NCBI GenBank assembly: GCA_017525505.1 | Contig: JAFXSR010000033.1 | Location: 43,531 to 107,530, forward strand | Direction of reading: 5' to 3' | Origin: Bacteroidales bacterium | GTDB taxonomy: Bacteria > Bacteroidota > Bacteroidia > Bacteroidales > WCHB1-69 | Length of the DNA stretch: 64,000 nt | The notes under the pieces: generated by a model | Told to the model about the DNA's origin: nothing | Databases searched by the model: none | What the model saw: only the letters and a program-made list of their open reading frames with translations | Program-made: the position numbers and the translations under genes | Part shown: positions 1-64,000 of the stretch, piece by piece | How the letters are laid out: each line of letters opens with the position of its first letter | Position numbering within the stretch: the first letter of the stretch is position 1

Positions 1-1365
1 GGTCTTGGGGATGGCGGGGCCGAGTACCTTGTGGCCGTCAGCGGTAATTAGCAAGTCGTCCTCGATGCGGATGCCGCCAAAGTCGCGATATTGCTCCACC
101 TTGTCGTAGTTGATGAACTGTTCGAACTTGTGCTCGTTCTTCCAGTTGTCGATCAGCTGTGGGATGAAATAAATACCTGGTTCGATGGTGACGATGAAGC
201 CGGGTTTCAGCTCGCGGGCCATGCGCAGGGCACTCCAGCCGAAGATGTCGCTGCGGCTCACGGTGTCGTCGTAGCCGACGAAGTTCTCGCCGAGGTCTTC
301 CATGTCGTGCACGTCCAAGCCTAACTGATGGCCTAAGCCGTGGGGCATGAAAAGGGCGTGGGCACCTTGGCGAACGGCCTCGTCCACGTCGCCTTTCATC
401 AGACCCAATTGTGACAGTCCTTGGGCAATGACTTTGCAAGAGAGGGTATGCAGTTCTTTGTTATATACGCCAGGGTGTGCGGCATTGATGGCATCCACAT
501 TGGCTTTCAGCACAATCTCATAGACTTCCTGCTGTTTTTGGGTGAAACGGCCGCCCACAGGCAGGGTGCGGGTATTGTCGGAGCAATAGTTCATCAGGTT
601 TTCGGCGCCGGCGTCCATCAGCAGCATGTTGCCCTCCTGAAGGATGGCCTCATGGCCGTGGTTGTGCAAGGTTTCGCCGTGCTGTGACAGGATGATGGGG
701 AAGGACACGCCATTGCCGTACGACAGGGTGATGCCTTCTGCCAGACCTGCCAGCTCCAGTTCGGGCACGCCGGCCACGCAGCGGCGCATCACGGCAGTAT
801 GCATCTTATAGCCAATCTCGCATGCGTTCTCCATCTGCTCTATTTCGCAGTCTTCCTTGGCGGAGCGCAGGTTCACAATGCCCTTGATCAACTCTGCCGA
901 GGCGTGGTTGCGGATGTCGTTCACATTGATACCGGTGAGGTTGGACAGCCAGATTTTGTTGTCGCCACGGTAGGGTGGGGTGAAGTGAACCTTGCGGCCG
1001 GCAGTTTGGGCGGCATGGATGTATTCGCTCAGCTTGGCCATGGGCATCACCTCTTTCACACCCACTTTCTCGGCCAGGGATGCCAGCGTGGGCTGGTTGC
1101 CCATCCAGATGATGTCGTCAATCTCGAAGTCATTGCCGAAAATGATGTCGCGGTTCTCGTCAAAATCGATGACGGCGGCGATGTCGGCAATAGAGAGACC
1201 GAAGAAATACAGGAAATTGCTGTCCTGACGGTATTTATAGGTGTTGGAAGGATAGTTCATGGGGGCTTCGCTGTTGCCTAAAAAGACGGCGATGCCGCTT
1301 TTCACGGCTTTCTTCAATTGGGTGCGGCGGTTCTGATATACTTCCGCTTTAAATAATGGATTCAT
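1..1365 (-). CDS. Xaa-Pro aminopeptidase / M24B metallopeptidase (C-terminal end runs off the window start)
   Basis: Absent from the ORF track because it is open to the window edge. My reverse-strand translation from the ATG (cat at 1363-1365) reads MNPLFKAEVYQNRRTQLKK... It carries M24 motifs HGLGHQLGLDVHD, TIEPGIYF and GGIRIEDD. A TATCTTTG box lies at 1387-1394 (minus). Confidence 0.85.
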   Translation of the reverse strand, partial: MNPLFKAEVYQNRRTQLKKAVKSGIAVFLGNSEAPMNYPSNTYKYRQDSNFLYFFGLSIADIAAVIDFDENRDIIFGNDFEIDDIIWMGNQPTLASLAEKVGVKEVMPMAKLSEYIHAAQTAGRKVHFTPPYRGDNKIWLSNLTGINVNDIRNHASAELIKGIVNLRSAKEDCEIEQMENACEIGYKMHTAVMRRCVAGVPELELAGLAEGITLSYGNGVSFPIILSQHGETLHNHGHEAILQEGNMLLMDAGAENLMNYCSDNTRTLPVGGRFTQKQQEVYEIVLKANVDAINAAHPGVYNKELHTLSCKVIAQGLSQLGLMKGDVDEAVRQGAHALFMPHGLGHQLGLDVHDMEDLGENFVGYDDTVSRSDIFGWSALRMARELKPGFIVTIEPGIYFIPQLIDNWKNEHKFEQFINYDKVEQYRDFGGIRIEDDLLITADGHKVLGPAIPKT

Positions 1366-1386
1366 AGTATATATATTTTAGAGGTG

Positions 1387-1394
1387 CAAAGATA
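1387..1394 (-). promoter_or_regulatory. Bacteroidota -7 promoter box (TAnnTTTG) for the aminopeptidase gene
   Basis: The reverse complement of caaagata is TATCTTTG, 22 nt upstream of the ATG. Confidence 0.6.
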
Positions 1395-1555
1395 CACATT
1401 TTTAATGAAATAACAAAACCATTTGGCGATTTGGCGATTTTTCATTTGGAATGTTGTACCACTTTGGCTCATTTCCCGTATAAGCTGGAAATCAACCGCT
1501 AACAATTCATGAAGAAAAAAAATAAAAAAATTAGCACCAAGTCAAAAAAATTGTG

Positions 1556-1563
1556 TATTTTTG
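1556..1563 (+). promoter_or_regulatory. TAnnTTTG promoter box upstream of the giant surface-protein gene
   Basis: TATTTTTG, followed by a roughly 175 nt very A-rich leader (acaaaaaacaaaaaacaat...). Confidence 0.45.
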
Positions 1564-1743
1564 CTACGCAATTATTATGGATTATTATGACGTTGCGAAA
1601 AAGAGAGAAAAAAAATTCAGGTCTTCGTGAGAAGAATTCTAATATATTGTCAATCAAAAAGTTATTAACAAGATATCAACAATAGAAAAACAAGAAACAA
1701 AACAAAAAACAAAAAACAATAGTATTAATCAAAAACAATCAAA

Positions 1744-4700
1744 ATGAAAAAATTTGACACTTTTCAAGCTTTCGCCCGAGGGGCAAAAAGTTTGGTGGCC
1801 ATTTTGCTAGTGATGCTAATGGCAGTGGGAAATTTGTTTGCACAAACAACCTACACTTTTTCAAATTATACTGCAGGAACGCAGTATGCGATTGATGAAC
1901 AGCATGTGTTAGATGATGTATTAACCATCTATACCACAGATTGTCATTTCCGAACAGATCAGCTTCGTATATATTCGAATACTTCACATAATGGATTTTT
2001 CTATTCGAATGCGCTGCCTAATAATATTGACAGTATTTCTTTCAATATTGGTTACAAAGTTGATAATCTATTAGTATATGGAAGTACTGATGGATTGACA
2101 TGGACTTTAGTTGGTTCTATTGCTACAACAGAAAATTATACCGACAGAGGTATAGGATTTGGAAATAATGAATTTAATTATTTTAAATGTGATGTGGAAG
2201 GAGATCAACAGCTTCGTATCACTTCTTTCACAATGTTTTATAAAACTACTCCCGAACCTCCCACACCTATCGTGGTATCTGTTCCTACTTTCACTCCTGA
2301 AGCTGGCACTTATGACGCCGCTCAGAATGTGACGATTGCTTGCGCTACCGATGGTGCCGCTATTTATTATACTCTGGATGGTACTACTCCTACCGCCAAT
2401 TCCACACTTTACGAAAACGCAATCGAAATTACCGAAACTGCTACAATCAACGCCATCGCTTTTGTGGGTGAAACCGCAAGCGATGTGGCTACTGCAACTT
2501 ATACAATCAATGTAACTCCCATCGAACCCGATGAACCCGATGAACCCACAGTTCTGGATTACGACTCTATCGCTACCCTTCCTTATGTTTACAACTTCGA
2601 TGATGGTATTGATCCCTATTTCATGGCCGAGAATGGCGAGGCTGTCAACCAATGGTATGTTGGTCAGGCTCAAACTTTCGATAATAAGAAATTGTATATA
2701 TCATCTAACTTCGGCGTCACTAACAAATACGACGTTACTAAGGCCAGCACCGTGGTCGCTTACCGCGATGTGATGGTTCCGGCAACAGGTGCTGTATTAA
2801 GCTTCGACTACCGTGTGAACGGTCAAGCTGGTTATGACTATCTGCAGGTAAGTTTGGAACATGGCAACGAGGCTGTTCCTGTTGCCCAGTTGTCAGGTGT
2901 AAACGAATGGGCTTCTTTCAGCTATGACATCTCTGGTGAATTGGCTGGTGAGGTTCGTGTTAAATTCACTTGGGTGAACAATGCTACCAATGGTAACCAG
3001 TTCCCCGCCGCTATCGACAATCTTTCTGTTATTGAGACTCCTTGCTCACAGCCTACCGCTTTGACAGCTACCGTTGACAGCACTACCGCTGTGATTACTT
3101 GGACAGCTGTTGAAGGCCAGACCGCTTGGAACTTCCAGTACAGATTGGCTGACTATAGCGAATGGTACACTGTTCCCGCTACCGAAACCACTGTTACCCT
3201 GAATGATCTCCAAGGCAACAGCAACTACGAAATGAGAGTTCAGGCTGTTTGCGGCGAGAACGTGAGCGCATGGACTACTGGTACTTTCGCAGTGGCTTGC
3301 CAGTCGGAAACAGTAGTGACTACACAAGACGATGTTCTTATTGGTAATGGAACAAGCACTAATTCTTATTTGCCGTTCTATGGAACCTATAATTATACTT
3401 ATTCACAGCAGATTATTGATGCCGCTGAAATCAACGCTACAAATGGTAGTGTATATTCAGTAAGTTTCAATTGTTCAAGCGCACCGGCTTCTACATCTAC
3501 TGGTAATATCAAAATCTGGATGGCTAATACTACAAAATCAGTTTTCGATAGCAATACCGATTATATAGATCCAGCAAACTTGACTTTGGTATATGAAGGA
3601 CCTTCTTCATACGCTTATCAAACGGGTTGGAATACTTTCACCTTTGATACTCCGTTTGAATATACTGGTGATAATTTGGTAGTAGCTTATTATGAAGGTA
3701 ATGGTTCATGGAACGGAGGTTCTTTCTATGTTCATTCAACTACTACTAACAAGTCTATTATGCATTACAATGATACTCAATCAGCAGTATCATATACAAG
3801 TCCTGCAACAGCAACTGGTACAAAATACTTCAATATGTATAGAAACAACATGAAGTTGAACATGGATGTTACTGTGGTTACTTGTGACGATCAAATCGCT
3901 TGTGTTGCTCCTACTGGTTTGGAGGTTTCTGATATTACACCCAACAGCGCAGTGTTGACTTGGACTGCCGGTGCTGAAGGTCAGACCAATTTCATCGTGG
4001 AATATCAGGCCGAAGGTGCTACCGAATGGACTTCTGTGGATGTAAATGACACCACTTATACTTTAACTGAATTGGCTCAGCTGACCAACTACTTTGTGAA
4101 AGTAAAAGCCAACTGTGGTGACAATAACTGGAGCGATGTGATTACCGCTTCATTCAGAACAGTAGGTATTTGTCCTCCTGTTACCAATTTGGAAACCTCA
4201 AATGTGTCTAACACTACTACTTTGACTTGGGAACCTGGTGGTGAGGAAAGTGCTTGGTTGGTTCAGTTCAAACCCGCTTCTGAAGGTGGAGACGCTTGGA
4301 CTTCCATCAATGTGAGCTTGCTTCCTATGACTACCTTCGGTGGTTTGGTTGGTAATGTGGACTATGATGTTCGCGTGAAAGCTTTGTGCGATCCCGAAAA
4401 CGAAGAAAACCAGAGCGAATGGGTAAATGCTTCTTTCCATTCAGGTTGTGCCGCATTTGACGTTCCTTTCACCGAAAGCTTTGCTGCTTCTACTATGCCC
4501 ACTTGCTGGGAAAATACAGATTTCCATTTCTCAACAAGCAGTGATGGCTATGCCTATTCAAACACCAATGGTGCAGAATTGATTTCACCGGCTATCAATA
4601 TTCCCGCTGAAAACCCGACTTATTTGTCATTTGAAGTACGTGGATCAGGTGAATATACTGTTCTGGCTTCTTACAGAGGTACCAGAGCTGACCGTTTCGA

Positions 4701-7700
4701 GGTAATTTATACAGGTATTGCTCCTAACCAAAATACAAATGTAGTTGTTGTTCTTGCTGACCAGTACAAAGGTAGAGCCGTTAACTTCAAAGTTGTAAAT
4801 AACAGCACCAACTATCAGTACTTCCATCATCTTACTGTTAACCAGTGTCCGTTCGAAGCCGCTTCTTTGACTACATCCAATGTTACGGGTACTACTGTTG
4901 ATTTGGCTTGGGAAGCTGATGAGGCCGCTGCTAATTTCCAGGTTCAGTATGGTGAACAAGGTTTCACAGTAGGTGAAGGTACCACAGTTGACGTTACCGA
5001 TACTACAGCAGTTACTATCAGCGAGTTGAGCTATGAGACCGCATACGATTTCTACGTAAGAGTTGTTTGTGAAGGTGACAATGGCGCATGGTTTGGTCCT
5101 GTTATCGCAATTACTGCTCCCTCTTGCTCTGATCCTATGAATTTGAGTTTTGATTTCACTTCAGCCCAATTACATTGGAACAATGGTGAATGGGGAACTC
5201 CTGCACAGTATAATGTGAGATACAAAGCAGAGAACGATGCTGAATATAATTATACTTCAGTTATCCCCGTTGATATGCCGGGATACACTCCATTTGCGAC
5301 CATTTCAGGTTTAGCTTCTAATACCACTTACGAAATGGGTGTTCAGTCAGTTTGCGGCGAGAACATGGAGAGCAATTGGGTTACCATCATGGTTACCACT
5401 CCTTGTATGCCAATAGCGGTAACCGCAGAAAATCCGTATATTGAAGGATTTGATGGCGTAGATTTCGTGCCGGAATGCTGGAGCAAAGAGGACAATGGAA
5501 CATACGCTTGGTCAAGATCCACTTCATATGCTCATACAGGATTGGCAAGTGCAAATAGTGGTTATTATGGTGATATTTACTTGAATATGCCAGCCCTTTC
5601 CTTGCCTGCAAATCCCGCACAGTTGTCTTTCTGGTCATTTAATACTTGGCCGGATGACTATGACAAAAACAGTGTGATGATTTCCACAGATGGAATAAAT
5701 TATACAGAAATATGGTCTCCCACATCAGTATCACAGACATGGGTAAAGACAACTATCAGTTTGAGTGCATACGCCAATCAGACGGTTTATATCGCTTTCA
5801 AATACGAAGGCGACAATGCACATGGCTGGTTTGTTGATGATGTGACTGTAGAGGCTCCTTCTTGTTCTGCTCCAGATCTTAGTATAGCAGGACTAACAGC
5901 CACCATCACCCCTGGTAATTTTGGAACTCCTGTTTCATACGATTTGATGATTGGCGAGCAAACTGCTACCGTTACTGAAACCACTGTTGATTTGTCAACT
6001 GTTTTCACTTTGGAAGGCAGCACAACTTATCAAGTAAGCGTACGTGCAAACTGCGGTAATGAAGACTACTCTGATTGGTCAGACGCTGCAAGCTTTACTA
6101 CTCCTTGTATGGCAATAAGTAGCTTACCATGGAACGAAAACTTTGAGGGTTTTGATGCTAGTACAGTACCCAATTGCTGGGACAATAGTGCTTCTACTTC
6201 TTCAACATTAAGCAATTATCCTGAACGTATTTGGGGTGTATATAGCTATAGCGGTAATAAAATGATGCGTATGTACAATTATTATGTACAAAGTGGTACT
6301 GCACTTATCAATTCGCCAGTAATCACTTTGCCAAATACAGGTGTATATGTATTGAAGTTTGACTATTCCCACAGAGCAAGTTGCGGTGCATTCAAGGTAA
6401 ATGTAATAGAACAAGGCACAACACAAGCTGTTGAGTTGGGATCATACACAAGTACTGGTTCTAATGATTATACAAATCCAGGTACATTCACCGAGGCTGA
6501 TCCTATTTCATTGGCAGCATACGCTGGTAAATCTATCATATTGCAGTTCTTCTCTAATGCCAACTATGGTAGTGGTGCAATCTTTGTGGATAATGTTGCA
6601 ATTGAGGAAGCTCCCTCTTGCATGAAACCATCTTCCATTACCGTTGGTACTGTTACTGAAACCACAGCTCAAGTTTCTTGGACTGCAGGTAGTAGCGAAA
6701 CCGAATGGGAAGTTTCTTATACCATTGGTGATCAAACCATCACAGAAACTACTACCGAAAATCCATACACTATTACGGGTTTGTCAGCTTCTACCCACTA
6801 TGTACTGCCATTCAGCGTAAAAGCTATTTGCTCAGCCACTGACGAGTCAGAAGTAGCAAGCACAGAATTAATTATCAACACTGTTTGTGGTTTGGTCGCA
6901 GTTCCTTTCGCAGAGAATTTCGACACTTATACTTCTACAACTACTCAGTCATCCATGGTGATGCCGCTTTGCTGGAATAGAAAATTCACGGGTACTTCAA
7001 CCTCATACGGAGCAGGTATTTACAATAGCTCATCATACGCCGTGAGCGGTACCAACTCATTGAGATTATATAGCTATTGCACTACTTCAACTTCAACTTC
7101 ATATGGTGAAGTGTATGCTGTGTTGCCTCAGATGGACGCCGCAATTAATACCTTGATGATTTCTTTTGATGCAAAAGCATATAATTCAACTTCTGCATAC
7201 TATGGTTCAAGATTGGATGTGGGTGTTGTTACTGACGCTGCTAATCCTGAAACAAGTTTCACCCTTATTCAAACTATTTCTGCTCCTGTTGCAGGTGAAA
7301 GATTTACAATTCCATTGAGTGATTATAGTGGAAATGGTTATATCGCATTCCGTGAAACTAAAGAAAAACCAGAAGGTTATACCAATAGCTATTGGTACAA
7401 TTATACATATGTTGATAATATTTTGGTGGAAGCTATTCCCACTTGCTTCGTTCCTTCATCATTAACTGTTTCAGAAGTTACTGACCATACAGCTGCTGTT
7501 AATTGGGCTGATAGTTATGACCAGGCTGCTTATGCAGTTGAATACATGGCAGAGGGTGATGCTACCTGGACCAGTGTTTCTGTTGACACTACATACACTC
7601 TCCTGAACAACCTCCAGGCTTCAACCAACTACGCTGTTCGTGTAAAGGCCGTTTGTGGTACTGAAGATGAAAGTGAATATACTGATGAAGTGGAATTCAC

Positions 7701-10700
7701 AACTAATTGTGAGCATGGTGTTCAAGTTGAATTTACAGGTACTTCAACTTCAACTTATATTCCAACCTATGGAAATTATAACTATAGTTTCTCACAACAA
7801 ATTTTCAAGAGTTCTGAAATTAATGCTGCTACCACAATTTCTGGTTTTGAAATTGAGGTTAGCAACACCGGTTCAAAAGCAAGAAATATTGACATTTACA
7901 TGATGCATACATCTGCAAACGAAATTACTTCTTGGTTGCCTATGGACAATGCCCAGTTGGTTTATTCAGGTGTTGTTGCTTTCACAGAAGGATGGCAGCA
8001 AATTAATTTCGATACTCCATTTAACTATAATGGAACAGACAACTTGGTGTTGATTGTGGATGATAATACTGGTTCATGGGGTAGCTATCCTACCTTCCGT
8101 ACTCATGCCGGTGGATCAAATATAGCAAGATATTATTATACTGACAGTTATAATGTTGATCCATTCAATCCGGGTGCAACAGCAGCAGGTTCCGCTTATA
8201 CATACAGAAACAACATCAGAATAACCAACTGTCCTGAAGCTACAGATTTGGCTATCACAGACATCAACACTTTCGCAGACGCTTGCGATGTGGAAGGTGC
8301 TGTCACTGTTGGTGTGAAGAATATGGGTTATGAAGGTACCGTTAGCACATTCGAAGCTTACTATCAGGTGAATGAGGAGACTCCGGTTCATGAAACCGTT
8401 ACCTTGGCCACCCCGATTGCATTCAATGAAGCTGCCACCTATACTTTCAACCAGCTTCCTGCTTTCACCACTGGTGAAAACACTTTGACCGCTTGGGTTG
8501 AATTAACAGGCGATGCTGTTGATGCCAACAACACCATTACTTCAGCTCCTATCACTGTTCTGGCTCCTATCGCTGTTCCTTACGAAGAAGCATTCACAGG
8601 TCTGACTATCAACCATGGTTGGAATCCGATCGATGCCAACAACGACGGTGTCACCATGAACCTGAACAACAACATCAACTATACTTTCAACGATTTGGCC
8701 GCTGCTGACGACTGGATGATGTCACCTTGTATTGAAATGGCTGCTGGTACTTATACCATTATCTATGACTATAAGGCTAACAGCTCACTGACCGAATCCT
8801 TCGAAGTATTCTATGGCAATGGCGCACATATCGCCGATATGACCAACGCCGTGGCTACTCATAGCTTCAACAATACTATCAATGAGACAGCTACCACTAC
8901 TATCACTATCGACGCTGACGGTATCTACAACTTCGGCTTCCACGCCACTTCATTGCCTGGCAACTTAGGTTTCAGCATCGATAACTTCAAAGTATATCCT
9001 GTTAACGATGTTATCGTAACTTACAATGAGTTGGGTGGTACAGTTACTCCTAATGACACTATCGCTGTCAACTATGGTGAAGACCTCACCCTGAACCTCG
9101 TTCCGAATCCTATGTACCACGTGGCTGGTGTTTGGGTTGATAATGTACAGGTAGTTCCTGAAGACGGTACAGGCGCTAACTTCATGCTCTATACCTTGGA
9201 GAATGTTACAGAGCCTCATACCGTATTCGTAGATTTCAAACTTGAATTCCATATCTTTAAAACTGTTGAAAACTACAGATCTGACCTCTATAGCGATCTC
9301 GGTGGTAAGTTTGTGAATACAGAATTGCCAGTTGACACTACCATCAATCCTGATCCTTTCACTGTGAACATGGAGGCTGATCCTCACTATTTCTTGACAG
9401 GTTTGACCCTCAGCCCGATGGATCCTGATATGCAGATTGATGTGTTTGCAGACGTTGTTGACAATGGTGATGGTACTTACAGCTATACTATCGATACTTT
9501 GGTCGTGGCCAACTACTATCTGAACGCTACATTCAGAAGAGACACTGTGGCTATCAACTACAATGTTTTGACTGGTAAGGGCTATGCTAATGACAGTGAG
9601 CTGATGACCGCTGGTGACACCTATACTACTTGGGTTGACTACTCAGTAAACAATGATGTTGATACTACCATTGCTTTCTATGCTGATGAAATCGATGGCT
9701 ATCATATTGTGGATGTTATCGTTAATGGTGAGTCTCAAGGCCGTGTTGACAGCTACACCTTTGAAAATGTTACTGAAACTCAAAATGTTGATCTTAAATT
9801 CGGTTACAGAATCGACGCATTCGTAAGCAATTACAATACGTATGACAGTATTACTGACATCATGGGCACTATTATTCCTGATACCCAGTATGTGGCTGAG
9901 TATGATCCTATGATGGTTATTGGTACTGTTGAAGAGCACTTCCACTTGTATCAGTTCTTCGTGAACGGCGTGAACAGAATCGACGAAGTGGTATTCGGTA
10001 GTGATCCTCATTACTACTACTTCACTATGGATTCTATCGCTGAAAACTACACTATCGAAGCAGTTGTTAAGGTTGACACCTTCGCTATCACTTATAACGT
10101 AATGGCTGGCCAGGGTTATGCCGACGCTAGCGACCTCTTGGTTGAGGGTGAAAGCTTCAGTACTGTTGTGAACTATGCTGACAACTGGTATAGCAATATC
10201 ATTCCTGCCACCGGTTATTCTATCGACAATGTTACTTTGGACGGTCAGAACTTATATACCGCCAATAACTATCAGTTCAACTATGTCGAAGAATCTCATG
10301 AATTCTATATCTATTTCGAACCCAATACCTATACTGTTACTACCAATGCATACGGTAACGGTCTTGTAAGTGATGGTATTACTTTCACATACGATCCCGA
10401 CAGCACTGTCAACTATGAATTCAACGCTATGGCAGCCGAGGGTTACCACATTGCTTCTGTGGTGATTAACAATGCTGAAGTTGAAGTTACTGATCCTCAG
10501 ACCTTCGCTTATACTATCGAAAATGTGGCTGACAACTATTTGATCAACGTTTATTTTGCAATCAACACTTACACTATGACTGCTGAAGCTTCACAGGGTG
10601 GTGTGATTACTCCTAACGGTGTTCAGGTGGTGAATTATGGTGACGATGTAGATTACGAAATCGTTGCTAACCAAGGCTGGTACATTGCTCAGACTGTTAT

Positions 10701-12246
10701 TGATGGTGTGGCCACCAACTACACTCAGGCCGACGATGTTGTTACCTTGACTGTTTCTTTCACAGCTATTGATACCAACCATGAAGTTAGTGTTCTCTTC
10801 GACCAGTTCATGTACAACATTACTGGTACTGTTGGCGCTAACGGTACTGTTAACGGTGAGACGACTATCAATGCTACATTGCCTTATGGCAGCAACTATG
10901 GCTTGACTATTACTCCTGCCGATAACTATCAGGTTGCTGATGTGGTTGTTGACGGTGCTAGCGTTGGTGCTGTTAATTTCTACGAATTTATCAATATCAC
11001 TGCTGACCACATTGTGGATGTAACCTTCGAGGCTACCATGTACACCTTGACCGCTACTTCTAACACTGAGGGTTGTACCATCACTCCTGCCACTACTACT
11101 GTTCAGGCTGGTAGCGATGTGAACTATACTTTGACTGTAGCTAACGGTTATCATTTGGAGAATGTTATCGCCAATGACCAGGAAGTTGCTGTGACCAACA
11201 ATGCTTTCACTATCAGCAATGTTCAGAGCGACTACACCATCTTCGCTAACTTCGCACCTAACTATGTGACTGTTACCGTTGATCAGCCCGATCATGCTAC
11301 TATCACTCCTGGTACGATGACATATGCTTACGGTGCTACTCCTTCATACATGATTGTTCCTGAAGTGGGTTATGACATTGTTAGCGTAACCGCTGGCAAC
11401 GCTGTTGTTCCTGTTTCTTACAACAACGGTATCGGTACCTTCATTTTGGATCCTGTACACGGCGATATCACTTTGACTGCCACTACCAGCATTAAGAAGT
11501 TCGAAATCACTGTTACCCAGGGTGAAAACGGTACCATTGCTCCTGGTACTCAGACCAATGTTGAATATGGTTCAAACAAGACCTTCACTATTACTCCTAA
11601 TGACTTCTATGTAATTGCTGACGTTATTGTTGATGGTTCAAGCAGAGGTGCTCTCAGCTCATACACCTTCTACAATGTAACCGGCAACCATACTATTACC
11701 GCTGTATTTGAAGCCAACTGCCAGAATCCGACCAACTTGACAGCTATGAATATCGATACTACATCCGCATTGTTGACCTGGATGGGTACCGCTCCGAGCT
11801 ACGAAGTTCGTTACAGAGCATTTGAATCAGGTATTTATATGAATGAGACTGTTACCACTACTTCACTGCAGCTGACTGACCTGCTTCCTGGCACTATGTA
11901 TGAATATGGTGTTAGAGCTATCTGCGGCGATAACATGACTTCTGATTGGGTTACCAATGTATTCACCACCAGAGCTCTGCCTGTTGGTCCTGTTGATGGT
12001 ATCGCAAACGCTGATATGTCAAGCATCAAAGTTTACAGCTTCCAGAACAATGTTTACATTGTGAATGAAGATGGTATCGATATAAGCAATGTTGACATCT
12101 ATGACATCTATGGCAAACAAGTTTATACCGGCAAGGTGCTGAGCAGCCCCGAAGTGATTTCACTGAACGTGGCTAACGGCAACTATGTGGTGAGACTGGC
12201 TACCGAAAATGGTGTTGGTGTTTACAAAGTCGCTATCGTAAGATAA
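1744..12246 (+). CDS. Giant (3,500 aa) T9SS-sorted cell-surface protein with FN3-like, PxCW beta-sandwich and B-repeat modules
   Basis: Signal peptide MKKFDTFQAFARGAKSLVAILLVMLMAVGNLFAQ. A chitobiase/FN3-associated-like segment reads GTYDAAQNVTIACATDGAAIYYTLDGTTPT. There are 9 Cys-bounded FN3-like modules (for example CSQPTALTATVDSTTAVITWTA...VQAVCG). Interleaved modules carry PxCW motifs (MPTCWEN, VPECWSKE, VPNCWDN, MPLCWNR). Eleven tandem modules of about 80 aa span roughly 9000-11715. The C-terminus is T9SS type-A-like (...IYDIYGKQVYTGKV...NGNYVVRLATENGVGVYKVAIVR). Confidence 0.9.
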   Translation: MKKFDTFQAFARGAKSLVAILLVMLMAVGNLFAQTTYTFSNYTAGTQYAIDEQHVLDDVLTIYTTDCHFRTDQLRIYSNTSHNGFFYSNALPNNIDSISFNIGYKVDNLLVYGSTDGLTWTLVGSIATTENYTDRGIGFGNNEFNYFKCDVEGDQQLRITSFTMFYKTTPEPPTPIVVSVPTFTPEAGTYDAAQNVTIACATDGAAIYYTLDGTTPTANSTLYENAIEITETATINAIAFVGETASDVATATYTINVTPIEPDEPDEPTVLDYDSIATLPYVYNFDDGIDPYFMAENGEAVNQWYVGQAQTFDNKKLYISSNFGVTNKYDVTKASTVVAYRDVMVPATGAVLSFDYRVNGQAGYDYLQVSLEHGNEAVPVAQLSGVNEWASFSYDISGELAGEVRVKFTWVNNATNGNQFPAAIDNLSVIETPCSQPTALTATVDSTTAVITWTAVEGQTAWNFQYRLADYSEWYTVPATETTVTLNDLQGNSNYEMRVQAVCGENVSAWTTGTFAVACQSETVVTTQDDVLIGNGTSTNSYLPFYGTYNYTYSQQIIDAAEINATNGSVYSVSFNCSSAPASTSTGNIKIWMANTTKSVFDSNTDYIDPANLTLVYEGPSSYAYQTGWNTFTFDTPFEYTGDNLVVAYYEGNGSWNGGSFYVHSTTTNKSIMHYNDTQSAVSYTSPATATGTKYFNMYRNNMKLNMDVTVVTCDDQIACVAPTGLEVSDITPNSAVLTWTAGAEGQTNFIVEYQAEGATEWTSVDVNDTTYTLTELAQLTNYFVKVKANCGDNNWSDVITASFRTVGICPPVTNLETSNVSNTTTLTWEPGGEESAWLVQFKPASEGGDAWTSINVSLLPMTTFGGLVGNVDYDVRVKALCDPENEENQSEWVNASFHSGCAAFDVPFTESFAASTMPTCWENTDFHFSTSSDGYAYSNTNGAELISPAINIPAENPTYLSFEVRGSGEYTVLASYRGTRADRFEVIYTGIAPNQNTNVVVVLADQYKGRAVNFKVVNNSTNYQYFHHLTVNQCPFEAASLTTSNVTGTTVDLAWEADEAAANFQVQYGEQGFTVGEGTTVDVTDTTAVTISELSYETAYDFYVRVVCEGDNGAWFGPVIAITAPSCSDPMNLSFDFTSAQLHWNNGEWGTPAQYNVRYKAENDAEYNYTSVIPVDMPGYTPFATISGLASNTTYEMGVQSVCGENMESNWVTIMVTTPCMPIAVTAENPYIEGFDGVDFVPECWSKEDNGTYAWSRSTSYAHTGLASANSGYYGDIYLNMPALSLPANPAQLSFWSFNTWPDDYDKNSVMISTDGINYTEIWSPTSVSQTWVKTTISLSAYANQTVYIAFKYEGDNAHGWFVDDVTVEAPSCSAPDLSIAGLTATITPGNFGTPVSYDLMIGEQTATVTETTVDLSTVFTLEGSTTYQVSVRANCGNEDYSDWSDAASFTTPCMAISSLPWNENFEGFDASTVPNCWDNSASTSSTLSNYPERIWGVYSYSGNKMMRMYNYYVQSGTALINSPVITLPNTGVYVLKFDYSHRASCGAFKVNVIEQGTTQAVELGSYTSTGSNDYTNPGTFTEADPISLAAYAGKSIILQFFSNANYGSGAIFVDNVAIEEAPSCMKPSSITVGTVTETTAQVSWTAGSSETEWEVSYTIGDQTITETTTENPYTITGLSASTHYVLPFSVKAICSATDESEVASTELIINTVCGLVAVPFAENFDTYTSTTTQSSMVMPLCWNRKFTGTSTSYGAGIYNSSSYAVSGTNSLRLYSYCTTSTSTSYGEVYAVLPQMDAAINTLMISFDAKAYNSTSAYYGSRLDVGVVTDAANPETSFTLIQTISAPVAGERFTIPLSDYSGNGYIAFRETKEKPEGYTNSYWYNYTYVDNILVEAIPTCFVPSSLTVSEVTDHTAAVNWADSYDQAAYAVEYMAEGDATWTSVSVDTTYTLLNNLQASTNYAVRVKAVCGTEDESEYTDEVEFTTNCEHGVQVEFTGTSTSTYIPTYGNYNYSFSQQIFKSSEINAATTISGFEIEVSNTGSKARNIDIYMMHTSANEITSWLPMDNAQLVYSGVVAFTEGWQQINFDTPFNYNGTDNLVLIVDDNTGSWGSYPTFRTHAGGSNIARYYYTDSYNVDPFNPGATAAGSAYTYRNNIRITNCPEATDLAITDINTFADACDVEGAVTVGVKNMGYEGTVSTFEAYYQVNEETPVHETVTLATPIAFNEAATYTFNQLPAFTTGENTLTAWVELTGDAVDANNTITSAPITVLAPIAVPYEEAFTGLTINHGWNPIDANNDGVTMNLNNNINYTFNDLAAADDWMMSPCIEMAAGTYTIIYDYKANSSLTESFEVFYGNGAHIADMTNAVATHSFNNTINETATTTITIDADGIYNFGFHATSLPGNLGFSIDNFKVYPVNDVIVTYNELGGTVTPNDTIAVNYGEDLTLNLVPNPMYHVAGVWVDNVQVVPEDGTGANFMLYTLENVTEPHTVFVDFKLEFHIFKTVENYRSDLYSDLGGKFVNTELPVDTTINPDPFTVNMEADPHYFLTGLTLSPMDPDMQIDVFADVVDNGDGTYSYTIDTLVVANYYLNATFRRDTVAINYNVLTGKGYANDSELMTAGDTYTTWVDYSVNNDVDTTIAFYADEIDGYHIVDVIVNGESQGRVDSYTFENVTETQNVDLKFGYRIDAFVSNYNTYDSITDIMGTIIPDTQYVAEYDPMMVIGTVEEHFHLYQFFVNGVNRIDEVVFGSDPHYYYFTMDSIAENYTIEAVVKVDTFAITYNVMAGQGYADASDLLVEGESFSTVVNYADNWYSNIIPATGYSIDNVTLDGQNLYTANNYQFNYVEESHEFYIYFEPNTYTVTTNAYGNGLVSDGITFTYDPDSTVNYEFNAMAAEGYHIASVVINNAEVEVTDPQTFAYTIENVADNYLINVYFAINTYTMTAEASQGGVITPNGVQVVNYGDDVDYEIVANQGWYIAQTVIDGVATNYTQADDVVTLTVSFTAIDTNHEVSVLFDQFMYNITGTVGANGTVNGETTINATLPYGSNYGLTITPADNYQVADVVVDGASVGAVNFYEFINITADHIVDVTFEATMYTLTATSNTEGCTITPATTTVQAGSDVNYTLTVANGYHLENVIANDQEVAVTNNAFTISNVQSDYTIFANFAPNYVTVTVDQPDHATITPGTMTYAYGATPSYMIVPEVGYDIVSVTAGNAVVPVSYNNGIGTFILDPVHGDITLTATTSIKKFEITVTQGENGTIAPGTQTNVEYGSNKTFTITPNDFYVIADVIVDGSSRGALSSYTFYNVTGNHTITAVFEANCQNPTNLTAMNIDTTSALLTWMGTAPSYEVRYRAFESGIYMNETVTTTSLQLTDLLPGTMYEYGVRAICGDNMTSDWVTNVFTTRALPVGPVDGIANADMSSIKVYSFQNNVYIVNEDGIDISNVDIYDIYGKQVYTGKVLSSPEVISLNVANGNYVVRLATENGVGVYKVAIVR
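9000..11715 (+). repeat. Eleven tandem modules of about 75-90 aa (InlB B-repeat-like) inside the giant CDS
   Basis: Recurrent pattern Y[TN][VLMI]T...G[GN]G.[VI].P....V.YG.......P..GY.I..V..[DN]G......Y.F.N[VI]..[DN]H.[IV].V.F. Module starts read YTVTTNAYGNG, YTMTAEASQGG, YNITGTVGANG, YTLTATSNTEGC, VTVTVDQPDHA and FEITVTQGENG. Confidence 0.75.
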
Positions 12247-12257
12247 TAACCTATTCT

Positions 12258-12287
12258 TGTAGAGACTCGTTTAATCGCGTCTCTACA
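12258..12287 (+). terminator. Hairpin downstream of the giant gene
   Basis: tgtagagac...gtctctaca forms a 9 bp stem 12 nt after the stop codon. Confidence 0.5.
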
Positions 12288-12297
12288 AAATATTACA

Positions 12298-12326
12298 CGG
12301 GGTATCGGAAGGTACCCCGTTTTTTT
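12298..12326 (+). terminator. Rho-independent terminator
   Basis: cggggta-tcggaag-taccccg is followed by ttttttt. Confidence 0.7.
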
Positions 12327-12387
12327 ATGGATCAAATATATGCAATAGAACAAATTATGAATTCTAAATTCAAAGTTCATAATTCAA

Positions 12388-12415
12388 TTAGCACATTAGC
12401 ACATTAGCACATTGA
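12388..12415. repeat. 9-nt word array (TTAGCACAT x3)
   Basis: The sequence is attagcacattagcacattagcacattgac. The complementary words aatgtgctaatgtgccaatgg recur at about 38716-38737. Confidence 0.8.
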
Positions 12416-12429
12416 CTAATTATTTTTTG

Positions 12430-12437
12430 TATCTTTG
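12430..12437 (+). promoter_or_regulatory. TAnnTTTG promoter box for typA
   Basis: TATCTTTG lies 30 nt upstream of the ATG at 12467. Confidence 0.6.
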
Positions 12438-12466
12438 CACCCTTAAAAATAATACGTTCTCAGAAG

Positions 12467-14287
12467 ATGCAAAACATTAGAAATATTGCGATTATCGCTC
12501 ACGTTGACCATGGCAAAACCACCTTGGTTGACCGTATTTTATACCAAGCACACCTGTTTCGCGCCAACCAGCAGGTGCAGGAACTGGTACTGGACAACAA
12601 TGACTTGGAAAGAGAAAGAGGTATCACTATCCTTTCCAAGAATGTGTCGGTAAGATACAAGGACTGCAAGATTAATGTCATTGACACTCCGGGACACAGT
12701 GACTTCGGTGGCGAGGTAGAGCGTGTGCTGAACATGGCCGATGGCGTGTTGTTAGTGGTGGACGCTTTCGAAGGCCCCATGCCCCAGACTCGTTTTGTGA
12801 CCCAGAAAGCCATAGAATTGGGCCTCAAACCGATTGTGGTCATCAATAAGGTAGATAAGCCAAACTGCAATCCCGAACTCGCCCAGGAGGCCGTTTTTGA
12901 GCTTATGTTCAATTTGGGTGCCACCGACGACCAGCTGGATTTCCCCACGGTTTATGGTTCGGCCAAACAAGGCTGGATGGGCCCCGACTGGAAAACTCCG
13001 ACCAACGATATTTCTTATTTGTTAGACCAGATTATAGAGCATATTCCTGCCCCCAAAGTGGAAGAGGGTAGCTTGCAGATGATGATTTCCTCTTTGGATT
13101 ATTCCTCTTACGTGGGCCGAATTGCTGTAGGCCGTATCAGAAGAGGTACTCTGGAATGGGGCCAGAATGTGTCGTTGGTGAAACGCGACGGCAACATTGT
13201 TCCTTCAAAAGTCAAAGAATTGTATGTGTTTGAGGGCTTGGGCAAAGAGAAAATAAAAACTCCAGTGGAAGCTGGTGAGTTATGCGCCGTTCTGGGTCTT
13301 GACAATTTTGAGATCGGTGATACGGTGGCCGATGCTTTGGAACCCGAAGGTTTGCCGCCTATCAAGGTGGATGAGCCCACCATGAGCATGTTGTTCACTA
13401 TCAATAATTCCCCGTTCTTTGGAAAAGAAGGCAAATATGTGACTTCAAGACATTTGCGTGACCGTTTGTTCCTTGAGTTGGAGAAAAATTTGGCTTTGCG
13501 TGTGGAAGAGACCGGCTCACCCGATATGCTGAATGTGTTCGGACGTGGTGTTTTGCATCTGTCTGTGCTCATCGAGACCATGCGTCGCGAGGGATATGAG
13601 TTGCAGGTAGGTCAACCTCAGGTTATCATCAAGGAAATAGATGGCCAGAAATGCGAACCAGTGGAGCAGTTGACAGTGTTGGTGCCGGAAGAGTTTTCCA
13701 GCCGTGTCATTGACTTTGTGACCCGTCGCAAGGGTGATTTGATCAATATTGAGACAGTGAACGACCGTGTGCATTTGGATTTCCAGATTCCTTCCAGAGG
13801 TATTATCGGCTTGCGCAACCAGGTGCTGACTGCCACCGAGGGTGAGGCAATTATGTCACACCGTTTTATTGAGTTCCAGCCATGGAAGGGCGAAATCCAG
13901 GGCCGTCATGCGGGTGTGCTCATCGCCATGGAAACAGGCCAGAGTTATCCTTACGCCATCGACAAGCTGCAGGATCGTGGCCGTTTCTTTATCGACCCTA
14001 ACGACCAGGTGTATGCCGGTCAAGTCATTGGAGAACATATCCGTCCCGACGATTTGGTGGTGAATGTGTGCAAGTCGAAAAAACTGTCTAATATGCGTGC
14101 CGCCGGTAGTGACGAGAAAATGCACATTGCTCCTGCCATCAAGATGTCGCTGGAGGAATACATGGAGTACATCGGTCCCGATGAATATTTGGAAATCACT
14201 CCGCAATCACTCCGCCTCCGCAAGATTATTCTGGATGAGACTGAGCGCAAACGCCACAATATCAAGACACAACAACAAGCGCAATAA
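12467..14287 (+). CDS. typA: Translational GTPase TypA/BipA
   Basis: N-terminus NIAIIAHVDHGKTTLVDRIL, DTPGHSDFGGEVER and NKVDK G-motifs. It is 606 aa with an EF-G-like domain layout. Confidence 0.95.
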   Translation: MQNIRNIAIIAHVDHGKTTLVDRILYQAHLFRANQQVQELVLDNNDLERERGITILSKNVSVRYKDCKINVIDTPGHSDFGGEVERVLNMADGVLLVVDAFEGPMPQTRFVTQKAIELGLKPIVVINKVDKPNCNPELAQEAVFELMFNLGATDDQLDFPTVYGSAKQGWMGPDWKTPTNDISYLLDQIIEHIPAPKVEEGSLQMMISSLDYSSYVGRIAVGRIRRGTLEWGQNVSLVKRDGNIVPSKVKELYVFEGLGKEKIKTPVEAGELCAVLGLDNFEIGDTVADALEPEGLPPIKVDEPTMSMLFTINNSPFFGKEGKYVTSRHLRDRLFLELEKNLALRVEETGSPDMLNVFGRGVLHLSVLIETMRREGYELQVGQPQVIIKEIDGQKCEPVEQLTVLVPEEFSSRVIDFVTRRKGDLINIETVNDRVHLDFQIPSRGIIGLRNQVLTATEGEAIMSHRFIEFQPWKGEIQGRHAGVLIAMETGQSYPYAIDKLQDRGRFFIDPNDQVYAGQVIGEHIRPDDLVVNVCKSKKLSNMRAAGSDEKMHIAPAIKMSLEEYMEYIGPDEYLEITPQSLRLRKIILDETERKRHNIKTQQQAQ

Positions 14288-14317
14288 TAGGAGATAGGAC
14301 ATAGTGATTAGGTATAG

Positions 14318-14350
14318 TAGAGACGCACTGCCGTGCGTCTCTAAAAAAAT
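14318..14350 (+). terminator. Rho-independent terminator after typA
   Basis: tagagacgcac-tgcc-gtgcgtctcta is followed by aaaaaaatttt. Confidence 0.6.
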
Positions 14351-14384
14351 TTTCATCATCTATTGCTAATTCAAAAAAAAGTTG

Positions 14385-14392
14385 TACTTTTG
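14385..14392 (+). promoter_or_regulatory. TAnnTTTG promoter box for tRNA-Cys
   Basis: TACTTTTG lies 14 nt upstream of the mature tRNA 5' end. Confidence 0.6.
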
Positions 14393-14405
14393 CAGTCTCA
14401 AAAAA

Positions 14406-14476
14406 GGTCTCTTGGCCGAGTGGCTAGGCGCTGGTCTGCAAAACCATTTACTCCAGTTCGAGTCTGGAAGAGACCT
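14406..14476 (+). tRNA. tRNA-Cys (GCA)
   Basis: Hand-folded 71 nt cloverleaf. The acceptor stem is ggtctct/agagacc, the anticodon loop is ctGCAaa, and the T arm is tccag-ttcgagt-ctgga. The D stem is short (3 bp) and no CCA is encoded. Confidence 0.85.
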
Positions 14477-14484
14477 CTCGAAAA

Positions 14485-14512
14485 AAGGCTGACAATCGAC
14501 AGCCTTTTTTTG
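14485..14512 (+). terminator. Rho-independent terminator after tRNA-Cys
   Basis: aaggctg-acaatcg-acagcctt is followed by tttttt. Confidence 0.7.
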
Positions 14513-14545
14513 TTTTAAATCCATGCATAATTTAGGAAAAATATG

Positions 14546-14553
14546 TACTTTTG
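14546..14553 (+). promoter_or_regulatory. TAnnTTTG promoter box for ftcD
   Basis: TACTTTTG lies 56 nt upstream of the ATG at 14609. Confidence 0.5.
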
Positions 14554-14608
14554 TATTTATAGATTGAATTATCAAGATATTAATAATCAATAAAATAGAA
14601 AAACAACT

Positions 14609-16306
14609 ATGAAACAATTAATCGAATGTGTTCCCAATTTCAGCGAGGGACGTAATTTGGACTTGATCAAACAGATTACCGATGAGATAGAAAAATCGGA
14701 GGGTGTGAAACTGCTGGATGTGGATCCCGGCTTTACTACCAACCGTACGGTGGTGACCTTTGTCGGTACTCCCGACGAGGTGGTGGCAACCGCCTACAAG
14801 GTGATTGCCAAGGCCAAGGAACTGATTGACATGAGAGGCCATCACGGCGACCACCCGCGTTTCGGTGCCACCGATGTGTGCCCCTTGGTGCCTGTTTCCA
14901 ACATCACCATGGAAGAGACCGCTGAATATGCCCGCAAGTTGGCCAAGAAGGTGGGTGAGGAACTCAACATTCCAGTGTTCTGTTACGAGAACGCCGCTTT
15001 CGAACCCAAACGCCGTAACCTGGCCAATTGTCGTCAGGGTGAGTATGAGGCACTGAAGGAGCGTATTGCCAGTGCCGAATGGAAACCCGATTTCGGTCCA
15101 TGCGAGTTCACAGAGGAAGTGGCCAAAAGCGGTGCTTCCGCTATCGGTGCCCGTGACTTCCTCATCGCGGTGAACTACAACCTGAATACCACTTCCACCC
15201 GCCGCGCCAACGCCATCGCTTTCGACGTGCGTGAGAAAGGCCGCCCGAAACGCGAGGGCAATCCGATTACCGGCAAAATCATGAAAGACGAAAACGGCAA
15301 TCCGATTAATATTCCCGGCACATTGAAGGGGACAAAGGCCATTGGCTGGTTTATCAAGGAATACGGTGTGGCTCAGGTATCTATGAACATTACTGACACC
15401 AACGCCACCCCGCTGCATGTGGCTTTCGAGGAGGTGCGCAAAAAAGCTGATGCCCGTGGCATCCGCGTGACCGGTACGGAAATCGTGGGCTTGGTGCCTA
15501 AGAAAACCCTGATAGACGCTGGTAAATACTTCCTGAGAAAACAGCAGCGCTCGTTGGGTATCGACGAGGCCGAAATTATCAAGATCGCCATCAAATCCAT
15601 GGGCTTGGACGACCTGAAACCCTTCATTCCGGAAGAAAAAGTTATTGAATATCTGATTGAGAAAGACAACAAGAGCGAGAAGCTGATGGACATGACCTGC
15701 ACGGGTTTTGCCAATGAGACCGCTTCCGAGAGTCCCGCTCCCGGCGGTGGTTCCATCTCCGCATATATGGGCAGCCTGGGTGCCGCTCTGGGTACGATGG
15801 TGGCCAATCTGTCCTCACACAAACCAGGTTGGGACGAGCGTTGGGAAGAATTCTCACAATGGGCTGAAAAGGGTCAGAAAATCAAAGACGACCTTTTGTG
15901 GCTGGTGGACGAGGACACCCATTCTTTCAATCTGATCATGGAGGCTTTTGGTATGCCCAAGGGCAACGATGCCGAGAAAGCCGCCCGCAAACAGGCTATC
16001 CAGGATGCCACAAAATATGCTATCGAGGTGCCGTACAAAACCATCCAGCGCAGCTTCGATGTGTTTGAGCTTTGCGCCGCCATGATTGAGAAGGGCAATC
16101 CGAATTCTGTGACTGATGCCGGTGTTGGTGTGTTGTGTGCCCGCGCCGCTGTCATGGGGGCCTACCTGAACGTGAAAATCAACGCTTCCAGCTTGGAAGA
16201 CAAAGCTTTTGCGGAAGAAATGGTAAGCAAAGCCCAGGCCTATGTGGTGAAAGCCAAAGAGCTTGAGACCGCATTGATGGCGAAGGTAGAGGAAGTGATC
16301 GGTTAA
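14609..16306 (+). CDS. ftcD: Bifunctional glutamate formimidoyltransferase / formimidoyltetrahydrofolate cyclodeaminase
   Basis: The N-terminus MKQLIECVPNFSEGRN is the hallmark of formiminotransferases. The C-terminal cyclodeaminase segment reads SESPAPGGGSISAYMGSLGAALGTMVANLS. Confidence 0.9.
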   Translation: MKQLIECVPNFSEGRNLDLIKQITDEIEKSEGVKLLDVDPGFTTNRTVVTFVGTPDEVVATAYKVIAKAKELIDMRGHHGDHPRFGATDVCPLVPVSNITMEETAEYARKLAKKVGEELNIPVFCYENAAFEPKRRNLANCRQGEYEALKERIASAEWKPDFGPCEFTEEVAKSGASAIGARDFLIAVNYNLNTTSTRRANAIAFDVREKGRPKREGNPITGKIMKDENGNPINIPGTLKGTKAIGWFIKEYGVAQVSMNITDTNATPLHVAFEEVRKKADARGIRVTGTEIVGLVPKKTLIDAGKYFLRKQQRSLGIDEAEIIKIAIKSMGLDDLKPFIPEEKVIEYLIEKDNKSEKLMDMTCTGFANETASESPAPGGGSISAYMGSLGAALGTMVANLSSHKPGWDERWEEFSQWAEKGQKIKDDLLWLVDEDTHSFNLIMEAFGMPKGNDAEKAARKQAIQDATKYAIEVPYKTIQRSFDVFELCAAMIEKGNPNSVTDAGVGVLCARAAVMGAYLNVKINASSLEDKAFAEEMVSKAQAYVVKAKELETALMAKVEEVIG

Positions 16307-16307
16307 A

Positions 16308-16450
16308 CGTGGAGATGTTAAGACGTGAAGACACTCACTCTGTTCGTTCGTCAAGACACTCGCTTCGCTCGTTCGTGGAGGTGTGAAGGCGGAAAAAACA
16401 GAATGTCGTCTTAACGAATGCACGAAGTGCATGTCTTCACGCCTTCACGT
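16308..16450. repeat. Inverted word-array hairpin downstream of ftcD
   Basis: Forward words (gttaagacgtgaagaca, ggaggtgtgaaggcg) sit at 16308-16392. Their complements (cgtcttaac, tgtcttcacgccttcacgt) sit at 16405-16450, around an aaaaaacagaat loop. Confidence 0.65.
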
Positions 16451-16497
16451 ATAAACGAATAAACAATTAAACATATCAACAATCCAACAAAAAATAG

Positions 16498-16505
16498 TAT
16501 ATTTG
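16498..16505 (+). promoter_or_regulatory. TAnnTTTG promoter box for nusB operon
   Basis: TATATTTG lies 19 nt upstream of the ATG at 16524. Confidence 0.6.
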
Positions 16506-16523
16506 CAGCGCTAAAAGAAAAAC

Positions 16524-17480
16524 ATGGTAAGCAGACGTTATTTGAGAATCAAGGTAATGCAGGCCATCTTCGCCCATCAGATGAATGACAGGGAAGATGT
16601 GGTGGAAGGTGAGAAGAAACTGAACGACGCCATCCAGTCCTGCTATACCCTGTTCATCTATTTTTTCTCCTTGTTCTCGGCTATTTACCGCTATAGGGTA
16701 AATAAACTCGAGGATTTGAAAAACAAGATCAATCCCACCGAGGCGGATCTGAATCCCAATACCAAGTTCGTGGATAATAAGGTAATCTTGCAAATTGATG
16801 AGAATGTTACGCTGAACAAAAAGTTCAAGGAACTGAAAATCAACTGGGCCAACGATGTGGATTTCATTGTGCAGGTGAATCATGAAATAGTTGAATTACC
16901 CGAATATCAGCGCTACATGGCAAATCCTCAGCGAAGCTATAACGAGGATAAGGAATTGGTGCTGGCCATTGTGGAGAAAGTTTTTGTGGAGAGCAAGCTG
17001 ATCCATTGGTTTTTCGAGGAAAAGAATATCCACTGGTTCGACGATTACAACGAGGCTTTGCTGATGTTGTACAAAAATATCCAGCAGTTCAAGGAATCGA
17101 AGAAGGATAATTGCACTATCTCGACTTTGTTCAAGCCGGTGGCAGAAGGGGAAGAGAGTGACATGCAGTTCTATAAATGTCTCTACACCCTGACTTTGGC
17201 GCATAATAACGAGTACGAGGAAAGAATAGAGCAGAAGTTGCAGAACTGGGAGTTGGAGCGTATCATGGAGCTGGATATCATTCTGATGAAAATGGCGCTA
17301 TGCGAATTCACGGAGTTCCCCAGCATCCCGGTGAAAGTGACGATTAATGAGTACATTGAGTTGGCGAAGACCTACAGCTCACAAAAGAGCAAGGTTTTCA
17401 TCAACGGTATGTTGGACAAGATGGCGGTGGACTTGAAGGAAGAAGGGAAGCTGAATAAGATGGGGAGAGGGTTGGTGTGA
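16524..17480 (+). CDS. nusB: Transcription antitermination factor NusB (long Bacteroidota form)
   Basis: N-terminus SRRYLRIKVMQAIFAH. The C-terminal NusB core reads LERIMELDIILMKMALCEFTEFPSIPVKVTINEYIELAKTYSSQKSKVFINGMLDK. Confidence 0.85.
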   Translation: MVSRRYLRIKVMQAIFAHQMNDREDVVEGEKKLNDAIQSCYTLFIYFFSLFSAIYRYRVNKLEDLKNKINPTEADLNPNTKFVDNKVILQIDENVTLNKKFKELKINWANDVDFIVQVNHEIVELPEYQRYMANPQRSYNEDKELVLAIVEKVFVESKLIHWFFEEKNIHWFDDYNEALLMLYKNIQQFKESKKDNCTISTLFKPVAEGEESDMQFYKCLYTLTLAHNNEYEERIEQKLQNWELERIMELDIILMKMALCEFTEFPSIPVKVTINEYIELAKTYSSQKSKVFINGMLDKMAVDLKEEGKLNKMGRGLV

Positions 17481-17550
17481 GTGTAAAGTACATAGTGTAA
17501 AGTACATAGTGTAAAGTACATAGTATAAAGTATATAGTATAAAGTTTAGG
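17481..17550. repeat. 14-nt tandem word array x5 (GTGTAAAGTACATA and variants)
   Basis: It starts at the base after the nusB stop: three exact copies, then gtataaagtatata and gtataaagtttagg. Confidence 0.9.
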
Positions 17551-17559
17551 AGGTTTAAA

Positions 17560-18024
17560 ATGAAAAGAACACTGATAATTTGTACTATTTGCCTAATAAG
17601 CATTTTCTTGGTAGCTTGCGGAGAGAAGAACAACTCTGAGGGCTTTACCACTGCGGATGTGCATAACCCCATGACAGCAGAGGGCCTGTCCAAAAAGGAT
17701 GCCGAGAAGATGCCGGTGCTGACTTTCGAGAACTTGGAATACGATTTCGGCAGGGTTATCAAAGGAGAGAAGCTGAGTTATTCTTTCAAATTCAAAAATA
17801 CCGGTAAATCCAACCTGATTATCTCCAGCGCGCGCTCTTCCTGCGGCTGCACCACTTCAACCCCTCCGCAGGCACCCATCAGACCAGGTGAATCCGGGGA
17901 AATCGGGGTGACTTTCGACTCGAAGAACCAGCATGGAGAGGTGAATAAAATGGTAGTGGTGTCCGCTAACACCTATCCGGTACAAACTACCCTCAGATTA
18001 AAAGCCACTGTAGTTGAACCTTAA
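17560..18024 (+). CDS. DUF1573-family lipoprotein
   Basis: Lipobox LVAC. The characteristic motif is SSARSSCGCTTSTPPQAPIRPGESGEIGVTFD. Confidence 0.75.
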   Translation: MKRTLIICTICLISIFLVACGEKNNSEGFTTADVHNPMTAEGLSKKDAEKMPVLTFENLEYDFGRVIKGEKLSYSFKFKNTGKSNLIISSARSSCGCTTSTPPQAPIRPGESGEIGVTFDSKNQHGEVNKMVVVSANTYPVQTTLRLKATVVEP

Positions 18025-18050
18025 TTAATTATCAATATAAAAAACTGAAA

Positions 18051-18380
18051 ATGAACAATTTATTATTCTTATTAATGGCTCCGGCTGAAGGACAGGGAGC
18101 AGGTGGTGGATCAATGACTTTGATTTTTATCCTTTTGTTGCTTTTGATTTTCTACTTTTTCATGATTAGACCGCAGCAGAAAAAGCAGAAACAGATTGAG
18201 GAATACAGAAGCAAGTTGTCTAAGGGTGACAAAATCATCACAATTGGTGGTTTGCACGGCAAGATTACGGATGTTCAGGAGAAGGTTTTCGTTATCGAAA
18301 TCGCTGACGGTGTGAAGATTACCATCGAAAAAGCGGCTGTGGCTATTGATGAAAACGAAGCCAAAAACGCTCAAAAATAA
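18051..18380 (+). CDS. yajC: Preprotein translocase subunit YajC
   Basis: A single TM helix followed by IRPQQKKQKQIEEYRSKLSKGDKIITIGGLHGKITDV. Confidence 0.85.
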   Translation: MNNLLFLLMAPAEGQGAGGGSMTLIFILLLLLIFYFFMIRPQQKKQKQIEEYRSKLSKGDKIITIGGLHGKITDVQEKVFVIEIADGVKITIEKAAVAIDENEAKNAQK

Positions 18381-18387
18381 TTAGTAT

Positions 18388-18816
18388 ATGCAAATAGAGA
18401 GGCAGCCCAAGCAAGAGCATAAAAACAGGATAAAATTGCCGCCATTGGCTTTCTTGGTATGTTTGATACTGTCGGCCATCGCATGGTTTTTCATCAATTT
18501 CTCCATAGACCAAGAACATACTTTGGAGTATAAGGTGATATGCTCGGAGTTGCCTGACGGGAAGAAAAGTTGCACTTTTTCGGACACCACGCTGCTGTTG
18601 ACATTCAAAACCAGAGGATTGGATTATTTGACTCCGGAATATGCCGAGGAAAACAGAATAGTGAATCTTTCTGTCAAGGAGTTAGTCAAAAACAAGAACA
18701 AACGCAGTGCGTATTCCTTCTCCAACAAGGAGCTTTGCAATTTTCTTGTGGACAATGGCTATCCTGAGTTGATTTCAGTGGAAAAACCCGAGGTGCTAAC
18801 CTTGTATGTGAAATAA
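18388..18816 (+). CDS. Small membrane protein, YbbR-like (hypothetical)
   Basis: It has an N-terminal TM helix (LAFLVCLILSAIAWFFINF). It occupies the conserved position between yajC and coaE. Confidence 0.45.
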   Translation: MQIERQPKQEHKNRIKLPPLAFLVCLILSAIAWFFINFSIDQEHTLEYKVICSELPDGKKSCTFSDTTLLLTFKTRGLDYLTPEYAEENRIVNLSVKELVKNKNKRSAYSFSNKELCNFLVDNGYPELISVEKPEVLTLYVK

Positions 18817-18819
18817 CAG

Positions 18820-19341
18820 ATGAAAAAAATAGCTATTACGGGAGGTATAGGAACAGGTAAAACCTATATCTCCAAGAAGTTTGTGCAGATGGGTATTCCG
18901 GTGTTCTATGCGGACGAGGAAGCTAAAAAATGCTACGAGGACAAGGAAATTGTCGATACGATCCGTTCTTATTTTGGCACAGAGGTTTTTACAGAGGGAA
19001 GACTGGATTTCAGAAAGATGGCACGCTGTGTGTTCCAGAATCCCCAAAAGAGGGAAATTATCAACAAGATGATTCATCCCAGGGTGATGGGAATGTTCGA
19101 TGAGTGGGCCGAGGAGCAACATGCCCCGTCGGTGATGCTGGAATCCGCTATTGTGTACGAGAACGAATTGGAGAAGTTCTTCGATATGGTGATTGTGGTG
19201 GATGCCCCGCTGGAGGTGCGTTTGGAGCGTATCAAAAAACGGAACCCCAGCCTTACGGAGAAGGAAATCACCGACCGTATCAACGCACAGATGCCACAGG
19301 AGGAGAAATGCAGGCGGGCGGATATGGTAATCAAAAATTAG
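18820..19341 (+). CDS. coaE: Dephospho-CoA kinase
   Basis: The P-loop is MKKIAITGGIGTGKTYISKKF. It is 173 aa. Confidence 0.85.
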   Translation: MKKIAITGGIGTGKTYISKKFVQMGIPVFYADEEAKKCYEDKEIVDTIRSYFGTEVFTEGRLDFRKMARCVFQNPQKREIINKMIHPRVMGMFDEWAEEQHAPSVMLESAIVYENELEKFFDMVIVVDAPLEVRLERIKKRNPSLTEKEITDRINAQMPQEEKCRRADMVIKN

Positions 19342-19500
19342 TTGACAGTTGAAAACTGAAAGTTAATTACTCTTCTATTAGAATCGATGAAGGAGCGAGA
19401 GCAGAGACAAAGCACCCTTTGGCTATCCTGAGCGAGGAGGAGAGGGAGACGTAGCCTCCATCGGTAGCCGAAGGGCGGGGTAGTGACGCAAACATTACGG
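19342..19500 (+). repeat. Family-A composite element, copy 1 (word leader plus about 135 bp GC-hairpin module)
   Basis: gttgacagttgaaaactgaaagttaatt is followed by ...gaaggagcgagag...gagcgaggaggag...gtagcctcc...agccgaagggcggggtagtgacgcaaa. I aligned it by eye at about 80% identity to the reverse complement of 44741-44920. Confidence 0.75.
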
Positions 19501-19571
19501 CGAAGCCGTACCTTAGAGAAGAGAATGAGATGCAATTGGCAAGTTACGCACACATAATAAAAAAACCAAAT

Positions 19572-21173
19572 ATGAAAAAATTACTGACCCTTATTTTCAC
19601 TCTGGCCTTTTTTGGGGCTCAGGGCCAGAATTGGTATAGTTCTGGCGAATTTACCGAAGGAATGGAATGCACCAGCGTGACCGTGGGCAAGAAAGCCTCT
19701 GCCGATGGCTCGGTGATGACTTCGCATACCGATGACAGTGGACGTTCGCGCACCAATATCACCGTGGAGAAGGCGGCAGACCATCCGGCAGGTGCCACCG
19801 AAACCTTGTACAAGCGTGTTGCGGCCAAGTCAGAGCCGGGCAGAATGAATCGCTACGACAACATTCCTGTGGGCGAGATTCCGCAAGTGGCACATACCTA
19901 TCAGTTCCTCAACACAGCTTACCCCTGTGTCAACGAGAAACAACTGGCCATTGGTGAATCCACTTTTGGTGGACGCAGCGAGCTAAAATCCGATAGCGGA
20001 CTCATCGATTGTCAGAGACTTTGCCAGCTGATGCTGGAGCGTTGCTCCACAGCGCGCGAGGCCATCAAAATGGCGGGCGAGTTGATGAAAACATACGGCT
20101 GGATTGATGGCGGTGAGTGCTTGACCATCGCTGACAAGAACGAGGTGTGGCATTTGGAGATTGTGGGTCCCGGCAAGGGCAAATTAGGAGCTGTCTGGGC
20201 TGCCCAAAGGGTACCTGACGACCATGTCGCTGTCAATGCCAACGCATCGACTATCAGAGAGATAGACTTGAAAAACAAGGATTATTTCATGGCTTCCGAC
20301 AATGTGTATGCTGTGGCTGAGGAGAATGGCTGGTGGAGCAAAAAAAGCGGCGAGCCTTTCAGATTCGCCTACGCTTATGCGCCAGAGTCACGTATGATGC
20401 TGGCCTGCCGCCGTCGCGAATGGCGTGTGTTCGACCTGCTGGCCCCCTCACTGAAATTGGATCCCAATGCTGAAAATTATCCTTTCTCGGTGAAACCCGA
20501 TTCCTTGGTGAAGTTGTCGGATATGGTACGTGTTTTCCAGGATTATTACGAAGGAACCGAATATGATATGCGTAAAAACCTTACAGTGACCGACAAGGAA
20601 GGAAAGTCCGTCATGTCGCCGCTGGCCAATCCATTCATGAAGTCGGATGAGCTGAAGCTGCATAAGGTGAACGGTGGATGGCACGCCCATGGAGAACGCA
20701 ATATTGCGGTGTGGTTCACGGTGTATGCCACCATTATCCAGTGTCGCAGCGACCTGCCCGATGAGGTGGGTGCCCTGTGCTGGTTTGCCCTCGACAATGT
20801 GGCTTCTTCGGTGTATGTGCCGATTTATGCCAACGTCACTGACTTGCCTTCAGAATACAAAACCTGCGGCCGCGAGACGGGTTTCAGCCGGAAATCCGCC
20901 TGGTGGGCTTTCAATCGTTTGGGCACCTTGGCCTCGCAACGCTGGGGCGATATGCGCAAAGTGATTGACAACACTTGGAAACCGCTGCAGAAGGAGTTTT
21001 TTGATAATCAGCAAAATATTGAGGACAAGGCACTTGCATTGCTTAAAAAGGGACAGCGCGAGGAGGCTCTGAAGTTGCTGACGGACTATACCAACCTGTG
21101 TGGAACCACCGCCATCAATACTGCCTGGGATACCGGTGACTACATTTGGACAGTGTTCGACGGAGCTTGGTAA
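19572..21173 (+). CDS. C69-family dipeptidase (secreted)
   Basis: The start is moved to MKKLLTLIFTLAFFGAQG (signal peptide). The catalytic Cys context is CTSVTVGKKASADGSVMTSHTDDSG. Confidence 0.85.
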   Translation: MKKLLTLIFTLAFFGAQGQNWYSSGEFTEGMECTSVTVGKKASADGSVMTSHTDDSGRSRTNITVEKAADHPAGATETLYKRVAAKSEPGRMNRYDNIPVGEIPQVAHTYQFLNTAYPCVNEKQLAIGESTFGGRSELKSDSGLIDCQRLCQLMLERCSTAREAIKMAGELMKTYGWIDGGECLTIADKNEVWHLEIVGPGKGKLGAVWAAQRVPDDHVAVNANASTIREIDLKNKDYFMASDNVYAVAEENGWWSKKSGEPFRFAYAYAPESRMMLACRRREWRVFDLLAPSLKLDPNAENYPFSVKPDSLVKLSDMVRVFQDYYEGTEYDMRKNLTVTDKEGKSVMSPLANPFMKSDELKLHKVNGGWHAHGERNIAVWFTVYATIIQCRSDLPDEVGALCWFALDNVASSVYVPIYANVTDLPSEYKTCGRETGFSRKSAWWAFNRLGTLASQRWGDMRKVIDNTWKPLQKEFFDNQQNIEDKALALLKKGQREEALKLLTDYTNLCGTTAINTAWDTGDYIWTVFDGAW

Positions 21174-21175
21174 TT

Positions 21176-21268
21176 AGTTGAAAGTTGAAAACGGAAAACT
21201 GAAAGTTGAAATTTAAATTCCCCTTATGTTAGAAGGGGTGTACGGAGGGCAGGGTAGTGATGCGAATA
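21176..21268 (+). repeat. Family-A element, short (internally deleted) copy
   Basis: It keeps the word leader gttgaaagttgaaaacggaaaactgaaagttgaaatttaaattcccctt and the terminus gggcagggtagtgatgcgaatataa. It lacks the roughly 85 bp core. Confidence 0.55.
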
Positions 21269-21281
21269 TAATTCAAATTAA

Positions 21282-21860
21282 ATGGAAACCAAGACCTATA
21301 TACACGAAACTGCAGTGGTGGATGCGCCCTGCCAGATCGGCCGGGGCACCAAGATTTGGCATTTCAGCCATCTGATGGCAAACTGTACCATTGGGGAAGA
21401 TTGCAATCTGGGCCAGAATGTGTTTGTCGCCGCGGGCGTGACCATCGGCAATAGGGTGAAAATACAAAATAATGTTTCTGTATATGAGGGTGTTACTCTT
21501 GAAGATGATGTCTTTGTGGGTCCGTCGGTGGTATTTACCAATGTTGTCAATCCCCGTAGCGGAGTGATTCGGAAAAACGAATATAAACCCACATTGGTTG
21601 GCCAGGGTGCCACCATCGGGGCCAATGCTACCATTGTTTGTGGACACCGGATTGGCCGCTATGCCTTTGTAGGTGCCGGTGCGGTGATTACATGCGATGT
21701 GCGAGATTATGAGTTGGTAACTGGCAATCCCGCCCGCCATGCGGGTTGGATGAGCGAAAACGGTCAGAAATTGCAGTTCAATGCCGAGGGTTTTGCTACT
21801 TGCCCCGCTACAGGAGAAAAATATCAATTGAATGAAAATAAAATAGTTAAAATAAACTAA
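21282..21860 (+). CDS. Left-handed beta-helix N-acetyltransferase, WbpD/WlbB-like
   Basis: Hexapeptide repeats. The stretch IWHFSHLM...[48 protein letters not shown] matches what I remember of WbpD-type UDP-sugar 3-N-acetyltransferases. Confidence 0.7.
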
Positions 21861-21881
21861 TCATCAATAGTCTATTCAAAA

Positions 21882-24002
21882 ATGAAAAAAATTCTGCTTT
21901 CATTGTTGCTGAGTTTCTCATGCATGATACTGTTTTCCCAAATCAATTATATCGATTTGGAAGGCATTTTCAAAGGAAAATACAGTTATGATAATATCAA
22001 AAATCTGTCATGGCGACCTGAAACCCAGCAATATGCTCATATTGAAGATAATACGATGGTACTGACCGATGCCAAGAGCGGCAAAGACCATACTTTCATG
22101 ACCCTTGAGCAACTGGCAAAATCATTGAAAGAGGAAGAGGTGAAACGTTTCCCTTCTTTTTATTGGATTGGCAAGGACAAGCTTTATTTTCCGGCATACG
22201 GCAAAGTGTTGGATCTGACCTCCAATGCGGTCAGCGAAATTGATATGGAGGATGTTTTCGATTACCAATTGGAAAATTTCCTTTTTGTGGCCAAAAGAGA
22301 TGGTAAAGTTTTTGTTCAGAGTATTCTGAATGATTATAAACCGATACTTTTATGTCCTGATACCGGCAAGAACATTGTGTTTGGCGAGAGTGTGCACCGC
22401 AGCGAGTGGGGTATCAACGAGGGTCAGTATTTTTCACCCAAGGGCAATTACATCTGCTTTTACCGCATGGATGAGAGCATGGTGGAGGATTATCCCTTGG
22501 TGAACACTTCTACCCCGATTGCCACGGTGGAAATGATGAAATATCCCATGGCAGGCCGTACCAGCCATGAGGTAAAAGCTGGCATTTTCGATGTGAAAGC
22601 ATCGGTGGACAAGGGCAAGGCGGTGTATCATTACATCAAAACCGATAAGGCCGATGGTGAGTTTTTGACCAATATCACGTTCTCTCCTGATGAAAAATTT
22701 CTGTATATCACTCATCTGAATCGTGCGCAGAATCATGCAAAATTGATTGAGTATGATTTACTTACTGGTAATAAGACCCGAGTGTTGATTGAGGAAAGCG
22801 ACAGTCGCTATGTGGAACCTCAGACTCATCCCATCTTTTTGAAAAACAACAGTTTCCTCTGGCAGACCCGCAGAGATGGCTGGAACCATATTTATCTGTA
22901 TGATCTGAATGCCGGCACCAACACCTTGCTGACCCAGGGCAATTGGGAGGTGAGCGAAGTGCTGGGACTGGATCCGAAAGAGGAGAACATTTTCTTTCTG
23001 GCATCGTTAGATAAACCTGTGGATCAGTATGTTTGCAAGGTGAATATCAAAAGTAAAAAGCTGGAAAACCTGACTCCCGAATCGGGAACCCATACTCCCC
23101 GCTTCTGTTCGGATATGACATATTTCATCGATTATTTCACCAATTTGGAAACCCCTCGTGAAATTTATCTGAAGAGCACTAACGGCAAGATTTCCAAGCT
23201 GTTGAAGGCTTCCAAGAATCCTTTTGCTGACTGCACTATGGGCAAGGTCTCCATTTTCAGCATCAAGAACAAGGCGGGCGATGACTTGTATTGTCGCATG
23301 ATTCTGCCCCCGAATATGGATCAGACCAAGAAATATCCTTGTCTGATTTATGTGTATGGAGGTCCTCATTCACAGTTGGTTACGAATACTTTCATGTCGG
23401 GTGGCACCTTCCTGTACTATATGGCTCAGCAGGGTTATGTGATTTTCACTTTGGACAACCGTGGCACAGCCAACCGTGGTGCGGATTTCGAGAAGTGCAT
23501 CCATCGTCATCTGGGTGATTTGGAGGTGGAAGACCAGATGTGCGGTGTGGAATACCTGAAATCACTGCCTTATATCGATGCGAAGCGTATCGGTTTGGAT
23601 GGCTGGAGCTATGGCGGTTTCATGACCTTGTCGCTGGTGACCCGCCATCCTGAGGTGTTCAAGGCCGCTTCTTGCGGTGGTCCGGTGGTGGATTGGAAAT
23701 GGTACGAGGTAATGTACGGTGAGCGTTACATGGACACTCCCGAAGAGAATCCCGAAGGCTATGCCAAAGCCAGTTTGTTGGACAAAATCAAGAACGTGAA
23801 GTGCGATTTGCTGGTGATGCACGGTTGTCAGGACCACACCGTGGTTTGGCAGCAGTCGTTGGAACTGATGAAAGAGGCGGTGAAAGCTGGCGTTGAGGTG
23901 GATTATTTCCCTTATACCATCCACGACCACAATGTGACGGGTATAGAACGTGTACATTTGTGGAATAAAATCGCCAAATTCCACGAGGAACATTTGAAAT
24001 AA
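21882..24002 (+). CDS. S9-family serine peptidase, dipeptidyl-peptidase IV-like
   Basis: It has a signal peptide and an N-terminal beta-propeller region. The catalytic motif is DGWSYGGFM. The C-terminus reads LLVMHGCQDHTVVWQQS and HDHN. Confidence 0.85.
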   Translation: MKKILLSLLLSFSCMILFSQINYIDLEGIFKGKYSYDNIKNLSWRPETQQYAHIEDNTMVLTDAKSGKDHTFMTLEQLAKSLKEEEVKRFPSFYWIGKDKLYFPAYGKVLDLTSNAVSEIDMEDVFDYQLENFLFVAKRDGKVFVQSILNDYKPILLCPDTGKNIVFGESVHRSEWGINEGQYFSPKGNYICFYRMDESMVEDYPLVNTSTPIATVEMMKYPMAGRTSHEVKAGIFDVKASVDKGKAVYHYIKTDKADGEFLTNITFSPDEKFLYITHLNRAQNHAKLIEYDLLTGNKTRVLIEESDSRYVEPQTHPIFLKNNSFLWQTRRDGWNHIYLYDLNAGTNTLLTQGNWEVSEVLGLDPKEENIFFLASLDKPVDQYVCKVNIKSKKLENLTPESGTHTPRFCSDMTYFIDYFTNLETPREIYLKSTNGKISKLLKASKNPFADCTMGKVSIFSIKNKAGDDLYCRMILPPNMDQTKKYPCLIYVYGGPHSQLVTNTFMSGGTFLYYMAQQGYVIFTLDNRGTANRGADFEKCIHRHLGDLEVEDQMCGVEYLKSLPYIDAKRIGLDGWSYGGFMTLSLVTRHPEVFKAASCGGPVVDWKWYEVMYGERYMDTPEENPEGYAKASLLDKIKNVKCDLLVMHGCQDHTVVWQQSLELMKEAVKAGVEVDYFPYTIHDHNVTGIERVHLWNKIAKFHEEHLK

Positions 24003-24006
24003 AAAA

Positions 24007-24033
24007 GGGGTCGAAATTTTCGACCCTTTTTTT
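24007..24033. terminator. Bidirectional terminator between convergent DPP4-like gene and mutS
   Basis: aaaaaa-ggggtcgaaa/tttcgaccc-ttttttt has A and T runs on either side. Confidence 0.75.
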
Positions 24034-26641
24034 ATTTTTTCTTTTTCGTGAGCAGACTTTTGATATCGTTGAGTTTCATGAGGGCTTCGACGGGGGTGAG
24101 GCTATTGATGTCGAGGTCGATGATCTGGTCTTTGATGTCCAACAGCAGCGGGTCATCGAGGGCGATGAAGCTGAGTTGATAACCAGGTTCTTTTTTCTCC
24201 ACCTTGATGGGGTCGTTGCCACTGCGACTGGCCTCCAGTTGTTTCAGCACCTCTTCGGCGCGTTTCAGCACGGCCTGGGGCATACCTGCCATGCGGGCCA
24301 CATGGATACCGAAGCTGTGCTCGCTGCCGCCTTTTTCCAACTTTCTCAGGAACAGTATTTTATTGTTGATTTCCTTGACGGATACATGGAAATTTTTGAT
24401 GCGTGGGAATTGCGAGGCCATGTCGTTAAGCTCGTGGTAGTGGGTGGCGAAGAGCACCTTGGCGCGGTGGCGCGGGTTCTCGTGCAGGTATTCGGCAATG
24501 GACCAGGCGATGGACACACCGTCGTAGGTGCTGGTGCCGCGGCCAATCTCGTCCAGCAGAATCAGGCTGCGGTTCGACACGTTGTTCAGGATGCTGGCGG
24601 TCTCGTTCATCTCGACCATAAAGGTGGATTCGCCAGTGGAGATGTTGTCGGAGGCGCCCACACGGGTGAAAACCTTATCGACAATGCCGATTTCCGCCTT
24701 CTCCGCAGGCACAAAACAGCCCATTTGAGCCATCAGCACGATGAGGGCGGTTTGTCGCAGCAACGCTGACTTACCCGACATGTTCGGTCCTGTGATGATG
24801 ATAATCTGCTGCCGCTCATTGTCCAGATACACGTCATTGGCGATGTACTTCTCGCCAGGCGGCAGCTGTTTCTCAATGACCGGATGGCGGCCATTCTTGA
24901 TGTTTATCGAGGTGGAATCGTTGACGACAGGGCAGGTGTAGTTGTTTTCCAGCGATACCGCCGCAAAGCATAGCAGCACATCCAGACGGGCGGTGAGACG
25001 GGCATCCAGCTGAATCATAGGGATATAGTCCATCAAACCCAGCACAAAATCATTGAACATACGCGTTTCTATCTCCAGAATCTTGTCTTCCGCACCTAAA
25101 ATCTTGTCTTCCAGTTCTTTCAGCTCCGGAGTGATATATCTTTCGCCGTTGGTCAGTGTTTGCTTGCGAATCCAGTCTTCCGGCACCTTCGATTTATGGG
25201 TGTTGGTCACTTCCAGATAGTAGCCGAACACATTGTTGAAGCCGATTTTCAGGGAAGGAATGCCCGTGCGTTCTGACTCGCGGCGTTGTATGTCGGCCAA
25301 AATCTGCTTGCTGTTGGTAGCCAAAGACGAAAGTGTATCCAACTCATCATCAACACCTTTGGCAAACACACGGCCTTTATTGACGGCTACAGGCGGGTCT
25401 TCCACAATCTCCTTCTCGATGCGCTCGCATACGCTGAGGCAGGGGTTCAACTGCTCGGCAATTTTTTTCAGGGAAGAGAGGTCGGTTTGTTCGCACGTTT
25501 TTTTGATTTTCTCCACAGCGCGAAGGGAGCGGGCCAATTGCACCACCTCTCGGGGGGAAATTTTGCCCGTGGCGATTTTGGACACCAGTCGCTCTACATC
25601 GCCCATTTCTCGCAGGCTGCATTTGATATTATCAGCAATAGACTCATTATCAATAAAATACTTCACCACAGATAGGCGCTCCTCAATCATCACCTTCTCT
25701 TTCAGCGGTAGCACCATCCATTTTTTCAGCATTCGCGCGCCCATCGGAGTGAGGGTCTTGTCCAGAATCTGCAACAAGGTTACCGCATTTTCGTTGGAGG
25801 AGTGTATCAGCTCCAAATTGCGTACTGTAAAGCGGTCGAGCCAAACATACAGTTCTTCTTCAATTCTGTTTAATTTATTGATATGCTGAATCTTATGATT
25901 CTGAGTCTCGTAGAGGTAATGCAAGGCGGCCCCGGCAGCGATGATACCGTATTCCAGTCCATCCACACCGAAACCCTTCAGCGAGGTGGTCTGGAAATGC
26001 TTGGTCAGCAGGTCCATGGCATAATCGGTGGTGAATACCCAGTCGTCGAAGGCGGTGAGCAGTATCTTTTCACCGAATTGTTCCTTGAAGCTGTTGGTTT
26101 TGTTTTTCTGAAGCACAATTTCTGAAGGTTTGAAATTCTGCAGCAGCTTGTCGATATAGGTGGCGTTGCCTTCGGCCACATAAAACTCACCCGTGGAAAT
26201 ATCCACGAAGGAGATGCCGATTTTGCCGTCGGTAAGATGAATACCTGCCAAGAAATTATTTTCTTTTTGTTCCAGCACCTTGTCGTTGGTGGAAACGCCC
26301 GGGGTCACCAGTTCTATGATGCCTCTCTTGACAATGGTCTTGGCCAGTTTAGGGTCTTCCAGCTGTTCGCAGATGGCCACGCGCAGGCCGGCGCGTACCA
26401 GCTTGGGCAAGTAAGTGTCCAGGGCATGGTGAGGAAACCCTGCCAGGTCGATGGACTGGGCGGAGCCGTTGGCGCGCTTGGTCAGCACGATGCCCAAAAT
26501 CTGTGAGGTCTTGATGGCATCGTCTCCAAAGGTCTCGTAAAAGTCACCCACCCTGAACAGGAGAATCGCATCGGGGTGCTGCGCCTTGAACTGGTTATAT
26601 TGCTTGATTAAAGGAGTTTCCGCCATCTTTGCCATGATCAA
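24032..26641 (-). CDS. mutS: DNA mismatch repair protein MutS
   Basis: N-terminus [31 protein letters not shown]. The Walker A motif is [15 protein letters not shown], followed by [17 protein letters not shown]. The start could be M1, M3 or M6. Confidence 0.95.
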
Positions 26642-26651
26642 AAATTTTTGG

Positions 26652-26659
26652 CAAAGATA
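26652..26659 (-). promoter_or_regulatory. TAnnTTTG promoter box for mutS
   Basis: The reverse complement of caaagata is TATCTTTG, just upstream of the mutS start. Confidence 0.55.
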
Positions 26660-26723
26660 AAAAAAATGTGCTAATTACAGGCCTTTGGCATTGAGTTTTC
26701 AGCTATGAGCCATGAGCTTTTTG

Positions 26724-27058
26724 TTTTATGAATTGATTCGCGGCGTCAGCACCAACGTACTTACCCCTCAATGTAGTAGGTGATCAGTCGTGCTGAAAGC
26801 ACGCAATCCTATTAACCCCGCATAAGCGTAGCGCAATGTGGGGTATGCGGCAAACAGCTCTGCTCCTGCGTGCCGTAGGTACGCCACATTGGAGAGGATG
26901 TAGCGTGCTTTCAGCACGCAGACAGGACTTGTCATTGTACGCCCCACACAACAAGTTGTGCGGGGTTAATAGGATATCGTGCCTTTGGCACGCCTCTTTG
27001 TCTTTCAAATTGTTTAATGAATTGATTCGCGGCGTCAACACCAACGTACTCATCCCTC
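26724..27058. repeat. Composite palindromic GC-hairpin element flanked by 45 bp direct repeats
   Basis: The direct repeat tgaattgattcgcggcgtcaRcaccaacgtact occurs at 26727-26770 and 27015-27058. The core has a 17 bp perfect inverted repeat: atcctattaaccccgca (about 26806) and tgcggggttaataggat (about 26961). Nested hairpins include cgtgctgaaagcacg, ccccgcataagcgtagcgcaatgtgggg, gcgtgccgtaggtacgc, gcgtgctttcagcacgc, ccccacacaacaagttgtgcgggg and cgtgcctttggcacg. Confidence 0.8.
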
Positions 27059-27160
27059 ACATCTCCATGCTCACATCTCCATGCTCACATCTCCATGCTC
27101 ACCGCTCACTGCCCACCGCTCATCGCTCATCGCTCACCGCCCACCCCTCATAGCTCATAG
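27056..27160. repeat. Word array (CTCACATCTCCATG x3, then CTCAYYGCY words)
   Basis: Three exact 14-mers are followed by ctcaccgctcactgcccaccgctcatcgctcatcgctcaccgcccacccctcatagctcatagc. The complementary words agctatgagccatgagc lie at about 26700-26716, on the other side of the hairpin element. Confidence 0.85.
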
Positions 27161-27201
27161 CAAAATTTACTAATTAAACGATTTGCTAATCAAAAAAATT
27201 G

Positions 27202-27209
27202 TATTTTTG
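27202..27209 (+). promoter_or_regulatory. TAnnTTTG promoter box for the ArnT-like GT gene
   Basis: TATTTTTG lies inside the ORF-track N-terminal extension, which supports the ATG at 27214 as the true start. Confidence 0.5.
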
Positions 27210-27213
27210 CTGT

Positions 27214-28845
27214 ATGAATAAAGAGGAAAAAAGATTTTACTTGTACCTGCTGATTTGGGTGTTGGCAGATTTGGTGCAGGCGGTGTTCACCAACATGCAC
27301 GCTGATGAGGCGTATTATGCGCTTTACGGGCAGTTTCTGGATTGGGGCTATTACGATCATCCGCCGATGGTGGCTTTGCTGACCTTTCTCAGCCATTTTG
27401 TCGGTACGGGGGCACTGTCGGTGCGGCTTTGTACCGTGTTGCTCCATGGGGCGACAATCTGGCTGGTGTGGAAAACCCTTTCCCGGGTGAATGCGAGTGT
27501 CCGAGATGTCAACGAGTTCTTTCTCATTGCCTTTTCCCTTTTCATGTTTGTGCTCTACGGCTTTATCACCACTCCCGATGCACCTTTGCTTTTCTTCACC
27601 GCTCTGTTTTTCTATCTGTATCAGCAATATCTGAAAAAAGGCTCGTTCCTGCTGGCAATGTTGCTGGGACTTACCATGGCGGGAATGTTGTATAGCAAGT
27701 ACATGGCGGTTCTGGTGATAGGCTTTGTCGTATTGTCGAATTTTAAATTGCTGAAAGACTGGAAATTATGGCTGGCTGTGGTTTTGGCTGCGCTTTTGTT
27801 TCTGCCCCATATCCTGTGGCAGTTCAATCACGACTTTCCGAGCCTGAAATATCATTTTCTGCTTCGCAAAGACCTGTTTTCCTGGGCTTATGTGCTGGAA
27901 TTTCTGCCCAATCAGTTGCTGGTTTTCAATCCGGTATGCTTGTTTCTGGCTTTTTATTTCTGTTGGCAGGAGCGCAAAAACAAAGACCTCTTCACCAGGG
28001 CCTGTGTTTTCACCTGTGTGGGTTTTGTCCTGTTTTTCTGGATGATGACGGTCAACGGCCATGCCGAACCGCACTGGACCATTGCCATCTCGGTACCGAT
28101 GCTGTTTTTGTTGCATAGGAATACTCGTAAAGAATTGTGGCATAAGAGAATAATGAGATATATCCTGCCGATGGCGGTTCTTGTTTTGCTGGTCCGCATA
28201 GGGCTTTGCACACCTTTTGTCCCCGACATCACGGGTTTTGGCGATTACCAGCCGGCCATGGAGGCCATTCATCAACAGGCTGGAAACAAGCCGGTTGTGT
28301 TTTACACGTCTTTCCAGAAACCCTCGCTGTACCGCTATCACACAGGCGGGAACGGCATGGCGCTGAGTTCTCTGTATAACCGCCAGACGCAATACGATAT
28401 CTTGCAGTTCGACAAGGACATACAGGGAAAACAGGTGCTGGCGGTGTCCACGATTCCTGATGATGAATATACCCAGGTCGGGAAGTATGGTTTTTATGGT
28501 CATGAATTTGCTCATTTCCAGGGAACCAACAGGATAGAGGTGCTGGTGGAGCGTCAACGGATAGAGGCGGACTCTGTGGTGTTAGAGGTGACCATCGACA
28601 ATCCCTACGCTGTTCCCTTTGATTTTGCGCATCCGGAATTGCCTGTGAGGATTTTCGCTGCTTATCTTCAAGGGGATCAGTATCATTTTGAAGAATGTGA
28701 AGGTATTGATATACAAGTAATTCCAGCTAATGACAAGGTCAAGACACAGTTGAGGTTCAAGTATATCCCTGAACAGGTATGTGTCATTTGTCTGGCCAAT
28801 TCCAGTAACATTTCTGTCAATAGTCAAGCGGTAAGCTTTGAGTAA
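27214..28845 (+). CDS. Polytopic membrane glycosyltransferase, ArnT/PMT-like (GT39/GT83 type)
   Basis: The N-terminal motif HADEAYYALYGQFLDWGYYDHPPMVALL is typical of the family. There are at least 10 predicted TM helices and then a soluble C-terminal domain of about 200 aa. Confidence 0.7.
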   Translation: MNKEEKRFYLYLLIWVLADLVQAVFTNMHADEAYYALYGQFLDWGYYDHPPMVALLTFLSHFVGTGALSVRLCTVLLHGATIWLVWKTLSRVNASVRDVNEFFLIAFSLFMFVLYGFITTPDAPLLFFTALFFYLYQQYLKKGSFLLAMLLGLTMAGMLYSKYMAVLVIGFVVLSNFKLLKDWKLWLAVVLAALLFLPHILWQFNHDFPSLKYHFLLRKDLFSWAYVLEFLPNQLLVFNPVCLFLAFYFCWQERKNKDLFTRACVFTCVGFVLFFWMMTVNGHAEPHWTIAISVPMLFLLHRNTRKELWHKRIMRYILPMAVLVLLVRIGLCTPFVPDITGFGDYQPAMEAIHQQAGNKPVVFYTSFQKPSLYRYHTGGNGMALSSLYNRQTQYDILQFDKDIQGKQVLAVSTIPDDEYTQVGKYGFYGHEFAHFQGTNRIEVLVERQRIEADSVVLEVTIDNPYAVPFDFAHPELPVRIFAAYLQGDQYHFEECEGIDIQVIPANDKVKTQLRFKYIPEQVCVICLANSSNISVNSQAVSFE

Positions 28846-28924
28846 GGTAGCGTGATGTGCATCTCCGCCTTGCGTATTTTTTGCAGAAATTTTCAGAAAT
28901 CTGTATATTTTCTGATATTTTTTG

Positions 28925-28932
28925 TAACTTTG
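28925..28932 (+). promoter_or_regulatory. TAnnTTTG promoter box
   Basis: TAACTTTG lies 17 nt upstream of the ATG at 28949. Confidence 0.55.
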
Positions 28933-28948
28933 CCCAAAAATATGGAAA

Positions 28949-30400
28949 ATGAGAAAAATAGTTCTTTCTTTATCCTATATGTTTCTTTTTATTGCAGTTT
29001 TAAATGCGTCTGTTTTAGAAAGTTATGATGATTATTTTTGGAACAGTCTCAGCAAAAAAGAAAAGGTTCATAAAGAGAAACAACCCAAAGACAGCATCCG
29101 CAGGGGCTGGACTTTTGGCATCTTGCCCAGTGTGGCTTACGATGCCGACAAGGGTTTCCAGGGGGGAGTGCTGTCCAATGTCTATTATTTCGGTGATGGC
29201 AGCACCTATCCGGAGTATCTTCATTCTTTTTATGTCGAGTTGGCATACACTACCAAGCATTGTGGCATTTTCCGTTTCAATTATGATTCCAAGTATTTGA
29301 TTCCCAAGCATCGACTTACGGTTGACATTTCTTATCTGCCCGATGCTATTTGCGATTTTTATGGTTACAATGGCTACCAAACGGTGCTGAACAAGGAGTG
29401 GATTAATAATAAAAAGTATCCGGACACTTACATTAGCAGGGCTTTTTACCGCAGCCGACGCGATATGTTGCGTATTGCGGCGGATATTTCCGGAAAAATC
29501 TCCGGAAACTGGTACTGGAATGCCGGTTTGGGTGTCTATTGGTTTAAAATCGGCAGTGTGAACCTCGATATGATCAACAAAGGCAAAAAAGAAGAAAACA
29601 AATTGCCGACAGGTGTGGAGGGTATGTACGAAAAGTATGTGAAATGGGGCATTATAAGTGCAGAAGAGGCCAATGGAGGCTGGCATCCTTATTTGCGTGG
29701 CGGTGTCACTTACGACAGCCGTGACCGCCAGCAGAATCCCAACAAGGGTATTTATGCCGATGCATTCTTGACTTATACCGCCGCTTTTGGTGCATTAAAG
29801 TCTTATAATAACTTGAAATTTAATTTTGATTTCAGACATTATGTGCCTGTATATAAGGATTATGTACTTTTTGCCTATCGTTTGTCTTTGCAGCTGAACA
29901 CTGCGGGGAAAAGTCCTTTCTACCAGAATAATATCTGGAATACTTTGCATATCCAGCGTGTGTCTTACGAGGTGCTGGGAGGCGGCAACACCACCCGTGG
30001 CATTGCCCGTCACCGCGGCACGGCCAATGGCTTTGCCTTTGCCAATGTGGAATTCCGTTTCAAACTGTGCAAGTTCGCCATCAAAAAAGAACAGTTTTAT
30101 ATTGGTCTGAACCCCTTCTTCGACGGAGCTATCATATTGCAGCCCTATAAGTTAGACAAAGATGAAATTATCAGAAATATCGAACAGAATGATCCAGAAT
30201 TCGATTTTGCAACCTTGGATCAGTACCTGAATTTTGACAATCCCCAGATTTATCGTCCGCATTTGTCGGCTGGTTTGGGTTTGAAAATCGCCATGAACGA
30301 CAATTTTGTGCTGTCGGTGGACTGGGCCGTTCCTTTCGATAAAAGAGACAATGCCAATCAATTCTCGAATTTCTATGTGAAGATGAATTACATGTTCTGA
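28949..30400 (+). CDS. Omp85/BamA-like outer-membrane beta-barrel protein (hypothetical)
   Basis: It has a signal peptide and an alternating aromatic/glycine beta-strand pattern. The C-terminal barrel signature is LSAGLGLKIAMNDNFVLSVDWAVPF...YVKMNYMF, with a terminal F. Confidence 0.5.
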   Translation: MRKIVLSLSYMFLFIAVLNASVLESYDDYFWNSLSKKEKVHKEKQPKDSIRRGWTFGILPSVAYDADKGFQGGVLSNVYYFGDGSTYPEYLHSFYVELAYTTKHCGIFRFNYDSKYLIPKHRLTVDISYLPDAICDFYGYNGYQTVLNKEWINNKKYPDTYISRAFYRSRRDMLRIAADISGKISGNWYWNAGLGVYWFKIGSVNLDMINKGKKEENKLPTGVEGMYEKYVKWGIISAEEANGGWHPYLRGGVTYDSRDRQQNPNKGIYADAFLTYTAAFGALKSYNNLKFNFDFRHYVPVYKDYVLFAYRLSLQLNTAGKSPFYQNNIWNTLHIQRVSYEVLGGGNTTRGIARHRGTANGFAFANVEFRFKLCKFAIKKEQFYIGLNPFFDGAIILQPYKLDKDEIIRNIEQNDPEFDFATLDQYLNFDNPQIYRPHLSAGLGLKIAMNDNFVLSVDWAVPFDKRDNANQFSNFYVKMNYMF

Positions 30401-30420
30401 CAAATCTAAATACAACTATC

Positions 30421-31128
30421 ATGAAAAAAGGCGAACTATACGAAAAAGACGACCGTATCTTGGCAGATGCCATGCATACCATGAAAAACAGGATCTCCCC
30501 GATCATAGCTTATTCGGAGATGATTCAGTATGGGCATGTGGAGCCGGAGAAAATACCGGAAGTGGCGAGAAAAATCGGCATGTGTGCCAGCAGTGTAAAC
30601 CAAGTGTGTTCAGAGTTGACGGATATTTACAGTATTCGTGGAAATTTGGTGAACAAGACTGTGGAAAAGGTTTTCCCGTATGAAGTCTTGCAGGAATGTT
30701 TTTGTACGATTGAAAGTAATATGAACCCGAAAAAAATCAAATTGGTCAATCGTCTTGACAAGTCTGCGTCGGTATTGTTCAATGTCAGAATGCAGAGTTC
30801 TATTTTCATGAAGTTGATCAACAATTCCATGAAATTCTCACCTGCGGGAAGTACCATTGAGGTTTCGGGCAAAATTGTGGATGGGAATACGTATGAGATT
30901 AGTGTGAAAGACGAAGGTGTGGGGATTGATGAGGCCAAGGTTGAGGATAAGTTGAAAAACAACACGGATTACTCTACCTTGAGTTTAGAAAATGAAGTGG
31001 GTACGGGACTGGGTTTGTTATTGGTGAAGATTATTCTGGACAAACATCAGGGAACTATCAGGGCCTACAACAATAAAAACAAAGGTTCCACGTTTGTATT
31101 TACCCTCCCTTTGTATAAGGAAAATTGA
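30421..31128 (+). CDS. Sensorless cytoplasmic histidine kinase core (HisKA + HATPase_c only)
   Basis: H-box ADAMHTMKNRISPIIAYSEMI, N-box KLINNSMKFSP, G1 VKDEGVGID, G2 GTGLGLLLVKIILDKHQGTI. There is no TM or sensor domain, and no response regulator in the window. Confidence 0.75.
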   Translation: MKKGELYEKDDRILADAMHTMKNRISPIIAYSEMIQYGHVEPEKIPEVARKIGMCASSVNQVCSELTDIYSIRGNLVNKTVEKVFPYEVLQECFCTIESNMNPKKIKLVNRLDKSASVLFNVRMQSSIFMKLINNSMKFSPAGSTIEVSGKIVDGNTYEISVKDEGVGIDEAKVEDKLKNNTDYSTLSLENEVGTGLGLLLVKIILDKHQGTIRAYNNKNKGSTFVFTLPLYKEN

Positions 31129-31131
31129 TTT

Positions 31132-32298
31132 ATGAAGTTGTTGGTTGTCCTGTCCCGTTTTCCCTATCCCCTCGAAAAAGGGGACAAGTTGCGTGCGTAT
31201 CACCAGATCAGGGTGTTGTCGCGTCAGCACGACATTTATTTGTTCGCCTTGTCCGACAATGAAGTGCCGCTCGCTTCGATGGAGGCCATGAAGCCTTTCT
31301 GCCAAGAAATAAGGGTGGGGCGTTTCTGTTGGTGGACCAAGTTGACCAACAGTTTGCGGGCTTTCTTCAAGGGCTGGCCCATACAGTGCGGTTATTTTTA
31401 CAGTCGCGAGGCGAAAAAGGCTTTGCGGCAGTTTGCCGATGAGGTGAAGCCTGATATGGTTTATGCCCAGTTGGTGAGGACGGTGCCTTACGTTCAGGAG
31501 TTGGAGGGAGAGAAAACAATTGATTATCAGGATGTTTTCTCACAAGGCATGTTACGGCGCGCTCAGCGGGCCCCGTTCTGGAAGAGGCCATTCTTCAAGA
31601 TGGAGTCCCGACGCCTGCGTCGTTATGAGGCGGAGGTTTTCCCTTTGTTCCAGCACCATACCATTATCACGGAGGTGGATCGCGACCTGATGCCTGTGAA
31701 AGAAAAAGACAAGATACGCATCGTGGGCAACGGGGTTGATTTTGAGCAATACAGATATGAGGGGCAGGAGAAAAACTACGATTTGATATTCGCTGGAAAC
31801 ATGAGTTATGCACCCAATGTGGATGCAGCTGAATTTATTGTGAAACAGATACTTCCGAGATTATTGCCGCAGTTCCCGAACTTGCGTTTGGTTTTGTGTG
31901 GCACCGACCCGGCCCCGAGGGTGCGGGCCTTGCAGGGACCACATGTCACCGTCACCGGCTGGGTGGAGTCTATCGCTGAGTATTACGCCCAGTCGCGAAT
32001 TTTTTTGGCTCCGATGCGCTTGGGCACAGGTCTGCAAAACAAGCTCTTGGAGGCCATGGCCACACAGTTGCCCTGCGTTACCTCGCCCTTAGCCGGCAAA
32101 CCCCTCAAAGGCATTACCGATCAGCACGACATCTTGATTTGTGACAAGGTGGAGGAATATGTGGAGGCGATTACCCAATTACTTACGGATAATGTTTATT
32201 ATCAACAAATTTCGCAGCAAGGCTACCAGTATGTGCAACAGCGCTATTCGTGGGAGGCGGCGACGGAGCCATTGTTGCAGTTGACAATTGATAGTTGA
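31132..32298 (+). CDS. Glycosyltransferase family 4 (GT-B)
   Basis: N-terminus KLLVVLSRFPYPLEKGDKLRAYH. The C-terminal GT1/GT4 core reads IFLAPMRLGTGLQNKLLEAMA. It starts 3 nt after the kinase stop. Confidence 0.75.
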   Translation: MKLLVVLSRFPYPLEKGDKLRAYHQIRVLSRQHDIYLFALSDNEVPLASMEAMKPFCQEIRVGRFCWWTKLTNSLRAFFKGWPIQCGYFYSREAKKALRQFADEVKPDMVYAQLVRTVPYVQELEGEKTIDYQDVFSQGMLRRAQRAPFWKRPFFKMESRRLRRYEAEVFPLFQHHTIITEVDRDLMPVKEKDKIRIVGNGVDFEQYRYEGQEKNYDLIFAGNMSYAPNVDAAEFIVKQILPRLLPQFPNLRLVLCGTDPAPRVRALQGPHVTVTGWVESIAEYYAQSRIFLAPMRLGTGLQNKLLEAMATQLPCVTSPLAGKPLKGITDQHDILICDKVEEYVEAITQLLTDNVYYQQISQQGYQYVQQRYSWEAATEPLLQLTIDS

Positions 32299-32354
32299 CA
32301 GTTATTCTTTTCAGGTGAGAAGGTGAGAGGGTTTTATCCAGTTGACAGTTGACA

Positions 32355-32495
32355 ACTGTATGCAGGCCGTAGGTCTGCATGGCTTGGTAGCCCAGGGCAA
32401 CGCCCTGGGGAAATGGTGGATACGAGTGTGTGTTCGCGGCATGGGATGCGTCTGCCCTGATGATGGAACCACGCTGCCGCGAAAGGGTATCGTTA
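32355..32495 (-). repeat. Family-B GC-hairpin element, copy 3 (inverted relative to copies 1 and 2)
   Basis: tgcaggccgtaggtctgca...cccagggcaacgccctggg...ttcgcggcatggg...tgccctgatgatgg...ctgccgcgaaaggg aligns by eye to the reverse complement of 35330-35465. Confidence 0.7.
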
Positions 32496-32527
32496 CAGCC
32501 AATGAAAAATTTCATGTAGTAGCCGTG

Positions 32528-32680
32528 AGTTACACGGTTACGTGGTTACACGGTGAGAAGGTTAAGGGATTTAGAAGGTTTACAAGGTTTAGGAGGTTGA
32601 AGGAGATAAACTTCCTAAACCTCATAAACTACTAACCGTGTAACCGCGTAACCGAGTAAACTTCCAAAGTTCCCCATTGC
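32528..32680. repeat. Long imperfect hairpin built from inverted word arrays (no cargo)
   Basis: The left arm is gagttacacggttacgtggttacacggtgagaaggttaagg...aaggtttaggagg. The right arm is ttcctaaacctcataaactactaaccgtgtaaccgcgtaaccgagtaaac. The ends are complementary: cggttacgYggttacacgg and aggtttagga. Confidence 0.75.
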
Positions 32681-32747
32681 TTGTGCCCTTATAATTTGTT
32701 TTTTATAAAAAACACTTTTACATTGTTTTTGTTCTTTAAAAAAAACG

Positions 32748-32755
32748 TATCTTTG
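32748..32755 (+). promoter_or_regulatory. TAnnTTTG promoter box for xseA
   Basis: TATCTTTG lies 6 nt upstream of the ATG, so the transcript has a very short leader or is near-leaderless. Confidence 0.55.
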
Positions 32756-32760
32756 CAAGC

Positions 32761-34155
32761 ATGGAAAAACAACGAGAGACTTTCAACGACCGTCCGGTAT
32801 ATAGCTTGTCGGAACTCACTGGCAGCATCAAGGCTGTGATCAACAAGACCTATACCCGTGCTTACTATGTCAAGGCGGAGATTATACGGCTGAACAAGTA
32901 CCCCCATTCAGGGCACTGTTACCCTGAATTGGTGGAGAAAGAGGGCGACCGGATTGTGACCCAGATGCGGGCGGTCATTTGGAAAACGCAGGTGGAAGAG
33001 ATTAACGCGAAGTTCCTGAAAATCACCGGTGAACCCCTCAAAGACAACATCAGCATCCTGTGTCTGGCCACCATCGAGTTCAGTCCGCAGTATGGCTTGG
33101 CTCTTTATATCCAGGACATTGAGCCGAGCTATACCTTGGGAGAGCTGATGAGGAACAAGATGGCCGTCATCGCCCGCCTGAAGAAAGAAGGCGTTTTCGG
33201 GGCCAACAAGCGTTTGGAGCTGCCTTTGCTGCCCAAACGCATTGCGGTTATTTCGGTGGAGACCAGCAAAGGTTACAGCGATTTCATGGTGACCCTGCAA
33301 GAGAACAGCTGGAACTATTGCTTTGAGTGTGAGCTGTTTCCGTCCATCCTGCAGGGCGACAAAGCCATAACAACAATCACGGCGCAGCTGGAGGCCATCG
33401 CCAAACGGCAGAAAGATTTCGACTGTGTGGTCATCATCCGTGGCGGAGGCGGTGATGTGGGTTTGAGCTGCTACGATGACTACAGTTTGTCGCACAAAGT
33501 GGCCACTTTTCCGCTGCCAATTATCTCTGGCATAGGACACTCCACTAACGAAAGTGTCACCGACATGGTGTCGTATGCCAACAAAATCACCCCAACCGAG
33601 GTGGCCTATTTTCTGATTCAGCAGTTCCACAATTTCGCCATCCAGCTGGAAGAGGCTCAGGACAAGATCATCCGCTATGTGGAAATGCTGTTCACCCGCG
33701 AAAAATACCAGATTGAACAGATAGAGCACAATTATCTGCTGTTAGCCACCCAGTTGCTGACCAAGGAAAAACAACGGATAGCGCAAATCGAGCAGGATTA
33801 TCTCCTCACCGCCACCCGCTCGCTTACCCGCGAGAAGCATCAGATTGAGCAGCTGGAACAGCGTTGCAAGCTCAATGCCACGCATCGTCTTTCACAGGAG
33901 AAAAATGTGATGGAGAACCTCTACAAGATGATGCAACTTTCTTCAAAACAGTTGTTTGTCATCAAAAACAAGGAGTTGGAGAATTTGGAGGAGAAAATCC
34001 GTCTGCTTCATCCGCATAACGTGCTGAAGCGCGGCTATTCCATCACAAGGTTGAATGGCAAAGCCCTCACCAGGCCTGCTGATGTGAAGGAAGGAGATGT
34101 GCTGGTGACGGAGTTGAGTGAGGGAGAAGTGGTGAGTGAGGTGAGGAGATTGTAG
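32761..34155 (+). CDS. xseA: Exodeoxyribonuclease VII large subunit
   Basis: The OB-fold N-terminus reads YSLSELTGSIKAVINKTYTRAYYVKAEI and the catalytic core VIIRGGGGDVGLSCYDD. The C-terminal coiled coil has 3 tandem units of about 21 aa (REKYQIEQIEHNYLL / KEKQRIAQIEQDYLL / REKHQIEQLEQRCKL). Confidence 0.9.
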   Translation: MEKQRETFNDRPVYSLSELTGSIKAVINKTYTRAYYVKAEIIRLNKYPHSGHCYPELVEKEGDRIVTQMRAVIWKTQVEEINAKFLKITGEPLKDNISILCLATIEFSPQYGLALYIQDIEPSYTLGELMRNKMAVIARLKKEGVFGANKRLELPLLPKRIAVISVETSKGYSDFMVTLQENSWNYCFECELFPSILQGDKAITTITAQLEAIAKRQKDFDCVVIIRGGGGDVGLSCYDDYSLSHKVATFPLPIISGIGHSTNESVTDMVSYANKITPTEVAYFLIQQFHNFAIQLEEAQDKIIRYVEMLFTREKYQIEQIEHNYLLLATQLLTKEKQRIAQIEQDYLLTATRSLTREKHQIEQLEQRCKLNATHRLSQEKNVMENLYKMMQLSSKQLFVIKNKELENLEEKIRLLHPHNVLKRGYSITRLNGKALTRPADVKEGDVLVTELSEGEVVSEVRRL

Positions 34156-34268
34156 TGGCTAGTCATACCCCTATACTCCGCTATCGCTCCGTATGGAGTT
34201 ACAGAGAGGCGGCCTCTCCGAGGCCGGGGCCAAAACAGGTGTCTTGCAGTAAAGAGTGTCAGACTACC

Positions 34269-35276
34269 TTACCGGGTAATGTCTCGAAGAGACATCCTCT
34301 CTGTAACCCCACATAAGGCCGTAGGCCGCAGTGTGGGGTTCATAACCTGCAGCACCTTCTCAACGGCAATTTCCGCATGTCTCCGTTCCGCCTCAAGGGT
34401 TTGGCCACCGACGTGGGGCGTGAGGAGCACGCTGTCGTTCTCGGCCAACTCGCGCAGCACCGCGTCCCACTCTTCTTTGGAAGGAATCTGCAAACGTGAG
34501 GTCTCATATTCCAGCACATCAAAACAGGCATATATGATTTTCCCTTCTTTGATAGCGGTGAGCACATCGGCCGTATTCACCGCCCAACCCCTGGAAGTGT
34601 TGAGGAAGATGAAGGGATGTTTGATTTTCTGAATCACATCTTTATTGATAAAGTAATGGTTTTCAGGAAGGTAATTGATATGCAAAGATATCACATTGCA
34701 CTGCTCAAACAACTCTTCCAAAGTCACGGCTGTGGCATTTTCATCCTCATAATTTTGGCGATAGCGATCGTAGCACAAGACCTTGCAGCCCAAGGCTTTC
34801 AGCAGTTTGGCAAAAGCTGGACCCGTGTGTCCGTAGCCAATAATACCCACGGTATGGGAGGCCAACTCTGTGCCTTTGTTTTTCTCGCGCAACCACTGGC
34901 CCTTACGGACCTCATCATTGGCAGTAGTCACATGCCGCAAAGCGGCTAGCAGGAGGGTGAGGCACAGTTCCGCCACCGCATTGGCGTTGCCTTCGGGCGT
35001 ACTCAAACAGTGAACCCCCTTGCTTTCAGTGTACTGAGTGTCAATATTTTCCATACCAGATCCAATACGCACCACAAAACGCAAATGAGGCTTGGAATCG
35101 ATAGCAGATGCATCCACCGCAAAACGGCTTCGGATAATCAGCCCGTCGTATTCATCGGGTAATGCCACAAAGCCATCGTGGGTTAGTTCTCTATTCGTCT
35201 CGCAGTGGTAGCCGTGGGTTTCCAGTTGTTCCGCAAGGAGCGGGTGAACTCTGTCAACAATCAATATCTTATGCAT
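34269..35276 (-). CDS. D-isomer-specific 2-hydroxyacid dehydrogenase (phosphoglycerate dehydrogenase-like)
   Basis: The NAD-binding motif is VGIIGYGHTGPAFAKLLKALGCKV and the catalytic region is TPHVGGQT. The start is moved to MHKILIV because a TATTTTTG box (35292-35299, minus) overlaps the longer ORF. The last roughly 25 aa are encoded by a repeat hairpin. Confidence 0.8.
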   Translation of the reverse strand: MHKILIVDRVHPLLAEQLETHGYHCETNRELTHDGFVALPDEYDGLIIRSRFAVDASAIDSKPHLRFVVRIGSGMENIDTQYTESKGVHCLSTPEGNANAVAELCLTLLLAALRHVTTANDEVRKGQWLREKNKGTELASHTVGIIGYGHTGPAFAKLLKALGCKVLCYDRYRQNYEDENATAVTLEELFEQCNVISLHINYLPENHYFINKDVIQKIKHPFIFLNTSRGWAVNTADVLTAIKEGKIIYACFDVLEYETSRLQIPSKEEWDAVLRELAENDSVLLTPHVGGQTLEAERRHAEIAVEKVLQVMNPTLRPTALCGVTERMSLRDITR

Positions 35277-35291
35277 ACAGACTATTTTTTG

Positions 35292-35299
35292 CAAAAATA
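35292..35299 (-). promoter_or_regulatory. TAnnTTTG promoter box for the dehydrogenase gene
   Basis: The reverse complement of caaaaata is TATTTTTG, 16 nt upstream of the ATG at 35276. Confidence 0.55.
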
Positions 35300-35329
35300 C
35301 GATTTTTTTCCGTGATATGATTCTGTAAC

Positions 35330-35500
35330 CTCACGCCATCCTTTCGTGGCAGGGTAATGTCATCATCGGGGCAAACGTCACCCGTGCCGCGAGGGTGTAT
35401 ATGTGCGGTCCTGTCCCAGGGGCTTTGCCCCTGTCTGTAGTCTGGTCGGCCCTACGGGCCTTGTCTCGTCACAGTAGTACATGCGTGATGATGGACGAGT
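35330..35500 (+). repeat. Family-B GC-hairpin element, copy 1
   Basis: ctttcgtggcagg...cacccgtgccgcgagggtg...caggggctttgcccctg tctgtagtctggtc ggccctacgggcc is colinear with 37316-37480. Confidence 0.75.
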
Positions 35501-35536
35501 AACGGGAAATGATCCCATCAAAAAGTATGGGAAAAA

Positions 35537-36331
35537 TTATACCGCGACATCAGCTTTAATATGTGGGTCGGGATTGTAATTTTCCAAAGTAAAATCCTCA
35601 TACTTGAAATCAAAAATCGACTTCACCTCGGGATTGATCCGCATCGTTGGTAACGCCTTCGGGGTGCGGGTGAGCTGTAATTTCGCTTGTTCCACATGGT
35701 TGGAGTAGATGTGGGCATCACCGAAGGTATGCACAAACTCCTTGGCCTTGAGGCCGCACACTTGGGCTACCATCATCAGCAGGAGCGAGTAAGAGGCGAT
35801 GTTGAAGGGCACGCCCAGGAACACATCCGCGCTGCGCTGGTACAGCTGGCAGGAGATTTCCCCGTTGTTCACGTAAAACTGGAACAGCACATGGCAGGGT
35901 GGCAGGGCCATTTGGGGCACCTCGCCCACATTCCAGGAGCACACCATCAGCCGGCGCGAGTCGGGGTTGGTCTTGATCTGTTCGATGAGGTCCGAAATCT
36001 GGTCCACACTGCGGCCGTCGGCAGTTGCCCACGAACGCCACTGCTTGCCATAGACGGGTCCCAGGTCGCCGTTTTCGTCGGCCCACTCGTCCCAAATGGA
36101 TACTCCGTTGTCTTTCAGGTACTTGATATTGGTGTCGCCCTTCAGAAACCAGAGCAGTTCGTAGATGATGGAGCGCAGGTGCAGTTTTTTGGTGGTGAGC
36201 ACAGGGAAGCCGTCGGCCAAGTTGAAACGCATCTGGTGGCCGAAAACACTGTAGGTGCCGGTCCCGGTGCGGTCGCTCTTGAAGCTGTTTTCGTCTAAAA
36301 TCCGCTGTAAAAGGTCAAGATATTGTCGCAT
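35537..36331 (-). CDS. thyA: Thymidylate synthase
   Basis: [15 protein letters not shown]...[17 protein letters not shown]...[12 protein letters not shown]... is unmistakably ThyA. The start is moved to the canonical MRQYL. Confidence 0.95.
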
Positions 36332-36352
36332 GGTGATTGCCGTTAAAAGTTG

Positions 36353-36360
36353 CAAAGATA
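36353..36360 (-). promoter_or_regulatory. TAnnTTTG promoter box for thyA
   Basis: The reverse complement of caaagata is TATCTTTG, 22 nt upstream of the ATG at 36331. Confidence 0.6.
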
Positions 36361-36495
36361 CAATTTATTCCGATACAAAAAATCAAATTTTTGGAAAATG
36401 TTCGGGAAGAGGGAAGAAAAAAATGAAATTTTCAAAAAGTGGAAAAATTTGTAAAATTTGTTGACTTTTTTCTTGCTTTTCTCAAAATAAAAGTT

Positions 36496-36503
36496 TAATT
36501 TTG
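36496..36503 (+). promoter_or_regulatory. TAnnTTTG promoter box of the capsule (upxY) operon
   Basis: TAATTTTG is followed by a roughly 175 nt leader with several hairpins (ctttgc...gcaaag, atgggg...ccccat, cctgc...gcagg). Confidence 0.5.
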
Positions 36504-36686
36504 CCTTGCGAAAAATTTGTTTTTCCGAAAGGAGGGCGGTCACCTTTGCTTGGGTTCAGGCAAAGTCCGTATGGGGCTGAAAGAAAAGAAGTTCAACCCC
36601 CATAAATCACCTCCGGTTCCCTGCTGGTTTCCTACTGGCAGGAAAGAATGGTTTTAAATAAATTTTCGCAATAATTTATTGACAAT

Positions 36687-37211
36687 ATGACAGATGTGGG
36701 AAAGGCATGGTTTGCAATGAAAGTGTTTCAAAACAAGGTTTTTGAAATCGAAAGCTATTTGCAAGCCAAGGACACCGAGACTTATTTTCCGGTACGCTAT
36801 GAGGAGAAAACGATAGGTGGGGTGAAGAAAACGGTGCGCAAGCCGGTCATCACATCTCTGATTTTCTTCCGAACTTATTCCGAAAATCTGGCAGAAATTG
36901 AGAAGGACTTGAGTTCCAAGGTGGCCTTGTATCGCTATAGGAAATCACATCAGGTGGCTGTCATCCCCGATCGGGAGATGGATATCTTCAAGATGGTGAC
37001 CTCGGTGAGCAACAACAACTGGGATTATGTGGATGTGGCGGCCATGAGCTTCCGTCCCGAGGACCGTGTGCGGGTGATCGATGGGGAATTCAAGGGTGCC
37101 GAGGGCTATATCAAGCGCATCAAGGGCAACCGCCGACTCGTAGTTGCCATTGAGGGCGTCGTTGCCGTCGCCACTGCGTACATCCCGTCGTGCTACTTGG
37201 AGAAGTTGTGA
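36687..37211 (+). CDS. UpxY-family (NusG-like) capsule-operon transcription antiterminator
   Basis: The NGN-like N-terminus reads WFAMKVFQNKVFEIESYLQ...YFPV. The KOW motif is RVRVIDGEFKGAEGYIKRIKGNRRLVV. It is the first gene of the polysaccharide locus. Confidence 0.8.
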   Translation: MTDVGKAWFAMKVFQNKVFEIESYLQAKDTETYFPVRYEEKTIGGVKKTVRKPVITSLIFFRTYSENLAEIEKDLSSKVALYRYRKSHQVAVIPDREMDIFKMVTSVSNNNWDYVDVAAMSFRPEDRVRVIDGEFKGAEGYIKRIKGNRRLVVAIEGVVAVATAYIPSCYLEKL

Positions 37212-37315
37212 TAGGTTTGGGTTGCTCTCACCCCACACTTACGTGCGGGGTTACTGAGATATCGCCTCTTCGAGGCTCAAGCGGAACGGCTTCGCCGTAA
37301 TGTATATATCACAGT

Positions 37316-37480
37316 GTCACCCTTTCGCGGCAGGCACAATACAACATCAGGGCAAGAGTACCCCGTGCCGCGAGGATATATGTGGCATCCCGTACCAGGG
37401 GTTTCACCCCTGTCTGTAGTCTGGTTGGCCCTACGGGCCTCGACTCGCCCGGCAATGCATGTGTGCGGGAAGATAGGCAC
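37316..37480 (+). repeat. Family-B GC-hairpin element, copy 2
   Basis: cctttcgcggcagg...ccccgtgccgcgagg...caggggtttcacccctg tctgtagtctggtt ggccctacgggcc. Further hairpins sit upstream at 37215-37300 (ccccacacttacgtgcgggg, gcctcttcgaggc). Confidence 0.75.
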
Positions 37481-37550
37481 ACGGAGGCAAAAAGCTATGG
37501 CGCTGCGTGCGGTGGCCATGCCGATTGGCGAGGAGCCTGTGCGGTGGCAC

Positions 37551-37640
37551 AACAGTTGACAGTTAACAGTTGACAGTTAACAGTTGACAATTGACAGTTG
37601 ACAATTGACAGTTGAAAACTGAAAACTGAAAGTTGACAGG
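37551..37640 (+). repeat. Word array (GTTGACAG / TTAACAG / TTGAAAAC / TGAAAG)
   Basis: The sequence is gttgacagttaacagttgacagttaacagttgacaattgacagttgacaattgacagttgaaaactgaaaactgaaagttgacagg. Confidence 0.9.
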
Positions 37641-37660
37641 ATTCAAGTTTCAGGTTACAG

Positions 37661-37861
37661 TTCAAAATCCATAATCCATAATCCAAAATCTCTTCTAACC
37701 TTCTCACCCTCTCACCTTCCTAACCCTCCTCACCTTCCTAACCCTCCTCACCTTCCTAACCCTCCTCACCTTCCTCACCTTCCTAACCCTCCTAACCCTC
37801 CTAACCTTTACCCCCTCCTAACCCTCCTAACTTTAACCCCCCCCTACCCCCACCCCCTCCC
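37661..37861 (+). repeat. 201-nt G-free, C-rich word array (CCTYCTMAC units) upstream of wza
   Basis: I read it base by base and found no G between 37661 and 37861. Only one G (37862) occurs before the wza ATG. The units read ccttcctaaccctcctcac... Confidence 0.9.
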
Positions 37862-37883
37862 GAAATAAAAAAAACACCATATC

Positions 37884-38714
37884 ATGAAAAAACACCTATT
37901 CTTTATCATTGCCGCAGTGATGCTGCTGGCATCGTGCAACACCACGAAGAAGATCACTTATTTTCAGGATATCCAGAATTATACGGACACGACCAAGTCA
38001 GTGGCGCCTCCGGCTCCGGAAATCCGCTTGCGTCCTGATGACAAGATTTCAGTCATCGTCAACAGCAGAGACCCCGAGTTGACGAATATGTTCAATTTGG
38101 CCTATGTGACGCGTACATTGGGAAGTACAAGTGAAAACATTTCAACGGGAACACAGCATGGAACCTCCGGCTATGTTGTCAAAAGAGACGGTACCATCGA
38201 TTTTCCTGTATTGGGTTCGATAATAGCCGCGGGCAAAACCCGCGAAGAGCTCTCGGCTTATATCAAAAACGAGTTGATTAGCCAGGGTTTGGTCAGCGAT
38301 CCTATTGTGACGGTGGAGTTTATCAACCTGCAGTTTTCCGTAATGGGTGAGGTGAAAAAGCCAGGTTCTTACAATATTAACCGAGATTACATTACCCTTC
38401 TGGATGCTTTGTCCATGGCTGGAGATATGACCATCAGCGGTAAGCGTGAGAATGTGCTGGTATTACGCCCGGACTCTATAGGCAAGCTCACTGCTTATAC
38501 GGTGGATATGCGTTCTTTTGCCGAGGTCCAGAATTCACCGGTTTATTATATCCATCAGAACGATTACATCTATGTGGAGCCTAACAGGAAGAAAGCCAAC
38601 GAGTCAACAGTCAATGCCAACACGGTTCAGTCCGCCGCGTTCTGGATTTCCGTCGCTTCTTTCCTCGCCTCTATCGCCTCCACGATTTCCGTCATCGTGA
38701 CGAGAGCAAAATAA
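37884..38714 (+). CDS. wza: Polysaccharide export outer-membrane lipoprotein (Wza-like)
   Basis: The lipobox is LLASCNT. The Poly_export motif region reads LRPDDKISVIV...DGTIDFPVLGSI.AAGKT..EL, followed by an SLBB-like segment. Confidence 0.85.
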   Translation: MKKHLFFIIAAVMLLASCNTTKKITYFQDIQNYTDTTKSVAPPAPEIRLRPDDKISVIVNSRDPELTNMFNLAYVTRTLGSTSENISTGTQHGTSGYVVKRDGTIDFPVLGSIIAAGKTREELSAYIKNELISQGLVSDPIVTVEFINLQFSVMGEVKKPGSYNINRDYITLLDALSMAGDMTISGKRENVLVLRPDSIGKLTAYTVDMRSFAEVQNSPVYYIHQNDYIYVEPNRKKANESTVNANTVQSAAFWISVASFLASIASTISVIVTRAK

Positions 38715-38804
38715 TTAATGTGCTAATGTGCCAATGGAATTAGTTAATTAGCAAATGAATTTTAATCTGTCAATTGTCAACTGTCAATTATCAATTAAAT
38801 AAAA

Positions 38805-41330
38805 ATGCAAGAAAATCAAAACGCAACAGCGAACAACATTGAACAGCAAGGAGAGCAGGCCATAGACTTGAAGGCGATATTTTACCTTTGCCTTTCCAAT
38901 TGGTACTGGTTTCTGATTTCAGTCATCTTGTGTCTGGCCATAGCCACTTTTTATCTGAAGAAAACCATCCCGGTCTATACCCGTTCAGCCAAAGTGCTGG
39001 TGAAATCCGACAACAAGGGTCACTCAGCCATGAATGTCAGCGATTTCTCGGACCTGGGGCTTTTCAGCAGTGGGGTCAGCATCAACAATGAGCTGCTCAC
39101 CATCCAATCCCTCGACAATGTGGAGGAGGTGGTGCTCCGTTTGCAATTGGATAAAAACTACACTTCCGACGGTCTGCTTCATCCTGTTTTGTTGTACGGA
39201 GAAAATTTGCCCGTCAAGGTGGAGATGCCCGGCATTGACGATCAGGCGGTTCTTTCCTTTGATATTAAACTCCAGGGAACCAAGTTCACCCTTTCCGAAT
39301 TCATGTTGGGTAAGGAAGAGAAAACGGGCTCCGTTACCGCCAAGCTGGGCGATACTGTTGCCACACCGGTGGGTGTTCTTTGTGTGGTTCCCACAGAGTT
39401 TTTCAATCCCAAAAGTCAGTACAAAACCATTCACGTACAGCGTTCCTCTATTGGAAGTACGGCACGAACCTACGTTGGCAAGCTTACGGTGGCGTTGGCG
39501 GCCAAACAGACCGATGTGATGAGCTTGACGGTGAATGACATTTCCAAACAAAGGGCCGACGATTTTATCAATATGCTCATTGCCGTGTATAATGGCAATT
39601 GGCTGAAAGACAAGAACCAGGTAATGGTGAGTACTTCCATGTTTATCAATGACCGTTTGCAGATCATTGAAAAGGAATTGGGCTCGGTGGACGATGACAT
39701 TTCCTCATACAAAAGTGCCAATCTCATGCCCGATGTGGGAGCGGTATCCAGCATCTGGTTGAATCAGAACACGGTTACGACCAACCGAATTCAGGATTTG
39801 AACAACCAGATTGCCATGACCCGCTATGTGCGCAACTATCTGATCAATATGAAGAAGAAAGACCAGCTTCTGCCGGTAAACTCGGGTATTGGCAGTGGAC
39901 AGATCGAAGGTCAGTTAGCGGAATATAACGCCATGATGCTGAAAAGAAACAACCTGGTGGCCCATAGTAGCGAGCAAAGTCCTTTGGTGCTCGAAATGGA
40001 TGACAAGCTGGCCACTATGCGCCAGGCCATCGTTGCCACACTCGACAGCCAGTTGGAAAGCCTCAACACCCTCTTGCAGAGTTTCCAAGGCACTGGACGA
40101 CAAATCAACTCCCGCCTGGCTGCCAGCCCGGGACAGGCCAAGTACTTGTTGTCGGTGGAACGTCAGCAGAAGGTGAAGGAGTCGCTGTATTTGTTCCTCT
40201 TGCAGAAACGTGAGGAAAACGAGTTGTCGCAGGCTTTTACCGCTTACAATACCCGTGTGATTGAGAAACCCAATGGCTCTCCCAATCCTACCAAGCCCAA
40301 AAAGTCTCTCATCCGTTTGGTTGCTGTCATCCTGGGTTTGGCTATTCCGGGCTTTATCCTCTTTATGATCGATTACCTGAACACCACCGTGCGTAGCCGC
40401 AAGGATTTGGAGAAACTGAGTGTGCCGCTCGTTGGCGAGATTCCGTTGGTCTATAATCCGGAGGATGCCAAGAAAAACAGAAAGAAGAAAAAAGAGATAC
40501 GGCATAATGGACAGAGCAATCCTGAGGGTTTCGCCAAGACCGTGGTGGTGAAACATGGCAGCCGTAATGTCATTAACGAGGCTTTCCGTGTGTTCCGTAC
40601 CAATCTGGAGTTCATGACCAAGAACAAGGAGAACAATGTCTTTATGTTCACCTCCTTCAATCCGGGTTCCGGTAAGTCTTTTATCGCCATCAACTCGGCC
40701 ATCAGCTTGGCCATCAAAAAGCGCAAAGTGCTGGTTATCGACGGTGACTTGCGCCATGCCTCCCTGTCCGCCTACATTTTCTCCCCAAAGAAGGGTATCG
40801 CCAATTATTTGGGTCGCCAGGAGGAGGATGTTCATAAATTGATTATCCAGAGTGATGATTATCCTTGTCTGAGCTACCTGCCCGTGGGTACCATTCCGCC
40901 TAACCCCACTGAGTTGCTAGAGGATGAGCGTTTCGGTGAGTTAATCAAAATATTGAAGCAGGAGTATGACTATGTGATGATTGACTGTCCGCCTATCGAC
41001 ATTGTGGCCGACCCGCAGATTATCAACAAGTATGTAGATCGTACCGTCTTCGTGGTGCGTGCCGGTTTGATGGAGCGCAGCCTTATTCCCGAACTGGAGA
41101 AATTATACACGCAGCACAAATATGTCAACTTGTGCATGTTGCTCAACGGCACTACCAGCTCCGATGGCCGCTATGGCTACCGTTACGGTTACCGCTATGG
41201 CTATCGTTATGGTTACCGCTATGGCTACAAGTACGGCTATGGCTATCACAATGCCTACGGCAAGCACAGCGCCTACGGTGGGTATTATCATGAGGATGAT
41301 GAGACGGAGGAGGGGGGAAGTGGAAAGTAG
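38805..41330 (+). CDS. wzc: Polysaccharide co-polymerase / tyrosine autokinase (Wzc-like)
   Basis: It has a Wzz-type N-terminal TM helix and periplasmic coiled coil. The Walker A is TSFNPGSGKSFIAINSA and the Walker B is VMIDCPP. The C-terminal Tyr cluster is GRYGYRYGYRYGYRYGYRYGYKYGYGYHNAYGKHSAYGGYY. Confidence 0.9.
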   Translation: MQENQNATANNIEQQGEQAIDLKAIFYLCLSNWYWFLISVILCLAIATFYLKKTIPVYTRSAKVLVKSDNKGHSAMNVSDFSDLGLFSSGVSINNELLTIQSLDNVEEVVLRLQLDKNYTSDGLLHPVLLYGENLPVKVEMPGIDDQAVLSFDIKLQGTKFTLSEFMLGKEEKTGSVTAKLGDTVATPVGVLCVVPTEFFNPKSQYKTIHVQRSSIGSTARTYVGKLTVALAAKQTDVMSLTVNDISKQRADDFINMLIAVYNGNWLKDKNQVMVSTSMFINDRLQIIEKELGSVDDDISSYKSANLMPDVGAVSSIWLNQNTVTTNRIQDLNNQIAMTRYVRNYLINMKKKDQLLPVNSGIGSGQIEGQLAEYNAMMLKRNNLVAHSSEQSPLVLEMDDKLATMRQAIVATLDSQLESLNTLLQSFQGTGRQINSRLAASPGQAKYLLSVERQQKVKESLYLFLLQKREENELSQAFTAYNTRVIEKPNGSPNPTKPKKSLIRLVAVILGLAIPGFILFMIDYLNTTVRSRKDLEKLSVPLVGEIPLVYNPEDAKKNRKKKKEIRHNGQSNPEGFAKTVVVKHGSRNVINEAFRVFRTNLEFMTKNKENNVFMFTSFNPGSGKSFIAINSAISLAIKKRKVLVIDGDLRHASLSAYIFSPKKGIANYLGRQEEDVHKLIIQSDDYPCLSYLPVGTIPPNPTELLEDERFGELIKILKQEYDYVMIDCPPIDIVADPQIINKYVDRTVFVVRAGLMERSLIPELEKLYTQHKYVNLCMLLNGTTSSDGRYGYRYGYRYGYRYGYRYGYKYGYGYHNAYGKHSAYGGYYHEDDETEEGGSGK

Positions 41331-41383
41331 ATAGTAGAAAGTATAAAGTATAAAGTAGATAGTAGAAAGTAGAAAGTAGATGG
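41328..41383 (+). repeat. 7-nt word array AGTAKAW x8
   Basis: The array agtagat agtagaa agtataa agtataa agtagat agtagaa agtagaa agtagat begins within the wzc stop codon. Confidence 0.9.
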
Positions 41384-41384
41384 G

Positions 41385-41771
41385 TTAGGGGGTGGATAGT
41401 TGATTGTTCAATTTTTTGCGAAGGCCTGAGAGCATTTTTGCTATTTCAGTTATCTGTGGACGCAATTCGTTGAGTTGCGCTTCAGTTATGTAAGCCAGGT
41501 CCGCTGCTGTTTGTAGTTCGCTAAAGACTTCCATTAACGAGCCAAATGATATCTCAAGAAAGTGTATTTTTTCTTTGACAGATTGGCGTCCGCTTCCTTC
41601 CGCAAGATTAGCTGTAATGGAAATAGCTGCTCTACGCACCTGATTTCCAAGTCCATAACGCTCTTCAATAGGGAATATACGCTGCAAGCGATAAACATCT
41701 GCAACCAAAGATCTACATTTCTTATAAACTTCTAACCTTTCAAAAGCAAAACTTCTCATAGAATTCATCAT
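41385..41771 (-). CDS. Four-helix-bundle protein (23S rRNA intervening-sequence / Avd family)
   Basis: FERLEVYKKCRSLVADVYRL...FPIEERYGLGNQVRRAAISITANLAEGSGRQSVKEKIHFLEISFGSLMEV is the family signature. The start is moved to MMNSMRSF. It is antisense to the capsule operon. Confidence 0.85.
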   Translation of the reverse strand: MMNSMRSFAFERLEVYKKCRSLVADVYRLQRIFPIEERYGLGNQVRRAAISITANLAEGSGRQSVKEKIHFLEISFGSLMEVFSELQTAADLAYITEAQLNELRPQITEIAKMLSGLRKKLNNQLSTP

Positions 41772-41825
41772 ATACCAAAATGTAATAAACCAAACTATAA
41801 ACGAAATAAAACAAAAAAAATTATA

Positions 41826-41893
41826 AACCATAAACAAAAAAATCTATAAACCATAAACTATAAACTATATACTATATACTATATACTTTACAA
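41826..41893 (+). repeat. 7-nt word array (CCATAAA / CTATAAA / CTATATA), approximate complement of 41328-41383
   Basis: The sequence is aaccataaacaaaaaaatctataaaccataaactataaactatatactatatactatatactttacaac. Confidence 0.8.
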
Positions 41894-41894
41894 C

Positions 41895-42572
41895 ATGTTA
41901 TTCTCCAAACCAATCAACACCTACCTCAAAGGCTTCACCGACCATCACTCCCATATATTGCCCGGAGTGGATGATGGAGTGAAGAAGATGGAGGTATCCC
42001 TGCAGGTGCTGGAAAAGTACGAGCAGTTGGGTATCGCTGAGGTGTGGTGTACCCCGCATACCATGGAAGATATTCCCAATACTACGGAAGGTCTCAAAAG
42101 CCGTTTTGCGGAGCTGTGCGAGGCCTACAAGGGTCCCATCAAGCTGCATCTGGCTTCTGAATATATGATGGACGGCCTTTTCGAGGAACGTCTGGAAGAG
42201 GGTAATCTGCTGACTTTGGGCGAGGAGGGCAACCAGCTTTTGGTGGAGACCTCTTATTTCACTCCGCCCATCGATATGGACACTATCTTGCGCCGCATCC
42301 GTCAGAAGGGTTATTTCCCAGTGCTGGCTCATCCCGAGCGTTATATATACATGGATAAAGAACAGTATCATGAACTCAAGGACGAGGGTATCCGTTTTCA
42401 GCTCAACCTATCTTCCATTGCCGGTGCTTACGGTCCCGATGTCAAAGCCAAGGCCCTCTGGCTCCTCAAGAAACAATACTACGACCTTGCCGGCTCCGAT
42501 CTCCACTCGCTGAGAAACGTTTCCTTCTGGGAGGCACGAGCTCCGCGGGCCCTGAGGAAGTTTTTGGGATAG
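41895..42572 (+). CDS. PHP-family protein-tyrosine phosphatase (CpsB/YwqE-like)
   Basis: The N-terminal metal motif is DHHSHILPGVDDG, with LAHPERY later. It sits next to the Wzc-like kinase. Confidence 0.85.
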   Translation: MLFSKPINTYLKGFTDHHSHILPGVDDGVKKMEVSLQVLEKYEQLGIAEVWCTPHTMEDIPNTTEGLKSRFAELCEAYKGPIKLHLASEYMMDGLFEERLEEGNLLTLGEEGNQLLVETSYFTPPIDMDTILRRIRQKGYFPVLAHPERYIYMDKEQYHELKDEGIRFQLNLSSIAGAYGPDVKAKALWLLKKQYYDLAGSDLHSLRNVSFWEARAPRALRKFLG

Positions 42573-42632
42573 AAGGATAGAAGGTTAGAAAGGTTAGAAA
42601 GGTTAGGAGGGTTAGGAGGGTTAGGAGGGTTA
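42573..42632 (+). repeat. 8-9-nt word array GGWTAGRAR x8 (part of a 98 nt C-free tract, 42553-42650)
   Basis: The array ggatagaa ggatagaa ggttagaaa ggttagaaa ggttaggag x4 begins at the phosphatase stop. It supplies the last codons of the antisense gene. Confidence 0.9.
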
Positions 42633-43004
42633 GGAGGGTAAAGTGTTTAGCTTTTTTTTGAAAGATGCTCTTAATCCTATTAGCATTTTAGATACATATT
42701 CGAATTCAGGCTTCATTTTGTTTACATTACTGATCGAGATATAATTCAAATCAACAGCTATTAGTAATTGACAATAGCATTCCATTAAAGAACCATAAGC
42801 AATTTCTATAAAGTGGATTTTTTCTTTAACTGATGTTCTACCACTTCCTTCTGCAATATTTGATGGAACAGAAACTATTGACCTTCTGATTTGATCGCAT
42901 AACGCATACCGTTCTATAGACGGAAATTCTTTTAAGGTATCATACACTGAAACAACAAGCTTTTTGGATACTTGCCAAACTTCTAAACTTTCAAACGAGA
43001 ACAT
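42630..43004 (-). CDS. Four-helix-bundle protein (23S rRNA intervening-sequence / Avd family), second copy
   Basis: The family signature is FESLEVWQVSKKLVVSVYDTLKEFPSIERYALCDQIRRSIVSVPSNIAEGSGRTSVKEKIHFIEIAYGSLMEC. Its own TATTTTTG box is at 43040-43047 (minus). Confidence 0.85.
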   Translation of the reverse strand: MFSFESLEVWQVSKKLVVSVYDTLKEFPSIERYALCDQIRRSIVSVPSNIAEGSGRTSVKEKIHFIEIAYGSLMECYCQLLIAVDLNYISISNVNKMKPEFEYVSKMLIGLRASFKKKLNTLPS

Positions 43005-43039
43005 ACTTTCTAAATTTTCAAATGAATAATAAATAATTG

Positions 43040-43047
43040 CAAAAATA
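43040..43047 (-). promoter_or_regulatory. TAnnTTTG promoter box for the second four-helix-bundle gene
   Basis: The reverse complement of caaaaata is TATTTTTG, 36 nt upstream of the ATG at 43004. Confidence 0.5.
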
Positions 43048-43065
43048 CAAAAAAATAAAAATAAC

Positions 43066-43212
43066 CCTCCTAACCCTCCTAACCTTTCTAACCTTCCTAA
43101 CCTTCCTAACCCTCCTAACCCTCCTAACCCTCCTAACCTTCCTAACCTTCCTAACCTTCCTAACCCTCCTAACCCTCCTAACCCTCCTAACCTTCCTAAC
43201 CCTCCTAACCCA
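43066..43212 (+). repeat. 9-nt word array CCTYCTAAC x about 17, inside a 204-nt G-free tract (43040-43243)
   Basis: The units read ccctcctaaccctcctaacctttctaaccttcctaacc.... It is the reverse complement of the arrays at 42573-42632, 44607-44730 and 45825-45912. There is no G until the ugd ATG. Confidence 0.9.
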
Positions 43213-43241
43213 TAAACACTAAACTATAAACATCAAACAAT

Positions 43242-44609
43242 ATGAAAATCTCCGTCGCAGGTACCGGCTATGTGGGTATGAGCATCGCCACTCTACTCGC
43301 TCAACATAATGAAGTAACCGCTGTGGACGTGGTTCCAGAGCGTGTTGACATGGTGAACCATAAAAAGTCTCCTATCCAGGATGACTATATTGAAGACTTT
43401 TTGGCCCACAAACCCTTGACTATCAGTGCTACCCTTGACCAGGAGGCGGGCTACCGCGAGGCCGACTTTGTGGTCATTGCGGCCCCTACCAATTACGACC
43501 CCCAGAAGAATTTCTTCGACACCTCGGCAGTAGAGGCGGTCATTGATGCCGTGCTGAAGGTGAACCCCGATGCGGTTATGGTCATCAAGAGCACCATTCC
43601 GGTGGGATATACCCGTTCGCTGTATGTCAAATATTACAGGCAAGGGGCTAAGAAATTCAACCTGTTGTTCAGCCCCGAGTTCCTGCGCGAGAGCAAGGCC
43701 CTGTACGATAACCTTTATCCCTCTCGTATCATTGTGGGTACCCCGAAAATGATGAAGGGCAAGGACTATGAGGAGGAAAACGAAGCTATCAAGGCACTCA
43801 CCGATATCGACTGGATCAGCCAGAAAGCCCATCAGTTTGCCGGTCTTCTTGTGGAAGGCGCCATCGGCCCCTCTCCAGACACCTGCTCACCCTCTAACCC
43901 TCTCACGCCCTCTCAACCCAACAAAGGCATTTCCGTCCTCTTCATGGGCATGAAGGAAGCCGAGGCGGTGAAGCTTTTCGCCAACACTTACCTGGCTCTC
44001 CGTGTAAGCTATTTTAATGAGTTAGATACCTATGCCGAGGTAAAAGGTCTTGACCCTCAGTCTATTATAGAAGGGGTTGGGCTCGATCCCCGTATTGGTT
44101 CGCATTACAACAACCCCAGTTTCGGTTATGGCGGCTACTGTTTGCCCAAGGATACCAAGCAGCTGCTGGCCAACTATGCCGATGTGCCTCAGAACATGAT
44201 GAGCGCCATCGTGGAAAGCAACAGAACCCGCAAGGACTTTATTGCCGACCAAGTGCTCAAGATGGCAGGTTATTACGCTTATAGCGAGAATAATCAATTC
44301 AAAAATCAGGGTTCAGAATTCAAAGTTCCCACCATTGGTGTCTTTAGATTGACGATGAAATCTAACAGCGACAATTTCCGTCAGTCGGCCATCCAGGGCA
44401 TCATGAAGCGCATCAAGGCCAAGGGGGCCAACGTTATCATCTACGAGCCCACTTTGGAGAACGGTACCATGTTTTTTGGCAGCCTTATTATCAACGACCT
44501 TGTCCAGTTCAAAACCCAGAGCCAGGCTATCATCGCCAACCGTTACGATGCCTGCCTGGATGATGTGAAAGAGAAGGTTTATACGAGGGATATTTTCAAA
44601 AGGGATTAG
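43242..44609 (+). CDS. ugd: UDP-glucose 6-dehydrogenase
   Basis: The Rossmann N-terminus is [21 protein letters not shown]. The catalytic Cys context is [18 protein letters not shown], with [28 protein letters not shown] nearby. Confidence 0.9.
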
Positions 44610-44730
44610 GTTAGAGAGGTTAGGAAGGTTAGGAAGGTTAGAGGGTGAGAAGGTGAGAAGGTTAGAAAGGTTAGGAAGGTTAGAAAGGTTAGGAAGGTTA
44701 GGAAGGTTAGGAAGGTTAGAAGAGATTATG
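44607..44730 (+). repeat. Word array GGTTAGRAR / GGTGAGAA (part of a 154 nt C-free tract, 44598-44751)
   Basis: ggttagagaggttaggaaggttaggaaggttagagggtgagaaggtgagaaggttagaaagg... begins at the ugd stop codon. Confidence 0.9.
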
Positions 44731-44740
44731 GTTTATATTT

Positions 44741-44920
44741 GCGTCACTACCCCGGCCTTCGGCCACCCGTTGGAGGCTACGCCTCCTTTCTCCTCCTCGC
44801 TCGGGAAAGCTCAATCAAGCTTGGCTTTCCTCTCGCTCCTTCGTCGAATCTAAAAGAAGGGGAATTAACTTTCAGTTTTCAGTTTTCAACTGTCAACTGT
44901 CAATTATCAACTATCAACTA
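44741..44920 (-). repeat. Family-A composite element, copy 2 (inverted), including its word leader
   Basis: tttgcgtcactaccccggccttcggccacccgttggaggctacgcctcc...ctcctcgctc...ctctcgctccttcgtcgaatc...aattaactttcagttttcagttttcaactgtcaac is the reverse complement of the copy-1 pattern. Confidence 0.75.
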
Positions 44921-44922
44921 AT

Positions 44923-45813
44923 ATGAAAGGCATCGTTCTCGCCGGAGGTTCCGGCACCAGGTTATATCCTATTACCAAGGGTGTGAGCAAACAGTTGCTG
45001 CCCATTTACGATAAACCTATGGTATATTATCCTATCAGTGCGTTGATGCTGGCGGGGATTAGGGATATTCTGATTATCAGCACCCCTTATGATTTGCCCG
45101 GTTTCAAACGGCTTTTGGGTGATGGCAGCGACTACGGTGTGCATTTCGAGTATGCCGAGCAGCCCAGTCCCGACGGTTTGGCTCAGGCTTTCATCATTGG
45201 CGAGAAGTTCATCGGTGACGATTGTGCCTGCCTGGTGTTGGGTGACAATATATTCTATGGTAACGGCTTTACGACATTGTTGCTCAATGCCGTAAAAGAC
45301 GCGGAGCACAACAAAAAGGCTACCGTTTTTGGCTACTGGGTGGCCGATCCCGAACGCTACGGTGTGGCGGAGTTTGACAAGCAGGGCAATTGCCTGAGTA
45401 TCGAGGAGAAACCGAAAGAACCTAAGAGCAACTATGCCGTGGTGGGGCTCTACTTCTATCCCAACAAGGTGGTGAATGTGGCCAAGACCATCAAACCTTC
45501 CGCGCGTGGCGAGTTGGAGATTACCACCGTCAACCAGCGTTTTCTGGAAGATGGAGAGTTGAAGGTGCAGGTCTTTGGTCGTGGTTTTGCCTGGCTGGAC
45601 ACGGGTACGCATGATTCATTGGCCGAGGCTTCCATTTTTGTGGAGACCATCGAGAAACGTACAGGATTGAAAATCGCCTGCCTTGAGGGCATCGCCTACC
45701 GCAACGGCTGGATCAGCGAGGAAAAGATGCGTCAGCTGGCCCAGCCGATGCTGAAGAACCAATACGGCCAGTACCTGCTGAAGGTGATTGACGAGATGAG
45801 CAGTGAGCGGTGA
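44923..45813 (+). CDS. rfbA: Glucose-1-phosphate thymidylyltransferase
   Basis: [37 protein letters not shown] is the canonical RmlA N-terminus. Confidence 0.95.
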
Positions 45814-45955
45814 GCGGTGAGGCCTGAGGTTAGGAGGGTTAGGAGGGTTAGGAGGGTTAGGAAGGTTAGGAAGGTTAGGAAGGTTAGGAAGGTTAGGAAG
45901 GTTAGGAGGTTACACGGTTAGAAGGTTAGAAGGTGAAAGGGGTTTAGGAGGTTTA
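45814..45955 (+). repeat. Word array (GTGAGCG, GGTTAGGAR x12, GGTTAGAA, GGTTTAGGA)
   Basis: The words start inside the last rfbA codons (agtgagcggtgagcggtgagg). A C-free stretch spans 45825-45912. Confidence 0.9.
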
Positions 45956-45990
45956 GATGGCAAGTGCTTCCTCAAGGATGTGAATGCTAC
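45956..45990 (+). pseudogene. Orphan 35-bp fragment of a nucleotide-sugar dehydrogenase gene (DGKCFLKDVNA)
   Basis: gatggcaagtgcttcctcaaggatgtgaatgct matches ggtggcaaatgcttccctaaggatgtgaacgct at 47846-47878 at 28 of 33 positions. The differences are mostly at third codon positions. Confidence 0.6.
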
Positions 45991-46007
45991 TAATATATAA
46001 TATTAGA

Positions 46008-47675
46008 ATGAAAGGTATACAAAATACTATTACAGGAAATTTTAGCTCAATTATCAGCAATAGCCGGCGTTTTGTTGTCCCGAAATTCCAAAGAGACTAT
46101 TCGTGGAGTAGTGAGCAGTGGGATGATCTGTGGCAAGATATTGAGACGATGATAGAGGAGCATGATGAACATTACATGGGTTATCTTGTTCTTCAGACTC
46201 AAGACGATAAGCTTTTTTACATAATAGATGGACAGCAGCGCTTTACTACGGTATTGATTCTTATTTATGCTGCAATAAAGTGCGTGCAGAGACAGATTGC
46301 CCAGGGTGTGGATGTTGAGGACAATAGGCGTCGATGCGAATCTTTGAAGAATTTGTACATAGGGAAAGAGGATCCTGTAACATTAGACTATGACAACCTC
46401 TTAACTTTGAACAGGAATAATAACGCTTATTTCTGTGACTATATCTTGAAATTGGGTGATTTGAAGGCACGAAATCTTACAGCAACAGAAAAACTGATGC
46501 GTAGCTGCTTTGAGTATTATGAGCAAAGGCTTATTGGCAAGTTCAATAGTGGAAAAGAGTATGCTTCTTTCATCCAGACAGTTGCAGATGGTTTGCATTT
46601 TACGCAAATCGTGGTCAATGATGAGATGAATGCATTCCGTGTATTTGAGACTCTGAATGCACGTGGCGTTCAATTGTCATCTGCAGACTTGTTAAAGAAT
46701 TATTTGTTCTCTAAAGTTGATAGCGAAACCACTCATAGTAGCCGTATAGATACGTTAGAGCGCAAATGGAGCAAGCTCACCGATAATATTAAGGCCGAGA
46801 AGCTTCCAGAGTTTCTTCGCTATTATTGGAATATGCAGCACAAAACAATTCGTGCCAATGCCGTATATAAAACTATTCGTCAGGAGATTAAGGAAGATAA
46901 GCAAGTGTTCCTTTTGTTGGATGACCTCATCTCTTATAGTGATATTTATATGGCATTGACTGATGAGAATGATGAAATGTGGACAGATTCGGAGGTTAAG
47001 GATAATGTGGCTCTGCTTAATCTTTTCCGCCTGAAACAGCCTTTCTCATTGCTTATGGCTGCCAAGAAGAGTTTGACGGACAATGAGTTCAAACGGGTGC
47101 TGAAGACTGTTATCATGGTGTGTTTTCGCTATAATGTAATCTGCGATAGAAATCCCAATGACCAAGAAACTCCATTTAATGCGCTTGCTCAATCTATAAG
47201 CCATAATAATCTTGTTGATTTGAAGGAGCTTTCATCGATCATGGTGGATGATGCTGAGTTCAAGAGTGCATTTAAAGAAAAGACTTTCCCTTATAACTCG
47301 CGTAATGCCAAAGTTATGAGGTACATATTGGGAAAGATAGAGCATTTCAAAGGCTCTGCCCAGGCAGTTCGTTTTGATGATGAGAACGCATCTATAGAAC
47401 ATGTTTATCCCCAGAATCCTTCTGAAGAGTGGGATTTGGACGAATCTAAGATGCAACGTTTTGTTTTTCGACTTGGAAACATCTGCCTTTTGGAAAAAGG
47501 ATTGAATAGGGATTTGCAAAATGCAAGTTTCGCAGAAAAGGTTTCAGTTTATAAAAAGTCATCATTTTATTATGCTCAAAAAATATCATCAGAATATAAT
47601 GAATGGAATGATAGCGCTATAATAAAGCTTCAGACCGAGATGGCAAACGCTGCTGTATCTATTTGGCGAGTATAA
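46008..47675 (+). CDS. DUF262 + DUF1524 protein (GmrSD-like type IV restriction / nucleotide-targeting defence enzyme)
   Basis: The N-terminal DUF262 motifs are FVVPKFQRDYSWSSEQWDDLWQDI and IIDGQQRFTT. The C-terminal His-Me/DUF1524-like motifs are IEHVYPQNP...GNICLLEKGLNRDLQNASFAEK. The start is moved to MKGIQNT. Confidence 0.8.
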   Translation: MKGIQNTITGNFSSIISNSRRFVVPKFQRDYSWSSEQWDDLWQDIETMIEEHDEHYMGYLVLQTQDDKLFYIIDGQQRFTTVLILIYAAIKCVQRQIAQGVDVEDNRRRCESLKNLYIGKEDPVTLDYDNLLTLNRNNNAYFCDYILKLGDLKARNLTATEKLMRSCFEYYEQRLIGKFNSGKEYASFIQTVADGLHFTQIVVNDEMNAFRVFETLNARGVQLSSADLLKNYLFSKVDSETTHSSRIDTLERKWSKLTDNIKAEKLPEFLRYYWNMQHKTIRANAVYKTIRQEIKEDKQVFLLLDDLISYSDIYMALTDENDEMWTDSEVKDNVALLNLFRLKQPFSLLMAAKKSLTDNEFKRVLKTVIMVCFRYNVICDRNPNDQETPFNALAQSISHNNLVDLKELSSIMVDDAEFKSAFKEKTFPYNSRNAKVMRYILGKIEHFKGSAQAVRFDDENASIEHVYPQNPSEEWDLDESKMQRFVFRLGNICLLEKGLNRDLQNASFAEKVSVYKKSSFYYAQKISSEYNEWNDSAIIKLQTEMANAAVSIWRV

Positions 47676-47691
47676 TTGAATAAAGATAATT

Positions 47692-47974
47692 ATGATCAAC
47701 GTCGGAATCATCGGCTGCGGCTTCGTGGGTGGAGCCCTCAAGGAGTGGTTGGAACACAACAATCCTGAATGCAAGCTTTTCATCAGCGACCCCGCCAAGG
47801 GCTACACACACCCATGTTCCGGGTCCCGACGGCAAGTACGGTTATGGTGGCAAATGCTTCCCTAAGGATGTGAACGCTTTCGCCAAGATGACGGAAGGCA
47901 CATCCCTTGGAACTCTTCTGGAACACCTCCACGAGCTTAATGTCCATTTCCGTGGGGAGGAAGAGCATATCTGA
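47692..47974 (+). pseudogene. Remnant of a nucleotide-sugar dehydrogenase gene (internal deletion plus frameshift)
   Basis: Frame 1 reads MINVGIIGCGFVGGALKEWLEHNNPECKLFISDPAKGY, a Rossmann N-terminus, and then becomes junk. Frame 2 from about 47815 reads VPGPDGKYGYGGKCFPKDVNAFAK..., the catalytic-Cys motif. Hundreds of codons are missing between the two. Confidence 0.75.
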
Positions 47975-48017
47975 AACCTATAAAAAGCGTACTAGAACAC
48001 AAATATAGCAAAACATT

Positions 48018-48446
48018 ATGGGTGTTTACGAAGAACAAATAGTGCCAATCAAGATTTCGCGCTTGGCAGAATATGTGTCCAGGAGGAAGCATATTGCTCT
48101 GGAGGATGCCCTTGTGTACATATATTCCAATCCTATGTACGACCGGTTATATGACGAAGGGGCCAAGTGGTGGTATCTTAGTACTGAAGCGCTTTATGAT
48201 GAGTTTGAGACGGCACGCAATACCGAAAGTAAGAGCGTAACGCATGAGGAATTTGAGTTCTACACTTATTGTTTGGAAAAATATGCTTTGTCAAAAGGTC
48301 TTACAGGTCTTCAAACTCTTGCACTACTGAAGCGTTACGGTGCAGATGATTATCTGATTGACCATTATGGTCTTCTTCATACACAAGGCACCGATTATGT
48401 AATTGATGAGTTAGATCGCTATATTCAGAGGAGGAAAAGAGGATGA
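48018..48446 (+). CDS. DUF3791-domain protein (candidate partner/antitoxin)
   Basis: The C-terminal half EFYTYCLEKYALSKGLTGLQTLALLKRYGADDYLIDHYGLLHTQGTDYVIDELDRYI matches my memory of the DUF3791 consensus. Its stop overlaps the next start (ATGA). Confidence 0.7.
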   Translation: MGVYEEQIVPIKISRLAEYVSRRKHIALEDALVYIYSNPMYDRLYDEGAKWWYLSTEALYDEFETARNTESKSVTHEEFEFYTYCLEKYALSKGLTGLQTLALLKRYGADDYLIDHYGLLHTQGTDYVIDELDRYIQRRKRG

Positions 48447-48826
48447 TAGTGTATCACGGTTCAAATGTTAGGGTTCGCAAGCCCAGTTTGCGTATGAGCA
48501 GGAAGAAGACCGATTTTGGACGCGGCTTTTATACAACAACCCAGAAGGAGCAGGCCGAGCACTGGACCTCCATCAAGATAGATAGGGCAAAAACAGGCCG
48601 CAGAGTCGTGTCGGTTTTTGAGATTGACGACGAACTTCTAACTAATCCTGAACTGAAAATTCGCGAGTTTCATGGCCCTGATGAGGACTGGTTGAATTTC
48701 GTGGTTGACAGTCGTAAAGGTGTGGAGCACGACTACGATCTTGTGTTTGGACCCGTAGCCAATGACAAAGTGTTCACCGTGGTGAACCTTTATGAAAGCG
48801 GTGTTCTAGTATTTTGTAACATCTAA
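48443..48826 (+). CDS. DUF3990-domain protein, possible ADP-ribosyltransferase-fold enzyme; 3' end altered by IS insertion
   Basis: MIVYHGSNVRVRKPSL...TDFGRGFYTTTQKEQAEHW has an HGS...G.G.Y pattern. The present C-terminus ...ESGVLVFCNI* reads into the IS630 inverted repeat. Confidence 0.7.
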   Translation: MIVYHGSNVRVRKPSLRMSRKKTDFGRGFYTTTQKEQAEHWTSIKIDRAKTGRRVVSVFEIDDELLTNPELKIREFHGPDEDWLNFVVDSRKGVEHDYDLVFGPVANDKVFTVVNLYESGVLVFCNI

Positions 48827-48852
48827 AACTTTAATAATTGAAATATTTTTTG

Positions 48853-48860
48853 TATCTTTG
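48853..48860 (+). promoter_or_regulatory. TAnnTTTG promoter box inside IS630 left end
   Basis: TATCTTTG lies 27 nt upstream of the transposase ATG at 48887. Confidence 0.55.
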
Positions 48861-48886
48861 CCGCCGGATATTCAAAGACAGGCATT

Positions 48887-49372
48887 ATGGCAGAGTACAG
48901 AAAATTAAGAATCAAGCTGTCCGAAGAACAGCGCAAATCGTTTGAACAAATTGTCCGCAAAGGCGTTTCAGGGGCAATGGAGATACGCCGTGCCAACGTG
49001 CTGTTGCTCGCCGACGAGGCCGGTGACAGGAAACGCCAGAAGGACGTTGTAATAGCAGGCATGCTCCAAATCACGCCGCAGGCGGTCCACGACATCAAGC
49101 TCAAGTTTCTGGAGAGGAAGGACACCGTCCCCGACGAGCCGAGCTGCGGTATACGCAGGAAGAAGAGGGAGACCCCTCCTGTCCAGCCGAAATGCACGGG
49201 TGATGTGGAAGCGAAAATAACAGCCATCGCCTGCAGCTCCCCTCCCGAAGGTCGTAGCCGCTGGAACCTGCGGCTCATCGCCGACAAGGCTGTCGAATTG
49301 GAGATTGTGGACTCAATTTCACACACACAGGTCGGCCGTATTCTAAAAAAAACCAATATAAGCCTCACTTGA
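48887..49372 (+). CDS. IS630 transposase, N-terminal HTH part (orfA)
   Basis: Helix-turn-helix-like segments read EEQRKSFEQIVRKG...RRANVLLLADEAG and RWNLRLIADKAVE. It ends just after the A8 run. Confidence 0.8.
   Translation: MAEYRKLRIKLSEEQRKSFEQIVRKGVSGAMEIRRANVLLLADEAGDRKRQKDVVIAGMLQITPQAVHDIKLKFLERKDTVPDEPSCGIRRKKRETPPVQPKCTGDVEAKITAIACSSPPEGRSRWNLRLIADKAVELEIVDSISHTQVGRILKKTNISLT
49345..49352 (+). promoter_or_regulatory. A8 slippery run: candidate -1 frameshift (or transcriptional slippage) site fusing orfA and orfB
   Basis: In cta aaa aaa acc, reading one base back gives cta aaa aaa aac caa tat aag cct cac ttg aag aag aca tgg. That translates as LKKNQYKPHLKKTWCIPP, which joins the two ORFs without a stop. 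Confidence 0.55.
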
Positions 49373-50058
49373 AGAAGACATGGTGCATACCTCCCCAGCA
49401 GAATGCCGCTTTCGTGGCAAACATGGAAGATGTGCTGGAAGTCTATGCAAGGCCGTATGACCCTCTCGCCCCTGTGGTTTGCATGGACGAACAACCCATC
49501 GAGCTGCATTATGACAGCAGGGAGACCATTCACTTGTCGGAGAGCAACCATACTGAAAAGGTTGACCACGAATACACAAGGAACGGGACATGCTGCGGCT
49601 TCATGTTCACCGAGCCTCTTGGAGGCTGGAGAAGAGTGACCATTCTGGAACATCGCTGCAAGACAGACTGGGCGCAGCAGATAAAACGCCTTGTCGACGA
49701 AGACTTCCCTGACGCTGAAAAAATAGTTCTGGTGTGTGACAACCTGAACACGCACAACATATCGTCGCTGTATGAAACCTTTGAACCGGCAGAGGCGAGA
49801 CGCATCTGGGAGCGTCTCGAAATGCATCACACCCCGAAACATGGCTCGTGGCTTGACATGGCAGAGACTGAACTTTCCGTGTTTACACGGGAATGCTTGC
49901 GCAGAAGAATCGGAGACATGGAGGTCCTGAAAGCCGAGGCAGAAGCATGGTGCGTTGACCGTAATGCACGGCAGAAAGGCATTGACTGGCATTTTACCAC
50001 GGGAGATGCGAGAATCAAACTCAAACATTTGTATCCTGTTATAAAACTAAAAGATTAG
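49369..50058 (+). CDS. IS630 transposase, DDE catalytic part (orfB)
   Basis: KKTWCIPPQQNAAFVANMEDVLEVY...VCMDEQP...LVCDNLNTH...HHTPKHGSWLDMAE is a DD(E) triad of the Tc1/IS630 type. It has no ATG of its own; the track start is TTG. Confidence 0.85.
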   Translation: MKKTWCIPPQQNAAFVANMEDVLEVYARPYDPLAPVVCMDEQPIELHYDSRETIHLSESNHTEKVDHEYTRNGTCCGFMFTEPLGGWRRVTILEHRCKTDWAQQIKRLVDEDFPDAEKIVLVCDNLNTHNISSLYETFEPAEARRIWERLEMHHTPKHGSWLDMAETELSVFTRECLRRRIGDMEVLKAEAEAWCVDRNARQKGIDWHFTTGDARIKLKHLYPVIKLKD

Positions 50059-50145
50059 ATGTTACAGTGTACTAGTATGGTTTTGAAAAGTGAACAGTGT
50101 CTACAAAAAATAGAAAAATAATGTTCGTGGAATGAAAATTATTAT

Positions 50146-50153
50146 TACTTTTG
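50146..50153 (+). promoter_or_regulatory. Orphan TAnnTTTG promoter box
   Basis: TACTTTTG has no credible CDS downstream. A terminator hairpin follows about 75 nt later. Confidence 0.45.
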
Positions 50154-50159
50154 CAGTGT

Positions 50160-50258
50160 TGTTATGCCATACAGCGCAGGCATGTAAAATTACCAGCGAC
50201 AACGATTTTGGTAATTTCAATCGCTTTAACCCACATCTTTTTTTTGATGTGGGTTTTT
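50160..50258 (+). ncRNA. Candidate small RNA (about 100 nt) defined by promoter box, internal hairpins and an intrinsic terminator
   Basis: The hairpins are atgcc...ggcat (about 50164-50184) and aaattacca-13 nt-tggtaattt (50187-50217). The terminator is aacccacatc-t8-gatgtgggtt plus ttt (50228-50258). The longest ATG ORF after the predicted TSS is 7 codons. Confidence 0.3.
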
Positions 50259-50570
50259 GGATAAATCAAAAGCAGTTAATATCCATTGTTTGTCCAGTCC
50301 AAATGCTTTGCGTTCAATAATTACTCTAAAATAATTTGATTCCAGTAAATATTCTTCACCAGTTTTAGTTATCGATAATTCACCAAATTGCACAACTATC
50401 GGGATAAAATCCTCAATTTCAAATCCTAAAGCTTTAATGCTGTTCCCATGCTTCTCATAAATGTGTTTTAACCCAAATCCCTTGTTGGTTTCGGGTTCAT
50501 TTTCTCCCCACACGATGTCAATATAGCCAATATCCTCCTTGCGATGACCTGCTATAACTGACGCAACAAG
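50226..50570 (-). pseudogene. 5'-truncated gene remnant (conserved KGFGLKHIYEKHG motif; possibly nuclease/toxin-like)
   Basis: The frame stays open upstream of the track's GTG start (..LVASVIAGHRKEDIGYIDIVWGENEPETNKGFGLKHIYEKHG..). No start codon occurs before an in-frame TGA, which abuts the terminator of the upstream gene. Confidence 0.4.
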
Positions 50571-50574
50571 TCAA

Positions 50575-50602
50575 GAAAGGCGAGCCAATTGGCTCGCCTT
50601 TC
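50575..50602. terminator. Perfect 28-bp palindrome downstream of the anti-sigma-like gene
   Basis: gaaaggcgagcc-aatt-ggctcgcctttc lies 20 nt after the stop codon of the minus-strand CDS 50622-51584. Confidence 0.65.
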
Positions 50603-50621
50603 TCTTATTCTTTCACTAGTT

Positions 50622-51584
50622 TTACCGCCGGATGAGGATAACGCCTTTGCGCATCTCGTTGATATTGTTGATGCTGTAGCTGAACTGGTAATAATAACTG
50701 CCGTTGGGCAGGTTGGCACCATCCCAGTTGTTGTCGTAGCGATTACTCTGGAATACAGTCTGGCCTTTCTGGTCTTTCACGATTAGCATGCGCTTTTCAC
50801 AATTCTCCAAGCCCTTGATAACAAAGAGGTCGTTTACTCCGTCGCCATTGGGTGTGAAAATGTTCGGGATCTCTATGACAACAGGGCGCGAGTAGGCGAA
50901 ATCATCAGGATTAATGCTGGTCTCCGAAGTGTTTTCTGTTACGTTGTCCGTGCTTTCCTCCGTCTTGCTGTTGCGCTGGTTTGTTTGAGGAGTAGCATTG
51001 ACTGTATTATTTTGTGTTAGAGTGTTTTGCGTATTGTTGGCGGAGCTTGGCGATGAGCTTGGAGTTGGGCTGACGGCAGTGTTTGAGGAAGTTGTGGGAG
51101 TCGTGGGAACAGAATGGGATGGGGTAGAAGCCAGGTCAGCTGTATTGCTTGAATTAGAGGCGTTTACGACAGGTTGTTCGTCCTCCTTATGGGATTTGTC
51201 GCTGAGAGGTGCGTTCTGGATTGGAGTTTGGTTTTCGGTCTCGTTTTCTACTACATAGATGTCAGTATTATCTGCTGATATACTTGAAATACTGTCGCTT
51301 ACGCTTATTTCTGTTTGATTGCTGCTGGTAGGTTGGCTTTCGGTAGCGGGTTCATGGGTGAGAATGGCGATGGTTGTGCCGGTGACAATAGCCACTACGG
51401 CGCTGGCCGAACCGATAATGGCGGCCAACTTACCTGCCGACATGGCGCCTTTGGCGGCGGTGGCAGCGGCGCTTCCTCCTGAGCCGGCCCCTGCGGCAGG
51501 CAGCTGGGAGGCAATGCTTTCCCAACACCGCGGAGAGGGGGTCTCCTGAATCTGTTCCATGATATCCTTGATGTTCATCTTCAT
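50622..51584 (-). CDS. Anti-sigma-like single-pass membrane protein with C-terminal T9SS type-B (CHU_C / gliding-motility) sorting domain
   Basis: The N-terminus is MKMNIKDIMEQIQETPSPRCWESIASQL and the TM helix is LAAIIGSASAVVAIVTGTTIAILT. A roughly 150 aa S/T/N/P-rich linker follows. The C-terminus is IPNIFTPNGDGVNDLFVIKGLENC...NNWDGANLPNGSYYYQFSYS. It starts 9 nt downstream of the ECF sigma gene. Confidence 0.7.
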   Translation of the reverse strand: MKMNIKDIMEQIQETPSPRCWESIASQLPAAGAGSGGSAAATAAKGAMSAGKLAAIIGSASAVVAIVTGTTIAILTHEPATESQPTSSNQTEISVSDSISSISADNTDIYVVENETENQTPIQNAPLSDKSHKEDEQPVVNASNSSNTADLASTPSHSVPTTPTTSSNTAVSPTPSSSPSSANNTQNTLTQNNTVNATPQTNQRNSKTEESTDNVTENTSETSINPDDFAYSRPVVIEIPNIFTPNGDGVNDLFVIKGLENCEKRMLIVKDQKGQTVFQSNRYDNNWDGANLPNGSYYYQFSYSINNINEMRKGVILIRR

Positions 51585-51592
51585 ATCTTATG

Positions 51593-52123
51593 CTATTTTA
51601 TTTCTTCCGTAATCCAGTTTTTGGCTCTCATAAAGTAAACCCGCGCCGTGTTCTCCGTGATGTTCAGTGCTTGCCCGATTTCCTTGAAAGAGTATTCCTC
51701 AAGCACTCGCAAACTGAAGACCATTCTTTGTATTTCAGGCATCTTTTGCATGAGCTTCAATATCTCTTTTGCGGTCAGGTGGGTTTCGATATTGGCAGTT
51801 TCGTCAGCGATTTCCACCTGTTCGTCGATAATATCGTAACCGTAGCGTTTATGGTTGTTGCGGAAATTCGAGATGGCTTTGTTGACCATAATCTGCCTGA
51901 TCCAATGTTCCAAAGAGCCTTGGCCAAGATATTTGTCAAGATGGGTAAAAACTTGCATAAACCCTTCTATCATAACATCTTCTGCCTCATGCTTGGTGGC
52001 CGCATAATACATGCATACCGCCAGCATTTTTGGTGCGAAAAGATTGTACAATGCCTGTTGGCTTTTTCTGTCATTACGCAGACAGCCATCAATCAGGTCA
52101 CTATGATTATACAATTCTTCCAC
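51593..52123 (-). CDS. ECF-type RNA polymerase sigma-70 factor
   Basis: Region 2 reads DLIDGCLRNDRKSQQALYNLFAPKMLAVCMYYAATKHEAEDVMIEGF. The region 4 HTH reads VFSLRVLEEYSFKEIGQALNITENTARVYFMRAKNWI. Confidence 0.85.
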   Translation of the reverse strand: MEELYNHSDLIDGCLRNDRKSQQALYNLFAPKMLAVCMYYAATKHEAEDVMIEGFMQVFTHLDKYLGQGSLEHWIRQIMVNKAISNFRNNHKRYGYDIIDEQVEIADETANIETHLTAKEILKLMQKMPEIQRMVFSLRVLEEYSFKEIGQALNITENTARVYFMRAKNWITEEIK

Positions 52124-52176
52124 ACCTACATGACGCTTTAAACTGCGAAAACGTTACAAAGAAAAGGAATTTTTTT

Positions 52177-53154
52177 TTAGCGGAGGGATTTCACGATGGC
52201 TTCCACTTCCCGGAGATAGTTTCTCTTGTCTTCTTGCGGGGCATAGACAAAGCCATCCACAGTGATACAATGTTGTCCGTCAGGGCTTTTGAAAGTGAAG
52301 CTGTAAAAGGGACCTCCCATGTAGTCTCCGATGCTTTCCCATAAACCTCTCATTTCCATACCTTTTTTATTGCCAATCTGGTATGTGTTCACGATGGGGA
52401 AACCTGCTTTCCGGGCGATGACAGGGTAGGCGTTTTTCACAGCTCCGGGAATGTATTTCTTGGTGATGCTGTCACGCATGGCCATGACATTCTCTTCGGT
52501 AAGTTCGTAAGCGGGCAGCTTATAAACCATGATGAAACGGTCGTTTTTGGTGGTTCTGAAGCGTAACCACAGGAAATCATCGGTCTTGTTGGCAATGAAA
52601 TAATGCATGGGCACGCTGAGTGTGATGCCGAACATTTCTTTCAGGTTTTTTTGGATGGTGGGTTCCAACTCGCGGTTATAAGCGTATTGAACACGCTTCA
52701 AGTCATTGTCATACAGCAGGTCGATGATGGTATCCGCATGAGTTCTGAACAGATTCATGCAAGAATCCGCATCATAGCCTTTGATTTTGATATATACTTG
52801 AGGGTTGGACCAGGCATTACGGTCGAAAACAATGCTGTTGCTGTTGTATTTCGGACTGAAATCAAAGTGGACGATGTTGCGATGCCTTACAAATTTGGAG
52901 GTGAAGTCTTTGCTTTGCAGGTGCAGAATGTCAAACATTGGTTCATTCTGGTTGATAGCGGGCTGTGGCTGCTGCAAACTGTCAGTCACTTCCTGCAACT
53001 GACTTTCAGTGAAGAAGTTATCATCCATTACCAGCAACATTTCCCCGGCTTTGCCATTAGAGAAGTTATCGACTTTGAAGGAGCCCACACTTTTGTGGCC
53101 GCATGATGCCAGCACAAAGGCCACTGCCAAGATGGCGAAGAATATTTTTTTCAT
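52177..53154 (-). CDS. Lipoprotein of unknown function (possibly DUF4837-like)
   Basis: The start is moved to MKKIFFAILAVAFVLASCG (lipobox). I recognise no catalytic motif. Confidence 0.6.
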   Translation of the reverse strand: MKKIFFAILAVAFVLASCGHKSVGSFKVDNFSNGKAGEMLLVMDDNFFTESQLQEVTDSLQQPQPAINQNEPMFDILHLQSKDFTSKFVRHRNIVHFDFSPKYNSNSIVFDRNAWSNPQVYIKIKGYDADSCMNLFRTHADTIIDLLYDNDLKRVQYAYNRELEPTIQKNLKEMFGITLSVPMHYFIANKTDDFLWLRFRTTKNDRFIMVYKLPAYELTEENVMAMRDSITKKYIPGAVKNAYPVIARKAGFPIVNTYQIGNKKGMEMRGLWESIGDYMGGPFYSFTFKSPDGQHCITVDGFVYAPQEDKRNYLREVEAIVKSLR

Positions 53155-53173
53155 GATTATATGTTTTGATGGG

Positions 53174-54469
53174 TTATTCTCCAAAAACACGTTTGTAAAT
53201 CAGATCCACGTTCTTGAGGTAGTATTCCAGGGTAAAGCAGCTGTCCAACTCGCTTTTGCTAAGGTATTTACAAACTTCTTCATTTTGTTCGAGCAGTTCC
53301 TTGTAGTCTTTGCCGTCGAACCAGGCGGTCATGGCGATGGGTTGTACGAGGTCGTAAGCGTTTTCGCGTGACAGGCCTTTGCCGATGAGGGTAGTCATGA
53401 CACGCTGGGCGAAGATGACTTTATGGGTCAAGTATATGTTTTTCAGCATATTTTCCGGAAAGACGACGAGGTTTTCGAGGATGCCGCTGAAGCGGTTGAG
53501 CATGTAGTCGAGCAGGATGGTGGCGTCGGGCAGGATGATACGTTCGGCGGAGGAGTGGGAGATGTCGCGTTCGTGCCACAGGGCGATATCCTCGTAAGAA
53601 GTGATCATATAGCCTCGGAGCACGCGGGCGCAGCCGCACATGTTTTCGCTGCTGATGGGATTACGCTTGTGGGGCATGGCGGAGGAACCTTTCTGTCCTT
53701 TGCCGAATTTTTCCTCGGCCTCACGCAGCTCAGTACGTTGCCAGTGACGTACTTCTGTGGCCATTTTCTCGATGCAGGCGCCAATCAGGGCCAACGTGGC
53801 GATGTAGTGGGCATGGCGGTCGCGTTGCAGGGTTTGGGTGGAGATTTTGGCGGAATTGATACCCAATTGTTCACATACATAGTCCTGCACAAAAGCAGGG
53901 GCATTGGCGAAATTGCCTACGGCACCGCTTACTTTGCCGCATTCCACATCGGCGGCGGCATCCTCAAAGCGGGCGATATTGCGCTGCATGTCCTCGAACC
54001 ACAGGGCCCATTTGAGACCCAGCGAGGTGATGTCGGCATGCACGCCATGGGTACGGCCGATGCAGGGGGTGTCTTTGAATTCGTAAGCCCGCTTTTTCAG
54101 GATGGCGGACATGCGTTGCAGGTCTTCCCGCAAGATTTTGTTGGCCTGCTTGAGCAGATAGCCGTTGGCGGTGTCCACCACGTCGGTGGAAGTCATGCCG
54201 TAGTGCACCCATTTTTTCTCTTCTCCCAGGCTTTCGCTTACGGTACGGGTGAAGGCCACAATGTCGTGCTTGGTCTCTTTTTCTATTTCGTAGATGCGCT
54301 GGATGTCGAAGCGGGCGTTCTGGCGCAACAGTTCCACGTCGTGTTCGGGAATCACGCCTAACTTACTCCATGCGGCGGCGGCTTCAATCTCAACTTTCAG
54401 ATAGCTGTTGAATTTGTTCTCTTCAGTCCAAACGGCGCTCATCTCGGGGCGCGAATATCTTGGTATCAT
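53174..54469 (-). CDS. purB: Adenylosuccinate lyase
   Basis: MIPRYSRPEMSAVWTEENKF...GMTSTDVVDT...GSSAMPHKRNP is the fumarate-lyase signature. Confidence 0.95.
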   Translation of the reverse strand: MIPRYSRPEMSAVWTEENKFNSYLKVEIEAAAAWSKLGVIPEHDVELLRQNARFDIQRIYEIEKETKHDIVAFTRTVSESLGEEKKWVHYGMTSTDVVDTANGYLLKQANKILREDLQRMSAILKKRAYEFKDTPCIGRTHGVHADITSLGLKWALWFEDMQRNIARFEDAAADVECGKVSGAVGNFANAPAFVQDYVCEQLGINSAKISTQTLQRDRHAHYIATLALIGACIEKMATEVRHWQRTELREAEEKFGKGQKGSSAMPHKRNPISSENMCGCARVLRGYMITSYEDIALWHERDISHSSAERIILPDATILLDYMLNRFSGILENLVVFPENMLKNIYLTHKVIFAQRVMTTLIGKGLSRENAYDLVQPIAMTAWFDGKDYKELLEQNEEVCKYLSKSELDSCFTLEYYLKNVDLIYKRVFGE

Positions 54470-54475
54470 AGTGCT

Positions 54476-55087
54476 TTATTTTATTTTGAAATCTAAAAAT
54501 TTTTCTTCTCCGATAAAACCTTGCAGGCGGTCGTTGATGGCCACTTTGCCAACGCCTTCAGGGGTTCCTGTGAAAATGATGTCCCCGATTTTCAGGGTCA
54601 TGAATTTCGACACGTGGCAGATGATCTCGTCAATGGTGAACAGCATGTCCTTGCTGTTGCCATGTTGGACGCAGTGGTCATTCAGCATCAGCTTGAAATC
54701 CAGATTTTTGAGATCTCCGAAGTGCTCTTTTTCCACAAATTTGCTGATGACGGCGGAGCCGTCGAAGGCTTTGGCAATCTCCCAAGGGTTGCCTTCCGCC
54801 ACACATTTCCGTTGCAAGTCCCTGGCTGTAAAGTCGATACCCAAGCCGATAGCGTCATAATAAGTATGGGCGAATTTGGGCTGGATGCACTTTCCCACTT
54901 TGCAAATGCGGAAAAGGAGTTCCACCTCATGATGAATCTCCTCCGAAAAATCCGGCAGAAAGAAGGGCCGATTGCGGATAATGATGGACGAGTCGGGTTT
55001 CAGGAAAAACACCGGCTCGGTGGGCCGTTGTCTGTCCAGTTCCTGAATATGTTTCAGATAATTCTTGCCGACACAAATGATTTTCAT
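54476..55087 (-). CDS. Fumarylacetoacetate hydrolase (FAH) family protein
   Basis: MKIICVGKNYLKHIQEL...HHEVEL...GDIIFTGTPEGVG is typical of YcgM/FAHD-type enzymes. Confidence 0.8.
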   Translation of the reverse strand: MKIICVGKNYLKHIQELDRQRPTEPVFFLKPDSSIIIRNRPFFLPDFSEEIHHEVELLFRICKVGKCIQPKFAHTYYDAIGLGIDFTARDLQRKCVAEGNPWEIAKAFDGSAVISKFVEKEHFGDLKNLDFKLMLNDHCVQHGNSKDMLFTIDEIICHVSKFMTLKIGDIIFTGTPEGVGKVAINDRLQGFIGEEKFLDFKIK

Positions 55088-55096
55088 GCCTGAACA

Positions 55097-55951
55097 TTAA
55101 AAATATAAGCCAAAAAGAATCTCAACAGTTCCAATGGCGGCTTTCTCTTGTACCCCGGTTCTGCTGTTTTTGGCGTTTTTGGAGAAATAATTGTTGAGAG
55201 ACTGGGCGTAGTTGATGTAAAGTTTGCCTCTGAGGTGTCTTTTGATGACATATTCAACGCCCAAGCCGGCGAAAATAGACTCTTTGAACAAGGCTGTCTC
55301 ATTGTCTTTGGCCCAATCGGTAGTGACGTAGTTGATGGTTTCCTTGTCGGTTTCTCTTGCGCTTGGGTCGATCTGGAATCGGGATTGGTATCGGGAATAC
55401 AGATTGAAGCTATGGTAAAAACCGATATTGCCACCAATGATAAAATGGTTGAAACTGGGAGTTCTCAATGTGATGGCTGTGGGGATAGTAAAGTAAATAC
55501 TCTTGTATTTGCGGTCAATATTGGTGTTTTCCAGGGTTTTGTCAACCAGATAGATATTATCATTAAAGTTGAGGCTGCCGCCTGTATGCTCGATAAGAAC
55601 ACCAGTGGAGACATAGAAGTTTTTGGACTTGGTGAGGTCAATATCCAGGTTGACACCATAGCGGAGTCCCAGCTTCACGCTTTCGTGGGCAGAACGCTCA
55701 TAGCCTGCAGGGGCTACTTTGTGGTTTTTCCAGTTCATCCAGTTGAAGGAAGGACCGAAGGTAATACCGACAACTACCCTGCGGGCCTCCAATTCATTGT
55801 AACGGTCCACTTTGTAGTCACTATCTTTTTTTTCTTTTGCGTCTTTTTTGTTGGTATTGTCAGTGGAAGAAGAGCTGTTGGTATAGTAATTTTGTGAGAA
55901 GGCGCAGGCCATCATGGCTATCATACTGATAAAACAAATAAATTTTTTCAT
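55097..55951 (-). CDS. Outer-membrane beta-barrel protein (hypothetical)
   Basis: It has a signal peptide (MKKFICFISMIAMMACAFSQ), an alternating amphipathic strand pattern and a C-terminal ...VEILFGLYF. Confidence 0.5.
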   Translation of the reverse strand: MKKFICFISMIAMMACAFSQNYYTNSSSSTDNTNKKDAKEKKDSDYKVDRYNELEARRVVVGITFGPSFNWMNWKNHKVAPAGYERSAHESVKLGLRYGVNLDIDLTKSKNFYVSTGVLIEHTGGSLNFNDNIYLVDKTLENTNIDRKYKSIYFTIPTAITLRTPSFNHFIIGGNIGFYHSFNLYSRYQSRFQIDPSARETDKETINYVTTDWAKDNETALFKESIFAGLGVEYVIKRHLRGKLYINYAQSLNNYFSKNAKNSRTGVQEKAAIGTVEILFGLYF

Positions 55952-55977
55952 GGGATGGTATTTTTGATGTGATAATT

Positions 55978-57003
55978 TTAAAACAACATAGGTTGTTGGT
56001 CGTTTAGTCTCAATTTGCCAAGATGGGCGAAGCCTAAGTCGGTAACTTCCCTTCCCCTTGGGGTTCTCATCAGGTAGCCTTCCTGTATCAGGAAGGGTTC
56101 GTACACTTCCTCAAGGGTGCCACGGTCTTCACCCACAGCGGTGGCGATGGTGGAGATGCCAACGGGACCGCCTTTGAATTTATCAACGATAGTGGAGAGT
56201 ATTTTATTGTCCATTTCGTCTAAACCGTGTTTATCGACATTCAGGGCGGCCAGGGCCACCTGGGTGATGTCGTAGGTGATGGTGCCGTCGCCCTTGATTT
56301 GTGCAAAGTCGCGCACACGGCGCAGCAACAGGTTGGCGATACGGGGTGTGCCACGGCTACGGCGGGCAATTTCGAAGGCGGCGTCATCTTTGATGGGAAT
56401 GTTGAGGATGGAGGCCGAGCGTTTCAGAATTTGCGACAATGTCTCTGCATCATAATATTGCAGTCGCAGGTTGATGCCAAATCGCGAGCGCAAAGGAGCG
56501 GTCAACAAGCCTGAACGGGTGGTGGCTCCCACCAAAGTGAAGGGGTTGAGGGAGATCTGCACACTACGGGCGTTGGGACCGCTATCTATCATGATGTCAA
56601 TACGATAGTCCTCCATGGCGGAATACAGATACTCTTCCACGATGGGAGACAGACGGTGGATTTCATCGATGAACAGCACATCGTTAGGCTCCAGGTTGGT
56701 GAGCAGGCCAGCCAGTTCACCAGGCTTGTCGATGACTGGGCCGGAGGTGATTTTCATGTTCACTCCCATTTCGTTGGCGATGATGTGGGAGAGTGTGGTT
56801 TTTCCCAGTCCTGGAGGGCCGTGCAGCAGCACATGGTCCAGGGCCTCCCCACGGGCTTTGGCCGCGCGCACAAAGACAATGATGTTGTCAATAACCTGCT
56901 CTTGCCCATGGAAATTGGCAAAGTCCGTTGGCCGTATGGCTTTTTCGAATTCCTTTTCGGCAGCGGAAAGTCTCGCGGAATTGGGATCCAGATTATTATT
57001 CAT
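55978..57003 (-). CDS. ruvB: Holliday junction branch-migration helicase RuvB
   Basis: [11 protein letters not shown]...[13 protein letters not shown]...[11 protein letters not shown]. The start is moved to MNNNLDP (cat at 57001-57003) because the longer ORF overlaps the upstream TPR gene. Confidence 0.95.
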
Positions 57004-57011
57004 GTTTGCGC

Positions 57012-58034
57012 TTATTTCATTTTGTCCAGTCTGTTCAGGCCTACAACAGCGGGTTCGTAATTTGGCAGTATTTTCAGGGCAGTGTTGTAGGCTTCCCGGG
57101 CTTCTTCCAAACGGCCGGTGCATTCGAAGCAGACTCCGCGGTTGCAATGGGCTTCCACGCAGTTCGGCTCCACGGCAATGGCCCGGTCGAACATGGTCAT
57201 TGCTTCGTCGTATTTGTCCTGATCTACCATATAGACGTAGCCCAGGTTGTTGAGGGCAGGCAGGTGGGTGTCCTTGAGTTGCAGCACGATTTTGTATTGT
57301 TCCACCGCCTGTTCTATCTGATCATCATCTTGATTTTTTTCTCCCAAATCCTGCAGAAGTTTCGCCAGGTTGAAATTGATTTCAATATTGTTGGGGTCGG
57401 CTTGCAGGGCGTTCTGATAGTAGCTGATGGCGATGGGGTCGAGTTTTTGCTGGTAGTAATAACCCAGTTCCAGAAATGCCCTTATTTCAGTCGGATTCTG
57501 GTCGATGCACAGCTGGAACATACGCATGGCGCCCACCGTATCCTGCATTTCCTTCAGGCAGAAGCCTCTGATCAAATGGGCTTTGGGGTTGAATTTCTCT
57601 TGTTCCAGAGCGGCGTCTAAGGTACTGTTGCATTCCGGGAACATTCTGAGGTGGAAATACAATTCGGCCAGTTTCAGCCGCGCCTCGTTATTGGCAGGAT
57701 CCAAGGCGATGGCGCGTTCCAGCATCTCCTCAGTTTCATCGGTTTCTTTCTCCGCAAAGTAGATGTCCGACATCAGCACGTAGTATTTGGAGGTCTTGTC
57801 GTCCAGCTTCAGGCACTCGAACATATCCAGTTTCGCTTCGTCGATAAAGCCGCGGTTGTAGTAATAGACGGCTCTGGCATAGCGTGCCTCCGCATCTTTC
57901 GGATGCTTGTCGATGGCTTTGCTCAGTTTTGCCAGATCCGGTGGCATGTTGGCATACTGCTTGCTGTTATGGCCGCAGGCCATCAGCATCGCCACCAGGG
58001 AGAAGAGAATCAGTCTGACGAAATAGTGTTTCAT
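57012..58034 (-). CDS. Tetratricopeptide-repeat lipoprotein
   Basis: The lipobox is LVAMLMACG. There are at least 7 TPR-like 34-aa units (for example [31 protein letters not shown]). Confidence 0.7.
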
Positions 58035-58046
58035 AATAGAGGTGGA

Positions 58047-59057
58047 TTATTGTTTTTTCTCGGCGACAGCCTCACGGATTTTCGTTTCCAGTTCCTCCAT
58101 CAGTTCGGGATTGTCGTTCAGCAGCTGTTTCACGGCGTCGCGGCCCTGAGCCAGCTTGCTGTCGTTGTAAGAGAACCAGGAGCCTGATTTCTTGATGATG
58201 TTGTAATCCACGCCCAGGTCGATGATTTCACCGGTTTTGGAGATCCCTTCGCCGAAGAGAATGTCGAACTCGGCGGTGCGGAAAGGAGGCGCCACCTTGT
58301 TTTTCACCACTTTCACTTTGACACGGTTACCGGCGGCCAGGTCGCCGTCTTTCAACTGTGAGGTACGGCGGATGTCGAGACGCACGGAAGCATAGAATTT
58401 CAGGGCGTTACCGCCAGTGGTGGTTTCGGGATTGCCGAAGAGGACACCGATTTTCTCACGCAGCTGGTTGATGAAGATGCAGCAGCAGCCGGTTTTGCTG
58501 ATGGTTGCAGTCAGTTTTCGGAGGGCCTGTGACATCAGTCGGGCCTGCAGACCCATCTTGGAGTCGCCCATGTCGCCTTCAATCTCGCTCTTGGGGGTCA
58601 AAGCCGCCACAGAGTCGATGACGATGATGTCGATGGCGCCGGAACGGATCAGGTTGTCGGCGATTTCGAGGGCCTGCTCGCCGTTGTCGGGCTGCGAAAC
58701 CAGCAGGTCGGCAGTGTTCACGCCCAATTTCTCGGCGTAGGAGCGGTCGAAAGCGTGCTCGGCGTCGATGAAAGCCGCAATGCCACCGGCTTTCTGGGCC
58801 TCGGCGATGGCATGGATGGCCAAGGTGGTTTTACCGGAAGACTCGGGACCGTAGATTTCGATGATTCTTCCTTTCGGGAGACCGCCAACACCCAAAGCCA
58901 AGTCAAGGGTCAATGAGCCGGTAGAGATTACGTCGATATCTTCAACAGGAGTGTCACTCAAGCGCATGATGGCTCCCTTGCCAAAGGTCTTTTCCAATTT
59001 TTCCAGGGTGGAATTCAGCACTTTAAGTTTTTCCTCATTCATTTTTTCTTTTTCCAT
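58047..59057 (-). CDS. recA: Recombinase RecA
   Basis: FGKGAIMRL...[16 protein letters not shown]...IVIDSVAAL. The start is moved to [12 protein letters not shown]. Confidence 0.95.
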
Positions 59058-59183
59058 AGGACAGTTTTTTTCAAGATTAAACAAACTACAAAAATACAAA
59101 TATTTTTTCATTTCTCGTCCAACAGACACGGAATATTTTTCTGCGCAACCGCATCTGTTGCAGAGAAGGAAATTTTATCGTTG

Positions 59184-59191
59184 CAAAGATA
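59184..59191 (-). promoter_or_regulatory. TAnnTTTG promoter box upstream of recA
   Basis: The reverse complement of caaagata is TATCTTTG, about 125 nt upstream of the chosen start. Confidence 0.45.
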
Positions 59192-59308
59192 TAAAATTAT
59201 CCAATATAAAAGTAAAAATTACAAAAATATTTTTACATTATTTTAATCAGGAATTGATAAGATGTCTGGAAAGAGATTTTACATTAGACTAAAAGGAACA
59301 TTTTCCTT

Positions 59309-61528
59309 CTATTTTTTCACCACTTTATGATAAGAGTTTTTTCCGTCAGTTATCAGTTTCAATATATATACTGAAGGACTTAAAGAATTGATATTGAGCT
59401 GGTATAAGCGACCTATAAACTTGGTTTCCAATATTTTGCGACCGGTAAGGTCAAAAACCTGCACTTGGGTAATGTCATCGTTCGTCGTTTCGATGTGGAG
59501 GATGTCGGTGGCGGGATTGGGGTAACATTTGGCAGTTGTGCTTTCCGTTTCGTTAATGCTGACGGGAATGCCGGTTCTGCCTTCAAAGTAGGCGAATCCG
59601 CCGGCATAGTTGCCCACGATGAGGTCGGGATAATTGTCGTTGTTCAGTTCTCCTACGGCAACTCCCACCCGGATGCCTTCTTGTATGGGCAGATGTTGAG
59701 TTCCAGTTTGTTCAGGCAGCCATGTGGTTTGCAGGGAGAAACTTCCGCTGAGGTTGTTGTCTATATTGTTGTAAAGGAACAGTTTGCCCTGCTCGTTGCC
59801 GCAAAGCAGCAGGGTTTCGTTGTTTTGTCTGAAAAAGCAGGGAGTGGCAAAGCCGAAATAGGAGAGGGTATAATCACGTACATCAACGTTGCCCAGGTTG
59901 CTGGTCTCCAATTGAAAACTACTGTTTTCATTGGTGGAAATGTTTCTGTAATAGGATATTTGCCCACGGCGGTTGCCGATAAGCAGATCTATTTTGCCGT
60001 CCCGGTCGAGGTCGAACAGTTGGGGAGTGGCAAAATCGCCGGCCTCAATATTCAGGAAATTCTCCGTTATCTGTCCGTTTTTTGCCTTTATGAGAGAGCC
60101 ATCACTGCATCCGCATATCATTTCTGTTTGTCCGTCACCGTCCAGGTCCCCGAAAGTGGGGAAGAGGGCTTGTTTGTTGAGTTGGCGCAGGTTGCCGAAA
60201 TCGGGATTCATCAGTCGAAAGGCGGGTTGAGAAGCTGTGCCGATATTCTCGAAGTAGGCAATGGAGGAGGAGTAATACGAGGTGAGGAAGCCGTTGTAAT
60301 AGGCGGAACTGTCGTAGTAGCCGTAGTTTCCGGCGAACAAATCCAGCAGTCCGTCACCGTTCCAGTCGTAGAGCACGGGGTAACAGCCGGAGCCTAAGTT
60401 CACCATTTGCTCTTGCAAAAATTTCTGTGTAACCAGACTGTAATTTTGCAACAGACTGTCGTATTCGTACAGCCATACACTGTTGACATTCTGTGATTTA
60501 TTCAAAGAAGGGTCGGCGGGGGAAACCAGTAGTTCCGGGATGTTGTCTCCATTTAAATCCGTTGAAGAGACCAGCGGCATGGAGTATAAGGAGATGGGGT
60601 TGACGGCATTGGGGACGGCGGAAGTTTGCGCCACCATCAGGGCTTCGGACAAGAAGCCCCCGTTGGTCAGAAGCACGACCTGTGCATAGTCAATATCGCC
60701 CAAAATAAGATCTTCCAAGCCGTCGTGGTTGAAGTCGGTCATGGTCATGGTGGAGCCGACATGGCGGTTAGGTTCTTCATTCTTGCTTTGGCAATAGCTC
60801 AGCAAGGTAATCTCGTTGTTGTCGGCCCCTTCGGAAAACTTTCCCCAGCACTCGTCCTCCAGTCGGAAGTCCAGCCAGCCGTTGGCAAGGTTGTTTTCTA
60901 GGGCATAATTTCGTTGATAATGAACGTATTTTCCTAATACCCAAAAGTTTAGTATATCCATATCGCCATCATGGTCCACATCGGCAACCACCAGGTTGTC
61001 ATCGGGCGAGGCGTAGATATTGCTGTAACTGGTATAGTAAAAGGAGGTAAGTTGGTCGGTTACCAAGCTGAATGAAAGCTGTTCCTGCGAGCTGTTTCTG
61101 AAGACTCTGATTCCCGCGAGACCGTATGTAAAAATGTCTTTTTTACCGTCGTTGTCATAGTCTTTCAGGATAAGCCAGTCGTGCAGTCCGGGGAAGCAAT
61201 GCCGGTATTCGGGGGCATATAGCCATTGCTGGCCATGCCGCAAAAAGGGAAGCAGACGGTTGCCGTGCTTTTCAAAGGCCAGCAGGTCATCGGTGCCGTC
61301 GAGGTCAAGGTCGATGTTGAAAAACGCAAGGTTGCTCATGCCTCCCGCCCAAGCCAGGGACAGGGTGTCATTGCCCGTTAGCACGAGGATGCTCTGGTTT
61401 CGTTGAAAAGCAGGAATGTATGTGGTTTGGGCTGAAAGTTGAAAACTGAAAGTTGAAAACTGAAAGTTGAAAATTACAAGCAGGAGTATTCTTAGTGATA
61501 ACTTCCGAAAAAACATTCTTTTTTTCAA
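59309..61528 (-). CDS. FG-GAP/VCBS-repeat protein with T9SS type-A C-terminal sorting domain
   Basis: There are multiple D.D.DG..D[LI] calcium-loop repeats (DLDLDGTDDLL, DVDHDGDMDIL, DFNHDGLEDLIL, DLDGDGQTEMI, DLDRDGKIDLLI). The C-terminus is CYPNPATDILHIE...VFDLTGRKI...SVYILKLITDGKNSYHKVVKK. Confidence 0.85.
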   Translation of the reverse strand: MKKRMFFRKLSLRILLLVIFNFQFSTFSFQLSAQTTYIPAFQRNQSILVLTGNDTLSLAWAGGMSNLAFFNIDLDLDGTDDLLAFEKHGNRLLPFLRHGQQWLYAPEYRHCFPGLHDWLILKDYDNDGKKDIFTYGLAGIRVFRNSSQEQLSFSLVTDQLTSFYYTSYSNIYASPDDNLVVADVDHDGDMDILNFWVLGKYVHYQRNYALENNLANGWLDFRLEDECWGKFSEGADNNEITLLSYCQSKNEEPNRHVGSTMTMTDFNHDGLEDLILGDIDYAQVVLLTNGGFLSEALMVAQTSAVPNAVNPISLYSMPLVSSTDLNGDNIPELLVSPADPSLNKSQNVNSVWLYEYDSLLQNYSLVTQKFLQEQMVNLGSGCYPVLYDWNGDGLLDLFAGNYGYYDSSAYYNGFLTSYYSSSIAYFENIGTASQPAFRLMNPDFGNLRQLNKQALFPTFGDLDGDGQTEMICGCSDGSLIKAKNGQITENFLNIEAGDFATPQLFDLDRDGKIDLLIGNRRGQISYYRNISTNENSSFQLETSNLGNVDVRDYTLSYFGFATPCFFRQNNETLLLCGNEQGKLFLYNNIDNNLSGSFSLQTTWLPEQTGTQHLPIQEGIRVGVAVGELNNDNYPDLIVGNYAGGFAYFEGRTGIPVSINETESTTAKCYPNPATDILHIETTNDDITQVQVFDLTGRKILETKFIGRLYQLNINSLSPSVYILKLITDGKNSYHKVVKK
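61431..61475. repeat. Word array (TGAAAGT TGAAAAC) inside the signal-peptide coding region
   Basis: gctgaaagttgaaaactgaaagttgaaaactgaaagttgaaaatt encodes, on the minus strand, ...VIFNFQFSTFSFQLSAQ. Confidence 0.9.
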
Positions 61529-61597
61529 TTCTATATCCTTAAAAACAACTACTACCTATTCGTGACCCCTGCAACCTGTAACCTGACCCCTGTAAAC

Positions 61598-62548
61598 CTA
61601 CCTGACTCTCAGTCTCTGACCTTCCCGGATAAAGTCGCTTCTCAGGCCATTCAGTTTCTTGAGGGTGGACACGTAGGTATGGTATTTTTTGGCGATGGAG
61701 CCCAAGGTTTCGCCGCGTCGCACTTTATGGTAAACGGTACTGGAGGACGAAGCTGTGGCTTTGGCATCGTTGGCGGTTTTTTCCGCCATCAGGCTTTTGG
61801 AAGTTACCTCGAAACCGCTGGTGTAGAGGGTATCGACTTTCAATTTAAAATTCTCGAAGTCAATGATTTTGGTAGGATTGAAATCATAGCCGAGGTATCG
61901 GGTTTCGAAATGAAGGTGAGGACCGGTGGAACGACCGGTGCTGCCGCCCAGGGCGATGGTGTCACCGGCATGGACTGTCTGTCCCGGGTTGACCAATCGC
62001 TGGGAGAGGTGTCCGTAATAGGTTTCCAATTTATTGTTGTGGCGGATAACGATGAGTTGTCCGTAGCCGCCGGCGTTAGCCTTGGAGACGCGCACCATTC
62101 CGTCGAAGGCGGCCACCACGGGTGTGCCTGTGGGATAGGCCAAATCCACGCCGCGGTGCATTCTGCGGCGGCGCATACCGTATTTGGAATAAATCTTATA
62201 GGGTGCGGGATGGCAATATTTTCCCAAAACCAGGGTGTCGGGGCGTGCGCTGGTGTGGTGCCTGTAATGGACTGCCGCAATATTGAAATCCTCGTAAATG
62301 CCGTAGCCGGGCATCCATTTAAGGTACATGAACAAAACAGGTTCCACATTTTTGTCAATCTTGTCATAGTAGCTCATTTCCACACTGTCCATCATAATGC
62401 CGATGGTGTCAAACACCATTTCCTCATCCATGTAGGGTATGCCGTTGTAGGTGTTGAAATTCAATGAATTATCATTCTGTGCGTGAACCAGAGAGACAAG
62501 GCACAGCAGAAAAGAGCAAAGTATAAGTCGATGAAATTTTATTTTCAT
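61598..62548 (-). CDS. M23-family metallopeptidase with C-terminal LysM domain
   Basis: The M23 motifs are HRGVDLAYPTGTPVVAAFDGMV and GSTGRSTGPHLHFE. The LysM segment is YHKVRRGETLGSIAKKYHTYVSTLKKLNGL. Confidence 0.9.
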   Translation of the reverse strand: MKIKFHRLILCSFLLCLVSLVHAQNDNSLNFNTYNGIPYMDEEMVFDTIGIMMDSVEMSYYDKIDKNVEPVLFMYLKWMPGYGIYEDFNIAAVHYRHHTSARPDTLVLGKYCHPAPYKIYSKYGMRRRRMHRGVDLAYPTGTPVVAAFDGMVRVSKANAGGYGQLIVIRHNNKLETYYGHLSQRLVNPGQTVHAGDTIALGGSTGRSTGPHLHFETRYLGYDFNPTKIIDFENFKLKVDTLYTSGFEVTSKSLMAEKTANDAKATASSSSTVYHKVRRGETLGSIAKKYHTYVSTLKKLNGLRSDFIREGQRLRVR

Positions 62549-62579
62549 ATAAGTAACAGATAATTAATAAGATAAAAGA

Positions 62580-62822
62580 TTACGGATTGTATCTTTTACG
62601 AGGTTTTTGTTTTTTGATGTAGTAGGTGGTAGAGGTGGAAGTGGTGGTATTCCAGCGAGGTTGTTTCACTTTCACACGCCGGTAAGAGGAACGTTTGTGT
62701 TCTGTTTGTCCGTAATGTTTTGAAGAGGAGCAGGAGGAGAATCCCGCCGCCAACATTACCACAGCCAGCAGGAGGGTAATCAGACGAAAGAACTTATGCT
62801 GAAATAATCCGTTGTTTTTCAT
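62580..62822 (-). CDS. Small basic lipoprotein (hypothetical)
   Basis: The lipobox is AAGFSSCSS and the C-terminus is Lys/Arg-rich. A TATCTTTG box lies at 62843-62850 (minus). Confidence 0.5.
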   Translation of the reverse strand: MKNNGLFQHKFFRLITLLLAVVMLAAGFSSCSSSKHYGQTEHKRSSYRRVKVKQPRWNTTTSTSTTYYIKKQKPRKRYNP

Positions 62823-62842
62823 ACCAAAGCCATTTTAAACCG

Positions 62843-62850
62843 CAAAGATA
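62843..62850 (-). promoter_or_regulatory. TAnnTTTG promoter box
   Basis: The reverse complement of caaagata is TATCTTTG, 21 nt upstream of the ATG at 62822. Confidence 0.55.
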
Positions 62851-62922
62851 CAAAAAAATATCCGAACCAAGAATGCTTTTCGGATATTTTTTGCGTAAAA
62901 AGAGAGCGGTTTGTCTTATAAT

Positions 62923-63921
62923 CTATTGACTATTAGTTGGATTACACACATCTGTCCGATAAGTGCCATTTTCATCATAAATGAAGATGCAAGTGAGTTC
63001 GGGATGCGATTTTAGGAATGTTTTGGTCTTGTCAATGCCCATCACCATAAAGGCGGTGGCGTAGGCGTCGGCTTCCACACAACGGTCAGCTATCACGGTG
63101 ACACTCAGCAATTTGCTTTTTTCGGGTCTGCCGGTTTTCGGGTTGATGATGTGTGCATAGCGTTGACCGTTTTCCTCAAAATAGTTGCGATAGTTGCCGG
63201 AGGTGGCCACGGCGCGGTCGCACAGGTGAAAGGTCTCTTCGGCGCGCATTTCCCCGTCGGGGGTGCGGGTGGGTGTCTGCAGACCGATGTTCCACTCCTG
63301 GTCGTGGTATTTCTTGCCTTTTGCCACAATCTCGCCGCCGATATCGACCACACAGTCCTTGTATCCGTTTCTCACTAAATAATCTGCCACTTTATCCACG
63401 GCATAACCTTTCGCTATCGCATTGAAATTCAGCTGGATATTAGGATTATCTTTGATGATGCTGTTATTTTCGAGATGGATTTTCCAATAGCCGGTGAGGG
63501 ACTGTACCGAGTCAATTTCCGCTTGGGAAAGGTCCAGTTTCCGCTCGTCTTTGCCAAAGCCCCATAGGTTGACCAGCGGACCGATGGTCATTTCCAGGGC
63601 TCCGTCTGTTTCACGGCCTATCCGTTGCGCGACATTGAAAACCTCAATAAAATCTTCATTCAACACGACTTCTTGATTATCATTGATTTTTGAAATGACA
63701 GAAGCAGAGTTGAAAATGGAGAAAGTCTCGTTGATGGAGTTCAGGATGGAGTCCACCCCTTTCTGCAAAGAGGAATTTTCCACTCCTTTGTAGGTGACGG
63801 CGTAATAAGTACCCAAAGCCCCACCTTCAAATTTGTGGAATTGCATATTACCGCATGAGATGAGGAGGAGTATGCAAAGTACTAAGCCGCAAATTTTCTG
63901 AAAAAAACAGGAATATTTCAT
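62923..63921 (-). CDS. apbE: FAD:protein FMN transferase (ApbE family) lipoprotein
   Basis: GALGTYYAVTY...AIAKGYAVDKVADYL...VDIGGEI...AVATSGNYRNYF...HIINPKTG. The start is moved to MKYSCFF... with lipobox LISCGN. Confidence 0.85.
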   Translation of the reverse strand: MKYSCFFQKICGLVLCILLLISCGNMQFHKFEGGALGTYYAVTYKGVENSSLQKGVDSILNSINETFSIFNSASVISKINDNQEVVLNEDFIEVFNVAQRIGRETDGALEMTIGPLVNLWGFGKDERKLDLSQAEIDSVQSLTGYWKIHLENNSIIKDNPNIQLNFNAIAKGYAVDKVADYLVRNGYKDCVVDIGGEIVAKGKKYHDQEWNIGLQTPTRTPDGEMRAEETFHLCDRAVATSGNYRNYFEENGQRYAHIINPKTGRPEKSKLLSVTVIADRCVEADAYATAFMVMGIDKTKTFLKSHPELTCIFIYDENGTYRTDVCNPTNSQ

Positions 63922-63940
63922 TTTTTGAGAGTTTGAAATG

Positions 63941-63948
63941 CAAACATA
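63941..63948 (-). promoter_or_regulatory. TAnnTTTG promoter box for apbE
   Basis: The reverse complement of caaacata is TATGTTTG, 20 nt upstream of the ATG at 63921. Confidence 0.5.
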
Positions 63949-63991
63949 CAAAAAAATTATTTTTTCAGGATGAATATTCCGTAAAAATATG

Positions 63992-63999
63992 TATCTTTG
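63992..63999 (+). promoter_or_regulatory. TAnnTTTG promoter box for a plus-strand gene beyond the window end
   Basis: TATCTTTG occupies the last bases of the window. Confidence 0.45.
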
Positions 64000-64000
64000 C

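Follow-up and report, generated by a model that had tools for sequence, protein, structure and literature searches.

In this study, we report that genes of the PF05635 four-helix-bundle (4HB) family, annotated as '23S rRNA intervening-sequence protein', are specifically bracketed by complementary arrays of short tandem words, a property that the evidence below supports as family-wide. Two such genes, at 41385-41771 and 42630-43004 of the window (the 64,000-nt stretch of DNA that was analysed), lie in a capsule operon, and we favour, by a modest balance of probability, the explanation that they are copies of a stem-loop cassette which resembles the intervening sequences (IVSs) of rRNA but sits in mRNA spacers, where its arms would pair and be processed. 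In a cassette, a PF05635 ORF stands between two mutually complementary arrays, the first G/T-rich and the second C/A-rich, made up of words of 7-9 nt. Cassettes are located in the spacers of operon genes in either orientation, the sense form without a promoter and the antisense form with a TAnnTTTG box that follows the upstream arm and precedes the ORF. As judged from sequence, their topology is that of an ORF-bearing 23S rRNA IVS transferred to an mRNA setting. No published description of this arrangement was found in the literature; it ties the unexplained heptamer arrays of the STRR type to a large uncharacterised protein family.

Profile matches gave wzc, the CpsB/CapC-type PHP phosphatase gene, ugd, the UpxY-like NusG paralogue, wza and rmlA the same identities as an earlier interpretation made without database searches (the sequence-only reading). 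Its two paralogous minus-strand 4HB genes, wedged among wzc, the PHP gene and ugd, were likewise confirmed: 4HB-1 (41385-41771, minus strand, 128 aa) matched PF05635 with E 7e-35 and TIGR02436 with 114 bits, and 4HB-2 (42630-43004, minus strand, 124 aa) with E 4e-36 and 115 bits, the TIGR02436 cut-off being 24 bits. The two share 48% identity, and the window contains no other PF05635 gene. 4HB-2 also matched PDB 2GSC (E 2e-17), and an RxxxSxxxNxxE motif can be read off the translation of 4HB-1. The G+C content is 0.37 for 4HB-1 and 0.32 for 4HB-2, compared with 0.46 for the window, and 4HB-1 fails a codon-usage filter trained on the neighbouring genes.

The degenerate word arrays said to flank both genes were recovered by Tandem Repeats Finder (TRF) as four arrays, each free of either C or G. 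Arm A (41318-41383, plus strand; AGTAGAA/AGTATAA heptamers; TRF 41318-41380, 7 nt x 9.0; 17 G, no C) starts at the stop codon of wzc, the 78 nt past which are C-free; relative to 4HB-1, it forms the 3' arm of cassette 1. The 5' arm, A' (41818-41893, plus strand; CTATAAA/CCATAAA/CTATATA heptamers; TRF 41818-41887, 7 nt x 9.7; no G), stops just short of the PHP start codon. Arm B (42567-42639, plus strand; GGATAGAA/GGTTAGRAG nonamers; TRF 42572-42639, 9 nt x 7.7; 34 G, no C) extends from the PHP stop codon and overlaps the final codons and stop of 4HB-2. Relative to 4HB-2, the 5' arm of its cassette is B' (43062-43211, plus strand; G-free CCTYCTAAC nonamers; TRF 9 nt x 16.7), and ATAAACA words continue from there to the ugd ATG at 43242. 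The B' word CCTYCTAAC has 24 copies in the window, where 0.63 would be expected, and the unit number of B' is 16, 10 or 8-9 among near-identical assemblies.

Both pairs of arrays had been read as reverse complements able to form a 50-60 bp duplex that loops out the cassette; the complementarity was confirmed for cassette 2 but is only weak for cassette 1. Arms B and B' form an inverted repeat of 60 nt at 95% with a duplex energy of -117.8 kcal/mol over 68 pairs (shuffles, -62.5±4.3), and the segment 42560-43250 folds with the arms paired at z = -8.3 relative to shuffles. The A/A' duplex is weak (-24.9 vs -13.0±2.9 kcal/mol for shuffles), the pair is not among the 25 longest inverted repeats, and the fold of the segment 41310-41900 does not improve on shuffles (z = -0.25). 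We read cassette 1 as a copy that has decayed or recombined, with arms that have diverged. On neither strand were mismatches between arms biased towards G·U (49 vs 66, with 161 transversions), so that selection at the RNA level is not demonstrated and processes acting on DNA could maintain the complementarity.

Arrays of the same words occur elsewhere in the window. A G-free array (CTAACCTTC/CCTCCTAAC; 37695-37831, plus strand) upstream of wza, with no adjoining 4HB gene, could pair with arm B instead (duplex -100.4 kcal/mol). Arm B' could pair with a C-free AGGTTAGRA array that begins at the ugd stop codon (44608-44721, plus strand; -166.5 kcal/mol) and with a C-free AGGTTAGGA array after rmlA (45827-45934, plus strand; -190.7 kcal/mol). 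Since the first of these pairs with arm B', ugd itself is bracketed, with a Smith-Waterman (SW) score of 156 for its flanks, above either 4HB gene, and pairings around ugd or longer stretches match or exceed those of the 4HB arms in strength. Such competing, stronger partners were counted against reading the loci as cassettes, as was the abundance of 4HB-free arrays and array hairpins in the genome of the window and in the sister lineage L007, which implies that arms need not belong to a 4HB gene. About a dozen 4HB-free spacers of the window carry arrays, C-free behind stop codons and G-free ahead of start codons; several spacers fold at z < -4, a hairpin of arrays without cargo is present at 32529-32660, and other loops are occupied by GC-rich palindromic elements. 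L007, which has no 4HB gene, contains array hairpins, one of them in the wza-wzc spacer, and the PHP gene of the relative L036 is bracketed with an SW score of 238, again above either 4HB gene of the window.

These 4HB-free arrays and the bracketing of ugd and of the L036 PHP gene are what would be expected if generic intergenic repeats of the STRR/heptamer type marked gene ends and the 4HB genes merely happened to lie in array-rich capsule spacers. Such a coincidence, suspected at first, was largely refuted by the enrichment in an independent sample and by plasmid homologues, and is now very improbable. The sample comprised 80 metagenome loci (L057-L136), and flanks were scored as complementary at an SW score of at least 30. 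This sample revealed complementary flanks in 47/71 4HB genes versus 2/184 other genes, and in 0/77 of the genes not adjoining a 4HB gene. An array was located within 40 nt of the 5' end of 54/83 4HB genes (other genes, 21/186) and of the 3' end of 54/81 (other genes, 22/165). These proportions amount to 65-67% for the ends of 4HB genes and 11-13% for those of other genes. Where a locus has just two or three arrays, it is the 4HB gene that they flank. Counting against the cassette explanation, direct arrays were present in 20/71 cassettes of this sample and the bracket was absent from 17/71. Complementary flanks were also identified in 6/7 relatives of 4HB-1 and in 12/14 plasmid-borne homologues, mostly from Cyanobacteria with some from Azospirillum, which show the same layout with quite different words in cas, ribonucleotide-reductase, plasmid-maintenance and other gene clusters. 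The arrangement thus occurs around PF05635 genes in three bacterial phyla with lineage-specific words, and although the words vary from locus to locus, the arms of one locus match.

The arms are also linked to the gene itself. The 3' array starts inside the final codons of the ORF and provides its stop codon, and the words of the arms fall into classes that go with the protein phylogeny (nearest neighbours, 54/67, against an expected fraction of 0.36; 0/500 permutations). Neither the fusion nor the co-variation is explained if long hairpins, built of palindromes or arrays, are normal in the host's operon spacers for mRNA stabilisation, processing or translational coupling in the manner of REP/BIME elements, and the 4HB gene is a passenger tolerated only in their loops; nor is the recurrence of one layout with one family in the cas, ribonucleotide-reductase and plasmid-maintenance clusters of other phyla. 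The hairpins without cargo noted above (32529-32660 of the window; wza-wzc spacer of L007), the window spacers with z < -4, the GC-rich palindromic elements in other loops and the unique long palindrome that forms the alternative spacer in L168 all agree with this explanation, which we nevertheless regard as improbable.

Slightly less improbable, though still unlikely, is that the arrays are periodic binding sites, in RNA or DNA, for the encoded Avd-like oligomeric 4HB protein, with a role in autoregulation, protection or repeat propagation. In diversity-generating retroelements, relatives of Avd form a complex with the reverse transcriptase and so bind nucleic acid; the 4HB proteins are mildly basic (K+R 16-18 vs D+E 13-14), and both the correlation of word class with phylogeny and the association in three phyla with lineage-specific words fit. 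A Nostoc study has postulated a heptamer-binding protein, and the 4HB protein would then be the missing partner of the heptamer arrays. However, co-inheritance of arms and gene accounts for the correlation equally well, many arrays are distant from any 4HB gene, and the S23p ORF of Coxiella is reported to be probably untranslated (PMC4990558).

Comparison of close relatives suggested that the cassettes are mobile. At the capsule locus, among lineages with a PHP identity of 90% or more, both cassettes are absent from L007 and L141, L142 has only cassette 2, and L137 carries a different, degenerate 4HB gene. The L142 orthologue of 4HB-2 lies at the same site and is 94% identical; between the window and L142 the ORF is 97% identical and the flanks 83-86%. 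The more distant L036 has three cassettes, its 4HBb is 72% identical to 4HB-2, and the orthologous cassette has direct arrays. L101 and L102 have identical ORFs in unrelated flanks, with 452 nt in common that end within the arrays. The proposal of mobile cassettes agrees with these breakpoints. Presence and absence between relatives was upheld as to gain and loss but not as to clean insertion: comparison of occupied and empty sites showed the entire spacer replaced, and no clean insertion, insertion boundary or target duplication was defined. Foreign composition, gain, loss and replacement, conservation above the flanks and identical copies elsewhere together point to horizontally exchanged modules. 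We know of no mobility enzyme for them.

The same data bear on whether the arrays act in DNA only, as portable homology or slippage-prone DNA for the exchange, deletion, duplication and inversion of cassettes by recombination, their complementarity arising incidentally (for instance, when one arm converts the other) without RNA function. This is possible but doubtful. The homology of identical cassettes stops inside the arrays, copy number differs among near-identical assemblies, spacers show layering or replacement, arrays are places where contigs break or are misjoined, many homologues are found on very short contigs, and the G·U bias is absent. Nevertheless, of the two arms the G-rich one lies 5' in 40 cases and the C-rich one in 1, with the same polarity on both strands; this strict order would be expected of a process that runs 5' to 3', as transcription does, and is not predicted by recombination. 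Moreover, inverted repeats of at least 60 nt should flip the gene, whereas 7/7 assemblies of the locus (six near-identical and L142) have one orientation, and what separates the sense from the antisense form is a promoter segment, not mere inversion.

Cassettes are mostly sense-oriented in their operons; the antisense form of the window is a minority with its own promoter, a TAnnTTTG box being present in 7/9 antisense cassettes elsewhere and in 0/52 sense cassettes. The sole TAnnTTTG on both strands of 41300-43300 is TATTTTTG (43040-43047, minus strand), a -7 promoter box of the Bacteroidetes type within the arms, 36 nt upstream of the 4HB-2 ATG. ugd had been described as lacking such a box, and any G, in the 204 nt upstream of its ATG; indeed, no TAnnTTTG occurs on the plus strand of 41300-43300, and the G-free run ahead of the ugd ATG measures 202 nt. 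Without this box, expression of ugd by read-through across the antisense cassette is plausible.

Under the stem-loop cassette explanation, a transcript crossing the cassette on either strand would contain the G-rich arm first, and the C-rich, G-free arm would pair with it on emerging, to form a long stem (in cassette 2, about 68 pairs at -118 kcal/mol) with the cargo looped out. By analogy with rRNA IVSs, this stem would be an expected substrate of RNase III. Pairing may also keep from exposure the long C-rich, G-free stretch, which if exposed would resemble a Rho loading site, and so allow the UpxY-dependent capsule transcript, from an operon headed by the UpxY paralogue, to get to ugd. The cassette's antisense transcript starts inside the arms and would thus carry the C-rich arm alone, unpaired, at its 3' end.

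Among known systems, the IVS-like geometry proposed by the sequence-only reading was corroborated, with an ORF in the loop, complementary termini, low G+C and sporadic presence (PMC4990558). In the Coxiella IVS, RNase III cuts within a terminal stem of 28 bp, the loop contains the S23p ORF, and G+C is 36% vs 42.5% (PMC4990558). The 23S rRNA IVSs of Leptospira and Coxiella burnetii similarly hold a PF05635-family ORF looped by a long stem, have G+C below the host, are sporadic among relatives and show evidence of horizontal transfer (PMC4990558). They differ in lying in rRNA helix 9, 25 or 45, whereas cassettes occupy mRNA spacers of protein operons in either orientation; their arms are unique 28-bp inverted repeats rather than 7-9-nt tandem arrays of up to 150 nt and variable copy number, and RNase III excision is for cassettes a prediction. 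Avd, the accessory protein of diversity-generating retroelements, is a small four-helix bundle of homologous fold, but the 4HB matches to PF22296 bAvd and NF033474 are weak, the scores (34 and 25 bits) lie far under the Avd equivalog cut-off of 80 bits, the 4HB genes have no adjoining reverse transcriptase or template/variable repeat pair, and tandem word arrays are not among the features of those retroelements. The REP/BIME elements of enterobacterial operons are also repeated hairpin-forming mosaics between operon genes, behind stop codons, and likewise candidates for mRNA processing, mRNA stability or Rho interference; REPs, however, are unique palindromes of about 35 nt, mobilised by RAYT transposases, with neither an ORF nor tandem word arrays. 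Integron gene cassettes share small ORFs that lack a promoter and adjoin a structured recombination sequence, serial insertion, reading from an upstream promoter and many contexts, but have a single downstream attC and require an integrase and attI, whereas 4HB cassettes have two tandem-word arms, both orientations and no linked integrase. Finally, TAACTGA-type direct repeats are found in Beggiatoaceae, Cyanobacteria and Bacteroidetes (MacGregor 2015, PMC4679880). These and the cyanobacterial STRR arrays resemble the arms in their 7-nt tandem words (9 nt in cassette 2), strictly intergenic position, frequent contact with start codons, variation by 7-nt steps and occurrence in the same phyla; they have been reported as partnerless direct repeats without a linked gene, in contrast to cassette arrays, which are complementary pairs of locus-specific words around one gene family.

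The window (G+C 46%) derives from an uncultured rumen member of the Bacteroidales, whose nearest named relatives are 'Bacteroidales bacterium' metagenome-assembled genomes, one cluster member being labelled Paludibacteraceae. Its capsule operon (36687-45813, plus strand) contains an upxY-like NusG paralogue, wza, wzc, a CpsB/CapC PHP phosphatase gene (PHP), ugd and rmlA, and is interrupted by two minus-strand genes, 4HB-1 (41385-41771) and 4HB-2 (42630-43004). Both encode members of the four-helix-bundle family PF05635/TIGR02436, as the curated cut-offs (33.8 bits for PF05635 and 24 bits for TIGR02436) were exceeded by 4HB-1 (119.9 bits, E 7e-35, and 113.6 bits) and by 4HB-2 (123.8 bits, E 4e-36, and 115.1 bits), with the PF05635 alignment spanning profile positions 1-106 of 106 in each. 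The motif (G)xxRxxxSxxxNxxE reported for Xcc0516 homologues (PMC3936711) was read off the translations as RRSIVSVPSNIAE in 4HB-2 and RRAAISITANLAE in 4HB-1, and Xcc0516 (PDB 2GSC), the only solved relative by sequence, was matched with E 2e-17. Identity as the Avd protein of a diversity-generating retroelement was rejected, the NF033474 scores (34.2 and 25.4 bits) falling far short of the cut-off of 80 and the adjoining genes being wzc, PHP and ugd. The two proteins are 48% identical and are the only two family members in the window; their genes have a G+C of 0.37 (4HB-1) and 0.32 (4HB-2) against 0.46 for the window, and both fail a codon-usage filter trained on the neighbouring genes, which points to a foreign origin of the cassettes. 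Scans for sigma-70 promoters and intrinsic terminators gave nothing above chance, neither 4HB gene having a terminator at its 3' side, and Rfam at the gathering threshold returned only a tRNA from the window.

The sequence-only reading had placed both genes between arrays of reverse-complementary words, and all four arrays were recovered by Tandem Repeats Finder: 7-nt units at 41318-41380 (9.0 copies) and 41818-41887 (9.7 copies) around 4HB-1, and 9-nt units at 42572-42639 (7.7 copies) and 43062-43211 (16.7 copies, arm B', before ugd) around 4HB-2. The period of 7 is that of cassette 1 and of most related cassettes, and the period of 9 that of cassette 2. A count of the word CCTYCTAAC over the window gave 24 occurrences where 0.63 would be expected. 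On the plus strand, arrays that follow stop codons lack C and arrays that precede start codons lack G; the absence of G upstream of the ugd ATG, also remarked in that reading, extends over 202 nt. In the orientation of the 4HB gene the 5' arm is G-rich in both cassettes, and the 3' arm covers the stop codon in cassette 2 and stops one base short of it in cassette 1.

Folding bore out the claim that both genes lie between complementary arms fully for cassette 2 and only marginally for cassette 1. The arms of cassette 2 form a true inverted repeat of 60 nt (up to 95%) with a duplex energy of -117.8 kcal/mol against -62.5±4.3 for shuffled arms. The predicted fold of RNA 42560-43250, in which the arms pair and the loop contains the gene, has an energy of -180 kcal/mol, compared with -121±7 (z = -8.3). 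The arms of cassette 1 were not among the 25 longest inverted repeats; their duplex reaches -24.9 against -13.0±2.9 kcal/mol, and the fold of 41310-41900 is no better than that of shuffled sequence (z = -0.25).

Repeated sequence was also seen within coding DNA. The N-terminal coding stretch of 4HB-1 at 41730-41744 (F-E-R-L-E-V, TTTGAAAGGTTAGAAGTT) equals the array word GAAAGGTTAGAA (42585-42599) at 14 of 15 positions, and a similar stretch in 4HB-2 (42970-42996) was flagged as a repeat by Tandem Repeats Finder; this may be chance, or may hint that the ORF 5' end is related to the array words. The Wzc C-terminal tail, rich in tyrosine (YGYRYGYRYG..., 41168-41246) as is normal in bacterial tyrosine kinases, is encoded by a 12/24-nt tandem repeat that almost reaches the first array of cassette 1.

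Word arrays are not confined to the two cassettes, being present in about a dozen further spacers of the window that have no 4HB gene close by (for example 17480-17545, 21176-21211, 27056-27161, 32274-32659, 37552-37831, 44608-44721, 44870-44920 and 45797-45934), and arrays of identical words lie upstream of wza, 3' of ugd and 3' of rmlA. For the array that precedes ugd, pairing with the arrays beyond ugd is stronger (-166.5 and -190.7 kcal/mol) than its pairing across 4HB-2. In a first small sample, the best bracket scores (SW, the Smith-Waterman score of one 200-nt flank against the reverse complement of the other) were those of ordinary genes, namely ugd in the window (156) and PHP in the comparison locus L036 (238). 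In L007, a sister lineage with a 94% identical PHP, gene order is the same, both 4HB genes are absent and the spacers still contain complementary arrays of other words. Judged from the window, L007, L029 and L036, the bracket could be a coincidence, in which generic spacer repeats happen to enclose a 4HB gene. This explanation was rejected on the strength of an independent sample of 80 loci together with plasmid loci; the ordinary genes that were strongly bracketed in the first sample are flanked by spacers with arrays, and most of these spacers contain a cassette.

For the independent sample, six aligned 4HB proteins served as the query in a scan of metagenome contigs, which gave 80 loci, mostly from rumen, with 83 4HB genes 53-67% identical to 4HB-2. 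Genes were called by codon-usage scoring with explicit 4HB detection, since arrays otherwise give spurious ORFs or break real ones. An array lay within 40 nt of the 5' end in 54 of 83 4HB genes and 21 of 186 other genes, and within 40 nt of the 3' end in 54 of 81 and 22 of 165, respectively, ends facing a 4HB gene being excluded for the other genes. Complementary 200-nt flanks (SW at least 30) were found around 47 of 71 4HB genes, 2 of 184 other genes and 0 of 77 genes not beside a 4HB gene. Direct similarity of the flanks at the same threshold was seen for 20/71 and 7/184. Among relatives of 4HB-1, six of seven were bracketed.

A large share of 4HB homologues is known only from contigs shorter than 2 kb, as would be expected if short-read assemblies break at the arrays on either side; caution is therefore needed with unit numbers taken from metagenome data (e.g. 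16 versus 10 in arm B'). At L003:7170-7300, in an otherwise identical assembly, the contig quits the capsule locus right after a shortened CCTCCTAAC array and passes into an Ala_racemase_N-family gene, reflecting either an assembly chimera formed via dispersed arrays of the same word or a real rearrangement at the array.

A tblastn search of PLSDB plasmids with 4HB-2 returned 23 records, nearly all from Cyanobacteria, plus Azospirillum and Gemmatirosa. Complementary heptamer flanks (SW at least 29) were present in 12 of the 14 loci analysed, and the architecture is therefore a property of the 4HB family in at least three phyla. The arm words include GGGAGTA/TACTCCC, GGGTGTA/TACACCC, AGGAGTC/GACTCCT and GGGAAAA/TTTTCCC, and GAGGACG/CGTCCTC in Azospirillum. 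The genes are located between cas6 and cas4 in Anabaena sp. 90 and Pseudanabaena, between cas10 and cmr3 in Picosynechococcus, in antisense orientation between both ribonucleotide-reductase genes in Nostoc edaphicum, antisense with toxin-secretion genes on either side in Calothrix, and elsewhere between a gene for an AAA-family ATPase and parB or 3' of an integrase gene. The cas6/cas4 and cas10/cmr3 copies on the cyanobacterial plasmids L143, L144 and L147 bear the same complementary heptamer arms, and the upstream arm in Anabaena sp. 90 consists of about 300 nt of GGTGACA/GGGAACA repeats. Genes named 23S_rRNA_IVP have been catalogued as cas-associated, copies sitting between cas genes (PMC3936711); this association could equally represent cassettes inserted in operon spacers. 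The arrangement is real and non-random, and its strongest support is this family-wide and cross-phylum recurrence rather than the window, which is confounded by its many similar arrays.

In the orientation of the 4HB gene, a cassette opens with a G/T-rich array (whose period is 7 or 8, and 9 in the window), followed by a leader and the ORF, and closes with a complementary C/A-rich array. The start of this second array precedes the stop codon by a median of 2 nt; the array therefore encodes the stop codon and in many cases the final residues as well. Median arm length is 35 nt, with a range of 18-76. Their words vary by locus (e.g. GGTTATT, GCTTAAT, GTTTACN, GATTAGT and GGTTAGGAG); those of Bacteroidales have a common G-N-T-T-A core, and within a cassette arm matches arm. 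The 5' arm was G-rich in 40 cassettes and C-rich in one, an order that holds for both strands because the structure is an inverted repeat. Relative to their neighbours, 33 cassettes were co-directional on both sides, 17 stood at an operon end and nine were antisense to both. The Bacteroidetes-type -7 box TAnnTTTG was found in 0 of 52 cassettes with a co-directional upstream gene, and 20-110 nt upstream of the ATG in 7 of 9 with a divergent upstream neighbour. The sole TAnnTTTG on either strand of 41300-43300 is TATTTTTG (43040-43047, minus strand), inside the arms and 36 nt upstream of the 4HB-2 ATG; 4HB-2 fits the antisense, promoter-bearing form exactly, and 4HB-1 has no exact box in that interval.

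Capsule loci with PHP genes at least 90% identical differ in cassette content. The window and six near-identical assemblies carry both cassettes, L007 and L141 carry neither, L142 has cassette 2 only, with a right arm of 3-5 units versus 16, and L137 has a different, degenerate antisense 4HB gene with ATGGATT/AATCCAT arms beside leftover GGTTAGGAGG arrays. The more distant L036 holds three cassettes in mixed orientation, its antisense 4HBb being 72% identical to 4HB-2 and flanked by direct arrays. The presence/absence comparison proposed earlier thus revealed zero, one, two or three cassettes per locus. ORFs were more conserved than their flanks (97% vs 83-86% for window/L142, 97% vs 78% for L086/L123 and 93% vs 74% for L065/L076). 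All that L101 and L102 have in common is 452 nt at 99%, comprising the ORF with array stretches of about 46 and 16 nt; L078/L086 and L042/L044 likewise have identical ORFs in unrelated contexts, and the gene for one identical 128-aa protein was preceded by at least five distinct gene contexts. Arm words, classed by their core, track the protein phylogeny, the nearest neighbour below 90% identity being of the same class in 54 of 67 cases (0.36 expected; matched by 0 of 500 permutations).

Comparison of occupied and empty sites (window/L007/L141/L137/L142 and L167/L168) revealed that the whole spacer is swapped from stop codon to start codon, and this wholesale replacement leaves no insertion boundary or target duplication definable. 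No mobility enzyme was evident, and no orientation flip between inverted arms was seen, all seven assemblies (the six near-identical ones and L142) having the same orientation. The architecture of the cassettes and their exchange between genomes are very probably real.

Several further spacers showed related features. At one ugd-rmlA site, L167:3712-4169 is a 4HB cassette with ATTGACA/CAATTATC arms and L168:3712-3827 an unrelated, unique long palindrome (GTCATTTCGAC...GTCGAAATGAC), ugd and rmlA being 93% and 86% identical; homology ends precisely at the codons for stop and start, and the spacers thus behave like hairpin modules that can be exchanged. The wzc-PHP spacer, otherwise conserved, is broken in L137 (3716-3985, compared with L141:3870-4005) by a 270-nt insertion of word arrays alone, G-type then C-type. 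The direct repeat flanking it, CCCCCCAA, is the only candidate target-site duplication and may mark a cargo-free array element. Cargo-free hairpins of complementary word arrays at 32529-32660 (GGTTACACGG.../...CCGTGTAACC) and L007:2165-2363 (GGTTAGGAAGG.../...CCTCCTAACC) may be empty or non-autonomous forms of cassette arms. GC-rich, hairpin-prone repeat families also lie between word arrays as an alternative 'cargo' to 4HB genes (16320-16450; 19366-19520 with, as reverse complement, 44735-44865; 35337-35468 with 37215-37550; and 32360-32520) and matched no Rfam family at the gathering threshold. The element at 19366-19520 has 81% identity with 44735-44865 read in reverse complement, that at 16320-16450 recurs in L007, L141 and L142, and that at 37215-37550 in L007 and L141. 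Region 45950-47975 contains a restriction gene of the GmrSD type (45984-47675) and, after it, a UDP-glucose-dehydrogenase-like remnant with an internal deletion, in which 47692-47823 and 47804-47971 correspond to residues 1-44 and 196-251, respectively, of an intact counterpart (L101:2322-3077). A short sequence nearly duplicating the remnant (GGCAAGTGCTTCCTCAAGGATGTGAATGC) is present immediately 5' of the GmrSD gene, at about 45957-45985.

The architecture, its restriction to the family, the polarity, the promoter rule and the pattern of presence and exchange are observed, whereas the action of the arms is inferred and may lie at the level of RNA or of DNA. RNA pairing followed by RNase III cleavage is a possible mechanism to which we give somewhat less than even credence: by analogy with rRNA intervening sequences (IVSs), in any transcript crossing a cassette the arms would pair as a long duplex, at which the RNA would be cut. 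A strand-symmetric order in which the G-rich arm precedes the C-rich one is the order that a co-transcriptional process would select. In a read-through transcript the 150-nt C-rich, G-free RNA would never be unpaired, whereas in the reverse order the C-rich arm would be exposed during transcription of about 400 nt of cargo and would resemble a Rho loading site, as unpaired C-rich, G-free RNA generally does. In the antisense form the cassette's own transcript would start inside the arms and hence end in an unpaired C-rich arm. Dependence of ugd on read-through, as earlier proposed, is plausible, since ugd has no promoter box and the operon is headed by a UpxY-type antiterminator. Arm mismatches had no G·U wobble bias on either strand (49 vs 66; 161 transversions), a result that neither supports nor excludes RNA pairing; it is nevertheless counted against an RNA-level role, along with the chance-level fold of cassette 1, the direct arrays of about a quarter of cassettes and the competing arm partners within the same operon. 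Two serious rivals are that the arrays have a role in DNA only, as substrates for recombination and slippage, and that the 4HB protein may bind its own periodic arms. A wider scheme appears improbable, namely that PF05635 genes with complementary arrays would be cross-phylum mobile 'mRNA intervening sequences' whose Avd-like protein recognises its own arm words and drives propagation; cargo-free hairpins and the STRR/heptamer arrays of Cyanobacteria, Bacteroidota and Beggiatoaceae would then be footprints or non-autonomous derivatives, and ORF-bearing rRNA IVSs the same element in rRNA.

Genes of PF05635/TIGR02436 are annotated 'S23 ribosomal protein', and a single query gave more than 4,600 distinct relatives; we know of no function for this very large family. 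Intergenic heptamer arrays have, to our knowledge, been a puzzle since the description of STRRs, with no binding partner or origin known. Treating the 4HB gene and its arrays as one cassette provides a common, testable frame for both, in which operons of three phyla tolerate a stem-loop cassette in either orientation, the cas association is reread as cassette insertion into operon spacers, and the IVS concept is carried from rRNA to mRNA. In practical terms, metagenome assemblies of capsule and defence loci break and are misjoined at these arrays.

The window arrays resemble STRR/heptamer arrays in being tandem, intergenic (apart from the overlap of 3' arm and ORF end) and variable in copy number; TAACTGA-type heptamer arrays have been described from Beggiatoaceae, Cyanobacteria and Bacteroidetes without an assigned function, and no linked gene was noted (PMC4679880). 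No account of PF05635 genes bracketed by complementary word arrays was found in the literature searched, which was limited to sources other than subscription journals; the cassettes are regarded here as an IVS-like stem-loop element in mRNA spacers with arms made of word arrays. Among cases studied by experiment, the nearest is the 23S rRNA IVS that carries an ORF. That of Coxiella is 428 nt long, with a 28-bp stem formed by its termini, an S23p ORF in the loop and a G+C of 36% against 42.5% for the genome, and RNase III cleavage has been demonstrated for rRNA IVSs only (PMC4990558). IVSs sit in helix 9, 25 or 45 of the rRNA whereas the window loci lie between protein genes of a capsule operon, and the latter are thus not IVSs in the strict sense. 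The remaining testable features are shared: complementary termini, a stable stem and an ORF in the loop (clear in cassette 2, marginal in cassette 1), sporadic occurrence among relatives and a G+C lower than that of the surroundings. The analogy with IVSs drawn in the sequence-only reading is the best frame available for these cassettes.

Follow-up and report, generated by a model that had tools for sequence, protein, structure and literature searches.

Setting of the Locus

The question raised by this locus is how a defence-type nuclease gene came to stand between two fragments of a dehydrogenase gene, shortly after rfbA in a polysaccharide locus, and which events its surroundings record. The window, a 64,000-nucleotide stretch of DNA analysed as a whole, comes from a rumen Bacteroidales bacterium that is Prevotella-like or Prevotellaceae-like. 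Its relevant features are collected in Table 1, and related loci are given L numbers. The best explanation of the whole, which we consider likely, is a small defence island that closes a truncated capsule-type polysaccharide operon and carries layered scars from several independent events. Within it, the GmrSD-type nuclease gene lying between two decayed copies of a short dehydrogenase gene, here called DH251, represents a genuine defence-island scar of a fairly ordinary kind. The sequence statements of the original prediction were all re-examined and hold, apart from a detail of codon positions (see below).

Table 1. Features of the region between ugd and the insertion sequence, in window coordinates.
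Feature	Position	Strand	Evidence
ugd, full-length UDP-glucose 6-dehydrogenase	43242..44609	+	PF03721, PF00984, PF03720; PRK15057 E 3.5e-151 (NCBIfam)
rfbA, glucose-1-phosphate thymidylyltransferase	44923..45813	+	PF00483 E 5.8e-76; RfbA in source annotation
Tandem word arrays 3' of rfbA	45797..45955		Tandem Repeats Finder: TGAGCGG x3.6, then AGGTTAGGA-type 9-mers x12.4
Orphan DH251 fragment, codons 210-220 around the catalytic Cys	45956..45988	+	28/33 to local remnant; up to 30/33 to alleles of other species
Transferred GmrSD cassette, block in common with L138-L141	46001..47701	+	blastn, 95.6-96% DNA identity; flank alignment
GmrSD-like, HEC-06-type nuclease gene, 555 aa	46008..47675	+	Pfam, PADLOC HEC-06, structure 9jfl E 1.9e-19, motifs
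DH251 pseudogene	47692..47974	+	tblastn; blastn against L059; protein alignment
DUF3791 gene, first of PDC-M13-type candidate defence pair	48018..48446	+	Pfam PF12668; PADLOC PDC-M13A/C
DUF3990 gene, truncated at residue 122 of ~161	48443..48826	+	PF13151, profile positions 1-121 of 152
IS630-family insertion sequence	48806..50075	+	PF13565, PF13358; terminal inverted repeats

The ugd gene belongs to the conserved sugar-nucleotide head of the polysaccharide locus. The remainder of that locus is absent here, and its end is marked by the IS630-family element. The island had been predicted to lie at the distal end of the capsule locus, which disagrees with the arrangement in relatives, where DH251 heads the biosynthetic part and a full-length ugd lies directly downstream of the intact gene in 62 of 80 species.

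Directly 3' of rfbA lie tandem arrays of short words, and it had been proposed that such arrays may accompany deletion or replacement events. Arrays of 7-9 bp turned out to fill most intergenic gaps of the polysaccharide locus, as well as many other gaps of the window and of L138 and L141. In L138, moreover, rfbA and its array are homologous to the window up to 45956 and are followed by an intact ugd, with the block thus kept in front of an undamaged gene. The array is therefore a normal intergenic feature of the clade and not a junction marker, and a causal role in the truncation is unsupported. No Bacteroidetes-type promoter motif was found between rfbA and the nuclease gene in a scan for one consensus motif, so the nuclease gene is probably transcribed by operon read-through.

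A Single-Gene GmrSD-Like Nuclease

The nuclease open reading frame is intact, and an alternative upstream ATG at 45984 gives a longer reading of it. The prediction of a defence gene of the DUF262/DUF1524 (GmrSD) type was borne out by profile searches with both Pfam and PADLOC. The N-terminus matches GmrSD_N/DUF262 (PF03235, E 2.4e-37, residues 21-242), with the motifs QRDY at 28 and DGQQR at residues 74-78, and the C-terminus matches GmrSD_C/DUF1524 (PF07510, E 2.8e-28, residues 421-555), with the His-Me finger motifs IEH (IEHVYPQ) at 463 and GNICLL/NRDLQN at 490-505. The PADLOC model for HEC-06 (PDLC04154), a single-gene GmrSD-like anti-phage system, is matched over its full length (E 4.5e-203, 674 bits, residues 5-555 against profile positions 7-566 of 569).

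The anti-phage activity of HEC-06 needs the DGQQR and EH residues (Payne et al., bioRxiv 10.1101/2024.01.29.577857), and both are kept in the window gene, which also shares the layout of DUF262, linker and DUF1524 and is likewise embedded in a larger gene cluster in the same orientation. It differs in that its host cluster is a polysaccharide operon, and not Hma, BREX or type I R-M, and in coming from a rumen Bacteroidales bacterium. More widely, the type IV restriction enzyme GmrSD (Eco94/EcoCT596), BrxU and SspE have in common with it PF03235, PF07510 and the NTPase and His-Me finger motifs. SspE resembles the window nuclease weakly (E 1e-3 to 1e-18) and at domain level only, and no match to BrxU was seen; HEC-06 and BrxU themselves have 23.7% identity across 11% of their alignment (bioRxiv 10.1101/2024.01.29.577857). 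Specificity for glucosyl-hmC DNA cannot be assumed for the window nuclease. Judging from its family, this one-gene, HEC-06-type nuclease would be the active part of the island, with the DUF262 domain (DGQQR) binding or hydrolysing nucleotide and the DUF1524 His-Me finger (EH) cutting invading phage DNA, probably base-modified.

Recent Arrival of the Nuclease Cassette

Three other contexts carry the block 46001-47701 at 95.6-96% DNA identity (its left edge, judged by eye, may be at ~45989), and the genes up- and downstream of it differ among these contexts (L138-L141). The ugd and rfbA genes next to it are only 74-77% identical in the same comparison. The nuclease gene had been described as the current cargo of the site, and the excess of identity over the flanks shows that it was acquired recently by horizontal transfer. 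No recombinase or transposase linked to the cassette was found in the window, L138 or L141.

Relatives of the nuclease, at 52-96% identity, recur on the same strand inside polysaccharide operons, near DUF3791/DUF3990, AAA_15, TIR and AbiH genes, and sugar-nucleotide and glycosyltransferase families are among their commonest neighbours. This could be taken to mean that the gene is no cargo but has long belonged to the polysaccharide locus by vertical inheritance, and that the dehydrogenase fragments reflect unrelated decay, a reading that we find unlikely. The position of the gene differs in every lineage, be it after ugd (L130, L138), downstream of rfbA (L098, L102), after wza (L103) or between a NusG/UpxY-like gene, which it directly follows, and an NTP-transferase gene (L120 group, L129), and in none of the 80 species does a GmrSD gene lie within 10 kb of an intact DH251. 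A strong objection is again the limitation of homology with the nearest copies to the cassette, at an identity far from that of ugd and rfbA. An ancestral, syntenic DUF262 gene had been named in the original prediction as the finding that would count against it, and of this the recurrence in polysaccharide operons was observed, for the family, and the constant position was not.

No DH251 fragments were found beside the other GmrSD relatives (L094-L141), save in L130, where 30 residues match weakly 5 kb downstream. A possible vestige of a DH251 start, 20 nt long, lies 3' of the nuclease gene in L138 and L141 (13/20, p about 2e-4 to 1e-3), a suggestive, weak resemblance.

The Orphan Fragment and Its Match

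Between the array and the cassette lies an orphan of 33 bp, GATGGCAAGTGCTTCCTCAAGGATGTGAATGCT, translated as DGKCFLKDVNA. Its counterpart in the local remnant downstream (47846-47878) is GGTGGCAAATGCTTCCCTAAGGATGTGAACGCT, translated as GGKCFPKDVNA, and the two are identical at 28 of 33 bases (85%). They had been said to differ mostly at third codon positions, which applies to three of the five differences; the other two are second-position changes, and in the orphan these alter family-invariant residues (G to D and P to L).

Such a short match might be a chance resemblance, the more so as the adjoining G-rich array contributes some spurious matches upstream (tblastn E 0.075), and the original prediction had recognised that it could be insignificant against the background. 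This was tested and rejected, and we give it practically no weight: the next-best match of the 33-mer in the window, with both strands probed, is 21/33, the highest in 100 first-order Markov resamplings of the window is 23/33, and the binomial probability of a 28/33 match is 8e-13 per position. The orphan is furthermore in frame and spans the most conserved motif of the DH251 family.

DH251 alleles of different species agree on average at 27.8 of 33 positions over this segment, and the orphan is nearer to alleles of other species (30/33 to L066, 29/33 to L072) than to its neighbour. Variants of the whole block among strains, which have both junctions in common, are only 0.8% apart. Since the orphan and the local remnant have diverged as far as DH251 alleles of different species, the orphan is best derived from a second, older DH251 copy and not from a target duplication, in agreement with the predicted remnants of two homologous alleles.

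It is conceivable, if very improbable, that both segments come from one gene, duplicated at insertion (as a target or as a local tandem) and later diverged, and they do enclose the cargo as direct repeats in the same orientation. A target-site duplication leaves near-identical direct repeats flanking the insert; here there are five differences in 33 bp, or 15%, against the 0.8% among block variants. The right-hand repeat starts 171 bp past the stop codon of the nuclease gene, within a gene that retains its own start, and the duplicated unit would have to span from the start codon to codon 220, ~660 bp, nearly all of it then deleted. The closer resemblance of the orphan to L066 and L072 adds to these objections. 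The orphan junctions and the deletion junction described below were found in all 15 fetched loci with this stretch (L001-L011, L154-L157). These represent at least 11 distinct assembly records, and the arrangement is therefore no single-sample assembly artefact.

Decay of a Short Dehydrogenase

Intact DH251 is a short nucleotide-sugar dehydrogenase-type protein of 251 aa. Like the UDP-glucose 6-dehydrogenase family, it has a Rossmann N-terminus (GxGxxG) and a central domain with the catalytic-Cys motif GGKCFPKD, and its intact relatives carry PF03721 and PF00984; unlike that family, it has no UDP-binding C-terminal domain (PF03720), since these relatives stop ~30 residues past the Cys motif. 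With PF03720 missing and a TIGR03026 score under the cut-off (97.1 bits against 189.8), DH251 is a short paralogue rather than a canonical Ugd. The window remnant gives a weak match to PF00984 (E 1.5e-4, 22.3 bits, under the cut-off of 25.4), and its motifs align with those of the intact relatives.

The predicted pseudogene, a Rossmann N-terminus fused to the catalytic-Cys region in another frame, was recovered as such. In protein terms, residues 1-43 are fused to residues 196-251; at the DNA level, the left part covers codons 1 to ~39 (47692-47806) and the right part, in a different frame, codons ~197-251 (47804-47974). The halves map by blastn to 9991-10115 and 10586-10752 of L059, corresponding to an internal deletion of 470 bp with a 3-nt overlap at the junction. 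In L059, which represents another species, an intact DH251 follows rfbA after 188 bp with no cargo. The intact dehydrogenase and the cargo-free arrangement that the original prediction expected in other strains were thus met in other species and not in close relatives: a search by exact protein (RfbA, GmrSD, cluster members) gave no cargo-free or intermediate state, and orphan, cassette and deletion are the same in each contig with those proteins, the sole variant state being the IS-free L154.

Across metagenomes, we counted 19 distinct internal-deletion alleles and 30 distinct fusion junctions of DH251, at least 49 erosion forms among fragments whose retrieval was biased by the search query. 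Different defence cargo lies beside DH251 remnants in L142, L145 and L146. Repeated recombinational replacement had been proposed for this point, and the many erosion forms and the varied cargo do identify a rearrangement-prone site; the stepwise intermediates that replacement implies were not found in close relatives. A breakpoint hotspot at codons 214-221 was considered as a recombination site and rejected, as its junctions show microhomology at KDV and at the N codon.

One could also envisage site-specific integration: a mobile module would use the 3' part of DH251 as its target and bring along, or duplicate, a copy of that part, so that the Cys-motif repeats would be att-like. L145 provides a second, independent case, with DH251 3' fragments (residues 200-251 and 167-251) that bracket a 226-aa gene and an AAA_15-like ATPase gene and are nearly identical over the first 62 aligned bases, then about 80%, in a crossover-like pattern, and L142 has a DH251 3' remnant ahead of CBASS cargo. 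Nevertheless, we judge this distinctly unlikely. There is no integrase or recombinase beside the cassette in the window, L138, L141 or L145; the junctions of the 49 alleles are scattered over residues 125-241, and their cluster at 214-219 is accounted for by the same microhomology. The window orphan is truncated at both ends, and the copy downstream of it has its own start codon, the wrong geometry for integration at a 3' end; no DH251 repeat accompanies the cassette copies of L138 and L141.

Downstream Pair and Insertion Sequence

Beyond the remnant, the PADLOC PDC-M13 profiles match the DUF3791 gene (E 1.3e-18) and the DUF3990 gene (E 2.2e-44), which are adjacent, as this candidate system requires. 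DUF3990 cluster members have 159-165 aa, and tblastn homology stops at 48808; because DUF3990 is truncated, the pair is probably inactive here.

The IS630 element has imperfect inverted repeats (28-nt arms, 79% complementary, 48806-48833 and 50048-50075) and two overlapping open reading frames, 48887-49372 (HTH_32) and 49369-50058 (DDE_3). L154 is 99.2% identical to the window over 45855-48809, with the same orphan and the same deletion; the identity ends at 48809, beyond which L154 has an intact 161-aa DUF3990 and no insertion sequence. The IS630 insertion is associated with a deletion. Because the IS-free L154 already has the orphan and the 470-bp deletion, the insertion that truncates DUF3990 can be placed as the latest event.

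Proposed Order of Events

The nuclease gene arrived by horizontal transfer as a one-gene cassette of ~1.7 kb, which lies immediately upstream of a DH251 start codon, and an older, left-hand DH251 copy has been eroded to 33 bp. The right-hand copy would later have lost its 470 bp through a short-overlap deletion. The DUF3791/DUF3990 candidate defence pair comes after the DH251 remnant, and last, the IS630-family element inserted, with loss of the 3' end of DUF3990 and of anything farther downstream. A longer left-hand copy, as an intermediate state, was not seen in any closer relative, and we therefore infer the order and mechanism of the early events.

Defence Genes at the Head of Polysaccharide Operons

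As in known defence islands and hotspots between conserved core genes, variable cargo is found among conserved ugd, rfbA and DH251 across loci, accompanied by pseudogene scars and an IS element; here and in the related loci, the cargo comprises GmrSD, a PDC-M13-like pair, AbiH, AbiGi, CBASS, TIR and AAA_15. Relatives of both defence modules lie among ugd, rfbA, DH251 and capsule genes, with AbiH, HD, AbiGi, TIR, nSTAND, PD-T4-4-like AAA_15 and CBASS as neighbours. The present site differs from known hotspots in its place, within a polysaccharide operon or at its head and on the strand of that operon, and in that one conserved flank, DH251, is itself eroded repeatedly. A literature search of limited coverage found no publication on this hotspot arrangement, nor anything relevant on DUF262 with UpxY, DUF3791 with DUF3990 or defence systems in Prevotella capsule loci.

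A more far-reaching proposal, which we regard as doubtful, is that Prevotellaceae of the rumen and gut may exchange defence cassettes at a dedicated site, the head of their polysaccharide operons (UpxY/ugd/rfbA/DH251), with the highly conserved DH251 and perhaps the word arrays as recombination anchors, and that the cassettes may be co-transcribed with the capsule operon, so that restriction or abortive infection would switch with capsule type.

By itself, the locus is a further case of a defence island with a restriction gene of the GmrSD/HEC-06 type, and its clear scars allow the events to be dated. More broadly, defence genes in this clade recur among the sugar-nucleotide genes of polysaccharide loci, in the orientation of the operon, and a small, very conserved dehydrogenase-like gene adjoining them has been eroded time after time. 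Capsule expression and phage defence both determine phage susceptibility in Bacteroidales, and if the embedding of defence genes means co-transcription, the two would be coupled.

Architecture of the locus

The original prediction placed the nuclease gene at the distal end of a capsule locus; truncated head of a polysaccharide locus is the more fitting description. Unrelated genes lie on the opposite strand past the transposase.

Features of the polysaccharide locus in locus order, followed by repeated elements (window positions)
Feature	Position	Strand	Remark
NusG/UpxY-like gene	36687-37211	+	first in the locus
wza	37884-38714	+	
wzc	38805-41330	+	
Avd-like four-helix-bundle gene	41385-41837	-	TIGR02436, 23S rRNA IVP / Avd-like
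cpsB	41895-42572	+	
Second Avd-like four-helix-bundle gene	42630-43004	-	TIGR02436
ugd	43242-44609	+	
rfbA	44923-45813	+	
Tandem 7- and 9-bp word array	45797-45934		3' of rfbA, degenerate to 45955
Orphan fragment DGKCFLKDVNA	45956-45988		33 bp
GmrSD-like ORF	46008-47675	+	555 aa
DH251 pseudogene	47692-47974	+	Rossmann N-terminus plus C-terminal part in a different frame
DUF3791	48018-48446	+	
DUF3990	48443-48826	+	
Two-ORF transposase	48887-50058	+	HTH_32/DDE_3
IS inverted repeats	48806-48833, 50048-50075		28-nt, imperfect
Other 7-9 bp word arrays in the locus	37552-37831, 41318-41380, 41818-41887, 42572-42639, 43062-43211, 44608-44721, 44886-44920		
7-9 bp word arrays elsewhere in the window	12387, 17480, 27056-27158, 32529-32659, 61432		

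Genes of the TIGR02436 type and PDDEXK_3 genes are also scattered across related loci. Wzc ends in a tandem (YGYR)n-type tail (RYGYRYGYRYGYRYGYRYGYKYGYGY, 41168-41228) coded by a 12/24-bp repeat, and ugd alignments with relatives are interrupted at 43842-43940 (around 99 nt in the window vs around 45 nt in the comparison contig L138) by a Pro/Ser-rich stretch that looks like a variable linker within Ugd. A single 3500-aa ORF occupies 1744-12246 on the + strand.

Most intergenic gaps of the locus, and some in other parts of the window, are occupied by tandem arrays with a word length of 7-9 bp. The GGTTAGGAA/GGTTAGGAG family of words is present in both orientations (TAACCCTCC at 43062-43211 being its reverse complement), and the same words adjoin GmrSD and ugd in two other contigs, L138 and L141. 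The arrays, for which an association with deletion or replacement events had been suggested, are thus a general intergenic feature, and the one after rfbA does not mark this junction. Rightwards of 43158 (8238 in L001), the window shares 99.9% identity with a 263-kb contig of a different sample (L001/L008), while left of this break that contig has FloA, 5'-nucleotidase, and Metallophos genes in place of wza, wzc, and cpsB. The break falls inside the TAACCCTCC array, much shorter in L001/L008, and reflects a genuine rearrangement or, alternatively, misjoining at the repeat. Array copy number also differs between the window and a further locus, L002.

The Bacteroidetes -7 motif TAnnTTTG was found before the UpxY-like gene (36496), rfbA (44734), and the transposase (48853). 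As scanning for it gave none from rfbA to DUF3791, transcription of the GmrSD-like gene would most likely occur by read-through.

A recently transferred nuclease gene

The GmrSD-like ORF could be read from as far upstream as 45984, although gene callers and homology begin at 46008. A Pfam profile search confirmed the expected DUF262 and DUF1524 domains (GmrSD_N and GmrSD_C), PADLOC assigned the protein over its whole length to HEC-06 (E 4.5e-203), and its best relative of solved structure is the DUF262 protein 9jfl (E 1.9e-19). The motifs QRDY, DGQQR, IEH, and GNICLL are all intact. HEC-06 guards E. coli against phages, an activity abolished by mutating the Q/R of DGQQR or the E/H of the nuclease motif (bioRxiv 10.1101/2024.01.29.577857), and the window gene belongs to this known, experimentally validated family. 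Judging from family membership, its DUF262 domain would provide nucleotide-dependent recognition and its His-Me finger would cut (probably modified) phage DNA.

Four contigs (L138-L141) carry a GmrSD copy 95.6-96% identical to the window at the DNA level, with homology of the cassette limited to 46001-47701, whereas their ugd and rfbA reach just 74-77%. The contexts are also different: rfbA, ugd, Avd-like, GmrSD, and TIR_2, with an nSTAND NTPase further on, in L138, and DUF3791, DUF3990, ATPase_2, GmrSD, and ugd in L141. This identity contrast and the change of context show that a one-gene block was recently transferred horizontally, in agreement with the nuclease gene having been predicted as cargo. 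The cargo-free configuration that was sought is present in another species (L059), where rfbA, at 93% protein identity, has an intact copy of the dehydrogenase 188 bp behind it, followed by capsule genes and with no cargo between. At L141 7722-7724 the GmrSD copy is without around 143 bp corresponding to window 47458-47600; it is called as 490 aa and is probably inactive.

Probable remnants of two dehydrogenase alleles

Both pseudogene ends, used as a first query, retrieved only short proteins. A full-length sequence of this short nucleotide-sugar dehydrogenase (DH251), obtained from the frameshifted copy L013, served as second query and retrieved intact 251-aa proteins by the thousand, in which PF03721 and PF00984 are present and the UDP-binding domain is absent. 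Protein identity is 93-97% across the 80 best-matching rumen Bacteroidales species (L014-L093; gene at about 10001-10753 in most), and DH251 is under strong selection. Full-length ugd lies directly 3' in 62 of the 80, and DH251 may be a Ugd partner or regulator; in other contigs it starts the glycosyltransferase and flippase part of capsule-type loci. The window remnant has only around 80-88% DNA identity to the alleles of those species. Its two parts align with L059 (47681-47806 with 9991-10115, and 47804-47970 with 10586-10752), so that 470 bp have been lost internally, the junction has a 3-nt overlap, and the frame is shifted.

The orphan fragment corresponds to DH251 codons 210-220 and is identical to the Cys-motif segment of the local remnant at 28 of 33 positions, as originally reported. 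This match is real, since the next-best on both strands of the window was 21/33 and the maximum in 100 first-order Markov resamplings of it was 23. Against 82 DH251 alleles the orphan reached at best 30/33, and alleles compared among themselves score 27.8 on average, so orphan and remnant are as divergent as alleles of different species, which supports the idea of two alleles. The differences had been described as mostly at third codon positions; this holds for three of the five, while two (G to D and P to L) alter the second codon position of residues invariant across the family, a pattern that fits unselected drift of the fragment. Homology of rfbA and its array with L138 stops at 45956, the exact start of the orphan, and by eye that of the cassette may start at around 45989, so the orphan is a layer of its own, lodged between two blocks.

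Order of events

Comparison locus L154 is 99.2% identical to window 45855-48809 and has the orphan, cassette, and deletion in common with it, but its DUF3990 is full-length (161 aa) and followed by a word array; identity ends at 48809, the left end of the IS. For these reasons the IS630-family insertion, with its associated deletion, is the most recent event. The 40 missing DUF3990 residues are absent elsewhere in the whole window, and the same event may have taken out the rest of the locus.

Defence genes within polysaccharide operons

More distant GmrSD relatives, with protein identities of 52-90%, are likewise encoded within polysaccharide loci on the operon strand. The gene follows ugd in L130 and wza in L103, is downstream of rfbA in L098 and L102, and in human-gut contigs (L120 group and L129) has a NusG/UpxY-like gene directly before it and an NTP-transferase gene after it. 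Among 149 distinct neighbour proteins, the commonest families were AAA_15/AAA_21 ATPases, sugar-nucleotide epimerases/dehydratases, glycosyltransferases, NTP-transferases, and PDDEXK_3. Close DUF3791/DUF3990 relatives are found between ugd and DH251 with AbiH, an HD protein, and AbiGi (L146), and between ugd and capsule genes with a GmrSD_N-only protein and AAA_15 (L150).

DH251 is eroded in many ways: 120 fragment proteins comprised 19 different internal deletions, and 30 different fusions in which the 3' part adjoins unrelated sequence. In L142 a GalE-N::DH251-C fusion is followed by CD-NTase, TIR-STING, Peptidase_U49, and a 77-aa ugd fragment, and in L145 two DH251 3' fragments bracket a 226-aa gene and an ATPase gene. 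Microhomology accounts for a right-hand breakpoint cluster at DH251 residues 214-219. Two recurrent patterns are worth following: defence genes embedded in polysaccharide operons of Prevotellaceae, and erosion of DH251.

Follow-up and report, generated by a model that had tools for sequence, protein, structure and literature searches.

Introduction

The genes studied here, which encode proteins of the families DUF3791 and DUF3990, correspond to a system that PADLOC lists as PDC-M13 in a set of 145 untested phage-defence candidates (Payne et al. 2024, bioRxiv 10.1101/2024.01.29.577857). The idea of the pair as a defence system has therefore already been catalogued. PADLOC derived the cassette from its embedding inside known defence systems, and in rumen genomes it is among the commonest candidate defence systems, with 3324 calls in 6530 genomes (PMC13356809). 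The assignment of DUF3990 to the ADP-ribosyltransferases (ARTs) is not new either, because the ART clan of Pfam already includes this family (PMC7955679). In addition, DUF3990 is known as a variable C-terminal toxin domain of the T6SS Rhs proteins in Serratia and Enterobacter (PMC4524185, PMC10763514). An earlier note on the present DNA, made from the sequence alone, called the function of the pair uncharacterised. This holds in the sense that no published activity assay of DUF3990 was found in the literature, but the ART clan membership and PDC-M13 were already on record.

Other described systems share features with the pair. DarTG is an anti-phage toxin-antitoxin (TA) system composed of an ART toxin and a macrodomain antitoxin, and as a concept it is like the DUF3791-DUF3990 module, but its genes are in the reverse order, and its antitoxin DarG is an enzymatic macrodomain in place of a small helical protein such as DUF3791; the searches run did not link DarTG to DUF3990 or DUF3791, either by sequence or among the best structural hits. 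RES-Xre and ParST are likewise two-gene operons of a small stand-alone ART-fold toxin and a small partner, and they provide the closest solved structures. In contrast to these, DUF3990 is without the R-E-S residues, its partner does not belong to the Xre/HTH proteins and the sequence identity is about 12%. The nearest sequence family outside DUF3990 is ART-PolyVal (PF18760), and behind a direct DUF3990 homolog (E 4.7e-5) it is also one of the nearest structural matches from viruses, yet ART-PolyVal forms part of very large, multi-domain polyvalent proteins of phages and conjugative elements, whereas DUF3990 is a stand-alone protein of 161 aa with a partner.

Compared with PDC-M13, all component families are present and adjacent: the DUF3990 protein (as an intact ortholog) matches the PADLOC model with E 4.5e-55, the halves of DUF3791 match the models of the small proteins, and three-gene cassettes on viral contigs fit the PADLOC definition. 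The window, meaning the whole stretch of 64,000 nucleotides that was analysed, differs in having the small components fused and placed upstream (a two-gene form) and in having a truncated effector gene. It is likely that the locus, in a rumen Prevotella/Bacteroidales genome, is a copy of PDC-M13 disrupted by an IS630 element, in which the truncated ART protein is inactive, and that the intact module is a TA-like or abortive-infection system.

The gene pair and its disruption

The pair and the insertion sequence (IS) that follows it consist of these features:

48018..48446, + strand: ORF1, DUF3791 gene, intact, 142 aa
48443..48446, + strand: ATGA stop/start overlap of ORF1 and ORF2, 4 nt
48443..48808, + strand: remnant of the DUF3990 gene (predicted ART fold), codons 1-122 of 161
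48809..48826, + strand: IS-derived tail of ORF2, VFCNI and stop, from junction comparison
48809..50072, + strand: IS630-family insertion sequence, with inverted repeats, transposase domains and CTAG/TA at both ends
48887-49372: transposase ORF a of the IS630 element, HTH_32 (Pfam E 6.5e-10)
49369-50058: transposase ORF b of the IS630 element, DDE_3 (Pfam E 1e-18)

The two coupled ORFs and their ATGA overlap were present where the earlier note had placed them. ORF1 matches Pfam DUF3791 over residues 80-139 (E 1.4e-18), and ORF2, called as 48443-48826 (127 aa), matches Pfam DUF3990 (PF13151) with E 5.2e-39 and 133.8 bits against a cut-off of 32.2, together with a weak match to ART-PolyVal (E 0.0076). 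Both motifs that had drawn attention to the second protein were found in its translation, which begins MIVYHGSNVRV...DFGRGFYTT (H5-G6-S7 and D24-F25-G26-R27-G28-F29-Y30-T31-T32).

ORF2 is not a full-length gene. It covers profile positions 1-121 of 152, while the intact ortholog P0001, identical to it over residues 1-122 (100%), has 161 aa and covers positions 1-152 with 158.8 bits. The homology of the window to the intact loci L001-L006 ends at 48809, and the 39 missing C-terminal residues are absent from the whole window. The entry point of the IS is a CTAG after codon 122, with the 3' 117 nt of the gene gone; at the left junction the intact allele reads GGTGTTCTAGATGCC and the window reads GGTGTTCTAGTATTTTGTAACATCTAA. 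The element has the DDE_3 domain with an N-terminal HTH, the inverted repeats and the TA (CTAG) target of the IS630 family, its terminal inverted repeats (28 nt, 79% complementary) lying within 48806-48833 and 50048-50075, and it is present once in the window. CTAG is found at both IS ends and also at the target site of the intact allele, but the flanks are not contiguous, and among the related loci none joins the 3' end of DUF3990 to what lies beyond the right end of the IS.

The truncated allele is not confined to one assembly. In an exact-protein look-up, the identical protein (MBR4536140.1) was on 16 contigs from several assemblies, and a locus from a different dataset (L141) carries the truncated allele with 99.9% identity across both IS junctions; an exact search of JGI metagenome contigs with the left IS junction gave no match. 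IS-killed and intact alleles co-circulate in the same rumen populations, and ERZ27256869 and ERZ27256972 are examples of the rumen datasets with both alleles.

The earlier note put forward, as a testable hypothesis, an NAD-dependent modifying toxin regulated by DUF3791, which implies that the 127-aa protein itself would be the toxin. The intact N-terminal motifs, the conserved ATGA coupling ahead of the ORF and the persistence of the allele in several metagenomes would all suit a working protein. However, the 39 of 161 residues that are gone comprise, in the modelled structure, a helix (124-132) and the core strands 138-142, with Q139, and 151-158, so that the ART sheet keeps four of its six main strands, and five IS-derived residues stand in for the lost part. 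In addition, the orthologs are 159-173 aa long in all but one of the 84 other assessable loci. Since the window copy is without its last two core strands, it can hardly be the active toxin that was proposed, and this reading is very improbable. The window copy of DUF3990 is almost certainly an inactive remnant, unable to complete the ART domain, and the locus would be a neutralised relic in which the partner gene is orphaned and a stump is left of the toxin gene.

Predicted structure of DUF3990

The suggestion that DUF3990 has an ART/PARP fold was borne out by structure prediction and Foldseek, using the intact ortholog. The AF2 model (pLDDT 96, pTM 0.88) had its best PDB match in the RES toxin of P. 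putida (9r35; E 5.7e-5, probability 1.0) and also matched ParT (6d0i; E 6.4e-2), with a TM of about 0.45-0.5 for both, and further PDB matches included about 25 tankyrase/PARP chains, PARP14, Arr and Tpt1. The structural matches in BFVD were phage ART-PolyVal domains and a PARP domain. Because the model of the intact ortholog matches RES, ParT, tankyrase/PARP and ART-PolyVal, we regard the fold as confirmed at the level of modelling, and DUF3990 as a small stand-alone protein that is predicted to adopt it. In sequence comparisons, 43 of 113 family members matched Pfam ART-PolyVal weakly, the best with E 1.7e-4, below threshold. Searches of PDB sequences with the single protein and with a 113-sequence profile found nothing related to DUF3990 or DUF3791, and NCBIfam and PHROGs have a model for neither family.

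The placement of the motifs is that of PARPs, in which HGS and GKGIYFA have the corresponding positions: HGS lies on strand 1 and GxGFY on strand 2 of the AF2 model, with H5 in the strand 2-7 and Y30 in the strand 29-32. The strand 1 histidine and strand 2 tyrosine, which are NAD-pocket positions, are both present in the window ORF. Conservation among the 113 members is high for H5 (109/113), G6 (110/113), Y30 (113/113) and Q139 (111/113). With hhalign, DFGRGFYTT aligned over MFGKGIYFA and Y30 over PARP1 Y896, although the match is weak (E 0.041). PARPs and tankyrases likewise have HGS and GxGxY, similarly spaced, on their first two strands, but the family differs from them in having Gln139 for the canonical Glu and in the absence of the regulatory and helical subdomains, and the statistics are weak (E 0.04 to 1).

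The assignment to the H-Y-E class is upheld only in part. The HGS and GxGxY elements are placed as in PARPs, but the position opening the penultimate core strand, where a Glu would be expected, is held by Q139, as judged by strand order and topology only. The acidic residue proposed from VVSVFEIDDE as catalytic (E60) did not fare better: it is E in 73/113 and D in 16/113 members, which is moderate conservation, and by strand order it is off the canonical position. With E60 off this position and Q139 in it, an H-Y-E triad is not supported, and a Gln in place of Glu or Asp at the third catalytic position makes transferase chemistry uncertain.

This has a bearing on whether DUF3990 could instead be an NAD+-degrading enzyme, a glycohydrolase or phosphorylase like RES/MbcT that would kill by depleting NAD+. 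The top structural match is the RES toxin of P. putida (E 5.7e-5) and Gln occupies the canonical catalytic Glu position, both of which would fit such an activity. On the other hand, DUF3990 lacks the R-E-S signature and has PARP-like motifs instead (H-G-S and G-x-G-F-Y), and the next-best relatives, ParT, ART-PolyVal and the PARPs, are transferases, so that we find NAD+ degradation rather unlikely.

The DUF3791 partner

Of the 142 residues of the DUF3791 protein in the window, 139 are identical in the protein encoded beside the intact allele. Two all-helical modules of ~70 aa (N ~1-71 and C ~72-142) are fused in it, and the PDC-M13 models of PADLOC match its halves separately (8-66, E 5e-15; 77-140, E 1.3e-18). 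The AF2 model (pLDDT 88.5, pTM 0.56) has two sets of five helices, but it was built on a shallow alignment of 67-91% identity and is hence less secure. The N and C halves have the same helix pattern and match different PDC-M13 small proteins; an internal duplication is not claimed, the hhalign comparison of the halves being not significant (E 0.088).

The model had no fold match in the PDB by Foldseek (best E 1.3), and no similarity of DUF3791 to a known antitoxin or DNA-binding fold, including the type II antitoxin folds, was found. DUF3791 is a putative neutraliser or regulator of DUF3990, and as it has no likeness to antitoxins or DNA-binding proteins, the neutraliser role is drawn from gene order and linkage only.

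Linkage, distribution and genomic context

The coupling of the two genes is conserved. A DUF3791 gene of ~142 aa is paired with DUF3990, directly upstream and on the same strand, in 84 of 86 related loci, the two exceptions being at contig edges, and the arrangement is thus not due to chance. The overlap is exactly 4 nt in 52 of the 84 paired loci. Two small co-directional, overlapping and tightly linked genes are the layout of type II TA systems, and no conserved third gene was found beside the pair across the loci. In viral contigs the three-gene split form prevails (34/50 loci), where both DUF3791 halves are separate small genes flanking DUF3990, in cyclic permutations that fit the PDC-M13 cassettes. 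Sixteen DUF3990 homologs on viral contigs have no DUF3791 partner, which counts against the TA-like or abortive-infection reading. The toxin gene has been disrupted independently three times, by the IS in the window, by a frameshift (L031) and by a stop codon (L098), with the partner intact each time, and the reverse, a broken DUF3791 beside an intact DUF3990, was found at no locus; this asymmetry of decay is based on three cases only.

As DUF3990 is the C-terminal toxin domain in T6SS Rhs proteins (PMC4524185, PMC10763514), it could be asked if DUF3990 is secreted as a polymorphic toxin, to which DUF3791 would give immunity. However, the protein opens directly at strand 1 of the ART fold (MIVYHGS) with no delivery, PAAR, Rhs or signal region ahead of it, the partner is upstream and not downstream, and the immunity gene of Serratia Rhs5 is an unrelated small ORF (PMC4524185). 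Secretion is hardly to be expected for this protein.

The pair is also found on 90 plasmid records, of which 29 are typed as conjugative and 10 as mobilizable. Plasmids of the pMMCAT type that carry it are present in many gut Bacteroidales species, and on pMMCAT the pair adjoins HipBA, an IS4 and a PRTase-SLOG pair. These records, the copy beside HipBA and IS4 and the variable chromosomal contexts suggest that the intact module might chiefly serve addiction of plasmids or mobile elements by post-segregational killing and not defence against phages. We see this as possible but on the unlikely side, since the majority of copies are chromosomal and adjoin capsule loci and since the PADLOC cassette was derived from embedding in known defence systems; moreover, both roles can coexist.

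In the window, the pair has the following neighbours:

45984..47675, + strand: GmrSD-type (BrxU/HEC-06-like) type IV restriction enzyme gene, immediate upstream context
47692..47974, + strand: UDP-glucose dehydrogenase gene remnant, frameshifted and with an internal deletion, between the GmrSD gene and the pair
50226..50513, - strand: PBECR1 nuclease-domain ORF, right of the IS (Pfam E 1e-9, profile 14-102 of 104)

The GmrSD gene has matches to GmrSD_N (Pfam E 2.4e-37), GmrSD_C (Pfam E 2.8e-28) and HEC-06 of PADLOC (E 4.2e-203). A 39-nt direct repeat (45950-45988 and 47840-47878) is found on both sides of it. The UDP-glucose dehydrogenase remnant consists of the ORFs 47692-47865 and 47729-47974, with a weak match to UDPG_MGDP_dh (E 1.5e-4). 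The PBECR1 ORF lacks a normal start codon and follows closely on a stop, and it is probably a gene remnant; it had no plasmid relatives. The defence or mobile setting noted earlier therefore holds in the window, where the GmrSD/HEC-06 gene and the IS adjoin the pair, but not in general, as the neighbours elsewhere are mostly genes of capsule biosynthesis.

Among 140 non-redundant flanking genes in other genomes, the commonest families were Polysacc_synt_2 (7), UDPG dehydrogenase (5) and RfbA (3), with defence genes a minority, which also counts against the TA-like or abortive-infection reading. Together with rfbA and the UDPG-dehydrogenase remnant that precede the pair in the window, this could indicate a non-toxic accessory of capsule or polysaccharide loci, for example a regulatory NAD-dependent modifier. 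However, not one neighbour is conserved, the pair occurs also on plasmids and on phage or prophage contigs that have no capsule genes, and Bacteroidales capsule loci are hot spots of variation in any case. The use of DUF3990 as the toxin tip of Rhs proteins (PMC4524185) likewise speaks against a non-toxic role, and we hold the capsule reading to be improbable.

Proposed function and implications

The function of the intact module is most likely that of a TA-like or abortive-infection system with an NAD-using effector, and we infer this from the use of DUF3990 as a toxin tip in Rhs proteins, the tight linkage, the plasmid and TA context and the asymmetry of decay. Intact DUF3990 would bind NAD+ and would either ADP-ribosylate a cellular macromolecule or degrade NAD+, leading to growth arrest. 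The co-translated DUF3791, which corresponds to a pair of small helical proteins in distant relatives but is one fused protein in the window, would restrain DUF3990 through direct binding, and phage infection or loss of the element would free DUF3990 from it. An NAD-acting protein held by its partner until release would make the intact module a system of this kind.

Tentatively, the intact modules may be a widespread class of ART-based abortive-infection or addiction systems that have a non-canonical H-Y-Q active site and a two-part helical partner with a new fold. If this were true, the H-Y-Q site may mean a nucleic-acid or phosphate acceptor or NAD+ cleavage, and not modification of Glu/Asp in proteins, and the partner would be two small proteins in the Firmicutes and phage forms that have become fused in Bacteroidales.

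To what was recorded for the family, the present analysis adds a confident model of the ART fold, candidate residues (H5, Y30, Y/F59, Q139, D99 and D108) and a natural IS-knockout allele, and the fusion is evidence that the two small partner proteins act together. For annotation, MBR4536140.1, named 'DUF3990 domain-containing protein', represents a fragment of a pseudogene and should be left out of any tally of functional defence or toxin genes. In case the abortive-infection or addiction reading is true, the IS-killed allele would be a natural loss-of-function variant for studying the costs and benefits of the system.

Gene pair and its truncated copy

The earlier note described a translationally coupled pair of ORFs with an ATGA overlap, and its coordinates, overlap and both Pfam assignments were accurate, as was the start it gave for ORF2, which reads MIVYHGSNVRV...TDFGRGFYTT in translation. 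The features of the pair and of the adjoining element are as follows.

48018-48446, + strand: ORF1, DUF3791 gene, 142 aa (Pfam DUF3791 E 1.4e-18, residues 80-139)
48443-48826, + strand: ORF2, DUF3990 gene, 127 aa (Pfam DUF3990 E 5.2e-39); ATGA at 48443-48446 common to both ORFs
48806-48833 and 50048-50075: terminal inverted repeats of an IS630-family element, 28-nt, imperfect
48887-49372: IS630-family transposase ORF (Pfam HTH_32)
49369-50058: second transposase ORF (Pfam DDE_3), TTG start, 4-nt overlap with the first

A second Pfam match of ORF2, to ART-PolyVal, was sub-threshold (E 0.0076). Directly 5' of the DUF3990 ATG lies a strong Shine-Dalgarno-like AGGAGGAAAAGAGG (48425-48445), which falls within the conserved Arg/Lys-rich C-terminus of DUF3791 (QRRKRG). 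Initiation led by such sequences is generally absent in Bacteroidota, for which the motif is unusual.

The DUF3990 match of ORF2 covers only profile positions 1-121 of 152. The closest database protein, the intact 161-aa ortholog P0001, is 100% identical over residues 1-122, and the six contigs carrying it are 98-99% identical to the window at the nucleotide level until an abrupt end at 48809, where ...GGTGTTCTAGATGCCCCA (G V L D A P) of the intact allele gives way to ...GGTGTTCTAGTATTTTGTAACATCTAA (G V L V F C N I stop) in the window. The IS630-family element begins at this junction and is the only copy in the window; its split transposase may be of a frameshifted or two-ORF type. CTAG, the classical IS630 target, is found at either end. 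To the right of the element the DUF3990 gene does not resume, and no trace of the 39 C-terminal residues was found across the whole window; a deletion therefore came with the insertion or after it. A rival reading is that the truncated protein is still active. However, the product ends at residue 122, without helix 124-132 and both C-terminal core strands, and would therefore be unable to fold as an ART domain. Instead of the active toxin hypothesised in the earlier note, ORF2 is a stump, a defunct pseudogene generated by the IS.

The exact 127-aa protein is MBR4536140.1 ('DUF3990 domain-containing protein', Bacteroidales MAG), found on 16 contigs belonging to several assemblies. With one contig of another dataset showing 99.9% identity over both IS junctions, an assembly accident is ruled out. 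The intact allele was present on 11 contigs, which belong to the same sample series, and the pseudogene circulates together with it.

Fold and active site of DUF3990

An exhaustive HMMER search returned 3264 cluster representatives (E <= 0.001), from which 113 diverse full-length relatives (32-60% identity) were chosen. The AlphaFold2 model of the intact ortholog (pLDDT 96, pTM 0.88; strands 2-7, 29-32, 55-61, 73-75, 100-104, 138-142 and 151-158) matched in the PDB the RES toxin of the P. putida Xre-RES system (Foldseek E 5.7e-5, probability 1.0), ParT, about 25 tankyrase/PARP catalytic domains, PARP14, Arr and Tpt1. Among viral models a direct homolog came first, followed by a series of ART-PolyVal domains and one PARP domain, and 43 of the 113 relatives gave weak ART-PolyVal Pfam matches. 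The modelling confirms the suggested ART fold and shows a PARP-like NAD pocket, although the fold is not a discovery, because DUF3990 is already placed among the Pfam ART-clan families (PMC7955679).

The near-invariant residues are H5, G6, D24, F25, G26, G28, F29, Y30, T32, Q37, A38, F76, W83, R91, D99, G103, A106, D108 and Q139. The PARP-like motifs noticed earlier lie on the first two strands of the model, H5-G6-S7 (strand 1) resembling HGS and G-x-G-F-Y30 (strand 2) resembling GKGIYFA; a weak hhalign alignment (E 0.041) sets Y30 on PARP1 Y896, as a lead only. The canonical catalytic Glu of H-Y-E enzymes opens the penultimate core strand. By strand order this position in DUF3990 is Q139 (Q in 111/113), and E60, the acidic candidate of the earlier note, shows moderate conservation (73 E and 16 D among 113), so the proposed H-Y-E triad is not supported. 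An H-Y-Q assignment is suggested by the topology of the model, with Q139, D99, D108 and E60 as candidates for the third catalytic residue. In a rival reading the enzyme would be an NADase and not a transferase.

DUF3791 partner and module architecture

The pair was surveyed in 80 genome and 6 metagenome loci, mostly Bacteroidales, with DUF3990 44-100% identical to the query. In 84 of 86 loci the gene directly 5' of DUF3990, in the same orientation, is a DUF3791 gene of about 142 aa, the two others beginning at a contig edge, and the 4-nt overlap recurs in 52 of the 84. At these loci the pair is coupled and its linkage obligate; no conserved third gene was found beside the pair at the surveyed loci.

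With PADLOC, DUF3990 matches the large component of the phage-defence candidate PDC-M13, and each half of the 142-aa protein matches a different small protein of that system. A three-gene module occurs in 34/50 viral-contig loci (26-41% identity), ordered small C-like, DUF3990, small N-like or DUF3990, N-like, C-like. These are the PDC-M13 cassettes of Payne et al., who assign FAM_00109>>FAM_00403>>FAM_00080 and its cyclic permutation to this candidate (bioRxiv 10.1101/2024.01.29.577857). In Bacteroidales the DUF3791 protein thus joins two partners in one chain, an argument for their acting together. Its model (pLDDT 88.5) consists of helices only, in two sets of five, and had no PDB structure match (best E 1.3); only genetics points to its putative role. 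On large viral contigs there are also longer DUF3990 homologs (187-221 aa), some over 200 kb (L107, L113-L117, L124-L126, L134-L138). This subgroup has no detectable DUF3791 neighbour and may rely on a different partner, as PADLOC PDC-M10 does.

Genomic neighbourhood

The pair sits at the end of a capsule locus (UpxY-like NusG, Wza, Wzc, CpsB, UDP-glucose dehydrogenase, RfbA). Upstream are a GmrSD/HEC-06 type IV restriction gene (PADLOC E 4e-203) and a dehydrogenase remnant, and downstream the IS630-family element and a nuclease-domain remnant.

45950-45988 and 47840-47878: imperfect direct repeat, 39-nt, 82%, bracketing the GmrSD/HEC-06 gene
47692-47974: UDP-glucose dehydrogenase remnant, frameshifted and internally deleted, containing the downstream repeat copy
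50226-50513, - strand: PBECR1 (phage Barnase/EndoU/RelE-like nuclease) ORF, 95 aa, no normal start codon, about 13 profile positions missing at the N-terminal end

The repeat encodes the GGxCxxKD motif of UDP-glucose dehydrogenase, which suggests that the GmrSD/HEC-06 cassette entered via recombination inside that gene. Two related strains (L001/L002) are without GmrSD and have instead an AAA_15 ATPase and a 226-aa gene upstream of rfbA. The PBECR1 ORF probably represents the C-terminal end of a once larger gene and had no plasmid relatives. A 9-bp unit (AGGTTAGGA or the complementary sequence, in up to ~17 copies; 37695-37831, 42572-42639, 43062-43211, 44608-44721, 45827-45934, also 32570-32598) and several 7-bp units (37552-37615, 41318-41380, 41818-41887, 44886-44920, 61432-61473) form tandem arrays that fill the intergenic gaps of the capsule locus, and a comparable array lies 3' of the intact DUF3990 gene in L001.

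With the restriction gene upstream and the IS and PBECR1 remnant downstream, 'defence/mobile islet' is a fair description of the window, but other genomes give a mixed picture. Polysaccharide-biosynthesis enzymes were the commonest families in a set of 140 non-redundant flanking genes, as a rival reading of the pair as a capsule-linked accessory would have it, and defence-type ABC ATPases, Panacea antitoxins and PD-(D/E)XK nucleases were a minority. The pair is also mobile: 90 plasmid records carry it, among them the ~98-kb pMMCAT common to many Bacteroidales species, as do 7 phage records. On pMMCAT its neighbours are a PRTase-SLOG pair, IS4 and HipBA; in L087/L088 (pMMCAT-type) the phosphoribosyltransferase and SLOG-family genes and the HipBA pair flank it ~2.5-3.8 kb upstream. 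Together these genes make up a small accessory conflict region. In another rival reading the module would serve addiction and not defence.

Proposed mechanism and significance

In the likeliest mechanism intact DUF3990 would use NAD+ to ADP-ribosylate a macromolecule, or would destroy the NAD+, and growth would stop; DUF3791 would bind and neutralise the enzyme, and infection or loss of the element would free it. DUF3990 has decayed independently three times beside an intact partner: in the window, in L031 (6001-6544, frameshift near residue 129) and in L098 (4009-4485, in-frame stop at codon 97). The reverse, a broken DUF3791 beside an intact DUF3990, was never seen among the surveyed loci. 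The asymmetry fits toxin-antitoxin logic, in small numbers (three cases). The DUF3990 domain also serves as an Rhs toxin tip (PMC4524185, PMC10763514). A rival reading of the pair is a secreted toxin with its immunity protein.

DUF3990 is catalogued twice, as an ART-clan member and as an untested defence candidate (PDC-M13), and papers mentioning it describe its function as unknown. The closest characterised systems, RES-Xre and ParST, are ART-fold toxin-antitoxin pairs with the same fold and operon logic, but their active-site signature and partner protein differ. What is added here beyond the databases is the H-Y-Q assignment predicted from topology, the split/fused relationship of the partners, the asymmetry of decay, and a window copy that is an IS-generated pseudogene circulating beside the intact allele.
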